Below, piece by piece: positions 1 to 64,000 of a DNA stretch of 64,000 bases; the first letter of the stretch is position 1, and each line of letters starts with the position of its first letter. Made by a program: the position numbers and the translations under genes. The DNA is from an uncultured Lachnospiraceae bacterium (GTDB lineage: Bacteria; Bacillota; Clostridia; Lachnospirales; Lachnospiraceae), in the NCBI GenBank assembly GCA_910587895.1, contig CAJUOE010000039.1, positions 1,711 through 65,710 of the forward strand, given 5' to 3'. The notes below the pieces were generated by a model. The model was not told where the DNA came from. It searched no databases and saw nothing but the letters and a program-made list of their open reading frames with translations.

Positions 1-1
1 G

Positions 2-1396
2 GCGGAGAGGACAAAATTTTTATCGTACTGTATCTACTCCGGCGTAATTTCAGCATTGATTTACCCCATTGAGGCGCATTGGATCTGGGGCGGCGGCTGG
101 CTGGCGCAGATGGGATTCCATGATTTTGCCGGTTCCTGTGCAATTCATATGGTTGGCGGCATCTCCGCACTGATTGGCGCAGCGATCCTCGGGCCGCGTA
201 TCGGCAAGTTCAGCAAAGACAAGAGCGGCAAGATTACAAAGGTAAATGCATTTCCCGGACACAACCTTCCGCTGGGATGCCTGGGATGTTTCATCCTCTG
301 GTTTGGATGGTATGGATTTAACGGCGCGGCAGCGACTACGATTCCGCAGTTGGGCTCCATTTTCCTGACAACAACGATTGCTCCGGCAGTTGCAACTGTG
401 GTATGTATGGTGTTTACCTGGGTGAAATATGGAAAACCGGACGTTTCTATGTGCTTAAATGCGTCTCTGGCTGGTCTGGTGGCAATCACTGCTCCCTGTG
501 ATGTGACGGATGCGTTTGGAGCGACTGTGATTGGCGCAGTTGCAGGGCTGCTGGTCGTATTTGGCGTATGGCTGTTAGATTACAAGCTGCATGTGGACGA
601 TCCGGTAGGAGCAGTTGCGGTTCATATGATGAACGGTATCTGGGGTACGATTGCGGTAGGCCTTTTTGCCACGTCTTCCGCGCCGGAATCCGAAATTGAC
701 GGATTGTTCTACGGTGGTGGATTCCATCAGCTGGGCCTTCAGCTGCTTGGGTTTGTGACGGTTGCCGCATGGGCGGCAGTCTGCATTACGATTACATTTT
801 ATGTGATTAAGGCAACAATCGGATTGCGCGTGACGGAGGAGGAAGAAATTACCGGACTGGATGCAACGGAACACGGCCTTGCCTCCGCGTACTCAGGATT
901 CAGCATTATGGATGTATCAAACACAATGACAATGGATGTAAATGAGAATACCGATCTGGGCGTGTCGGAATACGAAAGTGCGTCCGAGGCACAGAAAAAT
1001 GCGGCTGTTCCGGTGGTATCCACTGTTCCGGGCAAAACGACAGGCATGTACAAGGTAGTGGTGATTGCAAAACTGTCACGCTACGAAAAACTGAGAAAAG
1101 CGATGAACGACCTGGGCGTTACCGGCATGACCGTGACGCAGGTTATGGGCTGCGGAATCCAGAGAGGAGCAGGCGAGAAATATCGTGGCGTGGAAATGGA
1201 TGCGACGTTACTGCCCAAGGTCAAACTGGAAATTATCGGTGGAAACATCCCGCTGGATAAAGTCATCGAGACAGCGAAGAAGACACTCTATACCGGACAT
1301 ATCGGCGATGGCAAGCTCTTTGTATATGATGTTGCGAAGGTTGTCAAGATTCGTACGGGAGAGGAAGATATGGCAGCGCTTCTGGATGTGGAGTAA
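2..1396 (+). CDS. amt: Ammonium transporter (Amt family) with a C-terminal P-II (GlnB/GlnK-like) domain in the same ORF; 5' end cut by window edge
   Basis: Frame is open from nt 2. Amt motifs AHWIWGGGWL, FHDFAGS and FGWYGFNG are present with many hydrophobic helices. After a Ser/Thr/Asp/Glu-rich linker, the last ~115 aa (MYKVVVIAKL..GMTVTQVMGCG..KVKLEII..GDGKLFVYDV..IRTGE) follow the P-II fold pattern. Confidence 0.85.
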   Translation, partial: AERTKFLSYCIYSGVISALIYPIEAHWIWGGGWLAQMGFHDFAGSCAIHMVGGISALIGAAILGPRIGKFSKDKSGKITKVNAFPGHNLPLGCLGCFILWFGWYGFNGAAATTIPQLGSIFLTTTIAPAVATVVCMVFTWVKYGKPDVSMCLNASLAGLVAITAPCDVTDAFGATVIGAVAGLLVVFGVWLLDYKLHVDDPVGAVAVHMMNGIWGTIAVGLFATSSAPESEIDGLFYGGGFHQLGLQLLGFVTVAAWAAVCITITFYVIKATIGLRVTEEEEITGLDATEHGLASAYSGFSIMDVSNTMTMDVNENTDLGVSEYESASEAQKNAAVPVVSTVPGKTTGMYKVVVIAKLSRYEKLRKAMNDLGVTGMTVTQVMGCGIQRGAGEKYRGVEMDATLLPKVKLEIIGGNIPLDKVIETAKKTLYTGHIGDGKLFVYDVAKVVKIRTGEEDMAALLDVE

Positions 1397-1485
1397 CAGT
1401 TTTTTCATATTCTTCTGGATTTTTCTCACGCGGGAGACTATAATGAAATTATGTAACAAGCATATTTCTAAGGCGAGGAAAAAGT

Positions 1486-2223
1486 ATGGAAAATAATCTG
1501 TTATTTGTGAATCAGAATCATGATATTATCCGACAGTTTCTGGATGTGATGCGGGAATATAATTTTGAAATTGATACGGCGGACAATGGACGGGATGCAG
1601 TTGCTTTCCTGAGAAAGAGAAAATACAAAGTGATGATTACAGGCATGGATCTTTCGCCGATAGACGGCTCGAAACTGATTGCCTTTCTGAATCAGTATTT
1701 TCCCCGCACAGTCTGCATTGTGTATACCAGGAGGCTGGAACTGGCACATTTAAAGCTTCTGGTCAACGAGCGTAAGGTATTTCGCATTTTCCAGAATACG
1801 GCGGATTTTGGCGGAGAGATTTACAGCGCGATTATGCAGGCGTTTGAGTATTACGACGTTGGACAGGAAGAGATGCAGAAACGCCAGATTTTGGAGCAAA
1901 AGCTGAAAAATGGGCATATGAGCCTGAAAGCATTGAAACAGGCCGCGCTGGAAGACAAATCTGAGCGGGAAGAGATAGCGGTGTTTTTGAATACGCTGTT
2001 TCGTGTGTACGCAAAGAATGTCAGGATTACGCTGCCCCGCAAGGAAAGACAGTTGTTGTTTGCCTATGAAATGCATTTGATTTCAAGCCTCTTGGACGGC
2101 TCGGCACGGGCGGAGGATCTGGAGGAACTGAAACAGAAGCTGTTTCAGGCGTGTGACAGCAGGCAGCAGCAGAACCTGGCTCCGATTATTGAAGGAATTC
2201 ATCGGACAATCGAAATCAAATAG
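1486..2223 (+). CDS. Receiver (REC)-like domain protein with uncharacterised helical C-terminal half; probably a pseudo-receiver
   Basis: The N-terminal ~115 aa have a CheY-like layout with an acceptor-like ITGMDLSPIDG. The usual N-terminal acidic pair reads NQ (LLFVNQNHD) and the conserved Lys is not evident. RBS GAGGA lies upstream of the ATG. Confidence 0.6.
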   Translation: MENNLLFVNQNHDIIRQFLDVMREYNFEIDTADNGRDAVAFLRKRKYKVMITGMDLSPIDGSKLIAFLNQYFPRTVCIVYTRRLELAHLKLLVNERKVFRIFQNTADFGGEIYSAIMQAFEYYDVGQEEMQKRQILEQKLKNGHMSLKALKQAALEDKSEREEIAVFLNTLFRVYAKNVRITLPRKERQLLFAYEMHLISSLLDGSARAEDLEELKQKLFQACDSRQQQNLAPIIEGIHRTIEIK

Positions 2224-2241
2224 AATTTATATTGTGAATAA

Positions 2242-2289
2242 GGCGCCACCCGGTCATTGTAAATAAGATGGCCGGGCGGCGCCTTTTTT
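2242..2289. terminator. GC-rich hairpin between convergent genes (REC-like gene and PBP1A gene)
   Basis: GGCGCCACCCGGTCAT..ATGGCCGGGCGGCGCC stem followed by TTTTTT. Confidence 0.7.
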
Positions 2290-2308
2290 ATCTTGTGACA
2301 GAGGAAAT

Positions 2309-4957
2309 TTAATCCTCCTCATCCCTTTCAGAATCTTTCTTGTTATTGTTCTTTTTGGGTTTTTCTTTTTTGTCTTTTTTATTGCTTTCAGGAGTGGCGC
2401 CGTCAAGGTCTTCCGGAATCTCTATGGGAGGGATTTCCGGAATGATGCTCTCGGCTGTGTGGACGGTGCAGTAATTGTCTTCTGCCAGGGCAGCAGGCAA
2501 TAAATACGGGCCGTCGTCTGAATTACCGGAACCGCCGACAATGTAGATGCCGGCCTGCCTTGTCTCTGCGGGGCAGAATTCGTTTGCCAGAAGTCCGGAT
2601 TCTGTGCAGATAGTTGCGCTGACGTGATGGTCGCAATACTCTGTGGGAACTGTCCCGGCAGCAAAATATTCGGTCGCTACCATGCTGCCTCTGGGGTCAG
2701 AATCACATAGCCCGCTAACGGCAAGCTTGCCGGATTTTTTGCATATGGCGGCGGTGAGAATACCTTCCGGCTGGGTAAATTCCCGGTATTCGAGATTCTC
2801 ATGGATACGTCCCATGATATGGTTCCACAGCGTCTTGGGATTGGAGGTCAGTGAACCGTCCTGCGGGCTGTTGTCGTCGTAGCCGCACCATACGGTGCAG
2901 GTATAGTATGGCGTGAAGCCTGCAAACAGGGCGTCGCGGTTGCTGGTCGTAGTTCCTGTTTTCCCGGCAATCGGCATATTGCCGAAATTAACGGCGCCTC
3001 CGGTTCCGACGTTGACGACGTCTTGCATGGCGCTCGTTAAGAGAAATGCCGTAGTCTCCTTGAGTACCGTGTGCGAGTCAGCGGTATTGTCAATCAGAAC
3101 ATTTCCGCTGTGATCGAGAATTCTGGTATAAAAACGTGGTTTGATATAGTTGCCCATGTTGGCAATGGTGGCGTATGCTCCGGTCAGCTCCAGATTCGTT
3201 ACGCCGCGCGTGATGCCGCCCAGTGACAGTGATTCTACAATATCATCCTGTACCAGGGTGGTAAATCCAAAATTCTGCAGGTAATCATAACCAACCTGTG
3301 GAGAGATGTCGGAGAGTGTCTTTACCGTCACGACGTTGATGGATTTTGTAATCGCATAACGGATGGTAGTAAACCCGCGGTAGGAATTATCGTAGTTTCG
3401 CAGGGACGTACCGTTTGAGTAAGTGTAGGGGGCGTCATCCTGAACTGTGGCAAGCGTCATGCCGGCGGTATCCAGCGCCGGCGCATAGGCGGCAAGGACC
3501 TTGAATGTGGAACCAGGCTGCCTTGTGGTATCTGTCGCACGGTTTAACGTACGGCTGCCAGTCTTGTCCCCCCTGCCTCCGACAATCGCTTTTACATCGC
3601 CGCTATACTGGTCGATAATTGTAACTGCGGCCTGTGGCTGGAGCGTAAATACGACCGATTCCCCGCCGTCCACGATCGTATCGCCGGGTTGTATGATTTC
3701 TGCCTTATAAGCGTCAATGGCTGCCTGAGCCTCCTCAATGCTTGCAAAATTCAGCGAGTAGTCCGGGGAAGAGGCGCTGTAATGTGAGATCATGGTCTGG
3801 TCGCTGTAATTTTCCATTGTACCGTCAGATTTCTTGACCGTCAGGCGGTAGGAAAAAGAGTATTTTGCCTCGGTTGAATAGTTTTCCGGCTTGTTCACTT
3901 CTTCGTCGCAGATTTGCTGAATTCCCATGTCCTGCGTGGATTCAATCGTGAGGCCGCTGTTGTAAATGGCTTTGTATGCCTGCGTGTCCGTATATCCTTT
4001 TTTCTCCACCAGATCCTGTACCACCTGGTCGATGACAGCGTCCACAAAATAAGAATTGGGGTTTTCTTCTGCGTATACGATATTGACCTGCTGGATCCGG
4101 GAATAAACGTCATCCAGAATAGCCTCGTCGTATTCTTTTTCAGAGATGTATTCCTGTTCACGCATGTTTTTCAGGACAAGCCGCCGCCGCTCATCGTTTT
4201 TATCCGGATGGCTGACCGGATTATAGGCGGAAGGATTTTTGGTAATTCCGGCGATAACGGCTGCCTCAGACAGGGTAAGTTCCGAGACGTCCTTACCGAA
4301 ATACCGGCGGGAAGCAGACTGTACGCCCAATGTGTTCTGTCCAAGGTTAATGGTGTTCAGGTAGTTTTCCAGGACCCATTCTTTGGATTTGACTTTTGAG
4401 AGCTGAATGGCAAGGTATTGTTCCTGAATTTTGCGCTCAACCTTCTCTATGCCGGACTGGGTTGTCCAGCCTTCAAATACATTGTTTTTCAGCAGCTGCT
4501 GCGTAATCGTGCTGGCGCCCTGGTTGAAGTGGAAACCGTTTGCAATGCCCGTGAATCCGGCGCGGATAATCCCCTTGATGTCAATGCCGTTGTGGTCGTA
4601 GAATCGTTCGTCCTCAATGGCGACAAACGCGTGCTGAACCGTTTGCGGTATTTCGTCCAGCGTTACATACACACGGTTGGAGCCGGAAGCCACAAGCTTT
4701 GCAGTTTCATTTCCCTGGTTGTCCAACACAACGGAAAGGTAGCCTGTGGGCGAGGGGTCTATATCAGAAATATCAGGAGCGGACGCTATGATGCCTTTGA
4801 ATACGCCGATCCCGGCACATCCGCCAATCACTGCAACGGCCAGAAAACATACCAGCAGTGATTTCAGAAATATGACAGTAAATTTCTTACGGATCAACAA
4901 CGCGGAGGAGGTGATCTGTTTCTCTCTTTGTGCTACGCCTTTTTTTCCATAGTTCAT
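2309..4957 (-). CDS. Class A penicillin-binding protein (PBP1A family; glycosyltransferase + transpeptidase)
   Basis: 882 aa with an N-terminal TM anchor. GT51 motifs are EDERFYDHNGID and GASTITQQL. Transpeptidase motifs are STFK, SxN-like SIN and KTGTT. The C-terminal tail is Lys/Asp-rich. AGGAGG RBS precedes the ATG. Confidence 0.9.
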   Translation of the reverse strand: MNYGKKGVAQREKQITSSALLIRKKFTVIFLKSLLVCFLAVAVIGGCAGIGVFKGIIASAPDISDIDPSPTGYLSVVLDNQGNETAKLVASGSNRVYVTLDEIPQTVQHAFVAIEDERFYDHNGIDIKGIIRAGFTGIANGFHFNQGASTITQQLLKNNVFEGWTTQSGIEKVERKIQEQYLAIQLSKVKSKEWVLENYLNTINLGQNTLGVQSASRRYFGKDVSELTLSEAAVIAGITKNPSAYNPVSHPDKNDERRRLVLKNMREQEYISEKEYDEAILDDVYSRIQQVNIVYAEENPNSYFVDAVIDQVVQDLVEKKGYTDTQAYKAIYNSGLTIESTQDMGIQQICDEEVNKPENYSTEAKYSFSYRLTVKKSDGTMENYSDQTMISHYSASSPDYSLNFASIEEAQAAIDAYKAEIIQPGDTIVDGGESVVFTLQPQAAVTIIDQYSGDVKAIVGGRGDKTGSRTLNRATDTTRQPGSTFKVLAAYAPALDTAGMTLATVQDDAPYTYSNGTSLRNYDNSYRGFTTIRYAITKSINVVTVKTLSDISPQVGYDYLQNFGFTTLVQDDIVESLSLGGITRGVTNLELTGAYATIANMGNYIKPRFYTRILDHSGNVLIDNTADSHTVLKETTAFLLTSAMQDVVNVGTGGAVNFGNMPIAGKTGTTTSNRDALFAGFTPYYTCTVWCGYDDNSPQDGSLTSNPKTLWNHIMGRIHENLEYREFTQPEGILTAAICKKSGKLAVSGLCDSDPRGSMVATEYFAAGTVPTEYCDHHVSATICTESGLLANEFCPAETRQAGIYIVGGSGNSDDGPYLLPAALAEDNYCTVHTAESIIPEIPPIEIPEDLDGATPESNKKDKKEKPKKNNNKKDSERDEED

Positions 4958-5358
4958 AGCAAAGCCTCCTTAAAAATAAAACAAAAATTAATATTATCCA
5001 GATATTATATCAAATATGATATGGAAAATAAAGAAAAATATCAGTTTCCAATAAACAGTAGCAGTTATCGGGTTCTAAATTTTGCAAATAGTTATCTCGG
5101 AAAATGTTTGCAATCTATATCTAACCATGCTATGATAAGGAAAAGCATACCCTCTTAGGCAGACTGTTATGTTATCTGGTTTGCTCTGAGGCATATTTTC
5201 TAACATACAAATCTAATGTATCTTTATCTTGCATTTCAGAAAATCCATGCTTTGAATCCTATCAATATTTCATATGGCTGGAGATTCTGAAAGAGGGTTC
5301 TCCGGCGCCTGCTGAATATTTATGCAGGAAATTATCTGCCAGTAAAGGAGGACAGGAG

Positions 5359-6303
5359 ATGAACGATACAAACAATGGCATGAACATGCAGCGCAATTAT
5401 AAGGACACGGTGTTTCGGATGTTATTTTCTGAGAAGGAGAACCTTCTGAGTCTGTACAATGCACTGAATGGAACATCCTACACGGATCCGGACGGGCTGA
5501 TTATCACTACATTGGAAAATGCAGTTTATATGAATTACAAGAATGACATTTCTTTTGTACTGGATATGGAACTAATGCTTTATGAGCATCAATCCACGGT
5601 GAACCCCAATATGCCCTTGCGAAGTTTGTTTTATGTGACAAGGGTGATACAGGGGATCACGAGAGAGAAGGACCTTTATGGACGCAAACAGGTAAAAATA
5701 CCGGCACCCAGATTCATAGTTTTCTATAACGGGGCGGAGCCACAGCCGGAGCGGCAGACATTAAGACTTTCGGATGCATTTGAAGGTACATTGTCTGATG
5801 GTGGAAGAAAGCCGGGAGAATTGGCAGGTGGGGATTTGGAACTGATGGTGACTGTGTATAACATTAATTTAGGGTATAATCAGAACATAATGGAAGGATG
5901 TCAGATACTGAAGGAATATGCGCAGTATGTATCTCAGGTCAGAAAGTACGCAAAGGAAATGGCATTTCCGGAAGCAGTGGAAACAGCAGTAGATTACTGT
6001 ATCAATAATAGGATATTGGCAGATTTTCTGGCGAGGAATCGGGCGGAGGCGATAGCGGTGAGTATTTTTGAGTATGACGAGGAAAAACATATCAGGAATG
6101 AAAAGGAGCTGTCTTACCAGGAAGGGCGTAAATCCGGGATAGAGACTGGAATGGCAGAAAATCTGATAAAAAGTGTGTCATCTTTGATGAACAATTTAGG
6201 ACTTAATCTGCAAAAAGCCTGTGAAAGCCTGGGGATAACTGTTGGGGAATATGAAGACGCAAAAGAGAAAATTGCACATCAGGAGAAAAATACGATGGTA
6301 TAG
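5359..6303 (+). CDS. Rpn-family recombination-promoting nuclease / putative transposase (PD-(D/E)XK, YhgA-like)
   Basis: The N-terminal YKDTVFRMLFSEKENLLSLYNALNG..ENAVYMNYKNDISFVLD..LYEHQST pattern is typical of this family. AAAGGAGG RBS is present. Confidence 0.75.
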   Translation: MNDTNNGMNMQRNYKDTVFRMLFSEKENLLSLYNALNGTSYTDPDGLIITTLENAVYMNYKNDISFVLDMELMLYEHQSTVNPNMPLRSLFYVTRVIQGITREKDLYGRKQVKIPAPRFIVFYNGAEPQPERQTLRLSDAFEGTLSDGGRKPGELAGGDLELMVTVYNINLGYNQNIMEGCQILKEYAQYVSQVRKYAKEMAFPEAVETAVDYCINNRILADFLARNRAEAIAVSIFEYDEEKHIRNEKELSYQEGRKSGIETGMAENLIKSVSSLMNNLGLNLQKACESLGITVGEYEDAKEKIAHQEKNTMV

Positions 6304-6366
6304 AGTTGCATAGGATTATCTTTGATAGTGTTTTGTATATAAGAGAAAAGAAACGGAGCCGATACC

Positions 6367-7020
6367 ATGCGAAACAAGTCCATTAAAATTTTATATCAGG
6401 GCGGCAGCGGTGAAATCGTAGAAAAGAAGTCACGGTTTATTGCTACGCTGGAGAAAATAGAAACGGAGGAGGAGGCTCTTTCTTTTATCGCCCGCATGAA
6501 GAAACAGTATTGGGATGCGAGGCATAACTGTTATGCCTTTGTGGCGGGGAAGAATCAGGAATTGCAGCGGTGCAGCGATGACGGGGAGCCGAATGGAACT
6601 GCAGGCCGTCCTATGCTGGATGTACTTTTGCGGGAAGATGTGCATAATTTAGCGGTGGTTGTGACACGCTATTTCGGAGGAACCCTTCTTGGAACCGGCG
6701 GGTTGGTCCGCGCTTATCAGAAAGCGGTGCAGGAGGGGCTCAAAAACAGTGTTATCATAGAGAAAACGTCGGGGAGAAGCCTTGTGATTGGCACGGATTA
6801 CAACAGCATCGGAAAAATTCAATACATCCTGGCGCAGCAGGAGATTTTGACCATGGACTCTTCTTATACAGATAAGGTGGAGTTAAAGGTCATGGTTCCC
6901 ACAGATAAGCTGGAGGAGCTGAAAGAAGCGATTACGGAGGGAACGAACGGAACCGCACATTTCGAAGTGGGTGAACCGGTAGAATTTGCCGTGGTGGAAG
7001 GGAAAATTGAGCTGCTGTAA
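6367..7020 (+). CDS. yigZ: YigZ / IMPACT-family protein (UPF0029)
   Basis: 217 aa. SRFIA..A..HNCYAF..SDDGEP.GTAG.P and VVVTRYFGG.LLG.GGL motifs are characteristic of YigZ. Confidence 0.8.
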   Translation: MRNKSIKILYQGGSGEIVEKKSRFIATLEKIETEEEALSFIARMKKQYWDARHNCYAFVAGKNQELQRCSDDGEPNGTAGRPMLDVLLREDVHNLAVVVTRYFGGTLLGTGGLVRAYQKAVQEGLKNSVIIEKTSGRSLVIGTDYNSIGKIQYILAQQEILTMDSSYTDKVELKVMVPTDKLEELKEAITEGTNGTAHFEVGEPVEFAVVEGKIELL

Positions 7021-7038
7021 AAAAAATAAAAAAAACAC

Positions 7039-7067
7039 TTGCAATTTGGAAAAAACTCGTATATAAT
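7039..7067 (+). promoter_or_regulatory. Sigma-A type promoter for tRNA-Gln
   Basis: TTGCAA (7039-7044), 17-nt spacer, TATAAT (7062-7067), about 20 nt upstream of the tRNA. Confidence 0.5.
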
Positions 7068-7086
7068 ACTGTTTGTTGAACGACAA

Positions 7087-7158
7087 TGGCCCATCGCCAA
7101 ACGGTAAGGCAACGGACTCTGACTCCGTCATTTCAAGGTTCGAATCCTTGTGGGCCAG
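7087..7158 (+). tRNA. tRNA-Gln (anticodon CUG)
   Basis: Acceptor stem TGGCCCA/TGGGCCA, anticodon stem ACGGA/TCCGT with loop CTCTGAC (anticodon CTG), T arm CAAGG-TTCGAAT-CCTTG. 72 nt; CCA is not encoded. Confidence 0.9.
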
Positions 7159-7240
7159 CTGGATACCTGTCACTTACAGTGATGGGTATTTTTATTCTCT
7201 TATAGGAAAGACCTTGTCACGCTAACCACAGGAGGAAATT

Positions 7241-7951
7241 ATGTACAGTTTTCACAGCAGGATCCGCTATAGCGAGGTGGACAACAGGGGACGGGTTGCG
7301 CTGCCTGCGATTATAGATTATTTTCAGGATTGCAGTAATTTTCAATCAGAAGAGCTGGGAGTAGGGGTCTCGTTTTTGACTGAGCACCGGCTGGCATGGG
7401 TGGTGTCTTCCTGGCAGATTGAGGTTAATCGTTATCCCGGTATGGGAGAACGTGTAAAAGTTAGTACCTGGCCGTATGAATTCAAAGGATTTTTCGGCTA
7501 CCGTAATTTTACGATGGAGACAGAAGAGGGCGAGCTTTTGGCGTATGCCAATTCCATCTGGACGTTGCTGGATACAGAAAAGGGAAGACCCGCGAGGCCT
7601 TTGCCAGAACTGCTTCTGGCGTATGAGATGTCCCCGCAGCTTGCCATGGAATGTGATTCCCGAAAGGTGCCGTTTCCGGAACAGATGGAGCCTAGGGAGC
7701 CATTTCCGGTGCATAAGTACCATATTGATACGAATCAGCACGTAAACAATGGCAAATATGTCAGTATGGCGCAGGAATATATTCCATCCGGTTTTGAGAT
7801 TTGCAAATTACGGGTAGAATACCGCAAGGCAGCGGTCTACGGGGATACGATGTTTCCATTTATTGCGGAAGAACAGGGAAAGATTACAGTAAAGCTTGCA
7901 GATGGGGAAGGAAAACCCTATGCTGTCATAGCGCTGGAGGAAAAGAAATGA
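7241..7951 (+). CDS. Acyl-ACP thioesterase
   Basis: 236 aa. IRYSEVD..G...L..I.DYFQD, double hot-dog layout, and YHIDTNQHVNN in the second half. Confidence 0.8.
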   Translation: MYSFHSRIRYSEVDNRGRVALPAIIDYFQDCSNFQSEELGVGVSFLTEHRLAWVVSSWQIEVNRYPGMGERVKVSTWPYEFKGFFGYRNFTMETEEGELLAYANSIWTLLDTEKGRPARPLPELLLAYEMSPQLAMECDSRKVPFPEQMEPREPFPVHKYHIDTNQHVNNGKYVSMAQEYIPSGFEICKLRVEYRKAAVYGDTMFPFIAEEQGKITVKLADGEGKPYAVIALEEKK

Positions 7952-8784
7952 TTCGACTCGGAGAAAAACAGAAACTTGTAGTAGTGAAGAAAGTAGATTT
8001 TGGCGTATACCTGGCAGAAAACATGGATTCAGAGACTAGGGTCCTGCTTCCGATGAAACAGGTGCCGGAGGGTACGCAGCCTGGAGATGAACTGGAAGTG
8101 TTCATATACAAAGATTCCAAAGACCGCGTGATTTCTACCACGCATGAGCCTAAAATCAAAATGGGCCAGCTGGCTGCGCTTACCGTGCTATCCGTTCAGA
8201 AGATTGGAGCGTTTTTGGACTGGGGGCTGGAAAAAGACCTGTTTCTGCCGTTTAAGGAACAGGCTGGCAAAGTCCAGGCCGGGGATGAAATACTGGTGAG
8301 GCTGTATATTGATAAGAGCAGGAGGCTCTGCGCCAGCATGAGGGAGCTTTACGATATGCTGGAAACAGACTCTTCTTATGAGAAAGGGGATATGGTTCAG
8401 GGACGTGTCTATGAGTTCAGTGATAATTTTGGTACGTTTCTTGCTGTCGATGACAGATATTCTGCCAGAATTCCCAGGCATGAGGATTGCAGTTCCCTGC
8501 GAATCGGGGATGTGGTGGAAGCCCGTGTTGCAGGCGTCAAAGTGGATGGCAAGCTGGATTTGACCCTGCGGGAAAAAGCATACATTCAAATGGATCAGGA
8601 TGCGCAGCGTATCATGGAGGTTCTGGAAGAGTTTGCCGGCGTTTTGCCGTTTAATGACAAAGCATCTCCGGAAATTATCATGCGCGAAATGAAAATGAGC
8701 AAAAATGCTTTTAAACGTGCAGTCGGGCGGTTGTATAAAGAACATAAAATAGAGATTACTGATAAAAATATCCGAAAGATATAG
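7948..8784 (+). CDS. cvfB: S1-like RNA-binding domain protein, CvfB/YitL family
   Basis: The track ORF 7801.. is an upstream extension. The start is most likely the ATG at 7948, which overlaps the thioesterase stop (ATGA). Repeated S1-like segments (FGVYL, GAFLDWG, FGTFLAV) and a C-terminal winged-helix-like tail are present. Confidence 0.75.
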   Translation: MIRLGEKQKLVVVKKVDFGVYLAENMDSETRVLLPMKQVPEGTQPGDELEVFIYKDSKDRVISTTHEPKIKMGQLAALTVLSVQKIGAFLDWGLEKDLFLPFKEQAGKVQAGDEILVRLYIDKSRRLCASMRELYDMLETDSSYEKGDMVQGRVYEFSDNFGTFLAVDDRYSARIPRHEDCSSLRIGDVVEARVAGVKVDGKLDLTLREKAYIQMDQDAQRIMEVLEEFAGVLPFNDKASPEIIMREMKMSKNAFKRAVGRLYKEHKIEITDKNIRKI

Positions 8785-8793
8785 GAGGGCGTG

Positions 8794-9759
8794 ATGTCTC
8801 AGAATAAAAGTGTGAACCGTTTATTTTTAACAGTGGTATTGATTTATATTGGCGGCAGTCTGGGACTCAGCGCATTGTCGGCATTTACGCCGATGGGGGA
8901 CCTGCCGATGTATGTTTCCCTGCTGTTGTCGCAGGCAATGGTCTTTGTACCATGTTTTCTCTACTGCAAATGGAAAAAGATAAAAATCAGGGAACTGATC
9001 CCATACCGGAAAATCAACTTCGTAACAATCATACTTGTAATCATCTGTACGTATCTGATGTATCCGCTGATGATTGTTCTGAATGCCATTTCCATGCTGT
9101 TTTCCACCTCGGGAACGGCAAATGTCATGGAGCTTATGCAGGGACAGAACTTTGTTTTGAGTACGCTGTTTATGGCGCTTTTACCTGCCTGCGTGGAAGA
9201 ATTTATGTTCCGCGGCGTATTATTTCATACATATCGGAAGAGCAAAATGCTGCCCGCAATTTTTCTGAGCGCGTTTTTGTTCGGATGTATGCATATGAAT
9301 TTAAATCAGTTTATGTATGCGTTTGCACTGGGCGTATATCTTGCATTTCTGGTGGAGGCGACCGGAAGCATCTTCAGTTCGATGCTGGCACATTTTACCC
9401 TCAATTTTACCAGCGTGGTCATGAGCACATTGCTGCCGTATTTTTATGAGATGATGGGCGTGCCTGAGACGGAGATGAGCCCGCAGGTTGGAAATGGAGG
9501 ACTGGCCACTGCTATGCCGGGCGGCGAGGTTGCCATGCTCCTGATGGGAATTATGGTTTGGGCGGTGGTTGCAATTGCAACGACCTGCGCAGGATTTGGC
9601 ATTTATATGGCAATCTGCAAGATTAACGGCCGCTGGGGATATGTCAAACGGATGTTTAAGAACGGAACGAAAGAGAGGCTGATTTCGTTTTCGCTTATTT
9701 TGGGAATTCTTATCACTTTTGCATTTATGGGATTTACGATTTATCTGGAATATCTGTGA
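8794..9759 (+). CDS. CPBP-family intramembrane glutamic endopeptidase (CAAX protease/Abi-like)
   Basis: Polytopic membrane protein with motifs EEFMFRGVLF, FGCMH and HFTLNF. AGGAGGG RBS precedes the ATG at 8794. Confidence 0.8.
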   Translation: MSQNKSVNRLFLTVVLIYIGGSLGLSALSAFTPMGDLPMYVSLLLSQAMVFVPCFLYCKWKKIKIRELIPYRKINFVTIILVIICTYLMYPLMIVLNAISMLFSTSGTANVMELMQGQNFVLSTLFMALLPACVEEFMFRGVLFHTYRKSKMLPAIFLSAFLFGCMHMNLNQFMYAFALGVYLAFLVEATGSIFSSMLAHFTLNFTSVVMSTLLPYFYEMMGVPETEMSPQVGNGGLATAMPGGEVAMLLMGIMVWAVVAIATTCAGFGIYMAICKINGRWGYVKRMFKNGTKERLISFSLILGILITFAFMGFTIYLEYL

Positions 9760-9784
9760 TAGCGGGTATTTTCAGGTGTAAAGT

Positions 9785-9819
9785 ACAGGAGCAGATTACA
9801 CATGGTAACCTGCTCCTGT
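9785..9819. terminator. Hairpin between convergent CPBP and yjfB-like genes
   Basis: ACAGGAGCAG..CTGCTCCTGT 10-bp stem; the flanking T tracts are weak. Confidence 0.45.
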
Positions 9820-9832
9820 CTGTTAGATGCTG

Positions 9833-10009
9833 TCAGAGGGAAATGTCAACATTTCCTCCCAGGTGAGGAGTAACGGATTGTTCCATGAGCTTTATCATGG
9901 AGTCTCCCATTGTCTCTGCTGCATCCAGCTGTTTGCCAAGCATGAGAATGCTGATATCATTGTTCAGCTGCGTCATGCTCAACGCGGTTGATAAGGAAGC
10001 AATATCCAT
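9833..10009 (-). CDS. YjfB-family small protein (putative motility protein)
   Basis: 58 aa, MDIASLSTALSMTQLNNDISILMLGKQLD..MIKLMEQSV.PHLGGNVD pattern. GGAGG RBS precedes the internal ATG at 10009; the longer 93-aa track ORF has no RBS. Confidence 0.6.
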   Translation of the reverse strand: MDIASLSTALSMTQLNNDISILMLGKQLDAAETMGDSMIKLMEQSVTPHLGGNVDISL

Positions 10010-10167
10010 TTTACATTCCTCCTTTCCATGCTTATTATGACATGAAAATGGGGAAAATGCAATTAGAGGAGGAAGGCAAATGCGCAGCATTTCCGGAATG
10101 CCTTCCGACGACATGGCAGGAGACGCAAAGCGTCGCGTGCCGTTACATTGATGTTAGGAGGTTGATT

Positions 10168-11082
10168 ATGGTATATGATGTAATTATTCTGGGGAGCGGG
10201 CCTGCGGGATTAAGCGCGGCTGTCTATGCACAGCGCGCACGTTTCCACACACTTATTATAGAAGAAAAACCTTTGAGCGGGGGGCAGATCCTGGACACTT
10301 ATGAGGTAGATAACTATCCGGGCCTTCCGGGAATAACCGGGTTTGAGCTGGGACAGAAATTCCGTACTCATGCGGATCAGTTTGGGGCGGAGTTTGTGAA
10401 TGAACAGGTGAAGGAAATTCAGGTTGAGGGCGATAAGAAACTGGTTGTTACAGATAAAGGAAATTATGAGGCGAGGGCTCTGATTCTTGCAACCGGAGCC
10501 AGGCATCGGAAACTCAATGTTCCAGGAGAGGAGAAATTTACCGGAATGGGCGTCTCCTACTGCGCAACCTGCGACGGTGCATTTTTCCGTGGGAAAGACG
10601 TTATGGTTGTTGGCGGCGGCGATGTTGCGCTCGAAGATGCGCTGTTTCTGGCAAGGAGCTGTGAAAAGGTCTTTCTCGTCCATCGGAGGGAAGAGTTCAG
10701 GGGCGCACGGATTTTGCAGGAACGCGTGAAAGAGACAGGGAACATTGAACTCGTGTTGAACTATAACCTGAAAGAGATTCGCGGGGAGGAGCAGGTATCA
10801 TCCGCGTTGCTGCGTCACAGCACAGAAGATGCCAAGCGCGAACTTCAGGTACAGGGTATCTTCATCGCAGTTGGGGTTGAGCCGAACACGACGGCAATCC
10901 AGGGTATGGTTGCGCAGGATGAACAGGGGTATATCATTGCCGGGGAAGATACAAGGACAAGTGTGCCGGGAATCTTTGCAGCAGGCGATGTGCGCACAAA
11001 ACAGCTGCGTCAGGTTATCACGGCGGCAGCGGACGGCGCGAACGCGATCACATCCGTAGAGCGCTATCTCAGCACGATTTGA
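10168..11082 (+). CDS. trxB: Thioredoxin-disulfide reductase
   Basis: 304 aa from the ATG at 10168 (AGGAGG RBS). FAD motif ILGSGPAGLSAA, redox-active CATCDG, NADPH motif VVGGGDVALEDA, and GIFAAGDV. Confidence 0.9.
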   Translation: MVYDVIILGSGPAGLSAAVYAQRARFHTLIIEEKPLSGGQILDTYEVDNYPGLPGITGFELGQKFRTHADQFGAEFVNEQVKEIQVEGDKKLVVTDKGNYEARALILATGARHRKLNVPGEEKFTGMGVSYCATCDGAFFRGKDVMVVGGGDVALEDALFLARSCEKVFLVHRREEFRGARILQERVKETGNIELVLNYNLKEIRGEEQVSSALLRHSTEDAKRELQVQGIFIAVGVEPNTTAIQGMVAQDEQGYIIAGEDTRTSVPGIFAAGDVRTKQLRQVITAAADGANAITSVERYLSTI

Positions 11083-11146
11083 TGGTTGCGGATTATCTGG
11101 ATATCATGGGAATAAAAACGCTATGAACAATAATCGGGGGCATTAT

Positions 11147-11163
11147 TGATATAAATTTGTAAC
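11147..11163 (+). promoter_or_regulatory. WalR-type direct repeat (11/12 match) upstream of the -35
   Basis: TGATAT-aaatt-TGTAAC compared with the consensus TGTWAH-N5-TGTWAH. It ends 10 nt before the -35 hexamer. Confidence 0.35.
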
Positions 11164-11173
11164 ATATTAATGG

Positions 11174-11202
11174 TTGACATATGGTATACCCTTTGCTATA
11201 AT
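11174..11202 (+). promoter_or_regulatory. Consensus sigma-A promoter of the NlpC/P60 gene
   Basis: TTGACA (11174-11179), exactly 17 nt, TATAAT (11197-11202). Confidence 0.6.
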
Positions 11203-11208
11203 TATCCC

Positions 11209-11225
11209 TGTAATAAAATTGTAAC
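11209..11225 (+). promoter_or_regulatory. WalR-type direct repeat (12/12 match) just downstream of the -10
   Basis: TGTAAT-aaaat-TGTAAC matches TGTWAH-N5-TGTWAH perfectly and lies around the predicted transcription start. Confidence 0.4.
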
Positions 11226-11283
11226 AAATGAGAAATTCCGACAGGAATTTGTAACAATAAACAGGATAAAAATGGAGGGTAAG

Positions 11284-12483
11284 ATGAACAGAAATTCAAT
11301 CAGAAGAGCAACTACATGTTGCCTGACCGCAGCAGTTGTATTGTCTAGCAGTTCGTTTGTAACAAATGCAGCAAATGCAGGCGTAGGAAGCCTGATTTCG
11401 GCGAATCAGGTTGAAGTACAGGTTGGAAACGAGATAAGCTCTACCGCCGGTGTTTCAGGAACAATCGCCAAATCTCTGGGGAAGAAATCAGATTCCGCTC
11501 AGGTAGCGCAGAACGAGAAGGCAGTTGTAAAATCTGAATATGATGATATAGCAATCGCTCAGGTAGATAATTACGTAAATGTCCGTTCAACCGCAGGTGA
11601 GGACGGAGAGGTACTTGGAAAATTATATAACGATTCTGCATGTACGGTTCTTGGAACCGAGGGTGACTGGTACAAGATTCACTCCGGTGATGTGGAAGGC
11701 TACATAAAAGCAGAATTCCTGGAAGTTGGAAATGCTGAACTGGCAAAATCCGTTGGACGCCGTGTGGCAGATGTCAAGACGGATTCCCTGAATGTTCGTT
11801 CAGATGCGAATACAGATTCAGAGGTTCTTGGACAGGTTCCGGAAGGTGAGGAGCTTTCCGTAGTAGAAGAGAAGGACGGCTGGGTAAAGGTTTCCATCGA
11901 GGAAGGCGAAGGCTGGGTTTCCAGTGAGTTCGTTGATTGCAGTACCCACTATATTGTTGCAGAGTCCAAGGAAGCAGAAGAGGCTCGCCTGAAGAAAGAA
12001 GAAGAAGAGAGAAAAGCAGCAGAAGAGGCAGCAGCGGCAGCAGCAAGAAGGGCATCCGGTAGTTCCTCAAGATCCGCTGGTTCTTCCAGCTCCGGCGGCA
12101 GTGCAGCACCGAGCAGAAGCTACAATCCGCCAAGCGGCGGCAATGGACAGGCAGTTGCAAATTATGCCTGCCAGTTCGTAGGTAACCCGTATGTATACGG
12201 TGGGACAAGCCTTACAAATGGAGCAGATTGTTCTGGATTTGTTATGAGTGTTTACGCAGCATTTGGCGTAGGACTTCCCCATTCCTCCAGCGCCCTTGCA
12301 GGTGTTGGCTATGGAGTTGACCCGGGCGCAATGCAGCCGGGAGATATCGTTTGCTACAGCGGACATGTTGGAATTTATGTAGGAAATAACACGATTGTCC
12401 ATGCAAGTACCGAGGCAACAGGAATTAAATACACCTCTCCTGCAAACTATCGTGCAATTGTAGCAGTAAGAAGAATTTTTTAA
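11284..12483 (+). CDS. Secreted NlpC/P60 (C40) peptidoglycan endopeptidase with two SH3b-like domains
   Basis: Signal peptide (..VTNAANA). Two SH3b-like repeats (VNVRS.AGEDGEVLGKL..GDWYKI; LNVRSDANTDSEVLGQV..DGWVKV). Glu/Ala/Ser-rich linker. C-terminal catalytic GGTSLTNGADCSGFV..GHVGIYVG. GGAGG RBS before the ATG at 11284. Confidence 0.85.
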   Translation: MNRNSIRRATTCCLTAAVVLSSSSFVTNAANAGVGSLISANQVEVQVGNEISSTAGVSGTIAKSLGKKSDSAQVAQNEKAVVKSEYDDIAIAQVDNYVNVRSTAGEDGEVLGKLYNDSACTVLGTEGDWYKIHSGDVEGYIKAEFLEVGNAELAKSVGRRVADVKTDSLNVRSDANTDSEVLGQVPEGEELSVVEEKDGWVKVSIEEGEGWVSSEFVDCSTHYIVAESKEAEEARLKKEEEERKAAEEAAAAAARRASGSSSRSAGSSSSGGSAAPSRSYNPPSGGNGQAVANYACQFVGNPYVYGGTSLTNGADCSGFVMSVYAAFGVGLPHSSSALAGVGYGVDPGAMQPGDIVCYSGHVGIYVGNNTIVHASTEATGIKYTSPANYRAIVAVRRIF

Positions 12484-12500
12484 GGAAATGTAAACGAAAG

Positions 12501-12539
12501 ATAACCGGATTACAGTTAAGCTGTAATCCGGTTATTTTT
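12501..12539 (+). terminator. Rho-independent terminator of the NlpC/P60 gene
   Basis: ATAACCGGATTACAG-ttaag-CTGTAATCCGGTTAT followed by TTTT. Confidence 0.8.
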
Positions 12540-12776
12540 ATCTTACAGGAAGAACCTTGTCATGCGAAAGAAGGAAAGCGCCTTCCTGTGAGAAAAAATA
12601 TAAAATAGCGTCTACAGGACGTATTTTGCGAAATTGTTACACAATTCATACTTTTTCGACAAAGATTCTTTTCCATAAAATACAAAAATGATTTGACAAA
12701 AAACGACTTTAACAAAATGCACAAAATCTTTGGGCTGACATAAAATTACAGGATTTGACGTAAAAGTTATCCACAA

Positions 12777-12848
12777 AATATTTGCCTGTAAAAAACCAGA
12801 ATTTTGAGTTATACACGAAGTTATCAACGTTATCCACAAAAAATACGA
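12777..12848 (+). promoter_or_regulatory. Cluster of four co-oriented DnaA-box-like 9-mers
   Basis: Perfect TTATCCACA at 12777-12785 and 12840-12848. TTATACACG (12819-12827) and TTATCAACG (12831-12839) each match 7/9. All four are on the same strand inside an ORF-poor AT-rich spacer. Confidence 0.55.
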
Positions 12849-12941
12849 CAAAAAGCGAGTTTACATAGTAAATGAATCAAAACATGTGTTTTGTGGAGTT
12901 GTAATAAATTTGACATTTCAGGAAAAAAATGGGGAAAAGAA

Positions 12942-12970
12942 TTGACAATCAAAAAAACAAAAAATATTAT
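12942..12970 (+). promoter_or_regulatory. Sigma-A type promoter candidate inside the spacer
   Basis: TTGACA, 17 nt, TATTAT. Confidence 0.35.
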
Positions 12971-13011
12971 TTCCATTACAAAAATGTCTGTCAATTATTC
13001 AAAAACGGTAG

Positions 13012-13040
13012 TTGAAAAAAATTCCTTTATTTGGTATACT
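13012..13040 (+). promoter_or_regulatory. Sigma-A type promoter candidate (extended -10) for the tagA-like/yitT operon
   Basis: TTGAAA, 17 nt, TATACT with TGg immediately upstream of the -10. This leaves a ~120-nt leader before the ATG at 13165. Confidence 0.45.
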
Positions 13041-13164
13041 TCTAAAATAGTTTGTATTTATGTCTTATAATATGTCTTAATGTGACAGCCCCCATTCAGG
13101 TAAAAATTATATTGATGTCTGGTATGACAAATATTCATCAGTAAATGGAAGAGTATGGTGTAGT

Positions 13165-13857
13165 ATGGTGAAAAAGTTAGAAATCCTCGGCATAAAACTT
13201 AATAATTATACCGTTCGGGAAGCGATGCTTAAAATTGAGGTGTGTTGGAATAATACCATTATGAGTACCGTGGAAACCATTTCGATGGACACGCTGGTTA
13301 AGGCGCAGTCAGATGAATTGGTAAAAAGCTGCATAGAAAATCTGGATTTGGCAATTATTTGTGATAAAGAGATTTTGAAAGCGGCAGGGCTTGTCTCAAC
13401 GCAGCGCATGAAAGAGACGGTGGAAAATGAATTTATGAAGGAATTTCTGAGGCGTGCCGTGCGCAACCGGCGTACCGTTTATCTTCTGGGGGAGACAGAG
13501 GAGCAGATTGAACTGCTGCGGGAATTTCTGGATGAGAAGTATGAGAGAATCAAGATTGCAGGCATATATGCATTATCTGCGTGCAATGGGGATTATGATA
13601 CCGTTATCAATGAGATTAATATTGCCACGCCGGATGCGATTCTTTCGGTAATTCCTACGCCGGAACAGGAGTATTTTCTGAAAGAGCACAAGGAAAAGCT
13701 CAACGCCAAGATATGGTATGGCCTGGGCGGGGATTTTGCGGGCAGGCAGGGAAAATCCGAGGTGGCAGGTTTTGCCCGGAAACTGATACAGAAAGGAATT
13801 TTGCATACGCGGCTGATGCGTTATAAAAAAAGCGACGGTGAGGAAGGAAATGAATAA
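13165..13857 (+). CDS. WecB/TagA/CpsF-family glycosyltransferase
   Basis: 230 aa. The N-terminal LEILGIKLNNYTVREAM.. pattern and the central VYLLGE..E....L......Y..I.I.G layout are typical of TagA-like enzymes. Confidence 0.7.
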   Translation: MVKKLEILGIKLNNYTVREAMLKIEVCWNNTIMSTVETISMDTLVKAQSDELVKSCIENLDLAIICDKEILKAAGLVSTQRMKETVENEFMKEFLRRAVRNRRTVYLLGETEEQIELLREFLDEKYERIKIAGIYALSACNGDYDTVINEINIATPDAILSVIPTPEQEYFLKEHKEKLNAKIWYGLGGDFAGRQGKSEVAGFARKLIQKGILHTRLMRYKKSDGEEGNE

Positions 13858-14725
13858 AGTTTCTGTGAATAAAAGGAATCCTGTGGTGTTGTATCTGGCG
13901 ATTATCGCCGGCACAGGGGTTTTGGCGTTTGCCATCAAATGTATTTTTGATCCGGTAGGTCTTGTTACAGGGGGATTTACCGGTATTGCAATTTTGCTGA
14001 AAAAACTGACGGAATTTTTCTACGCGGGAGGCATACCGCTCTGGTTTGCCAATCTTGCCCTGAATATTCCATTTTTTATTATTGCCTTGTGGCTGAAAGG
14101 AAAGCGCTTCATCTGGAGGACCGGGTTTGCCACAGCGCTGCTCTCGGTATGGCTGTATGTGATACCGGAGATAGATTTCGTCGATGGAGATTATATCCTG
14201 GCCGCCATTTTTGGCGGCGTGCTCGTGGGCGTTGCCATGGGAATGATTCTCTGGGCGGAGGCGACCACCGGCGGTACGGAGATGGTGGCGGTGCTCATGC
14301 AGGGGTGGCTCAGGCATTATTCGGTAGCGCAGATTATGCAGGTGTTGGACGGGCTTATCGTAATCGTCGGCATGTATGTGTTTGGCCTGCGCCCTTCCAT
14401 GTATGCAATTGTGGCGATTTTTATTTCATCGAAAGTGATGGATAATATTTTGGAGGGTGTGAAATTTTCCAAGGCCGCATATATTATTACAGATTCCTAT
14501 GAGGAAATTGCAAAGAGGGTGATGGAGGAACTGGAGCGCGGGGTGACCGGAATGGAGGCGCATGGAATGTATTCCGGCGATAAGAAATGCGTGCTGTACT
14601 GCGTGGTGTCCAAGAAAGAGATTGTCCGTTTGAAGGAGCTTGTGCATCAGGTAGACAAGGATGCGTTTGTGGTCGTTGGTGATGTGAGGGAAGTGCTGGG
14701 TGAAGGGTTTGTATACTATGCCTAA
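13850..14725 (+). CDS. YitT-family membrane protein (DUF2179 C-terminal domain)
   Basis: Five or six TM helices with GGFTG and GGTEM motifs. Soluble C-terminal GVTGMEAHGMYSGDKKCVLYCVVSKKEIVRLKELV. Overlaps the end of the tagA-like gene; a GTG at 13838 is an alternative start. Confidence 0.75.
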   Translation: MNKVSVNKRNPVVLYLAIIAGTGVLAFAIKCIFDPVGLVTGGFTGIAILLKKLTEFFYAGGIPLWFANLALNIPFFIIALWLKGKRFIWRTGFATALLSVWLYVIPEIDFVDGDYILAAIFGGVLVGVAMGMILWAEATTGGTEMVAVLMQGWLRHYSVAQIMQVLDGLIVIVGMYVFGLRPSMYAIVAIFISSKVMDNILEGVKFSKAAYIITDSYEEIAKRVMEELERGVTGMEAHGMYSGDKKCVLYCVVSKKEIVRLKELVHQVDKDAFVVVGDVREVLGEGFVYYA

Positions 14726-14948
14726 GACAAAAAATCTTATATTTCGAAAAATAATTGAGGAAATGCATAAAAAAATGATATTTTCCTCTTTATTTTTTTG
14801 TGCTTTTGCATTAAAATATAAATTAGGTTATTTTTTTGCTGGAAAATAGGAGAAATATAATTTGTGAAAGTTGCATAGTCATAATGTACAAGTGTGTGAG
14901 TGAAAGCAGTAGGAGTAAGAGACAGAAAAAGGAAAGGGAGTGCATAAA

Positions 14949-16037
14949 ATGATTTCAAATCAGATACTTCAGAATACGATTGATGGTTTAAAAGGTATTA
15001 CCAGAATTGATTTGTGTATTATTGATACGGAGGGGAAAGTTCTGGCGACAACTTTTCAGGATACGGATAATTATGTCACAGCAGCGCTTACCTTCGTTGA
15101 TTCACCGGCAGACAGCCAGGTCTTTCTGGGATGCCAGTTTTTTAAAGTATTTGATGAGCACCAGTTAGAATATGTTCTGCTCGCCAACGGTGACAGTGAT
15201 GATGTATTTATGGTGGGGAAAATTGCAAGTTTCCAGCTCCAGAATTTGCTGGTAGCGTACAAGGAGCGTTTCGATAAAGACAATTTTGTGAAAAATCTTT
15301 TGCTGGATAATCTTTTGCTGGTGGATATTTATAACCGCGCCAAGAAACTTCACATTGACACAGAAGCACGCAGAGTCGTATTTATCATAGAGACCGCCCT
15401 GGAGAAAGACGGCAATGAAATGGAGAAAGTTCGCGGGCTGCTGGGCAGCAAATCCAGAGATTTCATTACAGCGGTAGATGAGAAAAACATCATCGTTGTC
15501 AAAGAAGTGCTGGAAAATGAAGGATACGACGATTTAAACAAAACGGCAGAGATGATTTTGAATATGTTCCATGGCAGCGATAATCAGGAAATCCACATTG
15601 CCTATGGAACGATTGTAAATGAGATCAAGGAGGTCTCAAGGTCTTATAAAGAAGCGCGCATGGCGCTGGACGTTGGCAAGATTTTCTTTGAGGAGCACCG
15701 GATTATTGCGTATTCCACGCTGGGTATCGGACGTTTGATTTATCAGCTGCCGATTCCGCTGTGTAAAATGTTTATCAAAGAAATTTTTGATGGGAAGTCG
15801 CCGGATGAATTTGACGATGAGACGCTTACCACCATCAATAAGTTTTTTGAGAACAGCCTCAATGTATCGGAGACGTCCAGACAGCTCTACATCCACCGCA
15901 ATACGCTTGTCTACCGGTTGGACAAATTACAGAAGAGTACGGGACTTGATTTGCGTATCTTTGAGGACGCCATTACTTTTAAGATTGCATTGATGGTAGT
16001 AAAATATATGAAATATATGGAGTCTTTGGATTATTAG
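14949..16037 (+). CDS. PucR/CdaR-family transcriptional regulator
   Basis: C-terminal HTH ETSRQLYIHRNTLVYRLDKLQKSTGLDLR..FEDA is typical of PucR_C. GGGAG RBS before the ATG at 14949. Confidence 0.75.
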   Translation: MISNQILQNTIDGLKGITRIDLCIIDTEGKVLATTFQDTDNYVTAALTFVDSPADSQVFLGCQFFKVFDEHQLEYVLLANGDSDDVFMVGKIASFQLQNLLVAYKERFDKDNFVKNLLLDNLLLVDIYNRAKKLHIDTEARRVVFIIETALEKDGNEMEKVRGLLGSKSRDFITAVDEKNIIVVKEVLENEGYDDLNKTAEMILNMFHGSDNQEIHIAYGTIVNEIKEVSRSYKEARMALDVGKIFFEEHRIIAYSTLGIGRLIYQLPIPLCKMFIKEIFDGKSPDEFDDETLTTINKFFENSLNVSETSRQLYIHRNTLVYRLDKLQKSTGLDLRIFEDAITFKIALMVVKYMKYMESLDY

Positions 16038-16051
16038 ATTAGGAGGCCTAT

Positions 16052-16735
16052 ATGATAAAACTTGAAAATGTCAGCAAAGCATATGCGGCGGGAATACCGG
16101 CGTTGAATGACGTCAGCCTGCATATCGAGACAGGGGAGTTTGTCTTTGTGGTTGGGGACAGCGGTTCCGGAAAGTCCACATTGATTAAGCTGCTTTTAAA
16201 GGAACTTGAGCCTACGAGCGGCAGCATCATCATCAATGGACAGAAACTTGGCAATATCCGCCATCGGGATATACCGCGGTTTCGCAGGAACCTTGGAGTT
16301 GTATTTCAGGACTTCCGCCTGCTCAAAGACAGGAATGTATATGAGAATGTAGCCTTTGCCCAGCGCGTCATCGGAATGCCGGTGAAGAGTATGCGCCGGA
16401 AGGTGCCGGCGGTGCTTTCCATGGTAGGGCTTGCGGCAAAATATAAATCTTATCCCAGACAGATTTCCGGTGGGGAACAGCAGCGTGTGGCAATTGCGCG
16501 GGCGCTTGTAAATGAACCGAAAATCCTGCTTGCAGACGAGCCTACCGGGAACCTTGACGCTAACAATGCCTGGGATATTATGAAACTGCTGGATGAGATC
16601 AATCAGAGAGGGACGACGGTTTTGGTTGTTACGCATAATCTGGACATTGTCAAGACCATGAAGAAACGTGTCATTACAATGAAGAAAGGCGTTGTCGTCA
16701 GTGACGAGCGGATGGGTGATGACAATGAGGATTAG
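16052..16735 (+). CDS. ftsE: Cell-division ABC ATPase FtsE
   Basis: Walker A GDSGSGKST, signature ISGGEQQR, Walker B ILLADEPTGNLD; 227 aa and followed by ftsX. Confidence 0.9.
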   Translation: MIKLENVSKAYAAGIPALNDVSLHIETGEFVFVVGDSGSGKSTLIKLLLKELEPTSGSIIINGQKLGNIRHRDIPRFRRNLGVVFQDFRLLKDRNVYENVAFAQRVIGMPVKSMRRKVPAVLSMVGLAAKYKSYPRQISGGEQQRVAIARALVNEPKILLADEPTGNLDANNAWDIMKLLDEINQRGTTVLVVTHNLDIVKTMKKRVITMKKGVVVSDERMGDDNED

Positions 16736-17633
16736 TACATTTTTTTATACGCTCAGACAGGGCGCCAAAAATATCTGGAAAAATAAAATGTTTTCCCTTG
16801 CCTCCATTGCAACGATGTCAGCCTGTATCTTTCTGTTCGGGGTATTTTATTCTGTGGTGGTCAATTTTCAGAGCGTTGTGCAGGAAGTGGAATCCGGCGT
16901 GGCAGTTACCGTATTTTTTGTAGACGGTACGTCCCAGGAGCAGATAGATGAGATCGGCGAACAGATCAGCAAGCGCGCGGAAGTATCGAAGAAAGTATTT
17001 ATTTCTGCGGAGCAGGCCTGGGCGGAATTTCAGAAAATTTATTTTGAGGGAGCTGAGGACATGGCGGAAGGATTTACGAATGATAATCCGCTGGCAAACT
17101 CGGCACATTATGAAGTTTATATGAACGACATTTCCATGCAGGAAGCGTTGGTTACATATCTGGGGTCTCTGGATGGAGTAAAGGAAGTCAAGAGTTCTGA
17201 TATTGCGGCAAACACATTGACGGATTTTAACCGTCTGATTGGTTATGTTTCTGCGGGAATCATCCTGATTCTTTTGTGTGTGGCAATTTTTTTGATTAGC
17301 AACACGGTTATGATTGGAATCGCAGTCCGGCGGGAAGAGATTGCGATTATGAAACTGATTGGAGCAACGGATTATTTCGTGCGCGCGCCCTTCATTGTAG
17401 AGGGAATCCTGATTGGGATTATTGGCTCGGCGCTGCCGCTTACGGTGCTTTATTTCATGTACCGCAGAATTATCTTTTATGTGGCAGAGAAGTTCCGATG
17501 GCTCAGTAGTATGCTGGAATTCCTTCCGGTAGATAAAGTGTTTGCAACCCTGGTTCCGGTCGGCTTGATTCTGGGCGTCGGGATTGGATTTGTAGGCAGC
17601 AGCCTGACGATACGCAAACATCTCAGAGTGTAA
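16725..17633 (+). CDS. ftsX: Cell-division permease-like protein FtsX
   Basis: 302 aa from the ATG at 16725, overlapping the ftsE end. TM1, a large extracellular loop and three C-terminal TMs, with the MKLIGATDYFVRAPF motif. Confidence 0.85.
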   Translation: MRISTFFYTLRQGAKNIWKNKMFSLASIATMSACIFLFGVFYSVVVNFQSVVQEVESGVAVTVFFVDGTSQEQIDEIGEQISKRAEVSKKVFISAEQAWAEFQKIYFEGAEDMAEGFTNDNPLANSAHYEVYMNDISMQEALVTYLGSLDGVKEVKSSDIAANTLTDFNRLIGYVSAGIILILLCVAIFLISNTVMIGIAVRREEIAIMKLIGATDYFVRAPFIVEGILIGIIGSALPLTVLYFMYRRIIFYVAEKFRWLSSMLEFLPVDKVFATLVPVGLILGVGIGFVGSSLTIRKHLRV

Positions 17634-17673
17634 CGATGGCAGATGAAATAATGACATAGGAAAGAGGGATAAA

Positions 17674-19020
17674 ATGGAAAAGCAATCGAATGAGTCGCAG
17701 GAACTGGATTCCCAGAAACAGTTTGGAGAAGAGTACGCCCGCATAATAAAAGAACGCTATAGTGATCCGGATGCGTTTTTGCCGAAAAAGAAAGGCCTGG
17801 GATTTGGCTCAGGTATTTTGATTGGAAGCATCTGTACGATGCTGGTAATTTTCGTCGTGTTTGTCGGTGGTTATACCATTGTGAATACTATGGGTTCCTC
17901 GATTGACAAGGATTCAAATGACGAGAAATCGTTAAAAGAAGAGCTGGTCGATGATTCCTTCGAGAAAAAAGTGACGGAGCTGTCCAAGCTCATAGACCAG
18001 TATTATTATGAAGAAATTGATAAGAATGCCCTCGTGGAGGGCATGTACGCCGGAATGGCGGAGGGGCTGGGAGACCCTTATTCCGCATATTTTTCTGCGG
18101 AGGAGTATGCCTCCTTCAATGAAAGCACGACAGGCGTTTATTGTGGAATCGGCACGGTGCTGACCCAGGATGTGAAGACGAATGTGGTGACAATCCTGCA
18201 TGTCTATCCGGAAACTCCGGCGGAGGAATCAGGAATTAAGGATGGGGATATTATTGTTAAGGTGGACGATATTGCGGGGGACAGCATGGAGCTGTCTGAA
18301 CTCTCAAACCATATCAAGGGGGAAGAGGGCACGAAAGTCCACATAGAGGTCATGCGCCAGGGAGAGAGTGACCACCTGGGATTTGACGTGGAGCGCAGGA
18401 AGATTGAGGTGCCTACGGTTGAGTACCAGATGCTGGAAGGCAAGGTTGGGCTTGTCCGCATTACCGAGTTCTCCAATGGCACGCCGGAGCAATTTGACAA
18501 GGCAATCAGGGAATTGCAGGAGCAGGGAATGGTTTCGATGATTGTGGATTTGCGCGATAATCCGGGAGGCGTGCTCCAGTCAGTATGCGAAATGCTAGAC
18601 AAGATTTTGCCGGAGGGATTGCTGGTATACACGGAAGACAAATATGGAAACCGCTCCGATTATAAATCGGATAAGGACTGCATGGACATTCCGATGGCTG
18701 TTTTGATCAATGGAAACAGCGCAAGCGCCTCTGAGATTTTTGCGGGTGCGGTTAAGGATTACGAATACGGAACGCTGATTGGGACGACGTCGTTCGGAAA
18801 AGGAATTGTGCAGACGATTATCCCGCTCAAAGACGGCAGCGCAATAAAGCTTACGATGGCGAAATATTTTACGCCCAAAGGAAATTATATCCATGAGGCA
18901 GGCATTTCCCCGGATATTGAGCTGGAGTACGAATATTTGAACGAGGATGACGAGACATACGATCCCATGCACGACAATCAGGTGCTGAAAGCCCTGGAGG
19001 TTCTCGGCGGGGAAAAATGA
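17674..19020 (+). CDS. S41-family carboxy-terminal processing peptidase (Ctp) with PDZ domain
   Basis: N-terminal TM anchor, PDZ segment (GIKDGDIIVKVDD), catalytic NGNSASASEIFAGA (Ser) and TFGKGIVQ (Lys). Confidence 0.85.
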   Translation: MEKQSNESQELDSQKQFGEEYARIIKERYSDPDAFLPKKKGLGFGSGILIGSICTMLVIFVVFVGGYTIVNTMGSSIDKDSNDEKSLKEELVDDSFEKKVTELSKLIDQYYYEEIDKNALVEGMYAGMAEGLGDPYSAYFSAEEYASFNESTTGVYCGIGTVLTQDVKTNVVTILHVYPETPAEESGIKDGDIIVKVDDIAGDSMELSELSNHIKGEEGTKVHIEVMRQGESDHLGFDVERRKIEVPTVEYQMLEGKVGLVRITEFSNGTPEQFDKAIRELQEQGMVSMIVDLRDNPGGVLQSVCEMLDKILPEGLLVYTEDKYGNRSDYKSDKDCMDIPMAVLINGNSASASEIFAGAVKDYEYGTLIGTTSFGKGIVQTIIPLKDGSAIKLTMAKYFTPKGNYIHEAGISPDIELEYEYLNEDDETYDPMHDNQVLKALEVLGGEK

Positions 19021-19044
19021 TATTTATTCCCGCGAGGTTTTTGA

Positions 19045-19073
19045 TTGACAAAGCAGACGGAATCATATATGAT
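19045..19073 (+). promoter_or_regulatory. Sigma-A type promoter of the thi operon
   Basis: TTGACA (19045-19050), 17 nt, TATGAT (19068-19073). Confidence 0.5.
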
Positions 19074-19089
19074 TATAGACAACCAAATA

Positions 19090-19216
19090 AACGCAGAGGG
19101 ACTGCATAGCAGTTGAGAAGGTTAAAACCTGACTCTTTGAACCTGTCAGTTAATACTGTCGTAGGGAGCGGAACGTAAACAGAAAGAAGACGCTGTCACG
19201 GCACGTCTTCTTTTTT
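19090..19216 (+). promoter_or_regulatory. TPP (THI-box) riboswitch with intrinsic terminator
   Basis: GGGACTGC..TTGAGAAGG..ACCTGACTCTTTGAACCTGTCAGTTAATACTGTCGTAGGGAGC matches the THI-element cores (CUGAGA-like; ACCUGAUCUGGAUAAUGCCAGCGUAGGGA-like). It is followed by the hairpin GAAGACG..CGTCTTC plus TTTTTT (19186-19216), directly upstream of thiC. Confidence 0.8.
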
Positions 19217-19252
19217 CTGTTATCCGGTTTCCTTCAAAAGGAGAAAAGGATT

Positions 19253-20557
19253 ATGAGAAAATTTGCAACACAGATGGAAGCGGCGCGAAGGGGCATTGTA
19301 ACCGAAGAGTTAAAGAAGGTAGCGAAGAAGGAGCGCATGGCGGTGGAAGAGCTGCTGCCGTTGGTGGCAGAGGGAAAAGTTGTAATCTGCGCCAATAAGA
19401 ACCATGCCTGTATTGAGCCGGAGGGCGTGGGCTCCATGCTGAAGACAAAAATCAATGTCAATCTTGGCGTTTCCAGAGACTGCAAGGATTATGATGTTGA
19501 GATGGAGAAGGTAATGGAAGCCGTGAACATGGGCGCACATGCCATCATGGATTTGTCTTCCCATGGGGATACGATTCCCTTCCGCAGAAAACTTACCTCG
19601 GAATGCCCGGCAATGATTGGCACGGTTCCGGTATATGATTCCGTCATTCACTATCAGAGGGATCTGGCGACATTGACGGCAAAGGATTTTCTGGATGTGG
19701 TGCGCCTTCATGCGGAGGATGGTGTTGACTTTGTCACGCTTCACTGCGGGATTACCAGAAAAACCATTGAGCAGATCCGAAAGCACAAACGGAAGATGAA
19801 TATTGTATCGCGCGGTGGTTCCCTAGTCTTTGCATGGATGTGCATGACCGGAGAGGAGAATCCGTTTTACGAATATTACGATGAAATTCTTGAGATATGC
19901 CGTGAGTATGATGCGACCATATCACTGGGGGACGCCTGCCGTCCGGGCTGTCTGGCGGACGGCTCCGACGTATGCCAGATCGAAGAGCTGGTGCGCCTGG
20001 GAGAGCTTACCAAACGTGCCTGGGAGCGCGACGTGCAGGTAATGGTAGAAGGACCGGGGCATATGCCGATGGATCAGATTGCAGCCAATATGAAATTGCA
20101 GCAGACCATCTGCATGGGCGCGCCTTTCTATGTGTTGGGACCGATAGTAACCGATATCGCGCCGGGATACGACCATATCACATCGGCAATCGGCGGGGCG
20201 ATTGCAGCGCAGAATGGAGCAGCATTTCTCTGTTACGTAACGCCCGCAGAACACCTGGCGCTGCCGAACGTGGAGGATGTCAAACAAGGAATCATAGCCT
20301 CCAAAATCGCGGCTCATGCAGCGGATATCGCAAAAGGCGTGCGCGGCGCGCGGGAGATAGATGATAAGATGGCAGACGCCAGGAGGGCGTTGGACTGGGA
20401 GGCACAGTGGGCGTGCGCCATGGATCCTGAGACGGCGAAGAGGATTCGGGAAGAACGGAAACCGGAGCACGACGATACCTGTTCCATGTGCGGGAAATTC
20501 TGTGCGGTGCGCAGTATGAACAAGGCTTTGTCCGGCGAGTATATCGACATTCTGTGA
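19253..20557 (+). CDS. thiC: Phosphomethylpyrimidine synthase ThiC
   Basis: 434 aa, highly conserved throughout ([36 protein letters not shown]) with the C-terminal Cys motif [10 protein letters not shown]. Confidence 0.95.
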
Positions 20558-20575
20558 TGCCAAAGGGGGAAAGTC

Positions 20576-21115
20576 ATGAGATTGAACGTTAAAAAACTGG
20601 CGCTGGCAGGAATGATGACGGCGCTTGGCGTGTGCCTGTCAACGTTCTCGATTCCGGTGGGGGTTTCCAGATGTTTTCCAATACAGCATCTGTTGAATGT
20701 GCTTGCCGGTGTATTTCTGGGACCGGGATATGCACTGGGATTTTCTTTCTCTACGGCGCTCATCCGCAATTTTTTAGGAACGGGAAGCCTCCTTGCCTTT
20801 CCGGGCAGCATGGCAGGAGCTTTTTTGGGCGCGTTGTTCTACCGTTACAGTGGAAAGGTCTGGATGACATTTGTCGGTGAGATAGTGGGAACCGGGATTC
20901 TGGGCGGTATGCTGTGCTATCCTGTGGCATTCCTTTTCATGGGGAATCGGGAGGCGGCGGTATTCACCTATGTCCTTCCATTTTTAATCAGTACGGTGGG
21001 AGGCTGTATGATGGCGGCAGTGCTTTTGGGGATTCTGTTTAAGTCAGGCGCCTTCCGTTGCCTGAAAAGCATGGTGGATGAGCAGCCGGCCGTCCGGAAA
21101 GGGAAACCGTCATGA
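20576..21115 (+). CDS. thiW: ECF-transporter S component ThiW (thiazole precursor)
   Basis: 179-aa six-TM protein, MTALGV..FPIQHLLNVLAGVFLGP.. pattern, located inside the thi operon. Confidence 0.75.
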   Translation: MRLNVKKLALAGMMTALGVCLSTFSIPVGVSRCFPIQHLLNVLAGVFLGPGYALGFSFSTALIRNFLGTGSLLAFPGSMAGAFLGALFYRYSGKVWMTFVGEIVGTGILGGMLCYPVAFLFMGNREAAVFTYVLPFLISTVGGCMMAAVLLGILFKSGAFRCLKSMVDEQPAVRKGKPS

Positions 21116-21987
21116 ACCTGGGCTATAAAATAAGACCGGAAGAGATTGCCGGGATATTTCAGGAAATTCGCAGGAAAAGGCCATTGATACATATGTTGCC
21201 GAACGCGGTTTCGGCGTCTTTATGCGCAGACGGATTGTCTGCGCTCGGGGCGCGCCCCCTTATGGCGGTGGCAGCCTGTGAGATGGCGGAAATTACGCAG
21301 CAGGCGGATGCAAGCGTCATCAATCTGGGACAGCCTGATTTGGAAAAGCTGCGGGCGGCAGAGGCGGTGGTAAAAGAGGCGGCAGGGAGCGCCAAACCGC
21401 TGGTGCTTGATCCGGTAGGGTGCGGAGCGTCCCGGTTTCGCCTGGAGTCTGTGCAGAGAATCTTAAATATGCCGTGGCAGGGAATTGTCAAAGGAAATCG
21501 TTCAGAACTATACAGCATCCAGCAGAATTGCCTGACAAAAGAAGGCGTTGACGCCATCGCGGATTGGGAATTGTCGGAGCAGGTTCCCGCGGGCAGGGTA
21601 TATTTGGCGACTGGAGAGCAAGACCTGATTCTGTGGGAGCAAAAAAGCTTGAAGATTCCACATAAAGAGGAGCATTGCCCCGGAAAAAAGAGCCGATATA
21701 ACATTGTAGGCAGCGGCTGCCTGACGGGGGCGGTGGCAGGCGCATGTTATGCGGCCGCCTTAAGCCTGCAGCCGGACATGAGGGCAATTTGTGATGAGGA
21801 AGTTCATGCCCAAATGAGGGTGAAGGCCGTCCTGGCCGCGTCTTTGGGCATGGCTTTTAGCTTGCGGCGTGCAGATAAAGCTTCCGGTTATGGAATGGCA
21901 AAGACGGCTTTGCTGGATGGCTTATGCCTGCTTGCCAGAGAAGAATTTGAAGATTGGATAAGGCAGAACGTGCAAACTGATATTTGA
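21112..21987 (+). CDS. thiM: Hydroxyethylthiazole kinase ThiM
   Basis: RKRPLIHMLPNAVSASLCADGLSALGARPLMA and VLDPVGCGAS motifs. ATGA overlap with thiW. Confidence 0.8.
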   Translation: MNLGYKIRPEEIAGIFQEIRRKRPLIHMLPNAVSASLCADGLSALGARPLMAVAACEMAEITQQADASVINLGQPDLEKLRAAEAVVKEAAGSAKPLVLDPVGCGASRFRLESVQRILNMPWQGIVKGNRSELYSIQQNCLTKEGVDAIADWELSEQVPAGRVYLATGEQDLILWEQKSLKIPHKEEHCPGKKSRYNIVGSGCLTGAVAGACYAAALSLQPDMRAICDEEVHAQMRVKAVLAASLGMAFSLRRADKASGYGMAKTALLDGLCLLAREEFEDWIRQNVQTDI

Positions 21988-22015
21988 AATAACCTGGCAG
22001 GATAATGGCAGATGC

Positions 22016-22660
22016 ATGGAAATGAGAAAGAAGGTGCATGATATGGGAAGATGGCTGTATTTGATTGCGGATTTCTCCTGTGGAGAGGAGGCTATCAGGC
22101 AGTCTCTGGAGGCGGGGATTGATTACATCCAGCTTCGGGAGAAAGAGATTACTTCTGCAAAATATTTAAAAAGGGCAAGAAGATTACGCGAGATGACGGC
22201 GGATTTTGACACAAAACTGATCATCAACGATCGACTGGATATCGCGATGCTCTGTGATGCGGACGGCGTACATCTGGGACAATCCGATATTCCTGTGCGG
22301 GATGCCCGTATGCTGCTCGGCAAAGGGAAAATTGTCGGGGCTACGGCAAAGACCGTGGAGCAGGCGAAACAGGCGATGGCAGAAGGCGCCGATTATCTGG
22401 GGAGCGGCGCATGGTTTCCAACGGAGACGAAAAAGGACGCCGTTTCTCTTTCGGAGGAAGTTTACCGTGCCATTCTCAAAGCGGCGCCCATACCCAATGT
22501 GGCGGTGGGCGGCATTACTGCAGATAACTGCAGAAGGCCGCTGGAATGCGGCGCGGCAGGGCTTGCCATATCCGCTGGGATTCTGAAAGCGGAGAGACCG
22601 GCAGCAGAGATTGCCAGGATTCGGGAATGCCTGCAAGGATTTTCAGGAGGAAACGTATGA
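22016..22660 (+). CDS. thiE: Thiamine-phosphate synthase ThiE
   Basis: LYLIAD..IDYIQLREK..INDRLDIA...DADGVHLGQSD..GATAKT..A..GADYLG.G. The ATG at 22043 (MGRWLYLIAD) has the better RBS and may be the true start. Confidence 0.85.
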   Translation: MEMRKKVHDMGRWLYLIADFSCGEEAIRQSLEAGIDYIQLREKEITSAKYLKRARRLREMTADFDTKLIINDRLDIAMLCDADGVHLGQSDIPVRDARMLLGKGKIVGATAKTVEQAKQAMAEGADYLGSGAWFPTETKKDAVSLSEEVYRAILKAAPIPNVAVGGITADNCRRPLECGAAGLAISAGILKAERPAAEIARIRECLQGFSGGNV

Positions 22661-23445
22661 AGACGGTACTTACGATAGCCGGCAGCGATTGCAGCGGAGG
22701 AGCCGGAATACAGGCGGATTTAAAGACAATTACAACGCGGGGGCTGTATGGTGAGAGCGTGATCACTGCACTGACAGCACAGAACACCATGGGGGTAGCG
22801 GAGATTCTTCCGGTATCCCCTGACTTTTTGGAGAAACAGCTGGAGTGCGTGTTTACGGATATTGTTCCTGATGCCGTGAAGGTGGGAATGATTACCGGCG
22901 TGGAACAGATGGAGGTCATCGCAAGATGCCTGAAGAAATATCAGGCCAGGCATGTTGTGGTGGATACCGTGATGGTATCCACCAGCGGCAGGCATCTGAT
23001 GGAGCCGGAGGCGATGGAATATTACTGTACGAGGCTGCTTCCGATGGCAGAGCTCTATACGCCGAATCTTCCGGAGGCGGAGGCTTTGTTAAAAACAACT
23101 GTCAAAACAAGAGAAGAAAGGGTTGCGGCAGCCAGGGAGTTTGCGTTACAATACAGAGGTATCATTTATTTGAAAGGCGGACATGACGCCGTCTGCGCAG
23201 ATGATTTGTTTTATGATGGGAAAGAGTTTATGTGGCTTGAGGAGAAACGCATTGAAAGCAGCAATACCCATGGGACGGGCTGTACGCTGTCCTCAGCCAT
23301 TGCCTGCGGACTTGCAATGGGGCTGTCCGCGAAAGACAGCGTCCGGCAGGCGAAGGAGTATGTTACGGGAGCAATTGCAGACGGCATGGAGTTAGGGAAG
23401 GGAAATGGACCGCTGAACCATATGTATCAAATGAAAAAATCATAA
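22657..23445 (+). CDS. thiD: Hydroxymethylpyrimidine/phosphomethylpyrimidine kinase ThiD
   Basis: VLTIAGSDCSGGAGIQADLKT..TALTAQNT..VKVGM..THGTGCTLSSAIA. The ATG at 22657 overlaps the thiE stop (ATGA). Confidence 0.9.
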   Translation: MKTVLTIAGSDCSGGAGIQADLKTITTRGLYGESVITALTAQNTMGVAEILPVSPDFLEKQLECVFTDIVPDAVKVGMITGVEQMEVIARCLKKYQARHVVVDTVMVSTSGRHLMEPEAMEYYCTRLLPMAELYTPNLPEAEALLKTTVKTREERVAAAREFALQYRGIIYLKGGHDAVCADDLFYDGKEFMWLEEKRIESSNTHGTGCTLSSAIACGLAMGLSAKDSVRQAKEYVTGAIADGMELGKGNGPLNHMYQMKKS

Positions 23446-23456
23446 GGAGACTGAAA

Positions 23457-24380
23457 ATGAGAAAGAAAATATTATTGCTGGGACTGAGCATCTGTCTTTT
23501 TGCAATATCTTGCAGCGGCAAAGACGCACCGAAGGAGAATGTTTCAGAGAACACCGAAGAAAGTGAGAAGACGGAAGAAGGAAACGGCGGGGAATCCGAA
23601 GGTGAGCCAGGCAAACAGGAGGACAAAGAGGATTCGCCGAAGGAACAGCCAAAATCAGATGGAGAAAAACAGCAGAATAATACCGTGCAGAAAGAAATTA
23701 CGAAAGTACCGCAGGTAACGTTTACAGACTACTCACAGAATATTGAGGAAGACGGCGTATTGATGCTGGCAGTGACGGAAAACTGTCCGGTTATCACGGT
23801 CGAGGAAAGTGAAGATATTGCGCAGCGGATGAATATGGTATTTGAGCAGCAGCATGTTACCAATCAGGATGAGATACAGAGGAAAGCGGAAGAGGCCAAA
23901 GCGTTCTATAAGGGATTGTCCAAGGAGGAGGTTTCTTCCTGGGCAGGTTATGGCTATGGAATGAGCTATAAGATGATGTACGCCTCTACGAAGATTTTGA
24001 GCATAGAGTCGGAGAGCTATGACTGGCAGGGAGCCTCACAGCCTGGTAAATGGACTTCCGCATATTGCTTTGATGTGACTAGCGGAGACCTGCTGTCGCT
24101 TGTGGATGTGTTTACGGATGAGGAGGCAGTGAGAAAGATTGTCTCGGAGCATATTAAGGACACCATCACGAAGGATCCGTACAAAGATGCGCTGCTGGAT
24201 GATTATGAGAGCTATGTGGATGACGTTATGACCGAAAACACATTTTATCTGAATGAGAAAGGACTGGTTGTGATCTGTAATCCTTTCATGGTCACAGGGG
24301 ACACCGTGGGTACGATAGAAGTTGAGGTTCCATATAAGGAGATAAAGGACAGGATGAATCCCGAATATGTCCTTAATTAG
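23457..24380 (+). CDS. Lipoprotein with DUF4163/DUF3298-like (RsiV/PdaC C-terminal type) domains
   Basis: Lipobox LFAISC, an acidic low-complexity linker, then the ..ILSIESESYDWQGASQPG..AYCFDV.SG..L.L.DVF.. and ..FYLNEKGLVVICNPF.. patterns typical of this family. Confidence 0.6.
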   Translation: MRKKILLLGLSICLFAISCSGKDAPKENVSENTEESEKTEEGNGGESEGEPGKQEDKEDSPKEQPKSDGEKQQNNTVQKEITKVPQVTFTDYSQNIEEDGVLMLAVTENCPVITVEESEDIAQRMNMVFEQQHVTNQDEIQRKAEEAKAFYKGLSKEEVSSWAGYGYGMSYKMMYASTKILSIESESYDWQGASQPGKWTSAYCFDVTSGDLLSLVDVFTDEEAVRKIVSEHIKDTITKDPYKDALLDDYESYVDDVMTENTFYLNEKGLVVICNPFMVTGDTVGTIEVEVPYKEIKDRMNPEYVLN

Positions 24381-24407
24381 AGACGCGTGTTACGATAGGA
24401 GAATACT

Positions 24408-24902
24408 ATGCACAAATCACCGCTGACAACCCTGTGCTATATCGAGAAGGACGGCAGGTATCTGATGCTGCACAGGGTAAAAAAGCAAAAAGACGTCAAT
24501 AAAGATAAGTGGATCGGAATTGGAGGACATTTCGAAGATGGGGAGAGCCCGGAGGAATGTCTGCTGCGGGAGGTAAAGGAGGAAACCGGCCTTACGCTGA
24601 CCAGTTTTTCATTTCGCGGGATTGTCACATTTTCCGCTATCGGCTGGCCGACGGAGTACATGTGCCTGTATACGGCGGATCAGTTTGAGGGAACGCTGGC
24701 AGAATGTGACGAGGGAACGCTGGAATGGGTGGAAAAGGAGCGCCTCATGTCCCTCAATCTGTGGGAAGGGGATAAGATTTTCTTCCGCCTGCTGATGGAG
24801 GACGCGCCCTTCTTTTCCCTGAAACTGAGTTATGATGGAGATGAACTGACAGAAGTAGTATTAAATGGAACTACTATGGAACTGCCAGGAGCCAGCAGTT
24901 AG
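24408..24902 (+). CDS. NUDIX hydrolase (MutT/8-oxo-dGTP diphosphatase-like)
   Basis: Nudix box GGHFEDGESPEECLLREVKEETGL. Confidence 0.8.
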   Translation: MHKSPLTTLCYIEKDGRYLMLHRVKKQKDVNKDKWIGIGGHFEDGESPEECLLREVKEETGLTLTSFSFRGIVTFSAIGWPTEYMCLYTADQFEGTLAECDEGTLEWVEKERLMSLNLWEGDKIFFRLLMEDAPFFSLKLSYDGDELTEVVLNGTTMELPGASS

Positions 24903-24907
24903 CCGGT

Positions 24908-25429
24908 CTATGTGTTTAAGCAGGGATATAGTTTTTCCTGCCAGTGTTCCTGCAGACGGGTGATGGACCATGCAGCATTTGCAGGGCTGGTGGAGGGGAG
25001 GGGCTGGATAGTTCCGATTTCTGCAAAATCACAGAGCGTAGGAGTAATATATTTCTCATATAAATCACAGGCTTTCTTTCCGTTGCCGAAGACGGCAGAG
25101 ATAGGAGCCTGTTTCAGCAGGCCGGCAATGTCGGCGGGAACTACGTTTCGGATGCTGCTGTCGGAAGAACCGATGATTTCGCAGCTCAAAATGACGTCCC
25201 ACACGGCAATGTTGTGGCTGAGGAGAAGATGTTTCTTTTCTTCGATGGTTGTGGGAACCGGTTCTTTTGTGATGTGGGCAAGCACTTTCCAGAACCGGTT
25301 CTGGGGATGTCCATAATAAAATTGCTGTTCCCTTGATTTTACCGAGGGAAAGGTTCCGAGGATTAAAATTTTGGAATGATGATCAAAAACCGGTGGAAAC
25401 GTGTGAGTGTGCTGTTCGTATTCTGCCAT
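24908..25429 (-). CDS. DNA-deoxyinosine glycosylase (UDG family 6-like)
   Basis: ILILGTFPSVKSREQQFYYGHPQNRFWKVL and the C-terminal PSTSPANA pattern are typical of hypoxanthine-DNA glycosylases. Confidence 0.7.
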   Translation of the reverse strand: MAEYEQHTHTFPPVFDHHSKILILGTFPSVKSREQQFYYGHPQNRFWKVLAHITKEPVPTTIEEKKHLLLSHNIAVWDVILSCEIIGSSDSSIRNVVPADIAGLLKQAPISAVFGNGKKACDLYEKYITPTLCDFAEIGTIQPLPSTSPANAAWSITRLQEHWQEKLYPCLNT

Positions 25430-25494
25430 AGGGAGACTCCTTTCTCAGTGCAGGGTTATTAAAATTATTATACACATGCGTGGGAGGAATTACA

Positions 25495-26178
25495 ATGGAT
25501 GAGACGATGAGGAACAAAGGAAAACGTTTAAGTCAGTATGTCGGCGATTATGTCGTATTTGACTTAGAGACCACGGGCGTACGCGCCAATTTAGATGAAA
25601 TAATAGAAATTTCTGCCATCCGTGTGCGGGAACACAGACCTGTGGAAGAATATTCCACGCTGGTTCAGCCGGGAATGCATATTCCGGCGGCGGCCACGGC
25701 GGTGAACCATATTACGGATGATATGGTGAAAGATGCGCCGAAGATTGCCGATGCCCTTAAAGGGTTTCTGGAATTTGCAGGAAATGATATTCTGGTGGGC
25801 CATAACATTCAGCAGTTTGATTTGAAATTTATTTATCGGGATGTGATGGACATCTCAGGTAAGGAAGTGGAAAACGATTACATTGACACGCTTTACATGG
25901 CGCGGCAATATTTGCCGGAGCTTTCCCATTACAGGCTGTCGGATGTATCAGAGTATTTCGGCATCAACACCGTGGGCGCCCACCGGGCGTTAAACGACTG
26001 CGCGATGAATCAGAAGTGTTATGAGGAGCTGGGGAAAATCCTGCAAAGAAGGCGCGAGGAGCAGCCGGAAATCCTCTGTCCGAAGTGTGGTCTGGAGATG
26101 GTGAAACGCAGTGGAAAATACGGGGAGTTCTATGGATGCAGTGATTTTCCGCGATGCAGGGGAACGCGTAAAATATAG
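25495..26178 (+). CDS. DEDDh 3'-5' exonuclease (DnaQ-like) with C-terminal topoisomerase-type C4 zinc finger
   Basis: Exo [10 protein letters not shown], Exo [14 protein letters not shown], Exo III HRALNDC. The C-terminus [17 protein letters not shown] resembles zf-C4_Topoisom. GGGAGG RBS before the ATG at 25495. Confidence 0.8.
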
Positions 26179-26220
26179 AGAGTTGAAAAGCGAAAAGAAA
26201 GGCGCCGGAAGGCTTGGTGT

Positions 26221-28428
26221 ATGGTTATGAAATCATTGGTAATTGCAGAAAAACCCAGCGTGGGCAGGGATATTGCCAGAGTGCTGGGTTGCAGACAGGG
26301 GGGCAATGGCTATCTGGAGGGAAAGGACTATGTGGTGACGTGGGCGCTTGGCCATCTCGTGGAGCTGGCAGATCCGGAGAGCTATGGAGAACAGTGGAAA
26401 GAATGGAAGATGGAGACGCTTCCGATGCTGCCGGAACATCTGGAAATTCAGGTCATCAAAAAGACCGGACATCAGTATCAGATTGTTAAGAAGCAGATGC
26501 ACCGCAAAGACATCGGACAGATTATTATCGCTACGGACGCGGGCAGGGAAGGGGAACTGGTGGCGCGCTGGATTATCCAGAAATCCGGCGTCAGAAAACC
26601 AATGAAACGGCTGTGGATTTCTTCGGTAACGGACAAGGCGATTCGCGAGGGATTTTCGAATCTCAAAGACGCCAGGCAGTACCAGAAATTATTTGAGGCC
26701 GCCGTCGCACGCGCAGAGGCGGACTGGATGGTAGGGCTGAACGCTACGCGCGCATTGACGGTGAAACATAACGCGCAGCTCTCCTGCGGCCGGGTGCAGA
26801 CGCCTACGCTTGCGATTATTGCCAAGCGTGAGGCGCAGATAAAAGCCTTCCAGCCCAAGGAATATTACGGCCTGAAAATCAAAGGAGAGAACGTTTCCTG
26901 GACATGGAAATCTTCACAGAACAGCAGCAGCACATTTCAGAAGGAGGAGGCAGAACGCGCGCTGGAACATGTTTCCAACAGCACCGCAGTCGTGGAGGAA
27001 GTTAAGAAGAAACAGCACAAGAGTTATGCGCCGCAGCTTTACGATCTGACTTCCCTGCAGCAGGATGCAAACCGCATGTTTGGATTTTCTGCAAAGCAGA
27101 CGCTTGATTTTATGCAGGGCCTTTATGAGCGCCATAAGGTTGTAACCTATCCAAGAACCGATTCCCGTTACCTTACGGCAGACATCGTGGAGACGATACC
27201 GGAACGCCTCAGGGCATGTCGAACCGGCGCCTATGCACAGATTTGCGGGAAACTGTTAAAGACCACGATCAAGGCGAATAAATCTTTTGTGGACGATAAG
27301 AAAGTGTCAGACCATCATGCCATCATTCCTACGGAGCAGGGCGTGGACTGGAAGAATCTGGAGTACGGGGAGCGCAAAATATACGAGCTGGTAGTTTCTC
27401 GTTTTCTTGCCGTTTTGTTACCGCCGTGCGAGTACCAGCAGACGGAAGTGACGGCAGTATGCCAGGGGGAACGTTTTTCTCTCAAAGGCAGGGTGCTCAT
27501 ACAGCCGGGCTGGCAGGAAATCAAAACCATTCAAAAAGAGGCGGGCATTTCCGAGGATTCCCAGGAAGAGGATGAATTTCAAAATGGAGACATGGGAATT
27601 CCCGATTTTGCCAAAGGGCAGAAGGTTTTGTTTACAGACGGGAAAATTACGCATGGGAAGACGAAACCGCCGGTGCCTTTTACGGAGGCAACATTGCTGG
27701 CGGCTATGGAAAACCCTGTCAAATATATGGATAATACCGATAAGAAACTGAAACAGACGCTTGGAGAGACTGGTGGGCTGGGAACGGTCGCTACACGGGC
27801 GGATATTATCGAGAAATTATTTCACAGCTTTATGATTGAAAAGCGTGAGCAATACATCCACCTGACTTCCAAGGGCAGGCAGGTTCTGGAGCTTGCGCCG
27901 CAGGGGCTGACGTCTCCGGAGCTGACGGCAAAATGGGAGCGGGAGCTTGCAGATATTGCCGCTGGAAAGACGAGGAAAAAAGACTTTGAGTCCAGAATCC
28001 GCGTATACACGACGGATATTGTAAAGGATATCCAGGCATCCTCGAAAACCTACCGCCATGATAACCTGACCAATAAGAAATGCCCGCAGTGTGGAAAACT
28101 GATGCTGGAGGTCAACCACAAGAACGGCAGGATGCTGGTGTGCCAGGACAGGGAATGCGGCTATCGCAAGACGCTTTCCCGGATTACCAATGCCCGCTGT
28201 CCCCAGTGCCACAAGAAGATGGAACTGGTAGGAGAGGGGGAAAACCGCAAGTTCATCTGTGCCTGCGGCTACCGGGAGAAGTTGTCGGCATTTGAAAAAC
28301 GCCGCAAAGACAGCGGAGGCGGAGTGTCTAAAAAAGACGTTTCCCAATATATGAATAAGATGAAACGCGAGGCAAAAGAGCCGGTAGGCAATGCGCTTGC
28401 AGACGCTTTGTCGAAACTTAAATTATAA
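26221..28428 (+). CDS. topB: DNA topoisomerase III
   Basis: Toprim VIAEKPSVGRDIA..TWALGHL and DAGREGE. Catalytic Tyr context TYPRTDSRYL. Two C-terminal Cys4 fingers (CPQCGKLM..CQDRECGY; CPQCHKKM..CACGY). Confidence 0.9.
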   Translation: MVMKSLVIAEKPSVGRDIARVLGCRQGGNGYLEGKDYVVTWALGHLVELADPESYGEQWKEWKMETLPMLPEHLEIQVIKKTGHQYQIVKKQMHRKDIGQIIIATDAGREGELVARWIIQKSGVRKPMKRLWISSVTDKAIREGFSNLKDARQYQKLFEAAVARAEADWMVGLNATRALTVKHNAQLSCGRVQTPTLAIIAKREAQIKAFQPKEYYGLKIKGENVSWTWKSSQNSSSTFQKEEAERALEHVSNSTAVVEEVKKKQHKSYAPQLYDLTSLQQDANRMFGFSAKQTLDFMQGLYERHKVVTYPRTDSRYLTADIVETIPERLRACRTGAYAQICGKLLKTTIKANKSFVDDKKVSDHHAIIPTEQGVDWKNLEYGERKIYELVVSRFLAVLLPPCEYQQTEVTAVCQGERFSLKGRVLIQPGWQEIKTIQKEAGISEDSQEEDEFQNGDMGIPDFAKGQKVLFTDGKITHGKTKPPVPFTEATLLAAMENPVKYMDNTDKKLKQTLGETGGLGTVATRADIIEKLFHSFMIEKREQYIHLTSKGRQVLELAPQGLTSPELTAKWERELADIAAGKTRKKDFESRIRVYTTDIVKDIQASSKTYRHDNLTNKKCPQCGKLMLEVNHKNGRMLVCQDRECGYRKTLSRITNARCPQCHKKMELVGEGENRKFICACGYREKLSAFEKRRKDSGGGVSKKDVSQYMNKMKREAKEPVGNALADALSKLKL

Positions 28429-28440
28429 GTTTGTGTTTTG

Positions 28441-28484
28441 CGTGAATGTTACGTGAAATCTAAGTGAACTTCGTGCGAATATGG
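28441..28484 (+). repeat. Four direct repeats of NGTGAA with 11-bp period, abutting a promoter
   Basis: cGTGAAtgtta / cGTGAAatcta / aGTGAActtcg / tGCGAAtatgg, each unit exactly 11 nt, ending 1 nt before a -35-like TTGATT. Confidence 0.5.
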
Positions 28485-28485
28485 C

Positions 28486-28515
28486 TTGATTTTTGAAAAT
28501 AACCTATGGTAAAAT
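28486..28515 (+). promoter_or_regulatory. Sigma-A type promoter candidate (extended -10) of the HD-GYP regulator gene
   Basis: TTGATT, 18 nt, TGgTAAAAT. Confidence 0.4.
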
Positions 28516-28598
28516 AGGATGGATATATGGCTGATGCCGTAAGGATTCAGCGGGTATAAATTATTTATTTAATGGCGGGATGATAGCGCCTGGAGGTA

Positions 28599-29693
28599 AT
28601 GGCAATGGAAGAACATATCATACTAATTGCGGATGACATAGAGATAAACCGCAAGATGCTCAGTTTTATTTTTGAGGAACAATATGAGATTCTGGAGGCG
28701 GCGGATGGTGTTGAAACCATAGATCTGATTGAGAAGTACGGAGAGAAACTGTCGCTGATTTTTCTCGATCTGATGATGCCCAACAAGTCGGGCCTCGACG
28801 TTCTGGAATACATGTCTGAGAAGGGATATATCAACATTATTCCGGTGATTATGATTACCGGGGAGGCAACGACAGAGAGTGAAGTAAAAGCATATGAATA
28901 TGGAGTTTCCGATATTATTTATAAGCCGTTCGAGAGCAAAATCGTTATGCGGCGTGCGCAGAATATTATTGAACTGTTCCAGAACCGGAGGGATATTGAG
29001 AAGAAACTGGAGAAACGTACGAGGCAGCTGCGAGAGAGCAGGGAAAAACTGGAGCGCAGCAATGAGTTCCTTGTAAATGCACTCAGTTCCGTGGTGGAGT
29101 TCCGCAGTCTGGAATCCGGTGAACATATCCAGCGCGTGAAGTATTTTACAAAGATCCTTCTTAGATATATGAAAGCTGAATTCCCGGAGTATGGACTTAC
29201 CGATGAGACGGTAAATCTTATCACCAATGCGTCCGCGCTTCATGATATCGGGAAAATTGCAATTCCGGACAGTATTCTTCTGAAACCGGGAAGGCTGACC
29301 AAAGATGAGTTCGAGGAGATGAAGAAGCATACGGTTTACGGATGTGAGCTGCTCGAGAATTTCAAGCAGGATGACAATGAGTTTTACAGATATTGTTATG
29401 ATATTTGCAGGCATCATCATGAGCGTTATGACGGCAATGGTTATCCGGACGGGCTGGCAGGTGAGGATATTCCCATCTGGGCGCAGGTTGTTTCCATTGT
29501 GGATGTATATGACGCGCTGGTGAGCAAGCGCGTATACAAGGCAGCTTATGCGGTGGAAGAAGCAGTGCGCATGATTAAGGATAACGAGTGCGGCGTCTTC
29601 TCCCCGAAGATCCTGGACTGCTTTGATATGGCGAAGGTTGAATTCTTCCGCGCAACTGAGGAAAAATTCTCATTTGTAGACGCTAATATGTAA
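28599..29693 (+). CDS. Response regulator with HD-GYP (c-di-GMP phosphodiesterase-type) output domain
   Basis: REC domain (ILIADD..FLDLMMPNKSGLD..ITGE..KP). HD-GYP motifs HDIGKIAIP and HHERYDGNGYPDG. Confidence 0.85.
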   Translation: MAMEEHIILIADDIEINRKMLSFIFEEQYEILEAADGVETIDLIEKYGEKLSLIFLDLMMPNKSGLDVLEYMSEKGYINIIPVIMITGEATTESEVKAYEYGVSDIIYKPFESKIVMRRAQNIIELFQNRRDIEKKLEKRTRQLRESREKLERSNEFLVNALSSVVEFRSLESGEHIQRVKYFTKILLRYMKAEFPEYGLTDETVNLITNASALHDIGKIAIPDSILLKPGRLTKDEFEEMKKHTVYGCELLENFKQDDNEFYRYCYDICRHHHERYDGNGYPDGLAGEDIPIWAQVVSIVDVYDALVSKRVYKAAYAVEEAVRMIKDNECGVFSPKILDCFDMAKVEFFRATEEKFSFVDANM

Positions 29694-29762
29694 AATAATG
29701 GGGTCGTTCGTTTGCGATGATTCGTAATACGGACGGCCCCATAACCATTCACGCGGGCGTAG

Positions 29763-29789
29763 TTAATAATGCGTCCGGTTCTCCGATAA
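29763..29789 (+). promoter_or_regulatory. Sigma-28 (FliA/SigD)-type promoter
   Basis: TTAA (29763-29766), 15 nt, TCCGATAA (29782-29789), compared with the consensus TAAA-N15-GCCGATAT. It lies 52 nt upstream of the ATG at 29841. Confidence 0.5.
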
Positions 29790-29840
29790 ATATAGAGAAG
29801 ATATAAGAGACAGGCAAATTCAGGCGAGGAGGACAGCATT

Positions 29841-30488
29841 ATGAGAATTACTACACAGATGTTAAATGCATCCATGAGGAAGGCGGGGCTGCCAATCAAC
29901 AATGTATCGCTGCTCAATTACGTCAATGGCAGCAGCAGCCAGGGCAACAGCCTTTTGAGTGCGTTGAATAAAAATGGAATCAAGGTAAACGACAGGGGCT
30001 ATGAGAAGTTAAAAGGCCTGGCGGAGAGCTTGCAGGAATCGGCGGAGAAGGTGGGCTCCGGGGATGCGTTTGAAGAGGCGCGTAAGAGCGGAGATAAAGA
30101 GCCAATTTACAACAATGCCAGGGAGATGGTAAAGAACTATAACAACACCATCAAGGCTTTAAAGAATACTTCTTCCCCACTGGATCAATATTACCGTCAG
30201 ATGCTTGGCGAAGTAAGCACAGATGCAGAGGCTCAGTTAAAGGAAATCGGAATCACCAGGGCGTCGGACGGCACGTTAAGCGTTGACAAGGACAAAATGA
30301 CGTCAGCAGATATTGATAAGCTTGAAGAGATTTTGGGTGCAGACGGTACTTTCACTTCAAGGATTTCATTTCTTGCAAACCGCATTGCGGACAATGCCAA
30401 AGCGAATGCGGCCAGCGCATCCAGCCAGTATAATGCTTTTGGTGACGCTTATTTTGCAGCGGCCAGCAAGTATGATTTCTGGGGATAG
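29841..30488 (+). CDS. Hypothetical 215-aa protein, possible flagellar-regulon member
   Basis: Strong RBS GAGGAGG. The first residues MRITTQML resemble FlgL/flagellin N-termini. An internal IGITRASDGTLSVDKDKMTSA segment resembles FliD-type segments. The rest is unrecognised, with no TM segment or signal peptide. Confidence 0.55.
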   Translation: MRITTQMLNASMRKAGLPINNVSLLNYVNGSSSQGNSLLSALNKNGIKVNDRGYEKLKGLAESLQESAEKVGSGDAFEEARKSGDKEPIYNNAREMVKNYNNTIKALKNTSSPLDQYYRQMLGEVSTDAEAQLKEIGITRASDGTLSVDKDKMTSADIDKLEEILGADGTFTSRISFLANRIADNAKANAASASSQYNAFGDAYFAAASKYDFWG

Positions 30489-30710
30489 GAGATGCGCTCC
30501 TTTTGAATAGTGTTCTCATTCGGTTTCCAGATAAAATTTCGGAAAATGGGACATAATAGCCTTAAAATTTTAAAAAATTACAATAAAATATAAAAACTAT
30601 ATGTAAATAAGGTTTTTTTGTGCATTTCCTATAGTTTTCGGGGATGTAAAATAAGATACAATGTGCAAGAATGACATTGTATTTGCTATAGGATGCCCAA
30701 AACCGGAAAA

Positions 30711-30745
30711 GGTCTTTGCATCTTTGATGCATGAGACCTTTTTTT
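30711..30745 (+). terminator. Terminator-like hairpin in the leader upstream of the sensor kinase gene
   Basis: GGTCTtTGCAT-ctttg-ATGCAtgAGACC followed by seven T, preceded by AAAA. Confidence 0.45.
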
Positions 30746-30797
30746 GTACTGGAATTCAGGAACAAAATCTATTAAAATAGAGAATAGGGAGGACCGG

Positions 30798-32576
30798 ATG
30801 AGAAAAAAAATATTGACAACATTGGATAACTATAAACTTGGAGAGAAGTTTTTGATTCTTTTTCTGGTTTGCGTACTGATTCCCCTTATTACTACAAATG
30901 GATTTATCCTTTGGAGTATGAAAAGGGGCATGGACAAGGAGCTAAATCAGAGGATGGAAAGCATAGGGGAGCGACTGAAACTGGAACTTGCCAGCGATAT
31001 CAGCAAGCAGTTGTCAATTGCAGATTATCTCGACCGAAATGTGAACCTGCAGGAATTTCTGGAAACACAATATGCAGATGCATCTGACTATTACGAAGCA
31101 TATGTGGAGTTAATGAGCAATCAGGTCATTCAGTATTATTACACGGCGCAGTCCGCTTACAGTATTATTATCTGTACGGAGAATGAGACGATAACGAATG
31201 GCACCTATTTTGTAAAAAGGCAAAGCGTGGAAAATACCAGCTGGTATCGGGCGTTTCAGGAGAGTGGCAGAAATATTTTACTGTACAGTTATTATGAGGA
31301 CGGAAAGGAATCCGGCGGTTATATTCCCAGGGGCAGGCGTATGGTTCTGATTCAGCGTATGGTTCACTGTGGGCAGGGTAACATCATTATGCTGGAACTG
31401 GATTATCAGCTGCTGATGGAAAAAATGGAGCTTATCTGTGAAGATGTGGATGGATACCTCTGTGCAAAGGACAAGGTCTTACTGGCTACCCGGGATAAAA
31501 ACAGCCGGGACAAGGAATTCTGGGATTTGGGGGAAATACAGGAAAAGGGATGCCTGTTGAACATACCACTGGAGATGTATGGGCGGGATATGGAATTTAT
31601 TCTTACGACGGAGCCGTCGATTATGTTTGATGTGATCCGCAGGCAGAAAGTGTCGATCCTGCTTTTGTATTTGGCGAATTTGATTCTGCCCAGCCTGTTT
31701 ATCTACATCTTATACCGTTCCCTGCATGACCGGGTAGAGCTGACGCAGGAATATTTGGAGCGCATGGAAAGAGGAACCTACGAGGTGATTCCAATTGAAA
31801 AAGGAGCCGATGAGATTGGCGGCATGATACAAAGCTATAATCTGATGGCGATGCGGATTAAAGAGCTGATTGAGGTGGTATTTAAGAACAAACAGCGTGA
31901 GCAGGATTTGGAGATTTCCAGAAAACAGGCGGAATTAAAAGCGCTTCAGAGCCAGCTGAACCCTCATTTCATATTCAATGCCTTAGAGAGCATACGAATG
32001 CACAGTATTTTGAAACAGGAAACGGAGACAGCAAAGATTCTGGAAAGTTTTGCGGTTTTGATGCGCAAAAATATCCAGTGGGATCAGGATTTTGTCACGA
32101 TCGAGGAAGAGGGCGACAATGTTCGCAGATATCTGGAAATACAGAAATATCGTTTCGGGAACCGGATGGAATTTTATTTACATATCCAGGAGGAGTGCCG
32201 AAACCGCCTGATTCCCAAATTCACCATCATTACATTTGTGGAAAATGCGTGTGTCCATGGGATTGAGAAGAGCGTGGAAGGAGGTTCCATCACCGTGATG
32301 GTATCGGAAGATGAGGAAAGCCTGTTCTTTGAGATTATGGATCAGGGAAGAGGCATGGAACCGGAAGAGCTGGAACATCTCAATAACCTGGTAAAACAGG
32401 CGGATATCCAATATATCCAGGAGGCCAAAAAGAGCATTGGGATTGCCAATACGGTGGTGCGGCTGCATCAGTATTATGGAGAAGAAGTACAGATTGACAT
32501 TAACAGTACCGCAAAGGAGGGAACCGAAATTTGCATTCAGATTCCCAAGGTGGGGAAGGCGGGTGATATGAATTGA
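30798..32576 (+). CDS. Sensor histidine kinase, YesM/LytS-like (HAMP + His_kinase + HATPase_c)
   Basis: Two TMs flank a ~270-aa extracellular domain. HAMP domain, H-box LQSQLNPHFIFNALESI, N-box FVENACVHGIE. GGGAGG RBS before the ATG at 30798. Confidence 0.85.
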   Translation: MRKKILTTLDNYKLGEKFLILFLVCVLIPLITTNGFILWSMKRGMDKELNQRMESIGERLKLELASDISKQLSIADYLDRNVNLQEFLETQYADASDYYEAYVELMSNQVIQYYYTAQSAYSIIICTENETITNGTYFVKRQSVENTSWYRAFQESGRNILLYSYYEDGKESGGYIPRGRRMVLIQRMVHCGQGNIIMLELDYQLLMEKMELICEDVDGYLCAKDKVLLATRDKNSRDKEFWDLGEIQEKGCLLNIPLEMYGRDMEFILTTEPSIMFDVIRRQKVSILLLYLANLILPSLFIYILYRSLHDRVELTQEYLERMERGTYEVIPIEKGADEIGGMIQSYNLMAMRIKELIEVVFKNKQREQDLEISRKQAELKALQSQLNPHFIFNALESIRMHSILKQETETAKILESFAVLMRKNIQWDQDFVTIEEEGDNVRRYLEIQKYRFGNRMEFYLHIQEECRNRLIPKFTIITFVENACVHGIEKSVEGGSITVMVSEDEESLFFEIMDQGRGMEPEELEHLNNLVKQADIQYIQEAKKSIGIANTVVRLHQYYGEEVQIDINSTAKEGTEICIQIPKVGKAGDMN

Positions 32577-34159
32577 TTAAGGTATTAGTGGTAGATGATG
32601 AGCAGTTTATCCGTCAGGGCCTGTGTCATCTGGTGGATTGGGAAAAATATGGCTATCAGATTGTGGCTGAGGCAGAAAACGGCTCGGATGCTATTCGCAT
32701 TCTTGAGGAAATAGAGATAGACCTGGTATTTGTTGATATCCGGATGCCCGGAATGACAGGGTTAGAACTGATTTCCTATGTACATGAAAATATCAAACGT
32801 CGGGTAGGGTTTGTAATCCTTACCGGATATGCAGATTTCAATTATGCAAGAGAGGCGTTGCGCTATAATGTACTGGATTATATTTTAAAGCCTGTATTGG
32901 AGGAAGAACTGCTTGGCGTCCTCAAAAAGATAAATAATGAATATCAGGATTACCATCAGCAGCAGAGGGATAAATATGATTTTCATATCTCACAGATCCT
33001 TCTTGGTAAGTTCTCCGATAAAAATGTAAGGCAGGTGCGGCGTTATTTATCGGGGGAAGGCAATATCAAATATGTGAGCGTGGAGTTTGACCAGAATCAA
33101 AAGGAATTTGCCTTGCTTACAAGAGAGCAGAGGATGGAGCAGCAAAGAGGGCTGTATCAATATCTTCGTGATTTGCTGGAAGAATTCTCTTATTATGTGG
33201 TGCCGCTTGTGGAAGCGGAAGAGGGAATCTTCGGCGCGGGGATTTTGTTGACGCAGCAACTGTGCAGCAAAGTGGATACGGATGAGAAAAGCTTTTTGAA
33301 GAATATCCAGAAACGCGTCACATGTCATTTTCCCTGCCCGATTCAGATTTATGTAGGGCAGGAAGTGGAAAAACTGGAGCAATTGTCGCAGTCATTCCTT
33401 TCGATCCGTGTGGCACGCTGTTTTCACGGACTGGCGCAGGAAGAATCTCGGGTGCGGAATTATGAGGATTTTGGCCATCGCAAATCATCCATGAAGATTC
33501 AGGAAAATGATGTGGAGGCGCTTTTAGAGGCGGTAAAGGAGAACCGCATTTCAGATATTGAATCCTGTGCGGAACGTATTTTTGCCCAGATACGGGGCAG
33601 TGATATGAATATGGAAATGGTCAATGCAAGCATTTATTATATACTGTATCGTTTGATGGAAATGGTACAGGAGTTTGATGACGAGACCAACCAGCAGGAA
33701 ATTCTGGAATATATCGGTAAGGAATCTTTTAACAAACTTGTGCTCAGTGGCAGCACGGAGGAGATTACCGGATTCTTTTCCGATTATGCCGGGTATCTGG
33801 CACAGGTACGCACACAGGAATCGAAGAAGGTTCTTGACCGGGTGGATGATTATGTGCGGGAAAACTATAAGGAGAAGATGAGTCTCAAATCGCTGGGTGA
33901 GCTGTTCTATGTAAACAATGTCTATCTGGGGCAGCTTTACAAGAAGAAATATGGAATCGTGTTCCGGGATTATCTGAACAACATCCGTCTGGAAAAAGCA
34001 CGGGAACTTTTAATCAATACTAATTTGAGGATTTATGCGATTGCGGAAGAGGTAGGATTTGCAAAGGCGGAGTATTTTATCAATAAGTTTGTGCAGAATT
34101 ACCATATGACGCCCAATCAGTACCGTATGCGCAATCGGAAACAGGAGGAAACAGAGTAA
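32573..34159 (+). CDS. Response regulator with AraC-type HTH output (YesN-like)
   Basis: REC domain (VLVVDDEQ..VDIRMPGMTGLEL..LTGY..KP). C-terminal AraC HTH (..VNNVYLGQLYKKKYG..IAEEVGFAKAEYFINKF...Y.MTPNQYR). TTG start overlaps the kinase stop. Confidence 0.85.
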   Translation: MIKVLVVDDEQFIRQGLCHLVDWEKYGYQIVAEAENGSDAIRILEEIEIDLVFVDIRMPGMTGLELISYVHENIKRRVGFVILTGYADFNYAREALRYNVLDYILKPVLEEELLGVLKKINNEYQDYHQQQRDKYDFHISQILLGKFSDKNVRQVRRYLSGEGNIKYVSVEFDQNQKEFALLTREQRMEQQRGLYQYLRDLLEEFSYYVVPLVEAEEGIFGAGILLTQQLCSKVDTDEKSFLKNIQKRVTCHFPCPIQIYVGQEVEKLEQLSQSFLSIRVARCFHGLAQEESRVRNYEDFGHRKSSMKIQENDVEALLEAVKENRISDIESCAERIFAQIRGSDMNMEMVNASIYYILYRLMEMVQEFDDETNQQEILEYIGKESFNKLVLSGSTEEITGFFSDYAGYLAQVRTQESKKVLDRVDDYVRENYKEKMSLKSLGELFYVNNVYLGQLYKKKYGIVFRDYLNNIRLEKARELLINTNLRIYAIAEEVGFAKAEYFINKFVQNYHMTPNQYRMRNRKQEETE

Positions 34160-34163
34160 GGTT

Positions 34164-35837
34164 ATGGAAGGGAAAGTTAGAAAACCGGGAAAAATGATGT
34201 ATGTGTGGCTGCTGTTGTTGTTGTTGCTGACAGCGCTCTCTTTTGTGGCGTTTCGATGGATACTGCGTAAATCAGGGCATGAACAGAAGTCGTTTACCGC
34301 TTTTATGGCGGTGCCGGGTGAAGAAAAGGCGAAGGATAACCGTATCTGCAATAAGATTGCAGAGCTTACGGGCGCCCGCGCAGAGATCGAATGGCTCGGT
34401 GGACAGACGCCGGAGGAAAAGATTGAGACCATGATTCAGAAAGGGGAGTATCCTGATTTTATCAATGGCGCGGACGCATCCAGTATGTTAATAGAAGCGG
34501 GGGCGCTGATACCATTGGAAGACTATCTGGAAGACTATCCGTATTTATATGATTATTTAACACCCAAACAATGGGAATCCATGCGCAAGGAAGATGGGCA
34601 TATTTATTATATTCCGCCGTTTGGGGTTGTGCAGGGACGCAATACCCAGACGATGCTCTCCGGTGAGGCATTCTGGATTCAGAAACGGGTGCTGGAATGG
34701 GCGGGATTTCCTGAGGTGAAAACACTGGATCAATATTTTGACCTGATGACATCTTACCTCAAAGAAAATCCGCAGTCCGACGGACAGGCGAATATTGGAT
34801 TTGAAATCTTATGCGATGACTGGCGGTATTTTTGCCTGGAAAATCCGGCAATGTTCCTTGCCGGTTATCCGAACGAGGGCTGTGCCATTGTGGATGAAAA
34901 GACACAGAAGGCGGCGGTATATGATACGATTCCCGAGGCAAAACAGTATTACCGGAAATTATGTGAGATGTACAATCAGGGCGTCATTGACCCGGAGACA
35001 TTTACCCTGTCTTACAGCCAGTATATTGACAAGCTTTCTGCGGGAAATGTACTTGGGTTTGTGGATCAATACTGGGAGATTATGGATGTGCAGAACAGCC
35101 TCTATGCCAATGGCAGGGAGGACAGGACTTATGTTCCGCTTGCCATTACGGCCAATGAGGAGATTGAGGGTAAATATAATTGTACCGAAATCAGCCTGAA
35201 TGTAGGAGCGGGGGTTGGGATTTCCGTAGATTGCAAGGATGTAGAGGGGGCGTTGCAGTTTCTCAATGACCTGCTGAAACCGGAGATTATGACGCTGCGC
35301 TACTGGGGCGAGGAAGGCGTTGATTATGAGGTTGATGAGCAGGGATTGTTTTATCGCACGGATGAGCAGAGAAACAACTGGGGAAATGGAGATTTCTTAA
35401 AAGAAAACACCTGTAGCTACACGTATTTTCCTGCATACGAAGGAATGTCCGCGGACGGCATCAACACGGTTCTTCCGTCGGAACAGCCCGCGGAATATTA
35501 TCAGAAACTCTCGGATTATGATAAGAAAGTTCTGGACGCCTATGGATTTCAGACATGGAAGGAGTTTTTGGGGGAAGAGACGGAGGGTAGTCCCTGGTTT
35601 CCGCTGTATTCCTGCGTTGCGGACTGGCCGGCAGACAGTGATTACGGGCAGGCAAGGGCTGATATGGAGCGGGTAAAACGTCTGTGGCTGCCGAAGGTCA
35701 TCATGTCTTCGGAGGCAGAATTTGAAAAATCGTGGTCGGACTACATGGAAACCTATCAGAATGAGGTGAATGTGGACGCATATCTGGAACAACTGAACCT
35801 GGAAATCCAAAAGAGGGTGCAGGAGGCAGGGCAATAA
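34164..35837 (+). CDS. Extracellular solute-binding protein (family 1, LplA/YesO-like), anchored by an uncleaved N-terminal TM helix
   Basis: 557 aa. The N-terminal hydrophobic helix VWLLLLLLLTALSFVAF has no lipobox Cys. The body has an SBP_bac_1-like composition. No permease or ATPase genes are adjacent. Confidence 0.7.
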   Translation: MEGKVRKPGKMMYVWLLLLLLLTALSFVAFRWILRKSGHEQKSFTAFMAVPGEEKAKDNRICNKIAELTGARAEIEWLGGQTPEEKIETMIQKGEYPDFINGADASSMLIEAGALIPLEDYLEDYPYLYDYLTPKQWESMRKEDGHIYYIPPFGVVQGRNTQTMLSGEAFWIQKRVLEWAGFPEVKTLDQYFDLMTSYLKENPQSDGQANIGFEILCDDWRYFCLENPAMFLAGYPNEGCAIVDEKTQKAAVYDTIPEAKQYYRKLCEMYNQGVIDPETFTLSYSQYIDKLSAGNVLGFVDQYWEIMDVQNSLYANGREDRTYVPLAITANEEIEGKYNCTEISLNVGAGVGISVDCKDVEGALQFLNDLLKPEIMTLRYWGEEGVDYEVDEQGLFYRTDEQRNNWGNGDFLKENTCSYTYFPAYEGMSADGINTVLPSEQPAEYYQKLSDYDKKVLDAYGFQTWKEFLGEETEGSPWFPLYSCVADWPADSDYGQARADMERVKRLWLPKVIMSSEAEFEKSWSDYMETYQNEVNVDAYLEQLNLEIQKRVQEAGQ

Positions 35838-35861
35838 TTATTTAATCATGGAAGGGAATAT

Positions 35862-36662
35862 ATGGTAGACAAAATAACATTTATGGAAACACTGCATTCC
35901 GTGCAGGAAATTGTGAAGGCAAGTTCCAAGCCGCTGACGAAGGAAGAAATCGGCAGCTACTTTCAGGACATGGAGCTATCAAAAGAGCAACAGGAAATGG
36001 TATATCAGTTCCTGCTGACACCGTCAAAGGAGACGGCACAGACAGAAGGGAAACAAGGGTTTCAGGCAGAGTCGAAATCTCAGGAAAAGGCAAAAGATAA
36101 AGCAAAAAATCCGCATTTCCAGATGTATCTGCGGGAGATTGCCGCAGTGCCTTCCCTGACAGAAGAACAGCAGAATATATTGTATCAACGCTTACTGGCA
36201 GGCGAGGAATCCGTCACGGAGGAAATATCAGGTCAATGGCTGAAAAAAATCATCCACATTGCAAAAGAGTACGCCACTGCAAATGTGTTTTTGGAGGATT
36301 TGGTGCAGGAGGGGAATATCAGCCTCCTGCTTGCAATGAAACAGCTGACAGGCAAAGGGGCAGAATATGGCATGGAAGGCGCAGGAAAGTTGGATACAGC
36401 GCAGCAGAAACGCCTGGAGAACCATCTGGAGGAACTTATACGGGAGGGGATGCAGCAGTACCGCCAGGATCTGGAAGGAGAGGCGGACAGTGAGAATACC
36501 ATTCTTGCCAAGGTGAGCCTGGTATATGAAGCGAGAAAAGCGCTGGCAAAGGAGAATGGGACGGATCCGACCGTCCAGGAGCTTTGCGCCTATACAAGGA
36601 TACCGCCGGAGGAGATAGCGGATATTTTAGCATTGCATGAGAAAGCGAGGGAACAACCATGA
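35862..36662 (+). CDS. Sigma-70 (RpoD)-like protein lacking regions 2.3/2.4 and 4
   Basis: Region 1.1-like LTKEEIGSYFQDMELSKEQQEMVYQFL. Region 1.2-like HFQMYLREIAAVPSLTEEQQ. Region 2.1/2.2-like LKKIIHIAKEYATANVFLEDLVQEGNISLLLAMKQL. Region 3-like PTVQELCAYTRIPPEEIADIL. No YATWWIRQ-type segment and no region 4 HTH; the ORF ends at 266 aa. Confidence 0.65.
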   Translation: MVDKITFMETLHSVQEIVKASSKPLTKEEIGSYFQDMELSKEQQEMVYQFLLTPSKETAQTEGKQGFQAESKSQEKAKDKAKNPHFQMYLREIAAVPSLTEEQQNILYQRLLAGEESVTEEISGQWLKKIIHIAKEYATANVFLEDLVQEGNISLLLAMKQLTGKGAEYGMEGAGKLDTAQQKRLENHLEELIREGMQQYRQDLEGEADSENTILAKVSLVYEARKALAKENGTDPTVQELCAYTRIPPEEIADILALHEKAREQP

Positions 36663-36835
36663 ATTTAGGACCGATGGAATATACGGTGGCACGGATTGAC
36701 GGAGATTACGCATATCTGCGGCAGGTGGATCAGCCGCAGGAGGAAGAAAAATGTGTGGCAAGGGCATTGCTGCCCCCGGAGATAGCAGAGGGCAGCAAAT
36801 TACATTATGAGATGATGGAATACTCATTGGCATGA
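36659..36835 (+). CDS. DUF3006-like small protein (58 aa; not in the supplied ORF track)
   Basis: The ATG at 36659 overlaps the stop of the sigma-like gene (ATGA). MNLGPMEYTVARIDGDYAYLRQVD..CVARALLPPEIAEGSKLHYE fits the DUF3006 pattern (x-V-x-R-I-[ED]-G-D-x-A-x-L ... LP...EG..L). Stop at 36833-36835. Confidence 0.5.
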   Translation: MNLGPMEYTVARIDGDYAYLRQVDQPQEEEKCVARALLPPEIAEGSKLHYEMMEYSLA

Positions 36836-36869
36836 GGAGTCCTGATGCCTTGTAGCGTGGCCGATAAAG

Positions 36870-37469
36870 TTAAATGGTATGAGGGCTTCGAATCACCGGC
36901 TGAATCTGTTTTCCGTTCAGCGCGGCGTCAATCGTCTCCGGAAGGAGTTCTGTAAAAGCCGTCATGGAGTTTGGTTTTGCCTGGTAATCGTCCTGTCCGA
37001 AGGGGACGAAATAAATATTTTTCGTATTCAAAAGAATGCCGATATTTTTTAAATTCATCCCCAGGGCATCATTGGTGGACAGGGAAATAACCAGCGGGCG
37101 GTTGTTGCGCAGATGGGATTTTGCAGCCATCAGCACAGGCGTATCGGAAATTCCATTTGCCAGTTTGGAAAGCGTGTTTCCGGTACAGGGAGCTATGACC
37201 AGAATATCCATCAAACCTTTGGGGCCAATCGGTTCCGCTGCAGGAATTGTGGTAATCGGCGCATGGCCGGTCAGAAGCTCTGCGCGCTCCAGAAAAGACG
37301 CGCTTGTGCCAAAGCGCGAGTCCAGGGAGGAAGCGTTTATCGAAAATACCGGGAGAAGTTTTGCGCCGGTCTGTTTTAAGTCTTCCAGTGTCCGGAATAT
37401 TTTTTCATAGGTGCAAAAGGAGCCGGTAAAACCGATTCCAATAGATTTATCATGAAAATCATAAAGCAT
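36870..37469 (-). CDS. dpaB: Dipicolinate synthase subunit B (SpoVFB, flavoprotein-like)
   Basis: 199 aa. IGIGFTGSFCTY..PV.S....SRFG..IAPCTGNTLSKLANGISDTPVLMA pattern. Overlaps the dpaA end. Confidence 0.85.
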   Translation of the reverse strand: MLYDFHDKSIGIGFTGSFCTYEKIFRTLEDLKQTGAKLLPVFSINASSLDSRFGTSASFLERAELLTGHAPITTIPAAEPIGPKGLMDILVIAPCTGNTLSKLANGISDTPVLMAAKSHLRNNRPLVISLSTNDALGMNLKNIGILLNTKNIYFVPFGQDDYQAKPNSMTAFTELLPETIDAALNGKQIQPVIRSPHTI

Positions 37470-38331
37470 GTTCAGCCATCCTTTCTATCGTCCTGCCAAT
37501 CATTTCACCGGCAGTAACAGGAGAGAAACGTCCGGGAATGCCCGGGAGCCTAAAATGAGGCAGCAGGCATTGCTCTGTAATATCCGCCGGAAAACCAAAG
37601 GGGGAAGAGGCAATGTCGAATATATGGCAGGAACTGTGCAATTGCGCTAACTGTGCGGTGTCCAGGATGGGAGCCGGTACGGTATTGATTACGAGCCGGC
37701 ATTCTGGCAGTATATGGGGAAAATCGTCGGCGCAGATGGGAGAGAGCCCCTGTTGCCTTGCATTTTCCTGTTTTTTCATGTCCTGCTCAACCAGATAAAT
37801 ATTTCCACACATTGGGAGGAACAGTTTGCTGATTGCCGCTCCGCAGAATCCGTATCCCAAAAGCAGGATGTTTACGGAGGAAAGGGCAAACGGCGTACAG
37901 CGGATAACCTCTGCCAGAACCCCTTCAGCGGTAAGCGCGGCATTTTGATTCTGGAAAAAAGCATCATTGCCAAAATCCAGAATTTCACAACCGCTATTTA
38001 CCAGTATTTTGCGATATTCTTCAGGCAGGTTACAGACTGCCAATCTATGATTTGAAGTGAGTAAGTCCCACAGGTCATCCAGAGGACAGGGCATGGCATT
38101 CGTCTCTGCCTGATACAGGTTCTTTTTGTCACGCGTCAATGGTGTAGGCGCAAGGATCATACGGCAATGTTCCAGGGCGTCTGTCAGGGAATCCGCCTGT
38201 ATAATTCCGGATTTATATGGGAAATCCGGCGTACGGCAGCACGTGACATTCCAGCCAAGAGAATGCAGGTATTGTGCAGCATAACATTGTCTCATGTCTC
38301 CACCGAGTATGGTGATATTTGGCATCTCCAT
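37459..38331 (-). CDS. dpaA: Dipicolinate synthase subunit A (SpoVFA)
   Basis: 290 aa. N-terminal ILGGDMRQ..., Rossmann motif LLLGYGFCG. Paired with dpaB. Confidence 0.8.
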   Translation of the reverse strand: MEMPNITILGGDMRQCYAAQYLHSLGWNVTCCRTPDFPYKSGIIQADSLTDALEHCRMILAPTPLTRDKKNLYQAETNAMPCPLDDLWDLLTSNHRLAVCNLPEEYRKILVNSGCEILDFGNDAFFQNQNAALTAEGVLAEVIRCTPFALSSVNILLLGYGFCGAAISKLFLPMCGNIYLVEQDMKKQENARQQGLSPICADDFPHILPECRLVINTVPAPILDTAQLAQLHSSCHIFDIASSPFGFPADITEQCLLPHFRLPGIPGRFSPVTAGEMIGRTIERMAEHAL

Positions 38332-38536
38332 AAGTTTCCTCGAAAAGAAATAATCCCTACAGTATATGTAAAAGAAAGAAAAGTGTGTTTGTACGCAGCT
38401 TGGGAAACAGCCGGTCGTTGTCTGATTTTATGCGGCCATGCAGTTTAGACAAATTTAAGACTTTTTTAGAAATTTTCCATAGGAATTCAGAGAAGAAGTT
38501 GATATAATATGACCTGAGGAGGCTGGAAGAGCAATT

Positions 38537-40027
38537 ATGAAACTGAGAACCAGATTGATTATCTCGTTTTTTATCATTATATTGGTGCCGGTGCTGCTTG
38601 CCGGAGCTACTATGTGGGGATTTGGCAAATACCAGATGCGGGCGATGCGACAGATTTATGATACGGATGGAAATGCATACGACTATTTTGTTAATTCTTT
38701 TGAGGCACTCAGCCATTTTACCAAATCCACATACGAAAATTTGCAGAAAGTGGCGAAGGAAACGCCGGAGAAATTCGAACAACAGGAATATCTGAATCAG
38801 GTGAATGCCGAACTTGAAAAGAGATATTCTTATCTAATTGTAAGGCGCGGAGAAGAGCTGATTTACGAGGGGAACAAAACTGCCAATCAGGAACTCAGGG
38901 AAAATCTTCCGGAATATGACAGCGATGTGCTGCAGAGTGCGGGTTCCGGATTTTATCTGGAGGGAGAGGAGCAGGCGCTAATCAAGCAGATTGACGTTGC
39001 GTTTGCGGACGGCAGCCGGGGAAGCGTTTTCATTATCACTTCTCTGGAACAGCTTTTGCCGGACGTTAAGGGCGTGCTGGTTGATTTGATGATTTCCGTG
39101 CTGTTGATTTTGATATTTACGGCGGGGATGCTGACGGTGTGGATTTATCAGGGAATTATCAATCCGATTCACAAGCTGCAGGTGGCGGCGCAGAATATCA
39201 AAGCCGGGAATCTGGATTTTACCGTGGAGGCGGAAGGCAAAGACGAAATCGGGGAATTGTGCCGTAATTTTGAGGAAATGCGTTTTCGCCTGAAAGAGTC
39301 TGAGGAGGAAAAACTGGAGGGAGAGCGTGAGAACCGTGTGCTCATCAGTAATATTTCCCATGATTTAAAAACACCGATTACCGCCATCAAGGGATATGTG
39401 GAAGGAATTATGGACGGCGTGGCAGATACACCGGAGAAACAGGACAAATATATCCGCACCATTTACAATAAGGCAAATGAGATGGATACGCTGATCAATG
39501 AACTGACGCTGTATTCCAAGATTGACACCAACCGCATTCCCTATAATTTCAGCCGTATCAATGTGGCGGATTATTTTGAGGATTGCGTGGAGGAAGTCGG
39601 CCTGGATCTGGAGGCGAAAAATATCCGCCTGAATTATATAGACTATGCGGATAAGGACGTGTTGATCATCGCGGATCCGGAGCAGCTGCGGCGCGTGATT
39701 AACAATATCATCAGCAATTCCATAAAATATCTGGACAAGGAGCAAGGCTTTATCAACATTCGTATCCGTGATGTAGGTGATTTTATACAGATGGAATTTG
39801 AGGATAATGGCAAGGGGATTCCCGCCAAAGACCTGCCGCATATTTTTGACCGCTTTTACAGGGCGGACGCATCCAGAAATTCTTCTACCGGAGGCAGCGG
39901 CATCGGTTTGTCTATCGTGAAGAAGATCATAGAAGACCATGGAGGGAAGATTTGGGCAAATAGCAAAGAGGGGACAGGCACTATCATGTATTTTGTCATT
40001 CGAAAATATCAGGAGGTAGTAAGTTGA
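38537..40027 (+). CDS. Sensor histidine kinase (TM-sensor-TM-HAMP-HisKA-HATPase_c)
   Basis: H-box ISNISHDLKTPITAIKGY, N-box NNIISNSIKY, G1 FEDNGKGI, G2 GGSGIGLSIVKKI. Confidence 0.9.
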   Translation: MKLRTRLIISFFIIILVPVLLAGATMWGFGKYQMRAMRQIYDTDGNAYDYFVNSFEALSHFTKSTYENLQKVAKETPEKFEQQEYLNQVNAELEKRYSYLIVRRGEELIYEGNKTANQELRENLPEYDSDVLQSAGSGFYLEGEEQALIKQIDVAFADGSRGSVFIITSLEQLLPDVKGVLVDLMISVLLILIFTAGMLTVWIYQGIINPIHKLQVAAQNIKAGNLDFTVEAEGKDEIGELCRNFEEMRFRLKESEEEKLEGERENRVLISNISHDLKTPITAIKGYVEGIMDGVADTPEKQDKYIRTIYNKANEMDTLINELTLYSKIDTNRIPYNFSRINVADYFEDCVEEVGLDLEAKNIRLNYIDYADKDVLIIADPEQLRRVINNIISNSIKYLDKEQGFINIRIRDVGDFIQMEFEDNGKGIPAKDLPHIFDRFYRADASRNSSTGGSGIGLSIVKKIIEDHGGKIWANSKEGTGTIMYFVIRKYQEVVS

Positions 40028-40713
40028 GTAAAATATTGATTGTGGAAGATGAAGTGGCGATTGCCGATCTGGAGAAGGATTATCTGGAACTAAGCGGTTT
40101 TGAGGTGGAAATTGAAAATGACGGAGAACGCGGCCTTGCGCGTGCGCTCAGTGAAGAGTTTGATATGTTTCTTCTGGATTTGATGCTGCCCGGTGTAGAC
40201 GGATTCGAAATCTGCAAGAAAATCCGTGAGAATAAGAACACGCCCATATTGATGGTGTCGGCGAAAAAGGACGATATTGACAAAATTCGCGGTCTGGGGC
40301 TGGGGGCGGATGATTACATTACGAAACCGTTTTCTCCGAGCGAGCTGGTAGCAAGGGTCAAGGCGCATCTCTCGAGATATGAGAGGCTGATTAACAGCAA
40401 TGTCCAGGAAAATGACATGATAGAAATCCGCGGTCTGAAGATTGACAAAACCGCCAGAAGAGTGTGGGTCAACGAGGAGGAGAAACAGTTCACCACCAAG
40501 GAATTTGACCTTTTGTCGTTCCTTGCACAGAATCCCAACCGCGTGTTCAGTAAAGAGGAGCTGTTCAGTAAGATTTGGGATTTGGAATCCGTGGGCGACA
40601 TTGCCACGGTCACTGTCCATATCAAGAAAATCCGCGAGAAAGTAGAAATCAATACGGCGAAGCCCCAGTACATTGAGACCATTTGGGGCGTTGGGTACCG
40701 ATTCAAAGTTTGA
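40024..40713 (+). CDS. OmpR/PhoB-family response regulator
   Basis: ILIVEDE, LLDLMLPGVDGFE, SAKKDD..GADDYITKPF, winged helix YIETIWGVGYRF. TTG start overlaps the kinase stop. Confidence 0.9.
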   Translation: MSKILIVEDEVAIADLEKDYLELSGFEVEIENDGERGLARALSEEFDMFLLDLMLPGVDGFEICKKIRENKNTPILMVSAKKDDIDKIRGLGLGADDYITKPFSPSELVARVKAHLSRYERLINSNVQENDMIEIRGLKIDKTARRVWVNEEEKQFTTKEFDLLSFLAQNPNRVFSKEELFSKIWDLESVGDIATVTVHIKKIREKVEINTAKPQYIETIWGVGYRFKV

Positions 40714-40717
40714 AAAG

Positions 40718-41458
40718 ATGAATAGTAAATTGGAAATTATTTATGAGGATGACGCCCTCATCGTCTGCCATAAGCTGCCCGGCATTCCGGTGCAGACAGC
40801 AAATGCTAGGACGCCGGACATGGTGAGCCTTCTGCGCAATTATCTGGCAGCCAAAGGTGAGGAGAATACGCAGGTATTTGTGATACACCGCCTTGACCAG
40901 CCTGTGGAGGGCGTCATTGTATTTGCGAGGAACAAGCAGGCGGCGGCAGAGTTGAGCCGCCAGTCCAGAGAAAGAAATATGAATAAATCGTATCTTGCGC
41001 TGGTGGAAGGTGTATTTGATGAGCCATCGGGCGTATTGGACGATTACCTTTTGCATGACCGAAAGGCAAATATGTCACGTGTAGTTCCAGCGGGTACGCG
41101 TGGCTCCAAACGTGCGATACTCAGATACGAAGTGGAGAAAGTGCATAAAATACAGGAAACGGATCATGCCAGCCAGCAGGAGTGCCATTCTGAAATCCCT
41201 GTTGCGGAAAATGGCGCTGTCAGCCTTGTGCGGGTGCAGCTGGAGACTGGACGCCATCATCAGATTCGTGTACAGATGGCAAATGCGGATCATCCGCTCA
41301 TCGGGGATAAGAAATATAATCCAGGCTGCACAGCGGGTTATCTTCCAGTGGGGCTTTGCGCAGAGAGGATTGCTTTTATACATCCAGTTACCGGGAAGAA
41401 TATGGAATTTGCGGTGGAGCCGAAAGGTAAGATTTTTGAACATTATTTTACAGATTAA
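40718..41458 (+). CDS. RluA-family pseudouridine synthase (no S4 domain)
   Basis: IIYEDDALIVCHKLPGIPV, catalytic HRLDQPVEGVIVFA, and RHHQIRVQMA. Confidence 0.85.
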   Translation: MNSKLEIIYEDDALIVCHKLPGIPVQTANARTPDMVSLLRNYLAAKGEENTQVFVIHRLDQPVEGVIVFARNKQAAAELSRQSRERNMNKSYLALVEGVFDEPSGVLDDYLLHDRKANMSRVVPAGTRGSKRAILRYEVEKVHKIQETDHASQQECHSEIPVAENGAVSLVRVQLETGRHHQIRVQMANADHPLIGDKKYNPGCTAGYLPVGLCAERIAFIHPVTGKNMEFAVEPKGKIFEHYFTD

Positions 41459-41468
41459 TACATATGAC

Positions 41469-41623
41469 ACGCCGTTTCATTGTGATTATGGGAAAAATAT
41501 CGAACTGGGAAGAAACTGGAACAACTTTCCATCGTGATTGGTGCAGGGAGCGTTGTGATCCATTTGATATCTGCAAATTGCGTTGCAGTAGGTAATCCCT
41601 GTAAAGTTATCCGGCGTTTTTGA
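41469..41623 (+). pseudogene. Remnant of a hexapeptide-repeat maltose/galactoside O-acetyltransferase (internal deletion plus frame change)
   Basis: TPFHCDYGKNIELGRNWNNFPS-stop, then in another frame IVIGAGSVVIHLISANCVAVGNPCKVIRRF-stop. These are the N- and C-terminal signatures of the family with the middle missing. Confidence 0.7.
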
Positions 41624-41659
41624 AATATAAAATCTTTAGTGGGAAGGAAGGTGCTGTAT

Positions 41660-41872
41660 ATGAGTAACAGAGAAAGGATAGTTGAATTATTGGATGTTAT
41701 ACCAGATTATAAAATCGGCTATGTGTTAGCGTACGTTCAGGGGGTGGCAGCTGATGAGGAGGCAGACGATATTTTTTGCCAAAAAATGGTAGAAAATTAT
41801 GAGAATGCACCAGATGAAGACAAGGAAGACATACCGTTTGAGGAATGTTTAAAAGAATGGGGGCTTGATTGA
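41660..41872 (+). CDS. Type II antitoxin (partner of the RelE/ParE-family toxin)
   Basis: 70-aa acidic protein. GGAAGGAAGG RBS. Its stop overlaps the toxin start (TGATG). Confidence 0.6.
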   Translation: MSNRERIVELLDVIPDYKIGYVLAYVQGVAADEEADDIFCQKMVENYENAPDEDKEDIPFEECLKEWGLD

Positions 41873-42123
41873 TGTACCAAATTATCATCAAAAAGAAGGC
41901 TAAAAAATTTATTGACAGGCTGCCCATAAATGAAAAAAAACGTGTTGTATCTGCAATAGAGCGACTTCCAAATGGAGAGGACATAAAAAAATTAAGGGGA
42001 CATGAAAATTTGTTGAGATTGCGTGTGGGTAATTATCGTATTGTTTATACTATAGATAATGGAAAGCTAATTGTATATGTTATTGATATAGATAATCGTG
42101 GAGAAATATATAAACGGTATTAA
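41872..42123 (+). CDS. relE: RelE/ParE-family type II toxin (mRNA interferase RelE/StbE-like)
   Basis: 83 aa. KKAKKFIDRLP...KKRVVSAIERL....DIKKLRG....LRLRVGNYRIVYTID.GKL.VYVIDI.NRGEIY is the family pattern. Confidence 0.8.
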   Translation: MYQIIIKKKAKKFIDRLPINEKKRVVSAIERLPNGEDIKKLRGHENLLRLRVGNYRIVYTIDNGKLIVYVIDIDNRGEIYKRY

Positions 42124-42300
42124 TCGGGAGGAAACAGGAAATGTATATTGCAGATAAGTATTGGAATAACTATATTGGCGACACAGACGACAGCTTATGA
42201 CGTAAGTCAAATGTGTCCGGAGGAAGATTTGCAGGAGATGGCAGAAATCTGTGAAAGCTTAAGGAAAGAACTGTATGGAGAAAGTGAATGAAATTCTGTT

Positions 42301-42510
42301 CTATCGTCGGGCATAAACTAAATCTACCATCCCATTATAGGTGCGTGTTTTTAGCAATTTCAATTTAATTTCCTGTCTGCCGTGTCCCCAAAGGCGAATG
42401 CCGGAACCTAAGAGAACTGGAACCACAGTAATGTAATAGCAATCTATGATATCTCTGTTTACGAACTGCTGGACGACATTAGCACCGCCGCAAATCCAGA
42501 TATTTTCCGC
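42301..42510 (-). pseudogene. 5'-truncated remnant of a dihydrofolate-reductase-family (RibD C-terminal domain) gene
   Basis: The minus strand reads AENIWICGGANVVQQFVNRDIIDCYYITVVPVLLGSGIRLWGHGRQEIKLKLLKTRTYNGMVDLVYARR-stop. It has no in-frame start and the N-terminal half is absent. Confidence 0.7.
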
Positions 42511-42549
42511 ATATTTTCAGTCCCCTCAAATTTCTGAAAGCCAGTAAAA

Positions 42550-42990
42550 TTATTTCAAATAGGAATCGGCGATTTGGATAGATTTATCCGGGAAGTCCGA
42601 TTTCAGGCTGACCAGATATTGTAATGCACTTCCCTCATAGGGCAGTGTTTTATCGAAAAGCCCCATCTCGTAGCAGTTGCGGATAACATTGATAATGCAG
42701 TCCTCGACGTGGTCTTCCTTGCAGTCTTTGCATTCTTTTAAAATGTGTGCAATTGCAACTTCCAATGCCATCTCGTCAAATGTTTTATAGTCCGCCATAG
42801 GAATCTGTTTTGTGCCGCCTGGAACTTCCTTTTTCGGTTCTTTTTCGAAGTTTTTGATACATTTTTTGGCGTAGCCTATAACACATTTTTCGCTTTGGCA
42901 TTGACTGCACACAGAATCTTCCATGCAGCAGTTTTGCAAATCCTTCCATATCAGTTCCGTGTTCAATCCTTCCTTGTGTTCATCAGCCAT
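42550..42990 (-). CDS. Hypothetical Cys-rich cytoplasmic protein (146 aa)
   Basis: AAGGAG RBS 9 nt before the internal ATG at 42990. N-terminal Cys cluster CC-x5-C-x2-C-x4-C..C and a second C-x2-C..C..C cluster. I recognise no family. Confidence 0.6.
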   Translation of the reverse strand: MADEHKEGLNTELIWKDLQNCCMEDSVCSQCQSEKCVIGYAKKCIKNFEKEPKKEVPGGTKQIPMADYKTFDEMALEVAIAHILKECKDCKEDHVEDCIINVIRNCYEMGLFDKTLPYEGSALQYLVSLKSDFPDKSIQIADSYLK

Positions 42991-43255
42991 TTTGAAATTC
43001 TCCTTTAATTTTTTCGTCCAAATGTATAATAAATTATGGTTATCTGCCGGATATGTTATCATAGGGCTTATTTCATGTCAAGATTATTGAAGAAACATGT
43101 ACAAGTTTTGTAAAATAGAAGTTAAAATCCTTATTTCTAAAATATTGAATAGCACCATATAACCTGCTATAATCAATGTTAAGAGAGAACATGGCATAAA
43201 GTGGATTTTGTTGACGGAATTTGGGATATCGAACGTCAGGAAGGGGGATTTTGCG

Positions 43256-45613
43256 ATGATGAAATATGCAAAACATATCATAGCCGTACTTTTAGTGATC
43301 ACCATGCTATTTACAGGGGTAGGTTTTGCAGCGGCAGAAGGAAATAACGACGAATTTCAGGAATGGGTATTGGAAAATGTAAAGTTCGGGCATCTTGGCA
43401 TTTCTTTTGAATTTGGCGGTTTACTGCCGCCACAGGAGGCAAGGGCTGTCATTTCCTCTTCTTCAGAGGAAGAGCCAATGGAAATTAGCATAGATTTTAT
43501 GATAGAAGAAGGGAAGAAGGGGTACCAGCTTTCAATTCCCGAAGGTTCTTATCTGGAAAGCGGAAAGAACTATTGCCTGAAATTATATGGGCAGAATGGA
43601 GAAGAGGCGTCTGAAAATGGGGAAGTAGAATGCGATTTTTCTGCTGAAATATATTATGAACGCGATCGGGTGGATATTGATTATAAATCGGACTGCAAAA
43701 TAGTGCAGGCGGTGGCAGAAGTGGATTCTGTCGAATACGAAGGGGTGATTCAGGATAACAATATTGTTATTTTGTATCCGCAGTTAGAAAGTGACCGAAA
43801 GGTAACGGTTAAGATTTCTGACGAATATGGCTGTGTGCGGACATATACAGGGAAGACGGAAATGTCGGATGTTTTAAGATACATGGTTCTTAAGGCATTT
43901 CCAGATGGTATAAGATTTGAAAAGTATGTTGGGTTTACGCAATTTTCTGCGGATGAGAGGATGGCAGTAAAGGTTGGGGAAGAGGTTTATTATACGGAAT
44001 ACGGTTATGAAGCGGATAGGGAAACCAGGTTTGGAAGTGTGCAGTATCCTTTGCAGCAGCCAGGCACGAGGATTACTGTTTGGATGGAAAATAAAAGCGG
44101 GGTCATAACCCTGAAAAAGAAGTTTACCATCAAGGAATGTAGTTTTTTGACAGCATACAACAGGGCATATCCGGAAATGCTGACAGGAAACGTGTATGAA
44201 AGATCTTTGAAACAGGTTCCGACGAAGGTTCGTGTTCGAATTGGAGGAAGGGTTTATGAAGAACGTGTTGACCAATATGGCAACTTTACGGTTATGTATC
44301 CGGAGCAGCGGGAAGGCGCGGAGCTGACGTTCGACCTTATGGATGATCATGGATGCTGCCTCACACAGACGACGCGTGTGCTGAATGAATTTGTGGATGT
44401 TTCTGTATTAGAGGAATATAATGACAGAGATAGTATATTGGATGTCACTGCGACAGCAGTATATGCAAAATCAATAATACATGGCAGGATTTGCGTACAA
44501 ATTGGCGAAAATGTGTATAAGGGATCTGATGAACATGTTGAGCATGATTCAGGATGGTGTGTTATGGTGAGCTATCCGGAGCAGAAACCGGGTACGGCAA
44601 TTACGGTCTGGTATGAGGATTTAAACACGTCGAAGGGAACAAAAATGAATTTTAAAATTCCCAGTCCGCCCAAGGTCAAGCTTGACATCGTGGAGTTCAC
44701 GTATAATTATATTGAATTTGAACCATATTTTTATCTCGGTGATTCTGAATATTCGGAGGATATAGAGAAAGCATATGCATATATCAATGGCAAGAAATAT
44801 AAGGCAAAAGGTGGCGGTGATGATGTTGATGATACTTTTTATATAGAGTATTCTGTGAAAGTTGGGTCTACAATCAAAATTATCATTACCGATGAAGAGG
44901 GCAATGATTATGAAGTCGCCTATAAGATACCGCATACGCTGTCGGACATTCATCTGAACAAGGTGGAGTCTGGAAGCTGGAAGGTTACAGGGGACACGGT
45001 ACCAAAGGCTTCCGTGTCGGTAAAAATTGGCAAAAAGACATACAAGTCGAAAGCCAAAAAAGATGGCAGCTTTTCTGTCAAGGTTAAGCCTCATAAGACC
45101 GGGACAAGAGTTACATTGTTCGTAAAGACGAAAGAAGGGGCTTATGGGAAAAGGACAACGAAGATCAAAAGGGCAAAAGGAACGATAAAATTTACCAATA
45201 CCATTTTCCGCGACAGCGGGAAGGTTTCGTGCAAGGTTACCGGTGCATACAAAGGCGATGTCGTGACAGTGAATGTGGGCGGCAGGACTTATAAGAAAAG
45301 AATAACGTCGAATAAGAGAAGGCAGATTGTGACTATTCCCATAGGTTCGGCAACGGCTGGGGAACAGGCAAGGGCAACCTATAGCGACAGGTTTAAGAAA
45401 CGAAAGGATTATGATTCCCGCATGGTTTATTATGGAGATTCAATATATGTGGGGATGTCCATTGGTGATGCGTGTCTGACGACCTGGGGCAGTCCAAAGC
45501 AGAGAAATTATTATGGGGGGAACTGGGAACAATGGGTTTTCTCCAGCGGTGGAAGTATGCTGTTCGTTTATGTGCAGGATGGCAAGGTTGTCCTCATTCA
45601 GAGAATGAATTAA
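43256..45613 (+). CDS. Secreted 785-aa protein built from repeated Ig-like/beta-sandwich modules with a small BamE/SmpA-like C-terminal domain
   Basis: Signal peptide (..GVGFAAAEG). A recurring module signature occurs at least 6 times: ..V.YP.Q.PG..ITVW..D / ..K.GK.TYK.K..KDGSFSV.V...K.GT.V.. . C-terminus: GDSIYVGMSIGDACLTTWGSP...WVFSSGGSMLFVYVQDGKVVLIQ. Confidence 0.7.
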   Translation: MMKYAKHIIAVLLVITMLFTGVGFAAAEGNNDEFQEWVLENVKFGHLGISFEFGGLLPPQEARAVISSSSEEEPMEISIDFMIEEGKKGYQLSIPEGSYLESGKNYCLKLYGQNGEEASENGEVECDFSAEIYYERDRVDIDYKSDCKIVQAVAEVDSVEYEGVIQDNNIVILYPQLESDRKVTVKISDEYGCVRTYTGKTEMSDVLRYMVLKAFPDGIRFEKYVGFTQFSADERMAVKVGEEVYYTEYGYEADRETRFGSVQYPLQQPGTRITVWMENKSGVITLKKKFTIKECSFLTAYNRAYPEMLTGNVYERSLKQVPTKVRVRIGGRVYEERVDQYGNFTVMYPEQREGAELTFDLMDDHGCCLTQTTRVLNEFVDVSVLEEYNDRDSILDVTATAVYAKSIIHGRICVQIGENVYKGSDEHVEHDSGWCVMVSYPEQKPGTAITVWYEDLNTSKGTKMNFKIPSPPKVKLDIVEFTYNYIEFEPYFYLGDSEYSEDIEKAYAYINGKKYKAKGGGDDVDDTFYIEYSVKVGSTIKIIITDEEGNDYEVAYKIPHTLSDIHLNKVESGSWKVTGDTVPKASVSVKIGKKTYKSKAKKDGSFSVKVKPHKTGTRVTLFVKTKEGAYGKRTTKIKRAKGTIKFTNTIFRDSGKVSCKVTGAYKGDVVTVNVGGRTYKKRITSNKRRQIVTIPIGSATAGEQARATYSDRFKKRKDYDSRMVYYGDSIYVGMSIGDACLTTWGSPKQRNYYGGNWEQWVFSSGGSMLFVYVQDGKVVLIQRMN

Positions 45614-45675
45614 TTTAGAAGAGATAAAGAAAAATTAAGATTTACTTACATTCTATAACAATGAACCATAACGTG

Positions 45676-45707
45676 CAGGGAGGGTCAACCCCTCCCTGTC
45701 ATTTTTT
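45676..45707. terminator. Hairpin terminator between convergent genes
   Basis: CAGGGAGGG-tcaac-CCCTCCCTG followed by tcaTTTTTT. Confidence 0.7.
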
Positions 45708-46127
45708 AAATTTATATTTTCCTTTTCCGTGCCCGGATATGGGTTCGATGATATCTGCTTTTTGAGGTTGGATGTCCACTTTTTGAGTTTGAATGTCCGC
45801 TTTTTCAGCTATGAAGTCCACTTTTTGAGTTCCAATGTCCACTTTTTCTATTTTCCAAAGTCTGCTTATGTGCAGGTTTCGGTTGTGTAGTTCATTTTTT
45901 TCACCCAGAAGCAGGTTTCTGAGGAATATTTCCAGATATTCTGTAGTTTCGTGTAGTCCTTTTTGCAGGTTGGTGTAATTTGCGCGCACAAGTGCATTTC
46001 TGAAATACCACGCATTTTCCGCAAAAATATCATTTGTTGCTGAGAAATCTTGTAGGGTAATTTCTCCTACGATATTCTGAATGATGGAGAAAAATCCGGC
46101 GAATTTCCAATATGATTGAACTGCAAG
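45699..46127 (-). pseudogene. C-terminal remnant of a Fic-family protein gene (Fic domain missing) ending in heptad repeats
   Basis: The minus frame is open from 46127 with no start and no Fic motif: ..NDIFAENAWYFRNALVRANYTNLQKGLHETTEYLEIFLRNLLLGEKNELHNRNLHIS.. followed by KVDIGTQ KVDFIAE KADIQTQ KVDIQPQ KADI. Confidence 0.55.
45750..45854. repeat. Five tandem imperfect 21-bp repeats (coding heptads of the Fic remnant)
   Basis: gatatctgctttttgaggttg / gatgtccactttttgagtttg / aatgtccgctttttcagctat / gaagtccactttttgagttcc / aatgtccactttttctatttt. Confidence 0.8.
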
Positions 46128-46243
46128 TTATCATTAAAAAAGTGCAATCCGTACAAAAATGCCCAAATTGATTTCTTGGTGTTATAGAATAAATAAAAAT
46201 TAATCTGGGTTATCCCGGAATTAAGATTGGAGGATGAGATATT

Positions 46244-49200
46244 TTGAAGAAACGAGGAAACTTAAAGAGGAGAATTGGTTCGCTTGCGCTGGCAGCGGCA
46301 ATGGCAGTGACTTCAGTTCCGGCGCTTGGCAGGGAAGTCCATGCGGCTGGGACGTCAGAGCCCACCAAGTTTGCGACGGTAGAACAGCTAAAGGCTTTCA
46401 ACACGGATGAAACGGACGGCACAAATTCGGCAAAGCTCTATTTTGGAAAGGACAACCAGGAATGGTGGATAGCGGGAAGCCAGGGCGGGGACAGCGTGAC
46501 GCTGTTTTCGGCAAGCCCGCTGATGGAAGAGACAACTTTTTGCAGCGGCCTTAGCAGCGATAAACCATATGAGGCTGATTCTGGTTGTATTTATGAAACA
46601 GAGCCATCACGAGTATATCATAATCATTATGGGACCAGTCCGATGAGAACGAAGGTAAAACAACTGGAAGCATCTTTCTTTTCAACGGAAGAGCAAGGCC
46701 TGATGAAGGATACAACGATCTATACGTACGATACGTATAACGAGGTATATTATGCCACAGCCGATAAACTGTATCTGGTAAATGGCATATATTCAGCCGG
46801 TAAATCCAATTGGCTCATAGTGGGAGAAAATGGCCCTGGCGATTCATATTACAATGGCTTGCGTGTCGATTCTATATATTGGGGAGAGGAAAGTAGTAAT
46901 TATCATCCGAACTTTTGGCTGCGCATACCCGCGAAACCGTTCGGCTCTAGTTCGTACGGCGGTGATGCTATGTGTGCGAAGCTGTATGATGGATGGGGAA
47001 ACGTTAGCAGCTCTTCACCTGGCTCCTCCAAGCGTGAAGTGCGGCCCACTTTCGAACTGGACCTGTCCCCTGTCCTCTTCGCGTCTGCCGCGGAAGCGTC
47101 ATTGACGGAAAGCACAGGGGCAAAGATAGGGGACGATGCGGCAATGTCATTGAGGCTGGACGGCGCCGACCGAAAGATAGGAACCGTGAAATATGACAAT
47201 GGGATCGATGGAATTGTGGCGCAGAGGGATGCAGACGCAGAGGCAATCGTCTCCCTTGTGATCCAGGGCAATGACGGGACCAGCGACTGGTATTACAGCG
47301 TGCCTGTAGGGGAAGTGGAGACGGCTGTCACAAAAGAGCAGATCCAGGAAACCTGCCAAATATCCGGGGACATTGACTTTGCAGACTGTGTGTTCTGGCT
47401 GGAAATGACATTGGGCGAAAGCAAGATGCCTTATGCCAAGATGGGCAGGAACCCCTTATTGAAACCAGGAAAAACAATCGTGCTGGAAGGAGCAACCATA
47501 AAAAACACTACGTATGGCCAGGTTCAAATAGACAGGGGGCACGACGGGACGAATGACGTGAGAGTCGAGCTGCCGGGGGGGAAGGGCAACGTCCAGGTTG
47601 CCGAGGATGGCAGGGTTACCGTGCCTGCCGGAGGAAAGGTACGGGTCGGGAACGAGGAGTGGATGACCCTGCCAAACGGCGGTATCGTTGACATATTCGG
47701 AAACGTAGAGGCCGACGGGATCATCAGAGGGGGGATCACGGCAGCGGCGCCGGAGGGAGGAAAGGTCACGACGGACGTGGATGGGAAGATTACCGTGCCC
47801 GCCGGAGGAAAGGTGCAGACTGGGGAAGGAGAAGAGATGGGGCTGCCGAACGGCGGGACCGTTGACAAGGACGGGACCGTAGAGGCGGACAAGATTGTCC
47901 GAGGCGAAACCACAGTAACGGCGCCGGAGGGAGGAAAGGTCACGGCGGACAAAGATGGGAAGATTACCGTGCCTGCCGGAGGAAAGGTGCAGACCGGGGA
48001 AGGAGAAGAAATGGAGCTGCCGGAGGGCGGGACCGTTGACAAGGACGGGAACGTGGAGCAGGCAGGAACCCCGGGAAAGCCCTTTGAAGGCTCAGGAACG
48101 GCAGAAGACCCATACCAGATTGGCAGCCGGGCAGACCTGGAGAAGCTGCGTGACCTTGTCAACGGCGGGGAAAGCCAGGAAGGCATCCATTTCAAGGTAA
48201 CTGCCGACATAGACCTGGGCGGCAGCGCAGGGAACCCATGGACACCGATTGGGACGGAGGAACACCCATTCAAAGGGATATTGGACGGAAACAGCCGCAC
48301 GGTAAGCGGGCTGTACATCAATGACGCCAATGGGAACAACCAGGGGCTCTTTGGGGTCAATGGGGGAACCATCAAAAGCCTTACCGTGTCAGGAACCGTG
48401 ACGGGCAAGGACAACGTGGGCGGAATCGCCGGGAGCAACACAGGGGCGATCAGGGACTGCACCACTAACGTGGACGTGAGCGGGGAAGACAACGTGGGCG
48501 GAATTGCCGGAAAGAATGAAGGAACCATTATGGGCTGCATGAACAATGGAAGCGTGACCGGAACTGGAACCGGCGTCGGAGGCATCACCGGGAACAACGC
48601 GGGAACCGTGAACGTAAGCGGCAACACAGGCGACGTAAGCGGCAACAGCAGCGTGGGAGGAATTGCCGGAAGGAACGACGGAACGCTGGACAGCGGCACC
48701 AACACCGCCCCCGTGGCAGGCAAGGACGACGTGGGAGGAATTGCCGGAACGAATGGAACGAATGGAACCGTAGAAGGCTGCACCAACTCCGGGAATGTGA
48801 CAGGCACGGGAGATGGAGGCGGCAAGCCGGGAGCCATCATAGGAAACAACCAGAACACTAATGGGGACGCCGTGAAGAATGACTACTACCAGAAGACGGA
48901 GAACATCAACAAGGACCTGACCGGAATCGGGGAAGGCACAGGCTCCGGGACGGACCCGGCAGGGATTGCCTCCGGGCAGACGCCGATAAACCCAGGCAAG
49001 CCGTTCAATGGTTCAGGAACAGCGGAAGACCCCTACCAGATTGGCAGCCGGGCAGACCTGGAGAGGCTGCGCGACCTTGTCAACGGAGGGGAAAGCCAGG
49101 AAGGCATCTATTTCAAGGTAACTGCCGACATAGACCTGGGCGGCAGCGCAGGGAACCCATGGACGCCGATTGGGACGGAGGAACACCCATTCAAAGGGAC

Positions 49201-51475
49201 AATAGAGGGGGAAGCCCGCAATGGGGACTCGCCCACGGTAAGCGGGCTGTACATCGATGACGCTAGCAAGGACAACCAGGGACTCTTTGGAGTCAACGGG
49301 GGAACCATCAAGAACCTGACGGTGGAGGGAACCGTGACAGGCAGGGGCAATGTCGGGGGAATCGCTGGAAGGAACGACGGGACGATCATCAGCTGCATGA
49401 ACAGAGCGACCGTGGCTGGAAACGGAAATGACGTGGGAGGCGTCGCCGGGATCAACGCGGGAACGATAAGGGACAGTTTCAACACAGGGACAGCAAGCGG
49501 CAAGGACAACGTCGGGGGGATTGCCGGGACCAATACAGGGACGGTAAGCGGCGGCGGAAATTCAGGAGAGGTGAGCGGCAGCAACAATGTGGGGGGAATC
49601 ATAGGAAACAATGCCGGAGAGGCAAGCGGATTCTTCAACAGCGGAAAAGTAGACGGCAAGGACAACGTTGGGGGGATTGCCGGAACCAGCACAAGCTCCG
49701 TAAGCATGAGCAACAACGGGGGAGAGGTGAGCGGCGTCAACAATGTCGGGGGAATTGTTGGGCACAACACAACGTCGGCAGGCAAACTCGGCAATGCGGG
49801 CAACAACACGAACTTCGGGGACGTCACCGGGACTGGGACAGGAGTCGGAGGGATTGCCGGGAAGAATGACAGCATGCTCAGCTACAACGTCAACGAGGGG
49901 AAGGTCACCGGGGGGAACAATGCCGGGGGGATCGCCGGGGACAACGGCGAGAACGGCAGCGTGAAAAACGACACGAACTCCGGAGAAGTCACCGGAGGGG
50001 ACAACGTCGGCGGAATTGCCGGGAACAATGCCGGAACCATAAGCGGAGAAGAGAACACAGGCGACGTAAGCGGAAACGACAATGTCGGGGGAATCACCGG
50101 GAACAACGGTGGAACTGGCATCGTGGAGGACAGCACGAACAATGGAACCGTCACCGGGGGTGGAACCGGCGCGGGAGGAATCGCCGGAAGGAACGACGGT
50201 ACGCTGAAAGACGACACGAACACCGCCCCCGTGGCAGGCAAGGACGACGTGGGAGGAATTGCCGGAACGAATGGAACGAATGGAACCGTAGAAGGCTGCA
50301 CCAACTCTGGGAATGTGACATCTACGGGAGATGGAGGCGGCAAGCCGGGAGCCATCATAGGAAACAACCAGAACACCAATGGGGACGCTGTGAAGGACGA
50401 CTACTACCAGAAGACGGACGAGGTCAACAAGGACCTGACCGGAATCGGGGAAGGCACAGGCTCCGGGACGGATCCGGCAGGGATCACCTCCGGGCAGACG
50501 CCGATAAAGCCGGGGGATTCCAATATGGACCAGGCAGCGGCAGACCATGTGAAGGGGCTGATCGACGCCATCCCCAGCCCTGTTAAGCTGGATGGGGAGA
50601 CAAAACAGAAGATTGACGCCGCCAGGGCGGCATATGAAGGGCTGACCGCCGCCCAGAAGGCATTGGTTCCGGAGGGAACCAGGAAGAAACTGGAAGACGC
50701 GGAGAAGGAATACAGTGACCTGGAAAGGCTGGCAGCCCTGCCACCGGAAACGAAGAAGCAGGTCGAGGACATCGCGGAGACACTGGGCATCAGCATTGAG
50801 GAGGCACAGGAGATCCAGAAGATTGCAAAAGACCTGGGAGTGGACTTAGAGACCCTGCTGATCACCGACGACAGCATCCTGGGGCAGAAGTCGGAAAGCG
50901 ACATCCGAGGCTCAGTGTTCAGCAAGCTCCAGGCAAAGGCGACCAAGATAACTGCGACCAAGGCCACCCTGACATGGAAGAAGGTCAAAGGGGCGGACGG
51001 CTACCTGATATACGGGGCAAGCTGCGGGAAGAACAACAAGCTGAAACTGCTGAAGACATTGAAGGGCGGGAACAAGCAGAAGTACACCCAGAGCAGGCTG
51101 AAGAAGAACTCCCCGTACAAATACGTGGTGCGCGCCTACAAGCTGGTGGGCGACAGGAAAATCACGATCTCAGCCTCCAAGATGCTCCATGTGTTCACGA
51201 CCGGCAAGTATGTGAACGCCAAGGGAGTGAAGCTGAACAAGACGAAGGCATCCATAAAGAAAGGGAAGACCTTCCGGATCAAGGCGAAGGTAGTATTGGG
51301 CAGCAAGAAAGGAAAATTCAAGCAGCACCGCAAGATCTGCTACGAGAGCAGCAATGCAGCGGTGGCGACCGTGACGAAGAAGGGCGTCATCAAAGGAAAG
51401 AAGAAAGGAACCTGCAGCATATATGTATATGCCCAGAATGGCGTATACAAGACAATCAAGGTAACTGTAAAATAG
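46244..51475 (+). CDS. Giant secreted GLUG-motif repeat protein (1743 aa): DUF6273-like N-domain, FN3-like and Big_2-like C-terminal domains
   Basis: TTG start 9 nt after GGAGGA, with a signal peptide (..VPALGREVHA). N-domain ..NFWLRIPAKP..EVRPTFELDLSPVLFASAA. More than 30 copies of the (D/N)NVGGI(A/T)G.N.G.(I/V) GLUG-type unit. Then ..ATLTWKKVKGADGYLIYG.. (FN3-like) and ..SSNAAVATVTKKGVIKGKKKGTCSIYVYA (Big_2-like). No LPXTG, SLH or choline-binding anchor seen. Confidence 0.8.
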   Translation: MKKRGNLKRRIGSLALAAAMAVTSVPALGREVHAAGTSEPTKFATVEQLKAFNTDETDGTNSAKLYFGKDNQEWWIAGSQGGDSVTLFSASPLMEETTFCSGLSSDKPYEADSGCIYETEPSRVYHNHYGTSPMRTKVKQLEASFFSTEEQGLMKDTTIYTYDTYNEVYYATADKLYLVNGIYSAGKSNWLIVGENGPGDSYYNGLRVDSIYWGEESSNYHPNFWLRIPAKPFGSSSYGGDAMCAKLYDGWGNVSSSSPGSSKREVRPTFELDLSPVLFASAAEASLTESTGAKIGDDAAMSLRLDGADRKIGTVKYDNGIDGIVAQRDADAEAIVSLVIQGNDGTSDWYYSVPVGEVETAVTKEQIQETCQISGDIDFADCVFWLEMTLGESKMPYAKMGRNPLLKPGKTIVLEGATIKNTTYGQVQIDRGHDGTNDVRVELPGGKGNVQVAEDGRVTVPAGGKVRVGNEEWMTLPNGGIVDIFGNVEADGIIRGGITAAAPEGGKVTTDVDGKITVPAGGKVQTGEGEEMGLPNGGTVDKDGTVEADKIVRGETTVTAPEGGKVTADKDGKITVPAGGKVQTGEGEEMELPEGGTVDKDGNVEQAGTPGKPFEGSGTAEDPYQIGSRADLEKLRDLVNGGESQEGIHFKVTADIDLGGSAGNPWTPIGTEEHPFKGILDGNSRTVSGLYINDANGNNQGLFGVNGGTIKSLTVSGTVTGKDNVGGIAGSNTGAIRDCTTNVDVSGEDNVGGIAGKNEGTIMGCMNNGSVTGTGTGVGGITGNNAGTVNVSGNTGDVSGNSSVGGIAGRNDGTLDSGTNTAPVAGKDDVGGIAGTNGTNGTVEGCTNSGNVTGTGDGGGKPGAIIGNNQNTNGDAVKNDYYQKTENINKDLTGIGEGTGSGTDPAGIASGQTPINPGKPFNGSGTAEDPYQIGSRADLERLRDLVNGGESQEGIYFKVTADIDLGGSAGNPWTPIGTEEHPFKGTIEGEARNGDSPTVSGLYIDDASKDNQGLFGVNGGTIKNLTVEGTVTGRGNVGGIAGRNDGTIISCMNRATVAGNGNDVGGVAGINAGTIRDSFNTGTASGKDNVGGIAGTNTGTVSGGGNSGEVSGSNNVGGIIGNNAGEASGFFNSGKVDGKDNVGGIAGTSTSSVSMSNNGGEVSGVNNVGGIVGHNTTSAGKLGNAGNNTNFGDVTGTGTGVGGIAGKNDSMLSYNVNEGKVTGGNNAGGIAGDNGENGSVKNDTNSGEVTGGDNVGGIAGNNAGTISGEENTGDVSGNDNVGGITGNNGGTGIVEDSTNNGTVTGGGTGAGGIAGRNDGTLKDDTNTAPVAGKDDVGGIAGTNGTNGTVEGCTNSGNVTSTGDGGGKPGAIIGNNQNTNGDAVKDDYYQKTDEVNKDLTGIGEGTGSGTDPAGITSGQTPIKPGDSNMDQAAADHVKGLIDAIPSPVKLDGETKQKIDAARAAYEGLTAAQKALVPEGTRKKLEDAEKEYSDLERLAALPPETKKQVEDIAETLGISIEEAQEIQKIAKDLGVDLETLLITDDSILGQKSESDIRGSVFSKLQAKATKITATKATLTWKKVKGADGYLIYGASCGKNNKLKLLKTLKGGNKQKYTQSRLKKNSPYKYVVRAYKLVGDRKITISASKMLHVFTTGKYVNAKGVKLNKTKASIKKGKTFRIKAKVVLGSKKGKFKQHRKICYESSNAAVATVTKKGVIKGKKKGTCSIYVYAQNGVYKTIKVTVK
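47573..48060 (+). repeat. About 2.8 tandem copies of a 174-bp (58-aa) unit inside the GLUG protein gene
   Basis: Units start near 47573 (diverged), 47747 and 47921. They encode APEGGKVT.D.DGKITVPAGGKVQTGEGEEM.LP.GGTVDKDG.VE. Confidence 0.75.
48071..49198 (+). repeat. Dispersed direct repeat A (207 bp) at 48071-48277 and 48992-49198
   Basis: The two copies are near-identical at DNA level. They encode GKPF.GSGTAEDPYQIGSRADLE.LRDLVNGGESQEGI.FKVTADIDLGGSAGNPWTPIGTEEHPFKG. Weaker similarity continues ~160 bp further. Confidence 0.8.
48666..50508 (+). repeat. Dispersed direct repeat B (325 bp) at 48666-48990 and 50184-50508
   Basis: Equal-length copies with only scattered substitutions. They encode GRNDGTL.D.TNTAPVAGKDDVGGIAGTNGTNGTVEGCTNSGNVT.TGDGGGKPGAIIGNNQNTNGDAVK.DYYQKT...NKDLTGIGEGTGSGTDPAGI.SGQTPI. 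Confidence 0.8.
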
Positions 51476-51539
51476 CCTGCATGCCCCGGAAGGGGCATAT
51501 GCAGGAATAGAAATTTCACAAAGTGCGCATACTGATTCC

Positions 51540-52571
51540 ATGCGGAATGAAGTGAAAGAAAACGTACAGAAAATAGCAAAGATTTTGGGGATTACACTGG
51601 CAGTCTATGTCTGCATCCGCTGGCTGCTGCCGCTTGTAATCCCCTTTTTTATGGCGTTCCTGTTGGCGAAACTTTTAAATCCACTGGTGGGAAAGCTGGA
51701 GGAAAAATTGAGATGGAAGAGAAGCGTCTGGTCGTCCCTGCTGGTGGGACTGTTATTTCTGATGCTGGGATTTTTGGTGGTTGTGTTTGTGAGGACTTTG
51801 CTCATACAAATCAAGACCGTGGTTGAAAATCTGGACAGTTACAGACGGCAGACGGGAGATTTTTTCTATGAATGCTGCTGCCAGGTGGAGAATTTTACAG
51901 GAATACAGGCGGACATGATTCATGATGGCGTACAAAAGCAAATTCCGGGAATTATGCAGCATATGAAATCAAATGTCGTACCGGCATTGATGAATGGGAC
52001 GATATCGTATGCCAAAAATTTGTTTGTGTGGATCGGCATCTGTTTTGTCGTGATTATCAGCACGATTTTAATTCTGAAAGATTACCAGAAAATACGGACA
52101 GCGCTCGAACGCCATCCTATCGGGCAGATAGGGCTTAAGGTCTGTAGGCGCACCTACGAGGCGGGGGGCGCGTATATCAAGGCGCAGTTTATCATCATGC
52201 TCATCATTACGGCTGTCTGCGTGGCTGGGCTGTATTTGTCCGGCAATGAATATGCCCTGCTGGCAGGGTGTGGAATCGGGATTTGCGACGCTATGCCGTT
52301 TCTGGGAACCGGTACGATTTTTGTGCCCTGGGCAATAATTGAGATGATGCAGGGGAAATATATGCTGGCGGCAATTTATACCGTTATCTATACGATTTGC
52401 AGCCTGCTGCGCGAAATATTAGAGCCAAAACTTCTCGGAAATAAGCTGGGGATGCATCCCCTGTCGGTGATTGCCAGCATCTATGTCGGGCTTGGGGTTT
52501 ATGGCTTGTGGGGATTTGCCCTGGGACCTTTGTCTTATATCCTGATTCGGGAAATTTACTTGACAATCTAA
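51540..52571 (+). CDS. ytvI: Sporulation integral membrane protein YtvI (AI-2E/PerM transporter family)
   Basis: 343 aa and about 8 TMs, with the conserved C-terminal ..DA.PFLGTG.IFVPWA.. and EPK..G...G.HPL motifs. Confidence 0.75.
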   Translation: MRNEVKENVQKIAKILGITLAVYVCIRWLLPLVIPFFMAFLLAKLLNPLVGKLEEKLRWKRSVWSSLLVGLLFLMLGFLVVVFVRTLLIQIKTVVENLDSYRRQTGDFFYECCCQVENFTGIQADMIHDGVQKQIPGIMQHMKSNVVPALMNGTISYAKNLFVWIGICFVVIISTILILKDYQKIRTALERHPIGQIGLKVCRRTYEAGGAYIKAQFIIMLIITAVCVAGLYLSGNEYALLAGCGIGICDAMPFLGTGTIFVPWAIIEMMQGKYMLAAIYTVIYTICSLLREILEPKLLGNKLGMHPLSVIASIYVGLGVYGLWGFALGPLSYILIREIYLTI

Positions 52572-52632
52572 ACGAATTATCTTAGAATAGCCGTAGTTGT
52601 AAAGAGAGAAAATCGTTAGCAGGAGAGGAATC

Positions 52633-54075
52633 ATGGCGAAAGACAAGAAATTAGTAGAGGCCATCACATCTATGGATGTTGATTTTGCACAGTGGTATAC
52701 AGATGTGGTAAAAAAGGCTGAGTTGATTGATTATTCCAGTGTCAAAGGCTGTATGGTAATCAAACCGGCAGGATATGCGATCTGGGAAAATATTCAGAAT
52801 GAATTGGATCGAAGGTTTAAAGAGACAGGGGTAGAGAACGTTTATATGCCGATATTTATCCCGGAAAGCCTGCTCCAGAAGGAGAAAGACCACGTAGAAG
52901 GATTTGCACCGGAGGTAGCCTGGGTGACGCATGGCGGTTTGAATCCATTGCAGGAGAGGATGTGTGTGCGTCCGACATCGGAGACACTGTTTTGTGATTT
53001 TTATGCAAACGATATCCAGTCCTACCGCGATTTGCCGAAATGTTATAATCAGTGGTGTTCCGTGGTGCGCTGGGAGAAGGAGACAAGGCCTTTCCTGCGT
53101 TCACGTGAATTCTTGTGGCAGGAGGGACATACTGCGCACGCGACGGCAGAAGATGCTGAAGAGCGTACGATACAGATGTTGAACCTCTATGCTGATTTTT
53201 GTGAGGAAGTTCTGGCGATGCCGGTAATCCGGGGAAGGAAGACGGAGAAAGAGAAATTTGCAGGTGCGGAATCGACCTATACGATTGAGGCATTGATGCA
53301 TGACGGCAAGGCATTGCAGTCCGGTACCAGCCACAATTTCGGTGATGGTTTTGCGAAAGCATTTGATATTCAATATACAGACCGTGACAACAAATTACAA
53401 TATGTGCATCAGACCTCCTGGGGCGTGAGTACCCGTATGATTGGAGGAATCATCATGGTACATGGGGATGATTCCGGTCTTGTACTGCCGCCAAGGATTG
53501 CACCTGTGCAGGTCATGGTGATACCGATCCAGCAGCATAAGGATGGTGTGCTGGAGAAGGCAGAAGAGTTAAAGTCTGCATTAAAGGCAGCGGGTATCCG
53601 TGTGAAGTTGGATGACAGTGAGAAAAGCCCCGGCTGGAAATTCTCAGAACAGGAGATGCGCGGCATCCCGATTCGCGTGGAGCTTGGTCCCAAAGATATT
53701 GAGGCGGGAAAATGTATCCTTGTGCGCCGTGATACGCGTGAAAAGCTGGAATGTGGGTTGGATGAGGTTTCAAAGAAAGCAGCGGAGTTATTGGAAACAA
53801 TTCAAAAAGATATGTATGCGCGCGCAAAAGCACATCTGGAGTCCCATATTACAGATGTAAAATCTTATGCAGCGTTCAAAGACGCAGTGGAACATAAGCC
53901 AGGATTTATCCGCGCTATGTGGTGCGGCAGTGAGGAATGTGAAAACAAGATTAAAGAAGACACTACGGCAACCTCGCGTTGTATGCCAATGAAAGAGGAG
54001 GAGCCAGTTTCAGACGTATGCGTTTGTTGTGGGAAACCGGCGCATAAACTTGTGTACTGGGGAAAAGCTTACTAA
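52633..54075 (+). CDS. proS: Proline--tRNA ligase (archaeal/eukaryote-like type, no INS editing domain)
   Basis: 480 aa. Class II motifs (FRDLP-like [23 protein letters not shown]), an anticodon-binding domain, and the C-terminal Zn-type [15 protein letters not shown]. Confidence 0.95.
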
Positions 54076-54126
54076 AATAAGCGGGTAATGTATGTTGGAA
54101 TTTTACAGATGAAAATCTAACAGAGT

Positions 54127-54165
54127 AAGGCTGCATCGATATCAATCTATCTGATGCAGCCTTTT
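54127..54165 (+). terminator. Rho-independent terminator of proS
   Basis: AAGGCTGCATC..GATGCAGCCTT stem followed by TT(TT). Confidence 0.7.
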
Positions 54166-54354
54166 AAGATATACTGTCCATGGGACTTTCCTCATTCTTT
54201 CTGAAATCTCAAATTCTCTATCCGAAATTTTTTCGCCACTGAATCTTTTGTATGTATCCATATCTGAACGTTTCCGGCTGGAAGTGCATACCATTTTTTC
54301 ATTCTCTTTCAGGGATTCGTTATGAAAATTCTTGATTTCTATTTTAATCATCAA
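54142..54354 (-). CDS. Doubtful 70-aa ORF, probably the tail of a decayed gene
   Basis: No RBS. Broken coding-looking frames continue upstream on the same strand (54360-54720). Confidence 0.2.
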   Translation of the reverse strand: MMIKIEIKNFHNESLKENEKMVCTSSRKRSDMDTYKRFSGEKISDREFEISERMRKVPWTVYLKRLHQID

Positions 54355-55091
54355 ATCTTTTTTAATTATTACTTCTGCAAATTCCAGCTCTTTCTTTCAA
54401 TTTGAATCGTTGCTGCCTGTGAATCGTTCCGCCGATTTCTCCATTCCGAAAATACAAGGTCGGATGCTTTCGCGTTGGTAATATTTCACTATATATTTTC
54501 CTGGGATGTGGCAGTTATCGTTGTGGATGAACCGCTCCTCTTCCTTTTAGAAAACTTCCAGTTTCATGTTGCCGTTCGGGAGAAGAACCTTATTGTAATT
54601 TCCCATTCCAGAAATCCGGGTTCCTATCAATGACAATCGACTGATTCATCTCAAAAGTGTAAGTTCCTTCGTCTGCTTTGGTAAAATTTGTTTAAAGATT
54701 TAATGGTAATTCCTGTATCTCTCTGTGTTCATTATCCGGAGAGAATATCAATTGATCTGTTCGGTGGACTGTACCTCTCTTTCTTAAATTATGGGGTAGT
54801 TCGTTATGTTTTGATTGGACTGTACCTCCTGTTCTTGTTTGTTTCTTGTTGTTTGTTTTGATGTGTTTATTATATCTAACAAAAAAGAAAAAGTCAACAA
54901 CTTTTTTAAAAATTACATATTAAACATACTTATAATAAAAAACAGATAAATAAGTATGTGAATATTCTGAAAATTTAAATGCAGGAGACGGAAAAACCAT
55001 GGTATTTTACTTGTACGGGAAATCCTGTCTGCCTCGCAGGCAATCCCCCTGATTTCATAGAAAATTCATAATTAGTTCACGGGTTTAAGTA

Positions 55092-55120
55092 TTGTTTAAC
55101 GGCAGTGAAAGTGTTACAAT
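55092..55120 (+). promoter_or_regulatory. Sigma-A type promoter candidate (extended -10) of secA
   Basis: TTGTTT, 17 nt, TGtTACAAT, about 75 nt upstream of the secA ATG. Confidence 0.4.
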
Positions 55121-55194
55121 GTAAGAAGTTGTCCGTGTAGACGGAAGTAAGATATGGCAGGTTCCTGCCGGAATAAATATAGGAGCATTGTAAG

Positions 55195-57759
55195 ATGAAT
55201 ATTGTAAGCAAAGTATTTGGCACACATAGCCAGCGGGAATTGAAAAGGGTCTATCCGATTGTAGATAAGATCGAGTCGTACCGCACGGCTATGATGGAGT
55301 TGACAGATGACCAGTTAAAGGATAAGACGAAGGAATTTAAGAAACGTCTGGAAGATGGACAGACACTGGATCAGATTCTTCCGGAGGCCTATGCGGCAGT
55401 CCGGGAGGCAGCCAGAAGGTCTATCGGTATGGAGCATTACCGGGTACAGCTGATTGGCGGCGTGATTTTGCATCAGGGACGTATCGCGGAGATGAAGACC
55501 GGTGAAGGTAAGACGCTGGTGTCCACGCTTCCGGCATATTTAAATGCCCTGGAAGGCAACGGCGTCCACATTGTCACGGTCAATGATTATCTGGCAAAGC
55601 GTGATGCGGAGTGGATGGGAAAAGTACATGAGTTTCTGGGTCTTAATGTCGGCGTTGTTCTGAACTCCATGGATAATGACGAGAGAAGAGAGGCGTATAA
55701 CTGCGATATTACCTATGTTACGAATAATGAGCTGGGCTTTGATTACCTGCGTGACAATATGGTAATTTATAAGGAACAGCTTGTACAGCGTGATTTGTGC
55801 TATGCGATTATTGACGAGGTCGATTCCGTGTTGATTGACGAGGCGCGGACGCCGCTTATTATTTCCGGCCAGAGCGGGAAATCCACCAGCCTGTACGAGG
55901 CCTGTGATATTTTGGCAAGGCAGATGGTACGTGGCGAGGATATGCCGGAATTCAGCAAGATGGACGCCATTATGGGTGTGGAACATGAGGAAACCGGAGA
56001 TTTCATTGTCAATGAAAAAGACAAAGTGGTAAACCTGACGGAACAGGGTGTCAAGAAAACGGAGAAGTTCTTCCGCATTGAGAACCTTGCAGATGCGGAT
56101 AACCTGGAGATCCAGCATAATATTATCCTGGCTTTGCGCGCCCACAATCTGATGTTCCGCGACCAGGATTATGTGGTACAGGACGAGAAGGTTGTAATTG
56201 TAGATGAATTCACCGGACGAATTATGCCGGGACGTCGTTATTCGGACGGCCTGCATCAGGCAATAGAAGCGAAAGAGCATGTTAAGGTGAAACGTGAGAG
56301 CAAGACGCTGGCAACGATAACCTTCCAGAATTTCTTTAATAAATATAAGAAGAAGTCCGGCATGACAGGTACGGCATTGACGGAGGAAAAGGAGTTCCGT
56401 GATATTTATGGCATGGACGTTATTGAGATTCCGACCAACAAGCCGGTGCAGAGGAAAGATTTGCAGGATGCCGTATATAAGACGAAGAAAGAGAAATTCC
56501 GCGCCGTTGTGGAGGAAATCAAAAAGGCTCACGAAAAGGGACAGCCTGTATTGGTTGGAACGATTACGATTGAGACTTCAGAATTACTCAGCGGCATGTT
56601 GAAACGAGAAGGAATTCAGCATAAGGTATTGAATGCAAAATTCCATGAGATTGAGGCTGAGATCGTGGCAGAGGCAGGACAGCATGGAGCGGTTACGATT
56701 GCAACGAACATGGCAGGCCGTGGAACGGATATTAAGCTGGATGATGACGCGAAGGCAGCGGGGGGATTGAAGATCATCGGTACCGAGCGCCATGAATCGA
56801 GACGTATTGACAATCAGCTGCGCGGTCGTTCCGGTCGTCAGGGAGACCCGGGAGAATCCAAGTTCTTCATTTGTCTGGAAGATGATCTGATGCGCCTGTT
56901 TGGCTCTGAAAAGCTGATGAACATGTTTAATACGCTGGGTGTGCCGGAGAATGAAGAGATTCAGCATAAGATGCTTACGAGTGCGATTGAGAAAGCGCAG
57001 ATGAAGATAGAGAGCAACAACTTTGGAATCCGTAAGAACCTGCTGGAGTATGATCAGGTCATGAACGAGCAGAGGGAGATTATCTATGCAGAACGCCGCC
57101 GCGTGCTGGATGGAGAGAGTATGCGCGATGTAATTTATAAAATGATTACAGACCGCGTGGAAAATACGGTAGATACCTGTATTTCGTCCGAACAGGAGAG
57201 TGAAGAGTGGGATTTGAATGAGCTGAACCAGCTTCTGATTCCGATTATCCCTCTGAAGGAGGTAACGCCTGAGGATGTTAAGGGAATTCGTTCCAATGAA
57301 TTGAAACATATGCTGAAGGAGCAGGCTGTCAAAGCGTATGAGATGAAAGAAGCAGAATTTCCGGAACCTGAGGCAGTTCGCGAGTTAGAGCGTGTGATTC
57401 TGCTTAAGGTGATTGACCGCAAATGGATGGATCATATTGACGACATGGATCAGCTGCGTCAGGGAATTGGCTTGCAGGCGTATGGACAGCGGGATCCGCT
57501 GGTTGAGTATAAGATGAGCGGTTACGATATGTTTGACGGTATGATTGCCAATATTCAGGAAGATACCGTGCGTCTGCTGTTCCATGTACGGATTGAGCAG
57601 AAAGTGGAACGTGAGCAGGTGGCAAAGGTTACCGGGACGAACCGGGATGAATCAGCGCCGAGGGGACCGAAGAGAAGAGAGAATGCCAAGGTATATCCGA
57701 ATGATCCCTGTCCTTGCGGCAGTGGCAAGAAGTACAAGCAGTGCTGCGGCAGGAAGTAG
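55195..57759 (+). CDS. secA: Preprotein translocase ATPase SecA
   Basis: 854 aa. Walker [16 protein letters not shown] box, [10 protein letters not shown], and the C-terminal zinc motif [14 protein letters not shown]. Confidence 0.97.
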
Positions 57760-57786
57760 TAATATAGTATAGATTAAGGCAAGAAG

Positions 57787-57830
57787 TAAAAAGAACCGAA
57801 TCGTCTGTAATAGATGATTCGGTTCTTTTT
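57787..57830. terminator. Bidirectional terminator between secA and the MCP gene
   Basis: Perfect 12-bp stem AAGAACCGAATC..GATTCGGTTCTT flanked by an A run and a T run. Confidence 0.8.
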
Positions 57831-57870
57831 GTATGATGAGATTTCAAACGGTTTTTGGTGAAAATGTAAG

Positions 57871-59634
57871 TTAGTCTTCTGCTGCGATTTCTTCCTGTAC
57901 TTCTTCGTCCGTCTCCTCCACGTTGTTGTACTCGCTTTTATCCGGTAATACGAAATGTCCGATAAGCTCGTCGAGGACAGATGCCTGCGCGGATAATTCT
58001 TCGCTGGTTGCTGCAGATTCTTCGGCTGTAGCGGCATTGCTCTGAATGACTTCTGAAATGACATTGATGCCGGATTCTACACGGCGCATTGCCTCTGTCT
58101 GGCTTTCCATCATGACTTTCAGATTTCTGGAGAAATCTGCAGTTTCTTTGATGCCTTCTATTACGGACTGGATGGCATCGGCTGCATGTTCTGCCGCACG
58201 GTTGCCTTCATTTACTTCGTTGATTGATTTTTCGATCAGTTCTCTGGTATCAATGGCAGCCTGTGCGCTCTGGTTTGCCAGTTCACGGATTTCGTCAGCA
58301 ACAACTGCAAATCCCCGTCCGGATTCTCCGGCTCTTGCAGCCTCTATGGAGGCGTTCAGGGACAGGAGGTTGGTCTGTGAGGCAATGGACTCAATCTCGG
58401 AAATGATATTTCCAATTCCGGTTGTGGCAGCGTTGATGCGCTCCATGGCAGTCATCATGCTGTTCATTTCCTGGCGTGTATTATCTGCTTCGCTTGCATA
58501 TAACTGTGCTTTTTCGTAAGATTCGTCTGCGCTGTTGGCGCCGCTTTCCATATTGGAAGTGACATCGGAAATTGTCTCATGCAGTTCCTGTACGGAGATG
58601 CTCTGGTCGGTTGCTCCTTCCGCAAGCGCCTGAGATGCCTGTGCCAAGGAGTCCGAGCCGGCAGATACCTGCGTGGATACTTCTCCGATGGCTAATAAGG
58701 TCTCTGACATCTGTCCCTTCAGGGAGCGCATTGACTGGTATAATTTCCGGAAGTCGCCGGTGTAGCGGTTTTCCGCGCCAGACTTGACGGCATAGTTGCC
58801 ATTTGACATTTCACGTAATACCTCTTCGATGTCGAAAATAATTTCATCTAACTTCTCAGCCATTTCCCGGGCGTCATTCTCAATGGCTTCTATTTCGTCG
58901 CCTGTTTTGATCATGGGGAAGGGAGCCGTCAGCTCGCCGTTGGCAAAAGTCTTAAAGCGTTCACCCAGACTTCCAAGAGGATCTGCTATCCGCTTGGAGA
59001 ATTTTTTGCCAAGCTTGGTTGACAGTACCATCGTTGCGCTTATAACAAGGAGAATTACGACAATCAGAATCCATAAGGAAATCGTCAGCATAGATGAAAG
59101 GCTGTTTCCTTCTTTTACTTTTACATCCAATAGTTCCGCCATCTGGTCGTATATGCTTTGGTAGATAGGAGCCAGTTCTGTCAATGCCATGTCCTGGGCC
59201 TGCTTGCAGAGTTCCCGGTCTGTGGTCGCCCCAAGTTCCATTATTTTATTATCCAGTTCCCAGTATGTATCCAGTTCAGCCTGTATTTCATCATAAGTGG
59301 CTCTGCCGCTTTTGGAAACGATCGTGTTCTCAATTTTGGCAAAAGATTCTTCGAAACTGGCTTTTAATTCACTGTGCTGCGCCACGACGGTTTCGATGGT
59401 ATCTTCGTCATCATAACCAATGGCTGCGCGCAGCGAAGAACGGATATCGGCAAACTCGAACATGGCAGTTCCAATGTCTCCTTGTGCAAATCCAAAGTTC
59501 TTCAACGCATAGGAATATCTGGTTGATATAACGACTAAAGAAATTAGGGTAAAAACCACTACCGCCGCCATAATGGATGCTATCTGGAAAAAAGACTTTG
59601 TCAGCCGTTTTTCTATGTTCTCTTCGTAATTCAT
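57871..59634 (-). CDS. Methyl-accepting chemotaxis protein (four-helix-bundle sensor, HAMP, MCP signalling domain)
   Basis: Two TMs and a HAMP domain. Conserved hairpin [44 protein letters not shown]. Confidence 0.9.
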
Positions 59635-59831
59635 TTGTAATGTCCCCCTTTTGGAATATTGCGTGATTTATTTCTTGAATGTGAGAAAATAAATCAGATT
59701 TGTAATTATTATCTGAAACTTCAGATAATAAATTAATTACCATATATCCATTATAGACCTTTTAAGGAAAAAAACAATACGTAAAATGACTTTTATGTAG
59801 AAATATGAAAATTGCATACAGAGTGGCTGGA

Positions 59832-59894
59832 GCCAAAATTGACATGTTTGCAGCCAAAATTGACATGTTTGCAGTCAGAATTGACACGTTTGGA
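59832..59894. repeat. Three tandem 21-bp repeats upstream of spoIIID
   Basis: GCCAAAATTGACATGTTTGCA twice exactly (59832-59852, 59853-59873), then GTCAGAATTGACACGTTTGGA (59874-59894). Followed by the palindrome GACAGAagTCTGTC. Confidence 0.85.
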
Positions 59895-59984
59895 GACAGA
59901 AGTCTGTCCAAAATAAACACCGGTGTCATAACTGCCGTAAGTCTTTCATACATTATAAAAAAAGTAGTGTATGAGGGTATTTCG

Positions 59985-60245
59985 TTGAAAGGATACATAG
60001 AGGAACGGGCAGTGAATATTGCTAACTATATAATCGAGGAGAATGCAACCGTGCGGCAGACTGCAAAAAAATTCGGCATCAGCAAGAGCACGGTACATAA
60101 GGATGTCACAGAACGACTAACCCAGATTAATCCGACACTTGCCGCTGAAGCGCGCAAGGTTCTGGATGTCAATAAGTCAGAACGCCATATTCGGGGCGGT
60201 CTGGCAACCAGGGAAAAATACCTGCACCAAAAAGGGGCTGTCTGA
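59985..60245 (+). CDS. spoIIID: Sporulation transcriptional regulator SpoIIID
   Basis: 86 aa from the TTG at 59985 (GAGGG upstream). ..YIEERAVNIANYIIEENATVRQTAKKFGISKSTVHKDVTERL..INP.LA.E....L..NKSERHIRGG.AT is the SpoIIID HTH pattern. The 146-aa track ORF is an upstream extension with no RBS. Confidence 0.85.
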   Translation: MKGYIEERAVNIANYIIEENATVRQTAKKFGISKSTVHKDVTERLTQINPTLAAEARKVLDVNKSERHIRGGLATREKYLHQKGAV

Positions 60246-60344
60246 TACAGCCCCTATTTGTATGACAAAATAAATCAATAAAAATGATTAAATTTATCAC
60301 TATACAAGATGTTCTTTGTGTGTTAAGATAAGAAACATGAAAAA

Positions 60345-60686
60345 CGAGGAAGAGGAAGAGTAGCTGTGGCGGAACTTACAGAGAGCCATCGGTGGTGGAA
60401 GATGGCAGTGACAAGACAGTGAACTGGCCTTGGAGTTTCCGGCTGAAAAGATGGTACCAGGAGAGGCAGATTGAACTGTTTGCCGGGTGGGAAAGTAAGC
60501 CAGGACGGGTTCTCCCGTTACAGGGATATGCATGGAAGTGTGCGGCAGATTTTGAATGGAGAAATGCCGGGACAGGCACGGAGTGCAGATGAGGGCATGG
60601 AAACATGAAGTAGAGTGGTACCGCGCAGGATTGCATAATCTTTCGTCTCTATTATCGTCAGGATAGTGGATGCGGAGGATTTTTTC
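60345..60686 (+). promoter_or_regulatory. T-box leader (Leu specifier) with intrinsic terminator
   Basis: AGTA box (gAGTAg), AG bulge AGAGAG, distal-loop GGTGGTGGAA, and F-box CCGTTA (60514-60519). T-box core AGAGTGGTACCGCG (60612-60625). The candidate specifier loop ..GTGAACTGGCCTTGGAGTT.. contains only Leu codons (CUG/CUU). Terminator: 18-nt arms 60639-60656 / 60662-60679 (several G.U pairs) plus TTTTTT. Confidence 0.75.
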
Positions 60687-60780
60687 GTGTCTTCTGATTA
60701 TGACGATACGAAGAATTTTAAGATAATATAAAGTGAGCGGAAGCGGGGATGCCTGCTTTGTCATAAAAAGAATGGAGGAC

Positions 60781-62784
60781 ATGATGAAGAATTTTGAAAA
60801 GTATCAAAGACAGTATTTTATGCCGCCCCAGGTCACATATGACTGGGTAAAGAAGGAATATATTACCAGGCCGCCCATTTGGTGCAGCGTTGATTTGCGG
60901 GATGGCAACCAGGCGTTGATTGAGCCTATGAGCCTGGATGAAAAACTGGAATTTTTTCAGCTCCTTTTGGATGTCGGTTTTAAGGAGATTGAGGTAGGAT
61001 TTCCGGCAGCTTCCGATACGGAGTATAATTTTATGCGCACATTGATTGAGCGCGATATGATTCCTGATGATGTGACGGTGCAGGTATTGACGCAGGCGAG
61101 AGAGCATATCATCCGCAAGACCTTTGAGGCGGTAAAAGGCGCGCCTCATGCGGTGGTGCATCTGTATAATTCAACTTCCCTGGCACAGCGTGAGCAGGTA
61201 TTTAAAAAGAGCAAGGAAGAGATCAAGCAGATTGCGGTGGAGGGCGCCATACTGCTGAAACAGCTTGCAGATGAGACAGAAGGCAATTTTACCTTCGAAT
61301 ACAGTCCGGAAAGTTTTTCCGGGACAGAGGTGGATTATGCGTTGGACGTATGCAACGCTGTGCTTGATATCTGGCAGCCGACACCGGACAAAAAGGTGAT
61401 TATCAATCTGCCGACAACTGTGGAAAATGCCATGCCTCATATTTTTGCTGGGCAGGTAGAATATATGAGCAAGCATATGCATTTCCGTGAGAACGTCGTG
61501 CTTTCCCTTCATCCGCATAACGACCGCGGGGTTGGAATCTGTGATGCGGAATTTGGGATTCTTGCCGGTGCGGATCGGATTGAGGGAACCTTGTTTGGAA
61601 ATGGGGAGCGTACCGGAAACGTTGATATTGTGACGCTTGCAATGAATATGTTTTCCCATGGAGTTGACCCGAACCTGGATTTCAGCAATATGTCAAGGAT
61701 TGCTGAGATTTATGAGCGCTGTACGCGTATGCAGGTATCGCCCAGGCAGCCTTATGCCGGAGAGCTGGTGTTTACGGCATTTTCAGGTTCACACCAGGAT
61801 GCCATTGCCAAGGGAATGGCGTGCAGGGAGCAGAACATGGACGGGGCATGGACGGTGCCGTACCTGCCGATTGACCCCAAAGACGTGGGGCGCACGTATG
61901 ATTCCGACGTTATCCGTATCAACAGCCAGTCCGGAAAGGGAGGCGTCGCTTACATCCTTAAGCAGAATTATGGCATTGTGATTCCGGAGAAAATGCGGGA
62001 GGAAGTGGGTTATACCGTAAAGGGCGTTTCCGACCGTCGCCACATGGAGCTGTCTCCGAAATTAATTTATGATATTTTTGAGGAACACTATGTAAAAAAT
62101 ATGCCTCATTTTCAGATTACGGAATGCCATTTCAGGCAGAAAGACGGAATTCTGGCGGAGGCTACGCTTTCCCATGGCGGGCAGGTGCGGACCGTTACCG
62201 GAAATGGAAATGGACGCCTCGATGCAGTGAGCAATGCATTGAAACAGTATTTTAACATCAGTTATGAATTATCCGTATATGAGGAGCATTCGCTTTCCAG
62301 AGGCTCTTCCGCAAAAGCGGTTTCCTATGTGGGAATTTTGTGCAACAGCCAGATGTACTGGGGCGTGGGGATTGATGAGGATATCATTTCTTCCTCCATA
62401 GAGGCGTTATGCGTAGCGGTAAACAAGCTGGAGCATATTAAAAATACGGAACAGTGCCGGGATGAGCGGCTGAATGAAATTATGAACTATATCCAGGAGC
62501 ATTACCTGACTGTGACTTTGGATGAGCTGGCAGAAAAGTTGAATTTGTCCAAACCATATTTGTCCAAATACATCAAGGAGAAATCCGACAAAACATTTAG
62601 CGATATTGTGCGGAATGTCCGCATGAAAAAAGCGCGGGCGCTGTTGAAAAATACCAGTATGACCGTGGATAGCATTGCGGACAGCGTAGGTTACCAGAAT
62701 GTGGAGCATTTCAACCGTCTCTTTAAGAAAAAATATGATATGACGCCGGTGCAGTATCGCAATAGCAAACAGGGGATGAAGTAG
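60781..62784 (+). CDS. leuA: 2-isopropylmalate synthase (long LeuA type) fused at its C-terminus to an AraC/XylS-type HTH domain
   Basis: [34 protein letters not shown] and [10 protein letters not shown] LeuA regulatory-domain-like segment ends near ..[25 protein letters not shown]. The same ORF then continues with ..[64 protein letters not shown] (two AraC HTH motifs). Start at ATG 60781 or 60784. Confidence 0.8.
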
Positions 62785-62854
62785 TTTTTGCTTGTAAATA
62801 TATGTGGCGTCCATTATAATAGGGAGAAGATGAAACATACAGGAGGAAGAAGCG

Positions 62855-64000
62855 TTGAAAAAAGAGACTGTGATTGTTCTTGATTTTGGCGGACAGTATA
62901 ATCAGCTCATCGCCCGGCGCGTGCGGGAATGCAATGTGTATTGTGAAGTGAAACCATATACGATGAGCCTTGAGGAAATTAAAGCAATGCAGCCGAAGGG
63001 AATTATTTTTACCGGCGGACCCAATAGTGTTTATGCCGAGACGTCCCCGCGTTACCAGAAAGAAATCTATGATCTGGGAATCCCAATTCTGGGCATTTGC
63101 TACGGCTCGCAGGTGATGGCGCATACGTTGGGCGGGGTGGTGAAAACGGCTCCGGTCAGCGAGTATGGGCATACGGAGGTAGAGGTAGATGCGACGGATG
63201 TGATTTTTGAGGGCGTATCCCCCAAAACCGTCTGTTGGATGAGCCATACGGATTATATCGAGACGGCTCCGGAAGGGTTTCATGTGACGGCGCATACCCC
63301 GGTATGTCCGGTAGCGGCGATGGCGTGTCCGGAACGGAAATTATATGCGACGCAGTTCCACCCGGAAGTCATGCATACCGCCGAAGGCATGAAAATGCTT
63401 TCCAATTTCGTGCATAAAGTCTGCGGCTGCGTTGGCGACTGGAAGATGGATTCTTTTGTGGAGACAACCATTCAGAGCCTGCGTGAGCAGATCGGCGATG
63501 GCAAGGTGCTCTGTGCCCTGTCAGGAGGCGTGGATTCCTCTGTTGCAGCCGTGCTGCTTTCCAAAGCTGTGGGCAAACAACTGACCTGCGTGTTTGTAGA
63601 CCATGGACTTCTTCGCAAAAATGAAGGCGATGAAGTGGAGGCGGTATTTGGCCCCAATGGGGATTATGAATTGAATTTTATCCGTGTGAATGCACAGCAG
63701 AGATATTATGATAAATTGAAGGGCGTGACCGAGCCTGAGGAGAAACGTAAAATTATTGGAGCAGAATTTATCCGCGTCTTTGAAGAAGAGGCGAAAAAAA
63801 TCGGAGCAGTAGATTTTCTGGTGCAGGGTACGATTTATCCGGACGTTATCGAATCGGGACTTGGCAAATCCGCGGTTATCAAGTCCCACCACAATGTGGG
63901 CGGTCTTCCGGACGTTGTAGATTTTAAGGAAATTATTGAGCCGCTGCGCATGTTGTTTAAGGATGAAGTGCGAAAAGCCGGATTGGAGCTTGGCATTCCC
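62855..64000 (+). CDS. guaA: GMP synthase (glutamine-hydrolysing); 3' end cut by window edge
   Basis: TTG start 8 nt after AGGAGG, and the frame is open to the window end (so it is not in the ORF track). [18 protein letters not shown], GATase Cys context GICYG, and ATP-PPase P-loop [13 protein letters not shown]. Confidence 0.9.

Follow-up and report, generated by a model that had tools for sequence, protein, structure and literature searches.

A leucine biosynthetic enzyme, 2-isopropylmalate synthase, fused to an AraC-type DNA-binding domain in gut Lachnospiraceae, and a candidate operator at its own promoter

We describe a gene, leuA-araC, in an uncultured Lachnospiraceae bacterium whose single reading frame joins 2-isopropylmalate synthase (LeuA) to an AraC-type DNA-binding domain. 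On balance, its product is probably a bifunctional 2-isopropylmalate synthase that also controls transcription of its own gene via the AraC-type domain. Because the DNA-binding domain is built in and a conserved site lies at the gene's own promoter, it is probable that the fusion senses leucine and adjusts how much of itself is made. Indirect evidence, namely purifying selection on the helix-turn-helix (HTH) domain, its retention in degenerate relatives and a dedicated operator, favours a leucine-sensing enzyme-regulator. With both halves intact and under purifying selection, and with a candidate autoregulatory operator, the fusion is a candidate trigger enzyme. The analysis started from the window, a 64-kb stretch of DNA that contains the gene, and was extended to related loci.

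Results

Domain architecture of the fusion protein

The open reading frame at 60733..62784 (+) was a single frame without an internal stop codon. Orthologue N-termini read MKNFEKY, downstream of the GGAGGA at 60774-60779, and the likely start is therefore the ATG at 60784. The same sequence reading and orthologue N-termini mark GGAGGA (60774..60779, +) as the ribosome-binding site, and the leuA-araC fusion gene then spans 60784..62784 (+), encoding 666 aa and a stop codon. An alternative upstream ATG (60781) gives a product of 667 aa, the numbering used for the Pfam coordinates.

Pfam analysis of the fusion product detected HMGL-like at residues 33-309 (222 bits), IPMS_D2 at 328-394 (118 bits), LeuA_dimer at 424-550 (83 bits), HTH_18 at 583-661 (77.6 bits, cutoff 33.6) and HTH_AraC at 622-661 (54 bits, cutoff 26.6), so that HMGL-like, LeuA_dimer, HTH_18 and HTH_AraC, the domains named for the 667-aa product in the original prediction, were all present. 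The NCBIfam profile for 2-isopropylmalate synthase, PRK03739, scored 813 bits (cutoff 455), and TIGR00970 scored 684.5 bits, slightly under its cutoff of 697.4. LeuA of M. tuberculosis (1sr9) aligned to fusion residues 26-549 with E = 4e-156; since the 1sr9 chain stops three residues past the position aligned to AVNK549, the last ~117 aa of the fusion are extra.

The catalytic TIM barrel (HMGL-like) and the IPMS_D2 subdomain (60877..61962, +) carry intact motifs including SGSHQDA, and the LeuA metal- and substrate-binding motifs DLRDGNQ, HxH and GNGERTGN were found together with the post-catalytic subdomain. Leucine-site motifs, YWGVGID among them, are conserved in the LeuA allosteric (dimerisation) domain (62050..62430, +), where GNGRLDA, GSSAKA and WGVGID line up with the motifs of M. 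tuberculosis LeuA, the leucine site being assigned by alignment. Judged by its profiles and motifs, the protein is a long-form 2-isopropylmalate synthase with both catalytic and allosteric domains complete.

A 10-aa linker (62431..62460, +), modelled with lower confidence than the domains flanking it, leads into the AraC/XylS-type DNA-binding domain (62461..62766, +), which is made up of seven helices, with a recognition helix in each of its two HTH units. Linkers between LeuA_dimer and the AraC-type domain are 10-13 aa long. The PDB sequence matches to the AraC-type domain were the DNA-binding domains of YesN, XylR, SoxS, Rns and MarA. In an AF2 monomer model (pLDDT 74, pTM 0.49), whose interdomain packing is unreliable, the individual domains fold, with a beta-beta-beta-alpha unit occurring twice at residues 443-547 and seven helices at 561-661. 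By homology, the fused C-terminal domain is a complete AraC/XylS-type two-HTH domain with predicted DNA binding. Its companion is a complete LeuA enzyme in place of the usual cupin, PBP-like, GATase1-like or receiver domain, and on this domain composition LeuA plus an AraC-type HTH is a new architecture within the AraC/XylS family, not a typical member. The proposal that one ORF holds a complete LeuA and an in-frame AraC DNA-binding domain was thus upheld by the Pfam and NCBIfam profiles and the 1sr9 alignment.

Genomic locus and T-box leader

SpoIIID is encoded upstream of the fusion (59805-60242) and GuaA downstream (from 62855), and a terminator-like hairpin (60233..60255, +) closes spoIIID and separates it from the leuA-araC unit. 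A Pfam scan of the ~45 non-overlapping ORFs across the window that are 100 aa or longer found no leu or ilv gene, and the solitary position between spoIIID and guaA that had been proposed was confirmed.

The fusion gene has a T-box leader (60338..60653, +; Rfam RF00230, 103.3 bits against a gathering score of 93) with the specifier codon CUG (Leu) at 60424-60426 in the context GAA-CUG-G, the T-box sequence AGTGGTACCGCG at 60614-60625 and an intrinsic terminator (60638..60685, +) consisting of a 19-bp stem followed by a U-run. A score above the gathering score and a CUG specifier agree with the leader having been read as a Leu T-box in the original prediction. Among 22 related leaders the specifier was CUG (18 leaders, the clade of the window) or CUC (Sporomusa, Pelosinus, L035 and L070); both codons specify Leu and agree with the amino acid of the regulated gene. 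A T-box was present in only ~25 of the 77 fusion loci, confined to some lineages, and was therefore rejected as a family-wide trait.

Distribution, selection and degenerate relatives

All 120 best protein clusters had the same four-domain architecture. In the 80 best-matching species genomes, every full-length ORF (78/78) was unbroken and kept the four catalytic motifs checked; the carriers were mostly Lachnospiraceae, with three genomes belonging to Sporomusa or Pelosinus, whose fusion proteins are 77-79% identical to their Lachnospiraceae counterparts. Fusion carriers include Dorea, Coprococcus comes, Mediterraneibacter, Bariatricus and Schaedlerella, which are abundant human and mouse gut bacteria. 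Going by these sequences, the LeuA-AraC architecture is widespread in gut Lachnospiraceae and is common rather than rare. No description of a LeuA-HTH fusion was found in the literature searched, consistent with the claim that such a fusion lacked characterisation; the accompanying check on its spread gave a divided outcome, the architecture proving common while no functional description was found in that literature.

Estimates of dN/dS ranged over 0.03-0.11 in the DNA-binding domain, against 0.013-0.07 in the catalytic and 0.04-0.15 in the regulatory domain, with dS above 1 in every estimable pair, that is, at saturated synonymous sites. The catalytic domain is the best-conserved portion of the intact fusions (83-95% identity), and the recognition helices are invariant among proteins just 35-90% identical overall. 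These values indicate strong purifying selection on the fused DNA-binding domain.

No leu or ilv gene adjoined the fusion in 84 of 85 loci and none lay in the window, so linkage of the fusion to a leu operon was rejected. At the exception, L051, the fusion gene follows ilvC-leuC-leuD-thrC, and the adjacent fusion is the only leuA of the ilvC-leuC-leuD cluster. A LeuC-seeded search retrieved Eubacterium ramulus strains only, with an ilvN-ilvC-leuCD-thrC cluster without any leuA, the fusion being absent at that spot; at one locus in the E. ramulus group, some members have the fusion gene and others lack it.

Several relatives of the fusion (P0122, P0132, P0133, P0138, P0141 and P0143) have lost the catalytic motifs and have a decayed D2 subdomain. 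Their leucine-site motifs GNGRLDA, GSSxKA and WGxG survive, as do the recognition helices, and the HTH is their best-conserved domain. One of them, P0138, shares its gene neighbourhood with an intact fusion. The candidate operator described below, Site 1, is missing from the degenerate relatives or survives only as a relic (L005, 17.7 bits), and retention of the HTH without an intact site suggests that the DNA-binding domain may have further targets.

Relatives with dead catalytic motifs but an intact leucine site and HTH are what might be expected if the fusion were a recruited paralogue that acts mainly as a leucine-sensing transcription factor, with a canonical leuA elsewhere carrying synthesis and the barrel kept for structure or substrate sensing. 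The solitary position of the gene, never inside a leu operon, its presence or absence at one locus in the E. ramulus group and the Sporomusa and Pelosinus copies, which look horizontally acquired, point the same way. We nevertheless consider this reading unlikely, given that the catalytic domain is the best conserved of all by identity and dN/dS and keeps its four motifs in every full-length ORF, that a Leu T-box is typical of biosynthetic genes, and that the L051 cluster has no leuA beyond the adjacent fusion.

Candidate operator and promoter

A 36-bp candidate operator, Site 1 (ACAAAATAAATCAATAAAAATGATTAAATTTATCAC; 60265..60300, +), was the sole match of at least 12 bits to the position weight matrix (PWM) in the window, scoring 38 bits. 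Site 1 holds an ATCA-N7-TGAT dyad and an internal 22-bp direct repeat; with transcription inferred to start near 60336, it covers about -71 to -36. The extended -10 element TGtTAAGAT (60321..60329, +) follows a consensus from 75 loci, and no conserved -35 hexamer was found in that consensus of fusion promoters. Site 1 was found in all 77 fusion promoters tested, begins 59 bp ahead of the -10 hexamer in 73 of 76 loci, and recurs in at least three gene neighbourhoods that are unrelated to one another, Negativicutes loci also having it. A second copy, Site 2, is present in 47 of the 52 loci that lack a T-box, at about +3 to +30, just past the transcription start and in helical phase with Site 1; in 46 of these 47 loci the two sites are spaced by either 63 bp or 72-76 bp.

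A PWM scan of 0.97 Mb of related loci returned 118 promoter matches and five others, of which two were upstream of fusion genes missed by the ORF script, two sat ~1 kb ahead of a further fusion gene, and one was weak. In a metagenome pattern scan, each of the 17 high-scoring matches either preceded a fusion gene or fell at the end of a contig. Site 1 is thus essentially exclusive to fusion promoters, occurring essentially nowhere else.

The closest unfused long-form LeuA served as a control (L212). It is ~60% identical to the fusion and is encoded by the first gene of a leuA-leuC-leuD-leuB operon. The fusion resembles such canonical Firmicutes leuACDB or ilv-leu operons in its long-form LeuA and in having a Leu T-box leader, whereas the canonical leuA product has 550 aa and no HTH, and its gene leads an operon from a promoter with a canonical TTGACA -35 hexamer and without Site 1; no Site-1-like match of at least 6 bits was found in 17.6 kb of the L212 locus.

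The ATC-N9-GAT core of Site 1 is LysR-like in form alone, and the known operator families compared with it (CodY box, ARG box, cre and T-N11-A LysR boxes) gave no convincing match. P0152, P0161, P0190 and P0232 are small proteins that match the C-terminal half of the DNA-binding domain at 70-80% identity; they have unrelated N-termini, look like chimeric assemblies and were rejected as standalone paralogues. A standalone cupin-AraC regulator, P0254, carries the same recognition-helix motifs and is 49% identical over the DNA-binding domain, and since such regulators share these motifs, a paralogue could be the true binder of Site 1.

Site 1 might also be just one target among many in a wider regulon, for example of branched-chain amino acid synthesis or transport genes, or be bound by another factor. 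The degenerate members that keep the HTH without an autoregulatory site would fit such a regulon, as would the narrow span of the inspection, ~12 kb per genome. We regard it as improbable, and somewhat more so than the recruited paralogue: no second target appeared in the window or in the 0.97 Mb of related loci, ilvN, ilvC and leuC had no site ahead of them at the loci where they were visible (L051, L210 and L211), and the high-scoring metagenome sites were restricted to fusion genes or contig ends.

Site 1 is AT-rich and overlaps the position of UP elements; yet conservation is highest at its G and C positions, and a copy also lies downstream of the transcription start. Its composition and location are the points in favour of an inert or decaying domain, a tolerated accidental fusion next to a UP element or to the site of an unrelated regulator. 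This reading is already strongly disfavoured, and very improbable, in view of the low dN/dS of the DNA-binding domain at saturated synonymous sites, the invariant recognition helices in otherwise divergent proteins, the HTH being the best-conserved domain of the degenerate relatives, and the repetition of the motif as Site 2 past the transcription start. An assembly or sequencing artefact, in which a missed stop or frameshift joined leuA to a separate araC-type gene, found no supporting point and was ruled out by unbroken frames in 78 independently assembled species genomes, complete Sporomusa chromosomes included, and by the fusion frame in more than 120 protein clusters.

Discussion

Our preferred explanation is an enzyme that regulates its own gene. 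The fusion is predicted to catalyse the first committed step of leucine synthesis. In its LeuA dimer, the paired DNA-binding domains would occupy Sites 1 and 2. Leucine in the allosteric pocket would alter how these domains engage DNA, as the C-terminal helix of the allosteric domain is predicted to run via the 10-13-aa linker directly into the DNA-binding domain. In the likeliest scheme, leucine-free protein would activate from Site 1, and leucine-bound protein would either fail to activate or also occupy Site 2 and repress. Such a switch would be akin to that of AraC alternating between adjacent half-sites and a loop. In the lineage of the window, the Leu T-box may substitute for Site 2, so that initiation would be set by the leucine state of the enzyme and elongation by tRNA-Leu charging. 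More tentatively, though with a fair part of the probability on its side, the fusion could be a self-contained feedback module, in which one leucine pocket would be both the enzyme feedback site and the effector sensor for an AraC domain acting on phased operators; gene and operator would travel between bacterial classes, and some lineages would have decayed to a catalytically dead, leucine-sensing transcription factor.

PutA (proline dehydrogenase with a ribbon-helix-helix domain), BirA (biotin ligase and repressor) and NadR are trigger enzymes that carry a DNA-binding domain of their own. As in the fusion, a metabolic enzyme with a DNA-binding domain regulates its pathway genes or its own gene according to metabolite state. 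The fusion differs from them in that its DNA-binding domain is AraC-type and C-terminal, sensing is presumed to fall to a dedicated allosteric feedback domain and not to the active site, and the geometry of its candidate operator (-71 to -36) is predicted to be activator-like. Ada and AdaA have an AraC-type HTH fused to a DNA methyltransferase. Ada shares with the fusion an AraC/XylS DNA-binding domain on a catalytic domain and regulation of its own gene, which for the fusion is predicted; the signal of Ada is covalent self-methylation in DNA repair, whereas that of the fusion is presumed to be reversible binding of an end-product amino acid to a biosynthetic enzyme.

AraC, XylS and RhaS are class II activators, and AraC switches between adjacent half-sites and a loop. 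The fusion is similar to these regulators in its two-HTH domain, in a candidate site at about -71 to -36 with a 22-bp direct repeat, in a promoter without a -35 hexamer and in a second phased site at a distance. Unlike them, it has no cupin or periplasmic-binding-protein-like sensor, a 550-aa enzyme dimer being presumed to sense and dimerise, and its second site is just 63-76 bp away, downstream of the transcription start. MocR/GabR-type regulators join a GntR HTH to a domain of aminotransferase fold; other regulators sense with a catalytically dead enzyme domain. The degenerate fusion relatives likewise keep an enzyme fold as the presumed sensor for the HTH; by contrast, the fusion of the window keeps all enzyme motifs, and intact and decayed forms coexist in one family. 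Yeast Leu3 is controlled by alpha-isopropylmalate, a separate Zn2Cys6 factor sensing the product of LeuA. Leucine-pathway gene expression is there, too, tied to the state of the LeuA step (cf. PMC6221358), whereas the fusion unites presumed sensor, enzyme and DNA-binding domain in a single polypeptide.

The old idea of synthase-driven autogenous regulation of leucine genes is now directly testable, with a predicted operator and its geometry defined. Allosteric enzymes are already having their regulatory domains engineered for biosensors (PMC13381585); the fusion offers a ready-made predicted leucine-responsive transcription factor with a candidate operator for such use. If the proposed mechanism is true, it would add an AraC-type, allosteric-domain-driven member to the few trigger enzymes with their own DNA-binding domain, and a single family would show, stage by stage, how an enzyme becomes a bifunctional protein and then a catalytically dead regulator. 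The branched-chain amino-acid metabolism of the gut Lachnospiraceae that carry the gene is of physiological interest, and the fusion would represent a natural one-protein form of end-product control, in which the same leucine site throttles the enzyme and resets the gene.

Domain organization and leader of the LeuA–AraC fusion

A stop-free ORF spans window positions 60733..62784 (+). The start was assigned to ATG 60784 because of the orthologue N-termini (MKNFEKY...) and a GGAGGA sequence at 60774–60779, giving a product of 666 aa rather than the 667 aa of the original prediction. Pfam analysis (in the 667-aa numbering) revealed HMGL-like (residues 33–309), IPMS_D2 (328–394), LeuA_dimer (424–550), HTH_18 (583–661; 77.6 bits, cutoff 33.6), and HTH_AraC (622–661) domains, and the enzyme part belongs to the long-form 2-isopropylmalate synthase (IPMS) subfamily PRK03739 (NCBIfam, 813 bits, cutoff 455). 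Residues 26–549 align with M. tuberculosis LeuA (1sr9), the chain of which ends three residues past the position aligned to AVNK549; canonical LeuA therefore ends where the extra ~117 residues of the fusion start. The closest solved relatives of this tail are the AraC-type DNA-binding domains of YesN, XylR, SoxS, Rns, and MarA. These results substantiate the original prediction of a full LeuA catalytic barrel and regulatory domain running into an AraC/XylS-type segment with two helix-turn-helix (HTH) units. In the AF2 structure model, the last regulatory helix (residues 534–547) is followed by a lower-confidence linker of 10–13 residues and then by helix 1 of the DNA-binding domain; the interdomain geometry of this model, from which any packing of the HTH against the regulatory domain would have to be judged, is unreliable (pTM 0.49).

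The fusion gene is flanked by SpoIIID upstream (59805–60242, +; Pfam) and GuaA downstream, and a Pfam scan of ~45 non-overlapping ORFs (≥100 aa) spread over the whole 64 kb detected no leu or ilv genes, in agreement with the predicted position outside a leu operon. Its own Leu T-box, also anticipated, is located at 60338–60653 (Rfam, 103.3 bits, gathering score 93), with the specifier GAA-CUG-G (60424–60426, by alignment to the Rfam model) and a terminator comprising a 19-bp stem and U-run (60638–60685). The specifier is CUG in the window's clade, and CUC in Sporomusa, Pelosinus, and two other related loci (L035 and L070).

Other features of the window

At 30744–35834 (+), a solute-binding protein follows a YesM/YesN-like two-component pair, in which a His_kinase sensor is matched with a response regulator whose output domain is an AraC-type HTH_18; YesN-type DNA-binding domains are also the nearest solved relatives of the fused domain. 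Dipicolinate synthase subunits are encoded at 36873–38331 (−), with a DpaA_N protein beside a Flavoprotein-family DpaB-like protein, and together with SpoIIID they indicate, from gene content, a spore-forming Lachnospiraceae host. The ORF at 56–1393 (+), cut at the window start, carries Ammonium_transp (residues 2–275) and a C-terminal P-II nitrogen-regulator domain (331–436), and is thus an Amt–GlnK/P-II fusion rather than two neighboring genes. A TPP riboswitch (19085–19184, 64 bits) leads a thiamine cluster (19085–24377) containing thiC, thiW, hydroxyethylthiazole kinase, and phosphomethylpyrimidine kinase. The 5′ end of a thioredoxin-reductase-like ORF (9988–11079) contains a GA-cis RNA motif (10064–10151, +; 42.5 bits, gathering score 34.7). 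The Pyr_redox_2 match of this ORF begins only at residue 63, so that its true start is probably downstream of the motif. Two probable cell-surface proteins are the product of a 1743-aa ORF (46244–51472, +), which matches only GLUG and Big_2, both weakly, and an 801-aa protein with Big_6 (43208–45610, +).

Prevalence and gene context of the fusion

To examine the prevalence of the architecture, we inspected the 120 best protein clusters (77–91% identity), all of which have the same four domains and, where named in databases, are called plainly "2-isopropylmalate synthase". One genome per GTDB species was also scanned with a regulatory domain–HTH alignment, giving 545 confirmed relatives, some of which may be standalone AraC proteins; among the best 80, every locus spans the regulatory domain and HTH, and all 78 full-length ORFs are unbroken and keep the four catalytic motifs checked, including DLRDGNQ and GSHQDA, which bears out the predicted single reading frame. 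The architecture is therefore common, and a full-text literature search found no description of any LeuA–HTH fusion, consistent with the original view that it is uncharacterized.

The hosts are mostly Lachnospiraceae, including Dorea, Coprococcus comes, Mediterraneibacter, Bariatricus, Schaedlerella, Merdimonas, Mordavella, and Roseburia porci; among Negativicutes, the fusion occurs in Sporomusa silvacetica, S. acidovorans, and Pelosinus. Identity to the proteins of the Lachnospiraceae T-box clade is 77–79% for S. silvacetica and Pelosinus, suggesting horizontal transfer. One mouse-gut-type Lachnospiraceae MAG has two copies, 100% (L006, CANOFO010000131.1) and ~92% (L008, CANOFO010000108.1) identical to the window protein, each with SpoIIID upstream and GuaA downstream; this bin probably mixes strains or species. 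Bins labeled Bacteroidaceae, Thermoguttaceae, and Anaerovoracaceae (L030, L037, and L043) contain Lachnospiraceae-typical fusion loci (65–70% identity, same promoter sites), and these labels likely reflect contamination or mislabeling. Four short proteins of 160–200 aa (P0152, P0161, P0190, and P0232), which join the C-terminal half of the fusion DNA-binding domain (70–80% identity) to unrelated N-terminal sequence, look like products of chimeric or misassembled short contigs.

The fusion gene is solitary in nearly all loci examined. Three mutually unrelated neighborhoods recur, MCP–SpoIIID–[fusion]–GuaA, ScpA–ScpB–PBP5–[fusion]–carboxyltransferase, and SSS symporter–[fusion], and the neighbors in Sporomusa and Pelosinus are different again. 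The exception is a MAG close to Eubacterium ramulus (L051), where the order is ilvC–leuC–leuD–thrC–[fusion] and the cluster has no other leuA. E. ramulus strains (L210 and L211) have the same ilvN–ilvC–leuC–leuD–thrC cluster with the fusion absent at that position, a presence/absence polymorphism (L051 4634–6726 versus about 13562–15600 in L210/L211): between thrC and deoC, the MAG carries the fusion gene with its promoter element (Site 1, below) plus a tetR gene, and the strains carry either a 119-aa ORF plus a Peripla_BP gene or a two-component system. Other RNA elements in related loci include a SAM riboswitch (L035 7853–7958), a glmS ribozyme (L036 47–244), and 6S RNA (L051 11569–11753).

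A candidate operator travels with the fusion gene

Fusions lacking a T-box have a common promoter layout, whatever the gene neighborhood. A candidate 36-bp operator, Site 1 (consensus tTAAAAtAnATCAAtaaAAnTGATTAAAtttatCAC), scored at least 14 bits upstream of 77/77 usable loci, among them those Negativicutes loci for which upstream sequence was usable. An interval of 59 bp separates its start from the hexamer of an extended −10 box (TGnTAnnnT) in 73 of 76 loci, against 58 bp in the remaining three, which places Site 1 at about −71 to −36; the fusion promoters show no conserved −35 hexamer. Within Site 1 are an ATCA-N7-TGAT dyad and a direct repeat whose period, 22 bp, is the shift at which PWM self-similarity is highest. 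A second copy with the same core, Site 2, occurs at about +3 to +30 in 47/52 loci without a T-box, spaced from Site 1 by 63 bp (n=6) or 72–76 bp (n=40), corresponding to six or seven helical turns, with one outlier at 42 bp. T-box loci carry Site 1 only, and in the window's clade the Leu T-box stands where Site 2 stands in other lineages, which would add tRNA-Leu-charging control to the fusion gene.

The window Site 1 (60265–60300, 38 bits) is the sole match of at least 12 bits on both strands of the 64 kb. Across 0.97 Mb of related loci, 118 matches of at least 18 bits fell in fusion promoters and five elsewhere: two upstream of fusion genes missed by the ORF script, two ~1 kb upstream of another fusion gene, and one weak. 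When metagenomes were scanned with a 16-base core (80 loci analyzed), 17 loci reached 26 bits or more over the full-length site, all upstream of a fusion homolog or at a contig end; the others were low-scoring chance matches, except one weaker site also upstream of a fusion gene. No Site 1-like match of at least 8 bits was found upstream of ilvN, ilvC, or leuC in L051, L210, or L211. The nearest unfused long-form LeuA (550 aa, ~60% identical; L212) heads a leuA–leuC–leuD–leuB operon with a T-box (100.6 bits) and a canonical TTGACA −35 hexamer, and its 17.6 kb contain no Site 1 match of at least 6 bits.

Selection and catalytically degenerate relatives

For close and distant orthologue pairs, dN/dS was 0.013–0.07 for the catalytic part, 0.04–0.15 for the regulatory domain, and 0.03–0.11 for the DNA-binding domain. 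Synonymous sites are saturated between orthologues (dS 1.2–2.5), and the low ratios therefore indicate selection maintaining all three modules. The C-terminal 244 aa were used for an exhaustive profile search, in which only ~45 clusters (50% identity) had E < 1e-30, of which ~25 cover the regulatory domain and HTH. Catalytic motifs are lost in six members (P0122, P0132, P0133, P0138, P0141, and P0143), with most of the D2 subdomain gone in five, and all six retain the leucine-site motifs, including YEEHxLxxGSSxKA and YWGxG, as well as the recognition helices. The barrel is the best-conserved part of intact orthologues (83–95% identity); in degenerate members it is the least conserved (21–43%) and the HTH the most (53–66%). 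Invariant alignment columns all lie within residues 294–656, 38/41 of them in the regulatory domain and HTH. This pattern is as expected if these two domains form a sensor–output unit able to outlast catalysis.

P0138 is an orthologue that has decayed and not an old paralogue, since it shares the ScpA–ScpB–PBP5–[gene]–carboxyltransferase neighborhood of the intact Bariatricus fusion. A good Site 1 is absent at the degenerate relatives (a 17.7-bit relic at L005, none at L086 to L088), and their conserved HTH therefore implies putative DNA targets other than Site 1. P0143 (L087 8001–9749) begins 7 nt past rpoD in a dnaG–rpoD cluster, and so appears to be co-transcribed with this primary sigma factor gene.

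Proposed autoregulation

Class II AraC/XylS-type activation is typified by a −71 to −36 site, a direct repeat of about two turns, and a missing −35 hexamer, and the fusion promoter resembles it in all three respects; the phased downstream Site 2 recalls repression by looping or roadblock. A paralogous regulator could bind Site 1 instead of the fusion protein, since standalone cupin–AraC proteins carry the recognition-helix motifs of the fusion, with 49% identity in the DNA-binding domain. Because Site 1 moves with the gene across neighborhoods and classes and is absent from the unfused control, binding by the fused DNA-binding domain, and hence autoregulation, is the simplest reading of these comparisons. 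In this reading, dimerization of the regulatory domains, which forms the leucine pockets, would place two DNA-binding domains on each LeuA dimer, and leucine occupancy may alter their engagement with DNA; in the window's clade, tRNA-Leu charging would act through the T-box on top of autoregulation. Enzymes with their own DNA-binding domains, including PutA, BirA, NadR, and Ada, are already known. Unlike these, leuA-araC joins an AraC domain to a biosynthetic enzyme's dedicated allosteric feedback domain, is accompanied by a defined candidate operator, and belongs to a family with derivatives that are, judging from their lost motifs, catalytically dead.
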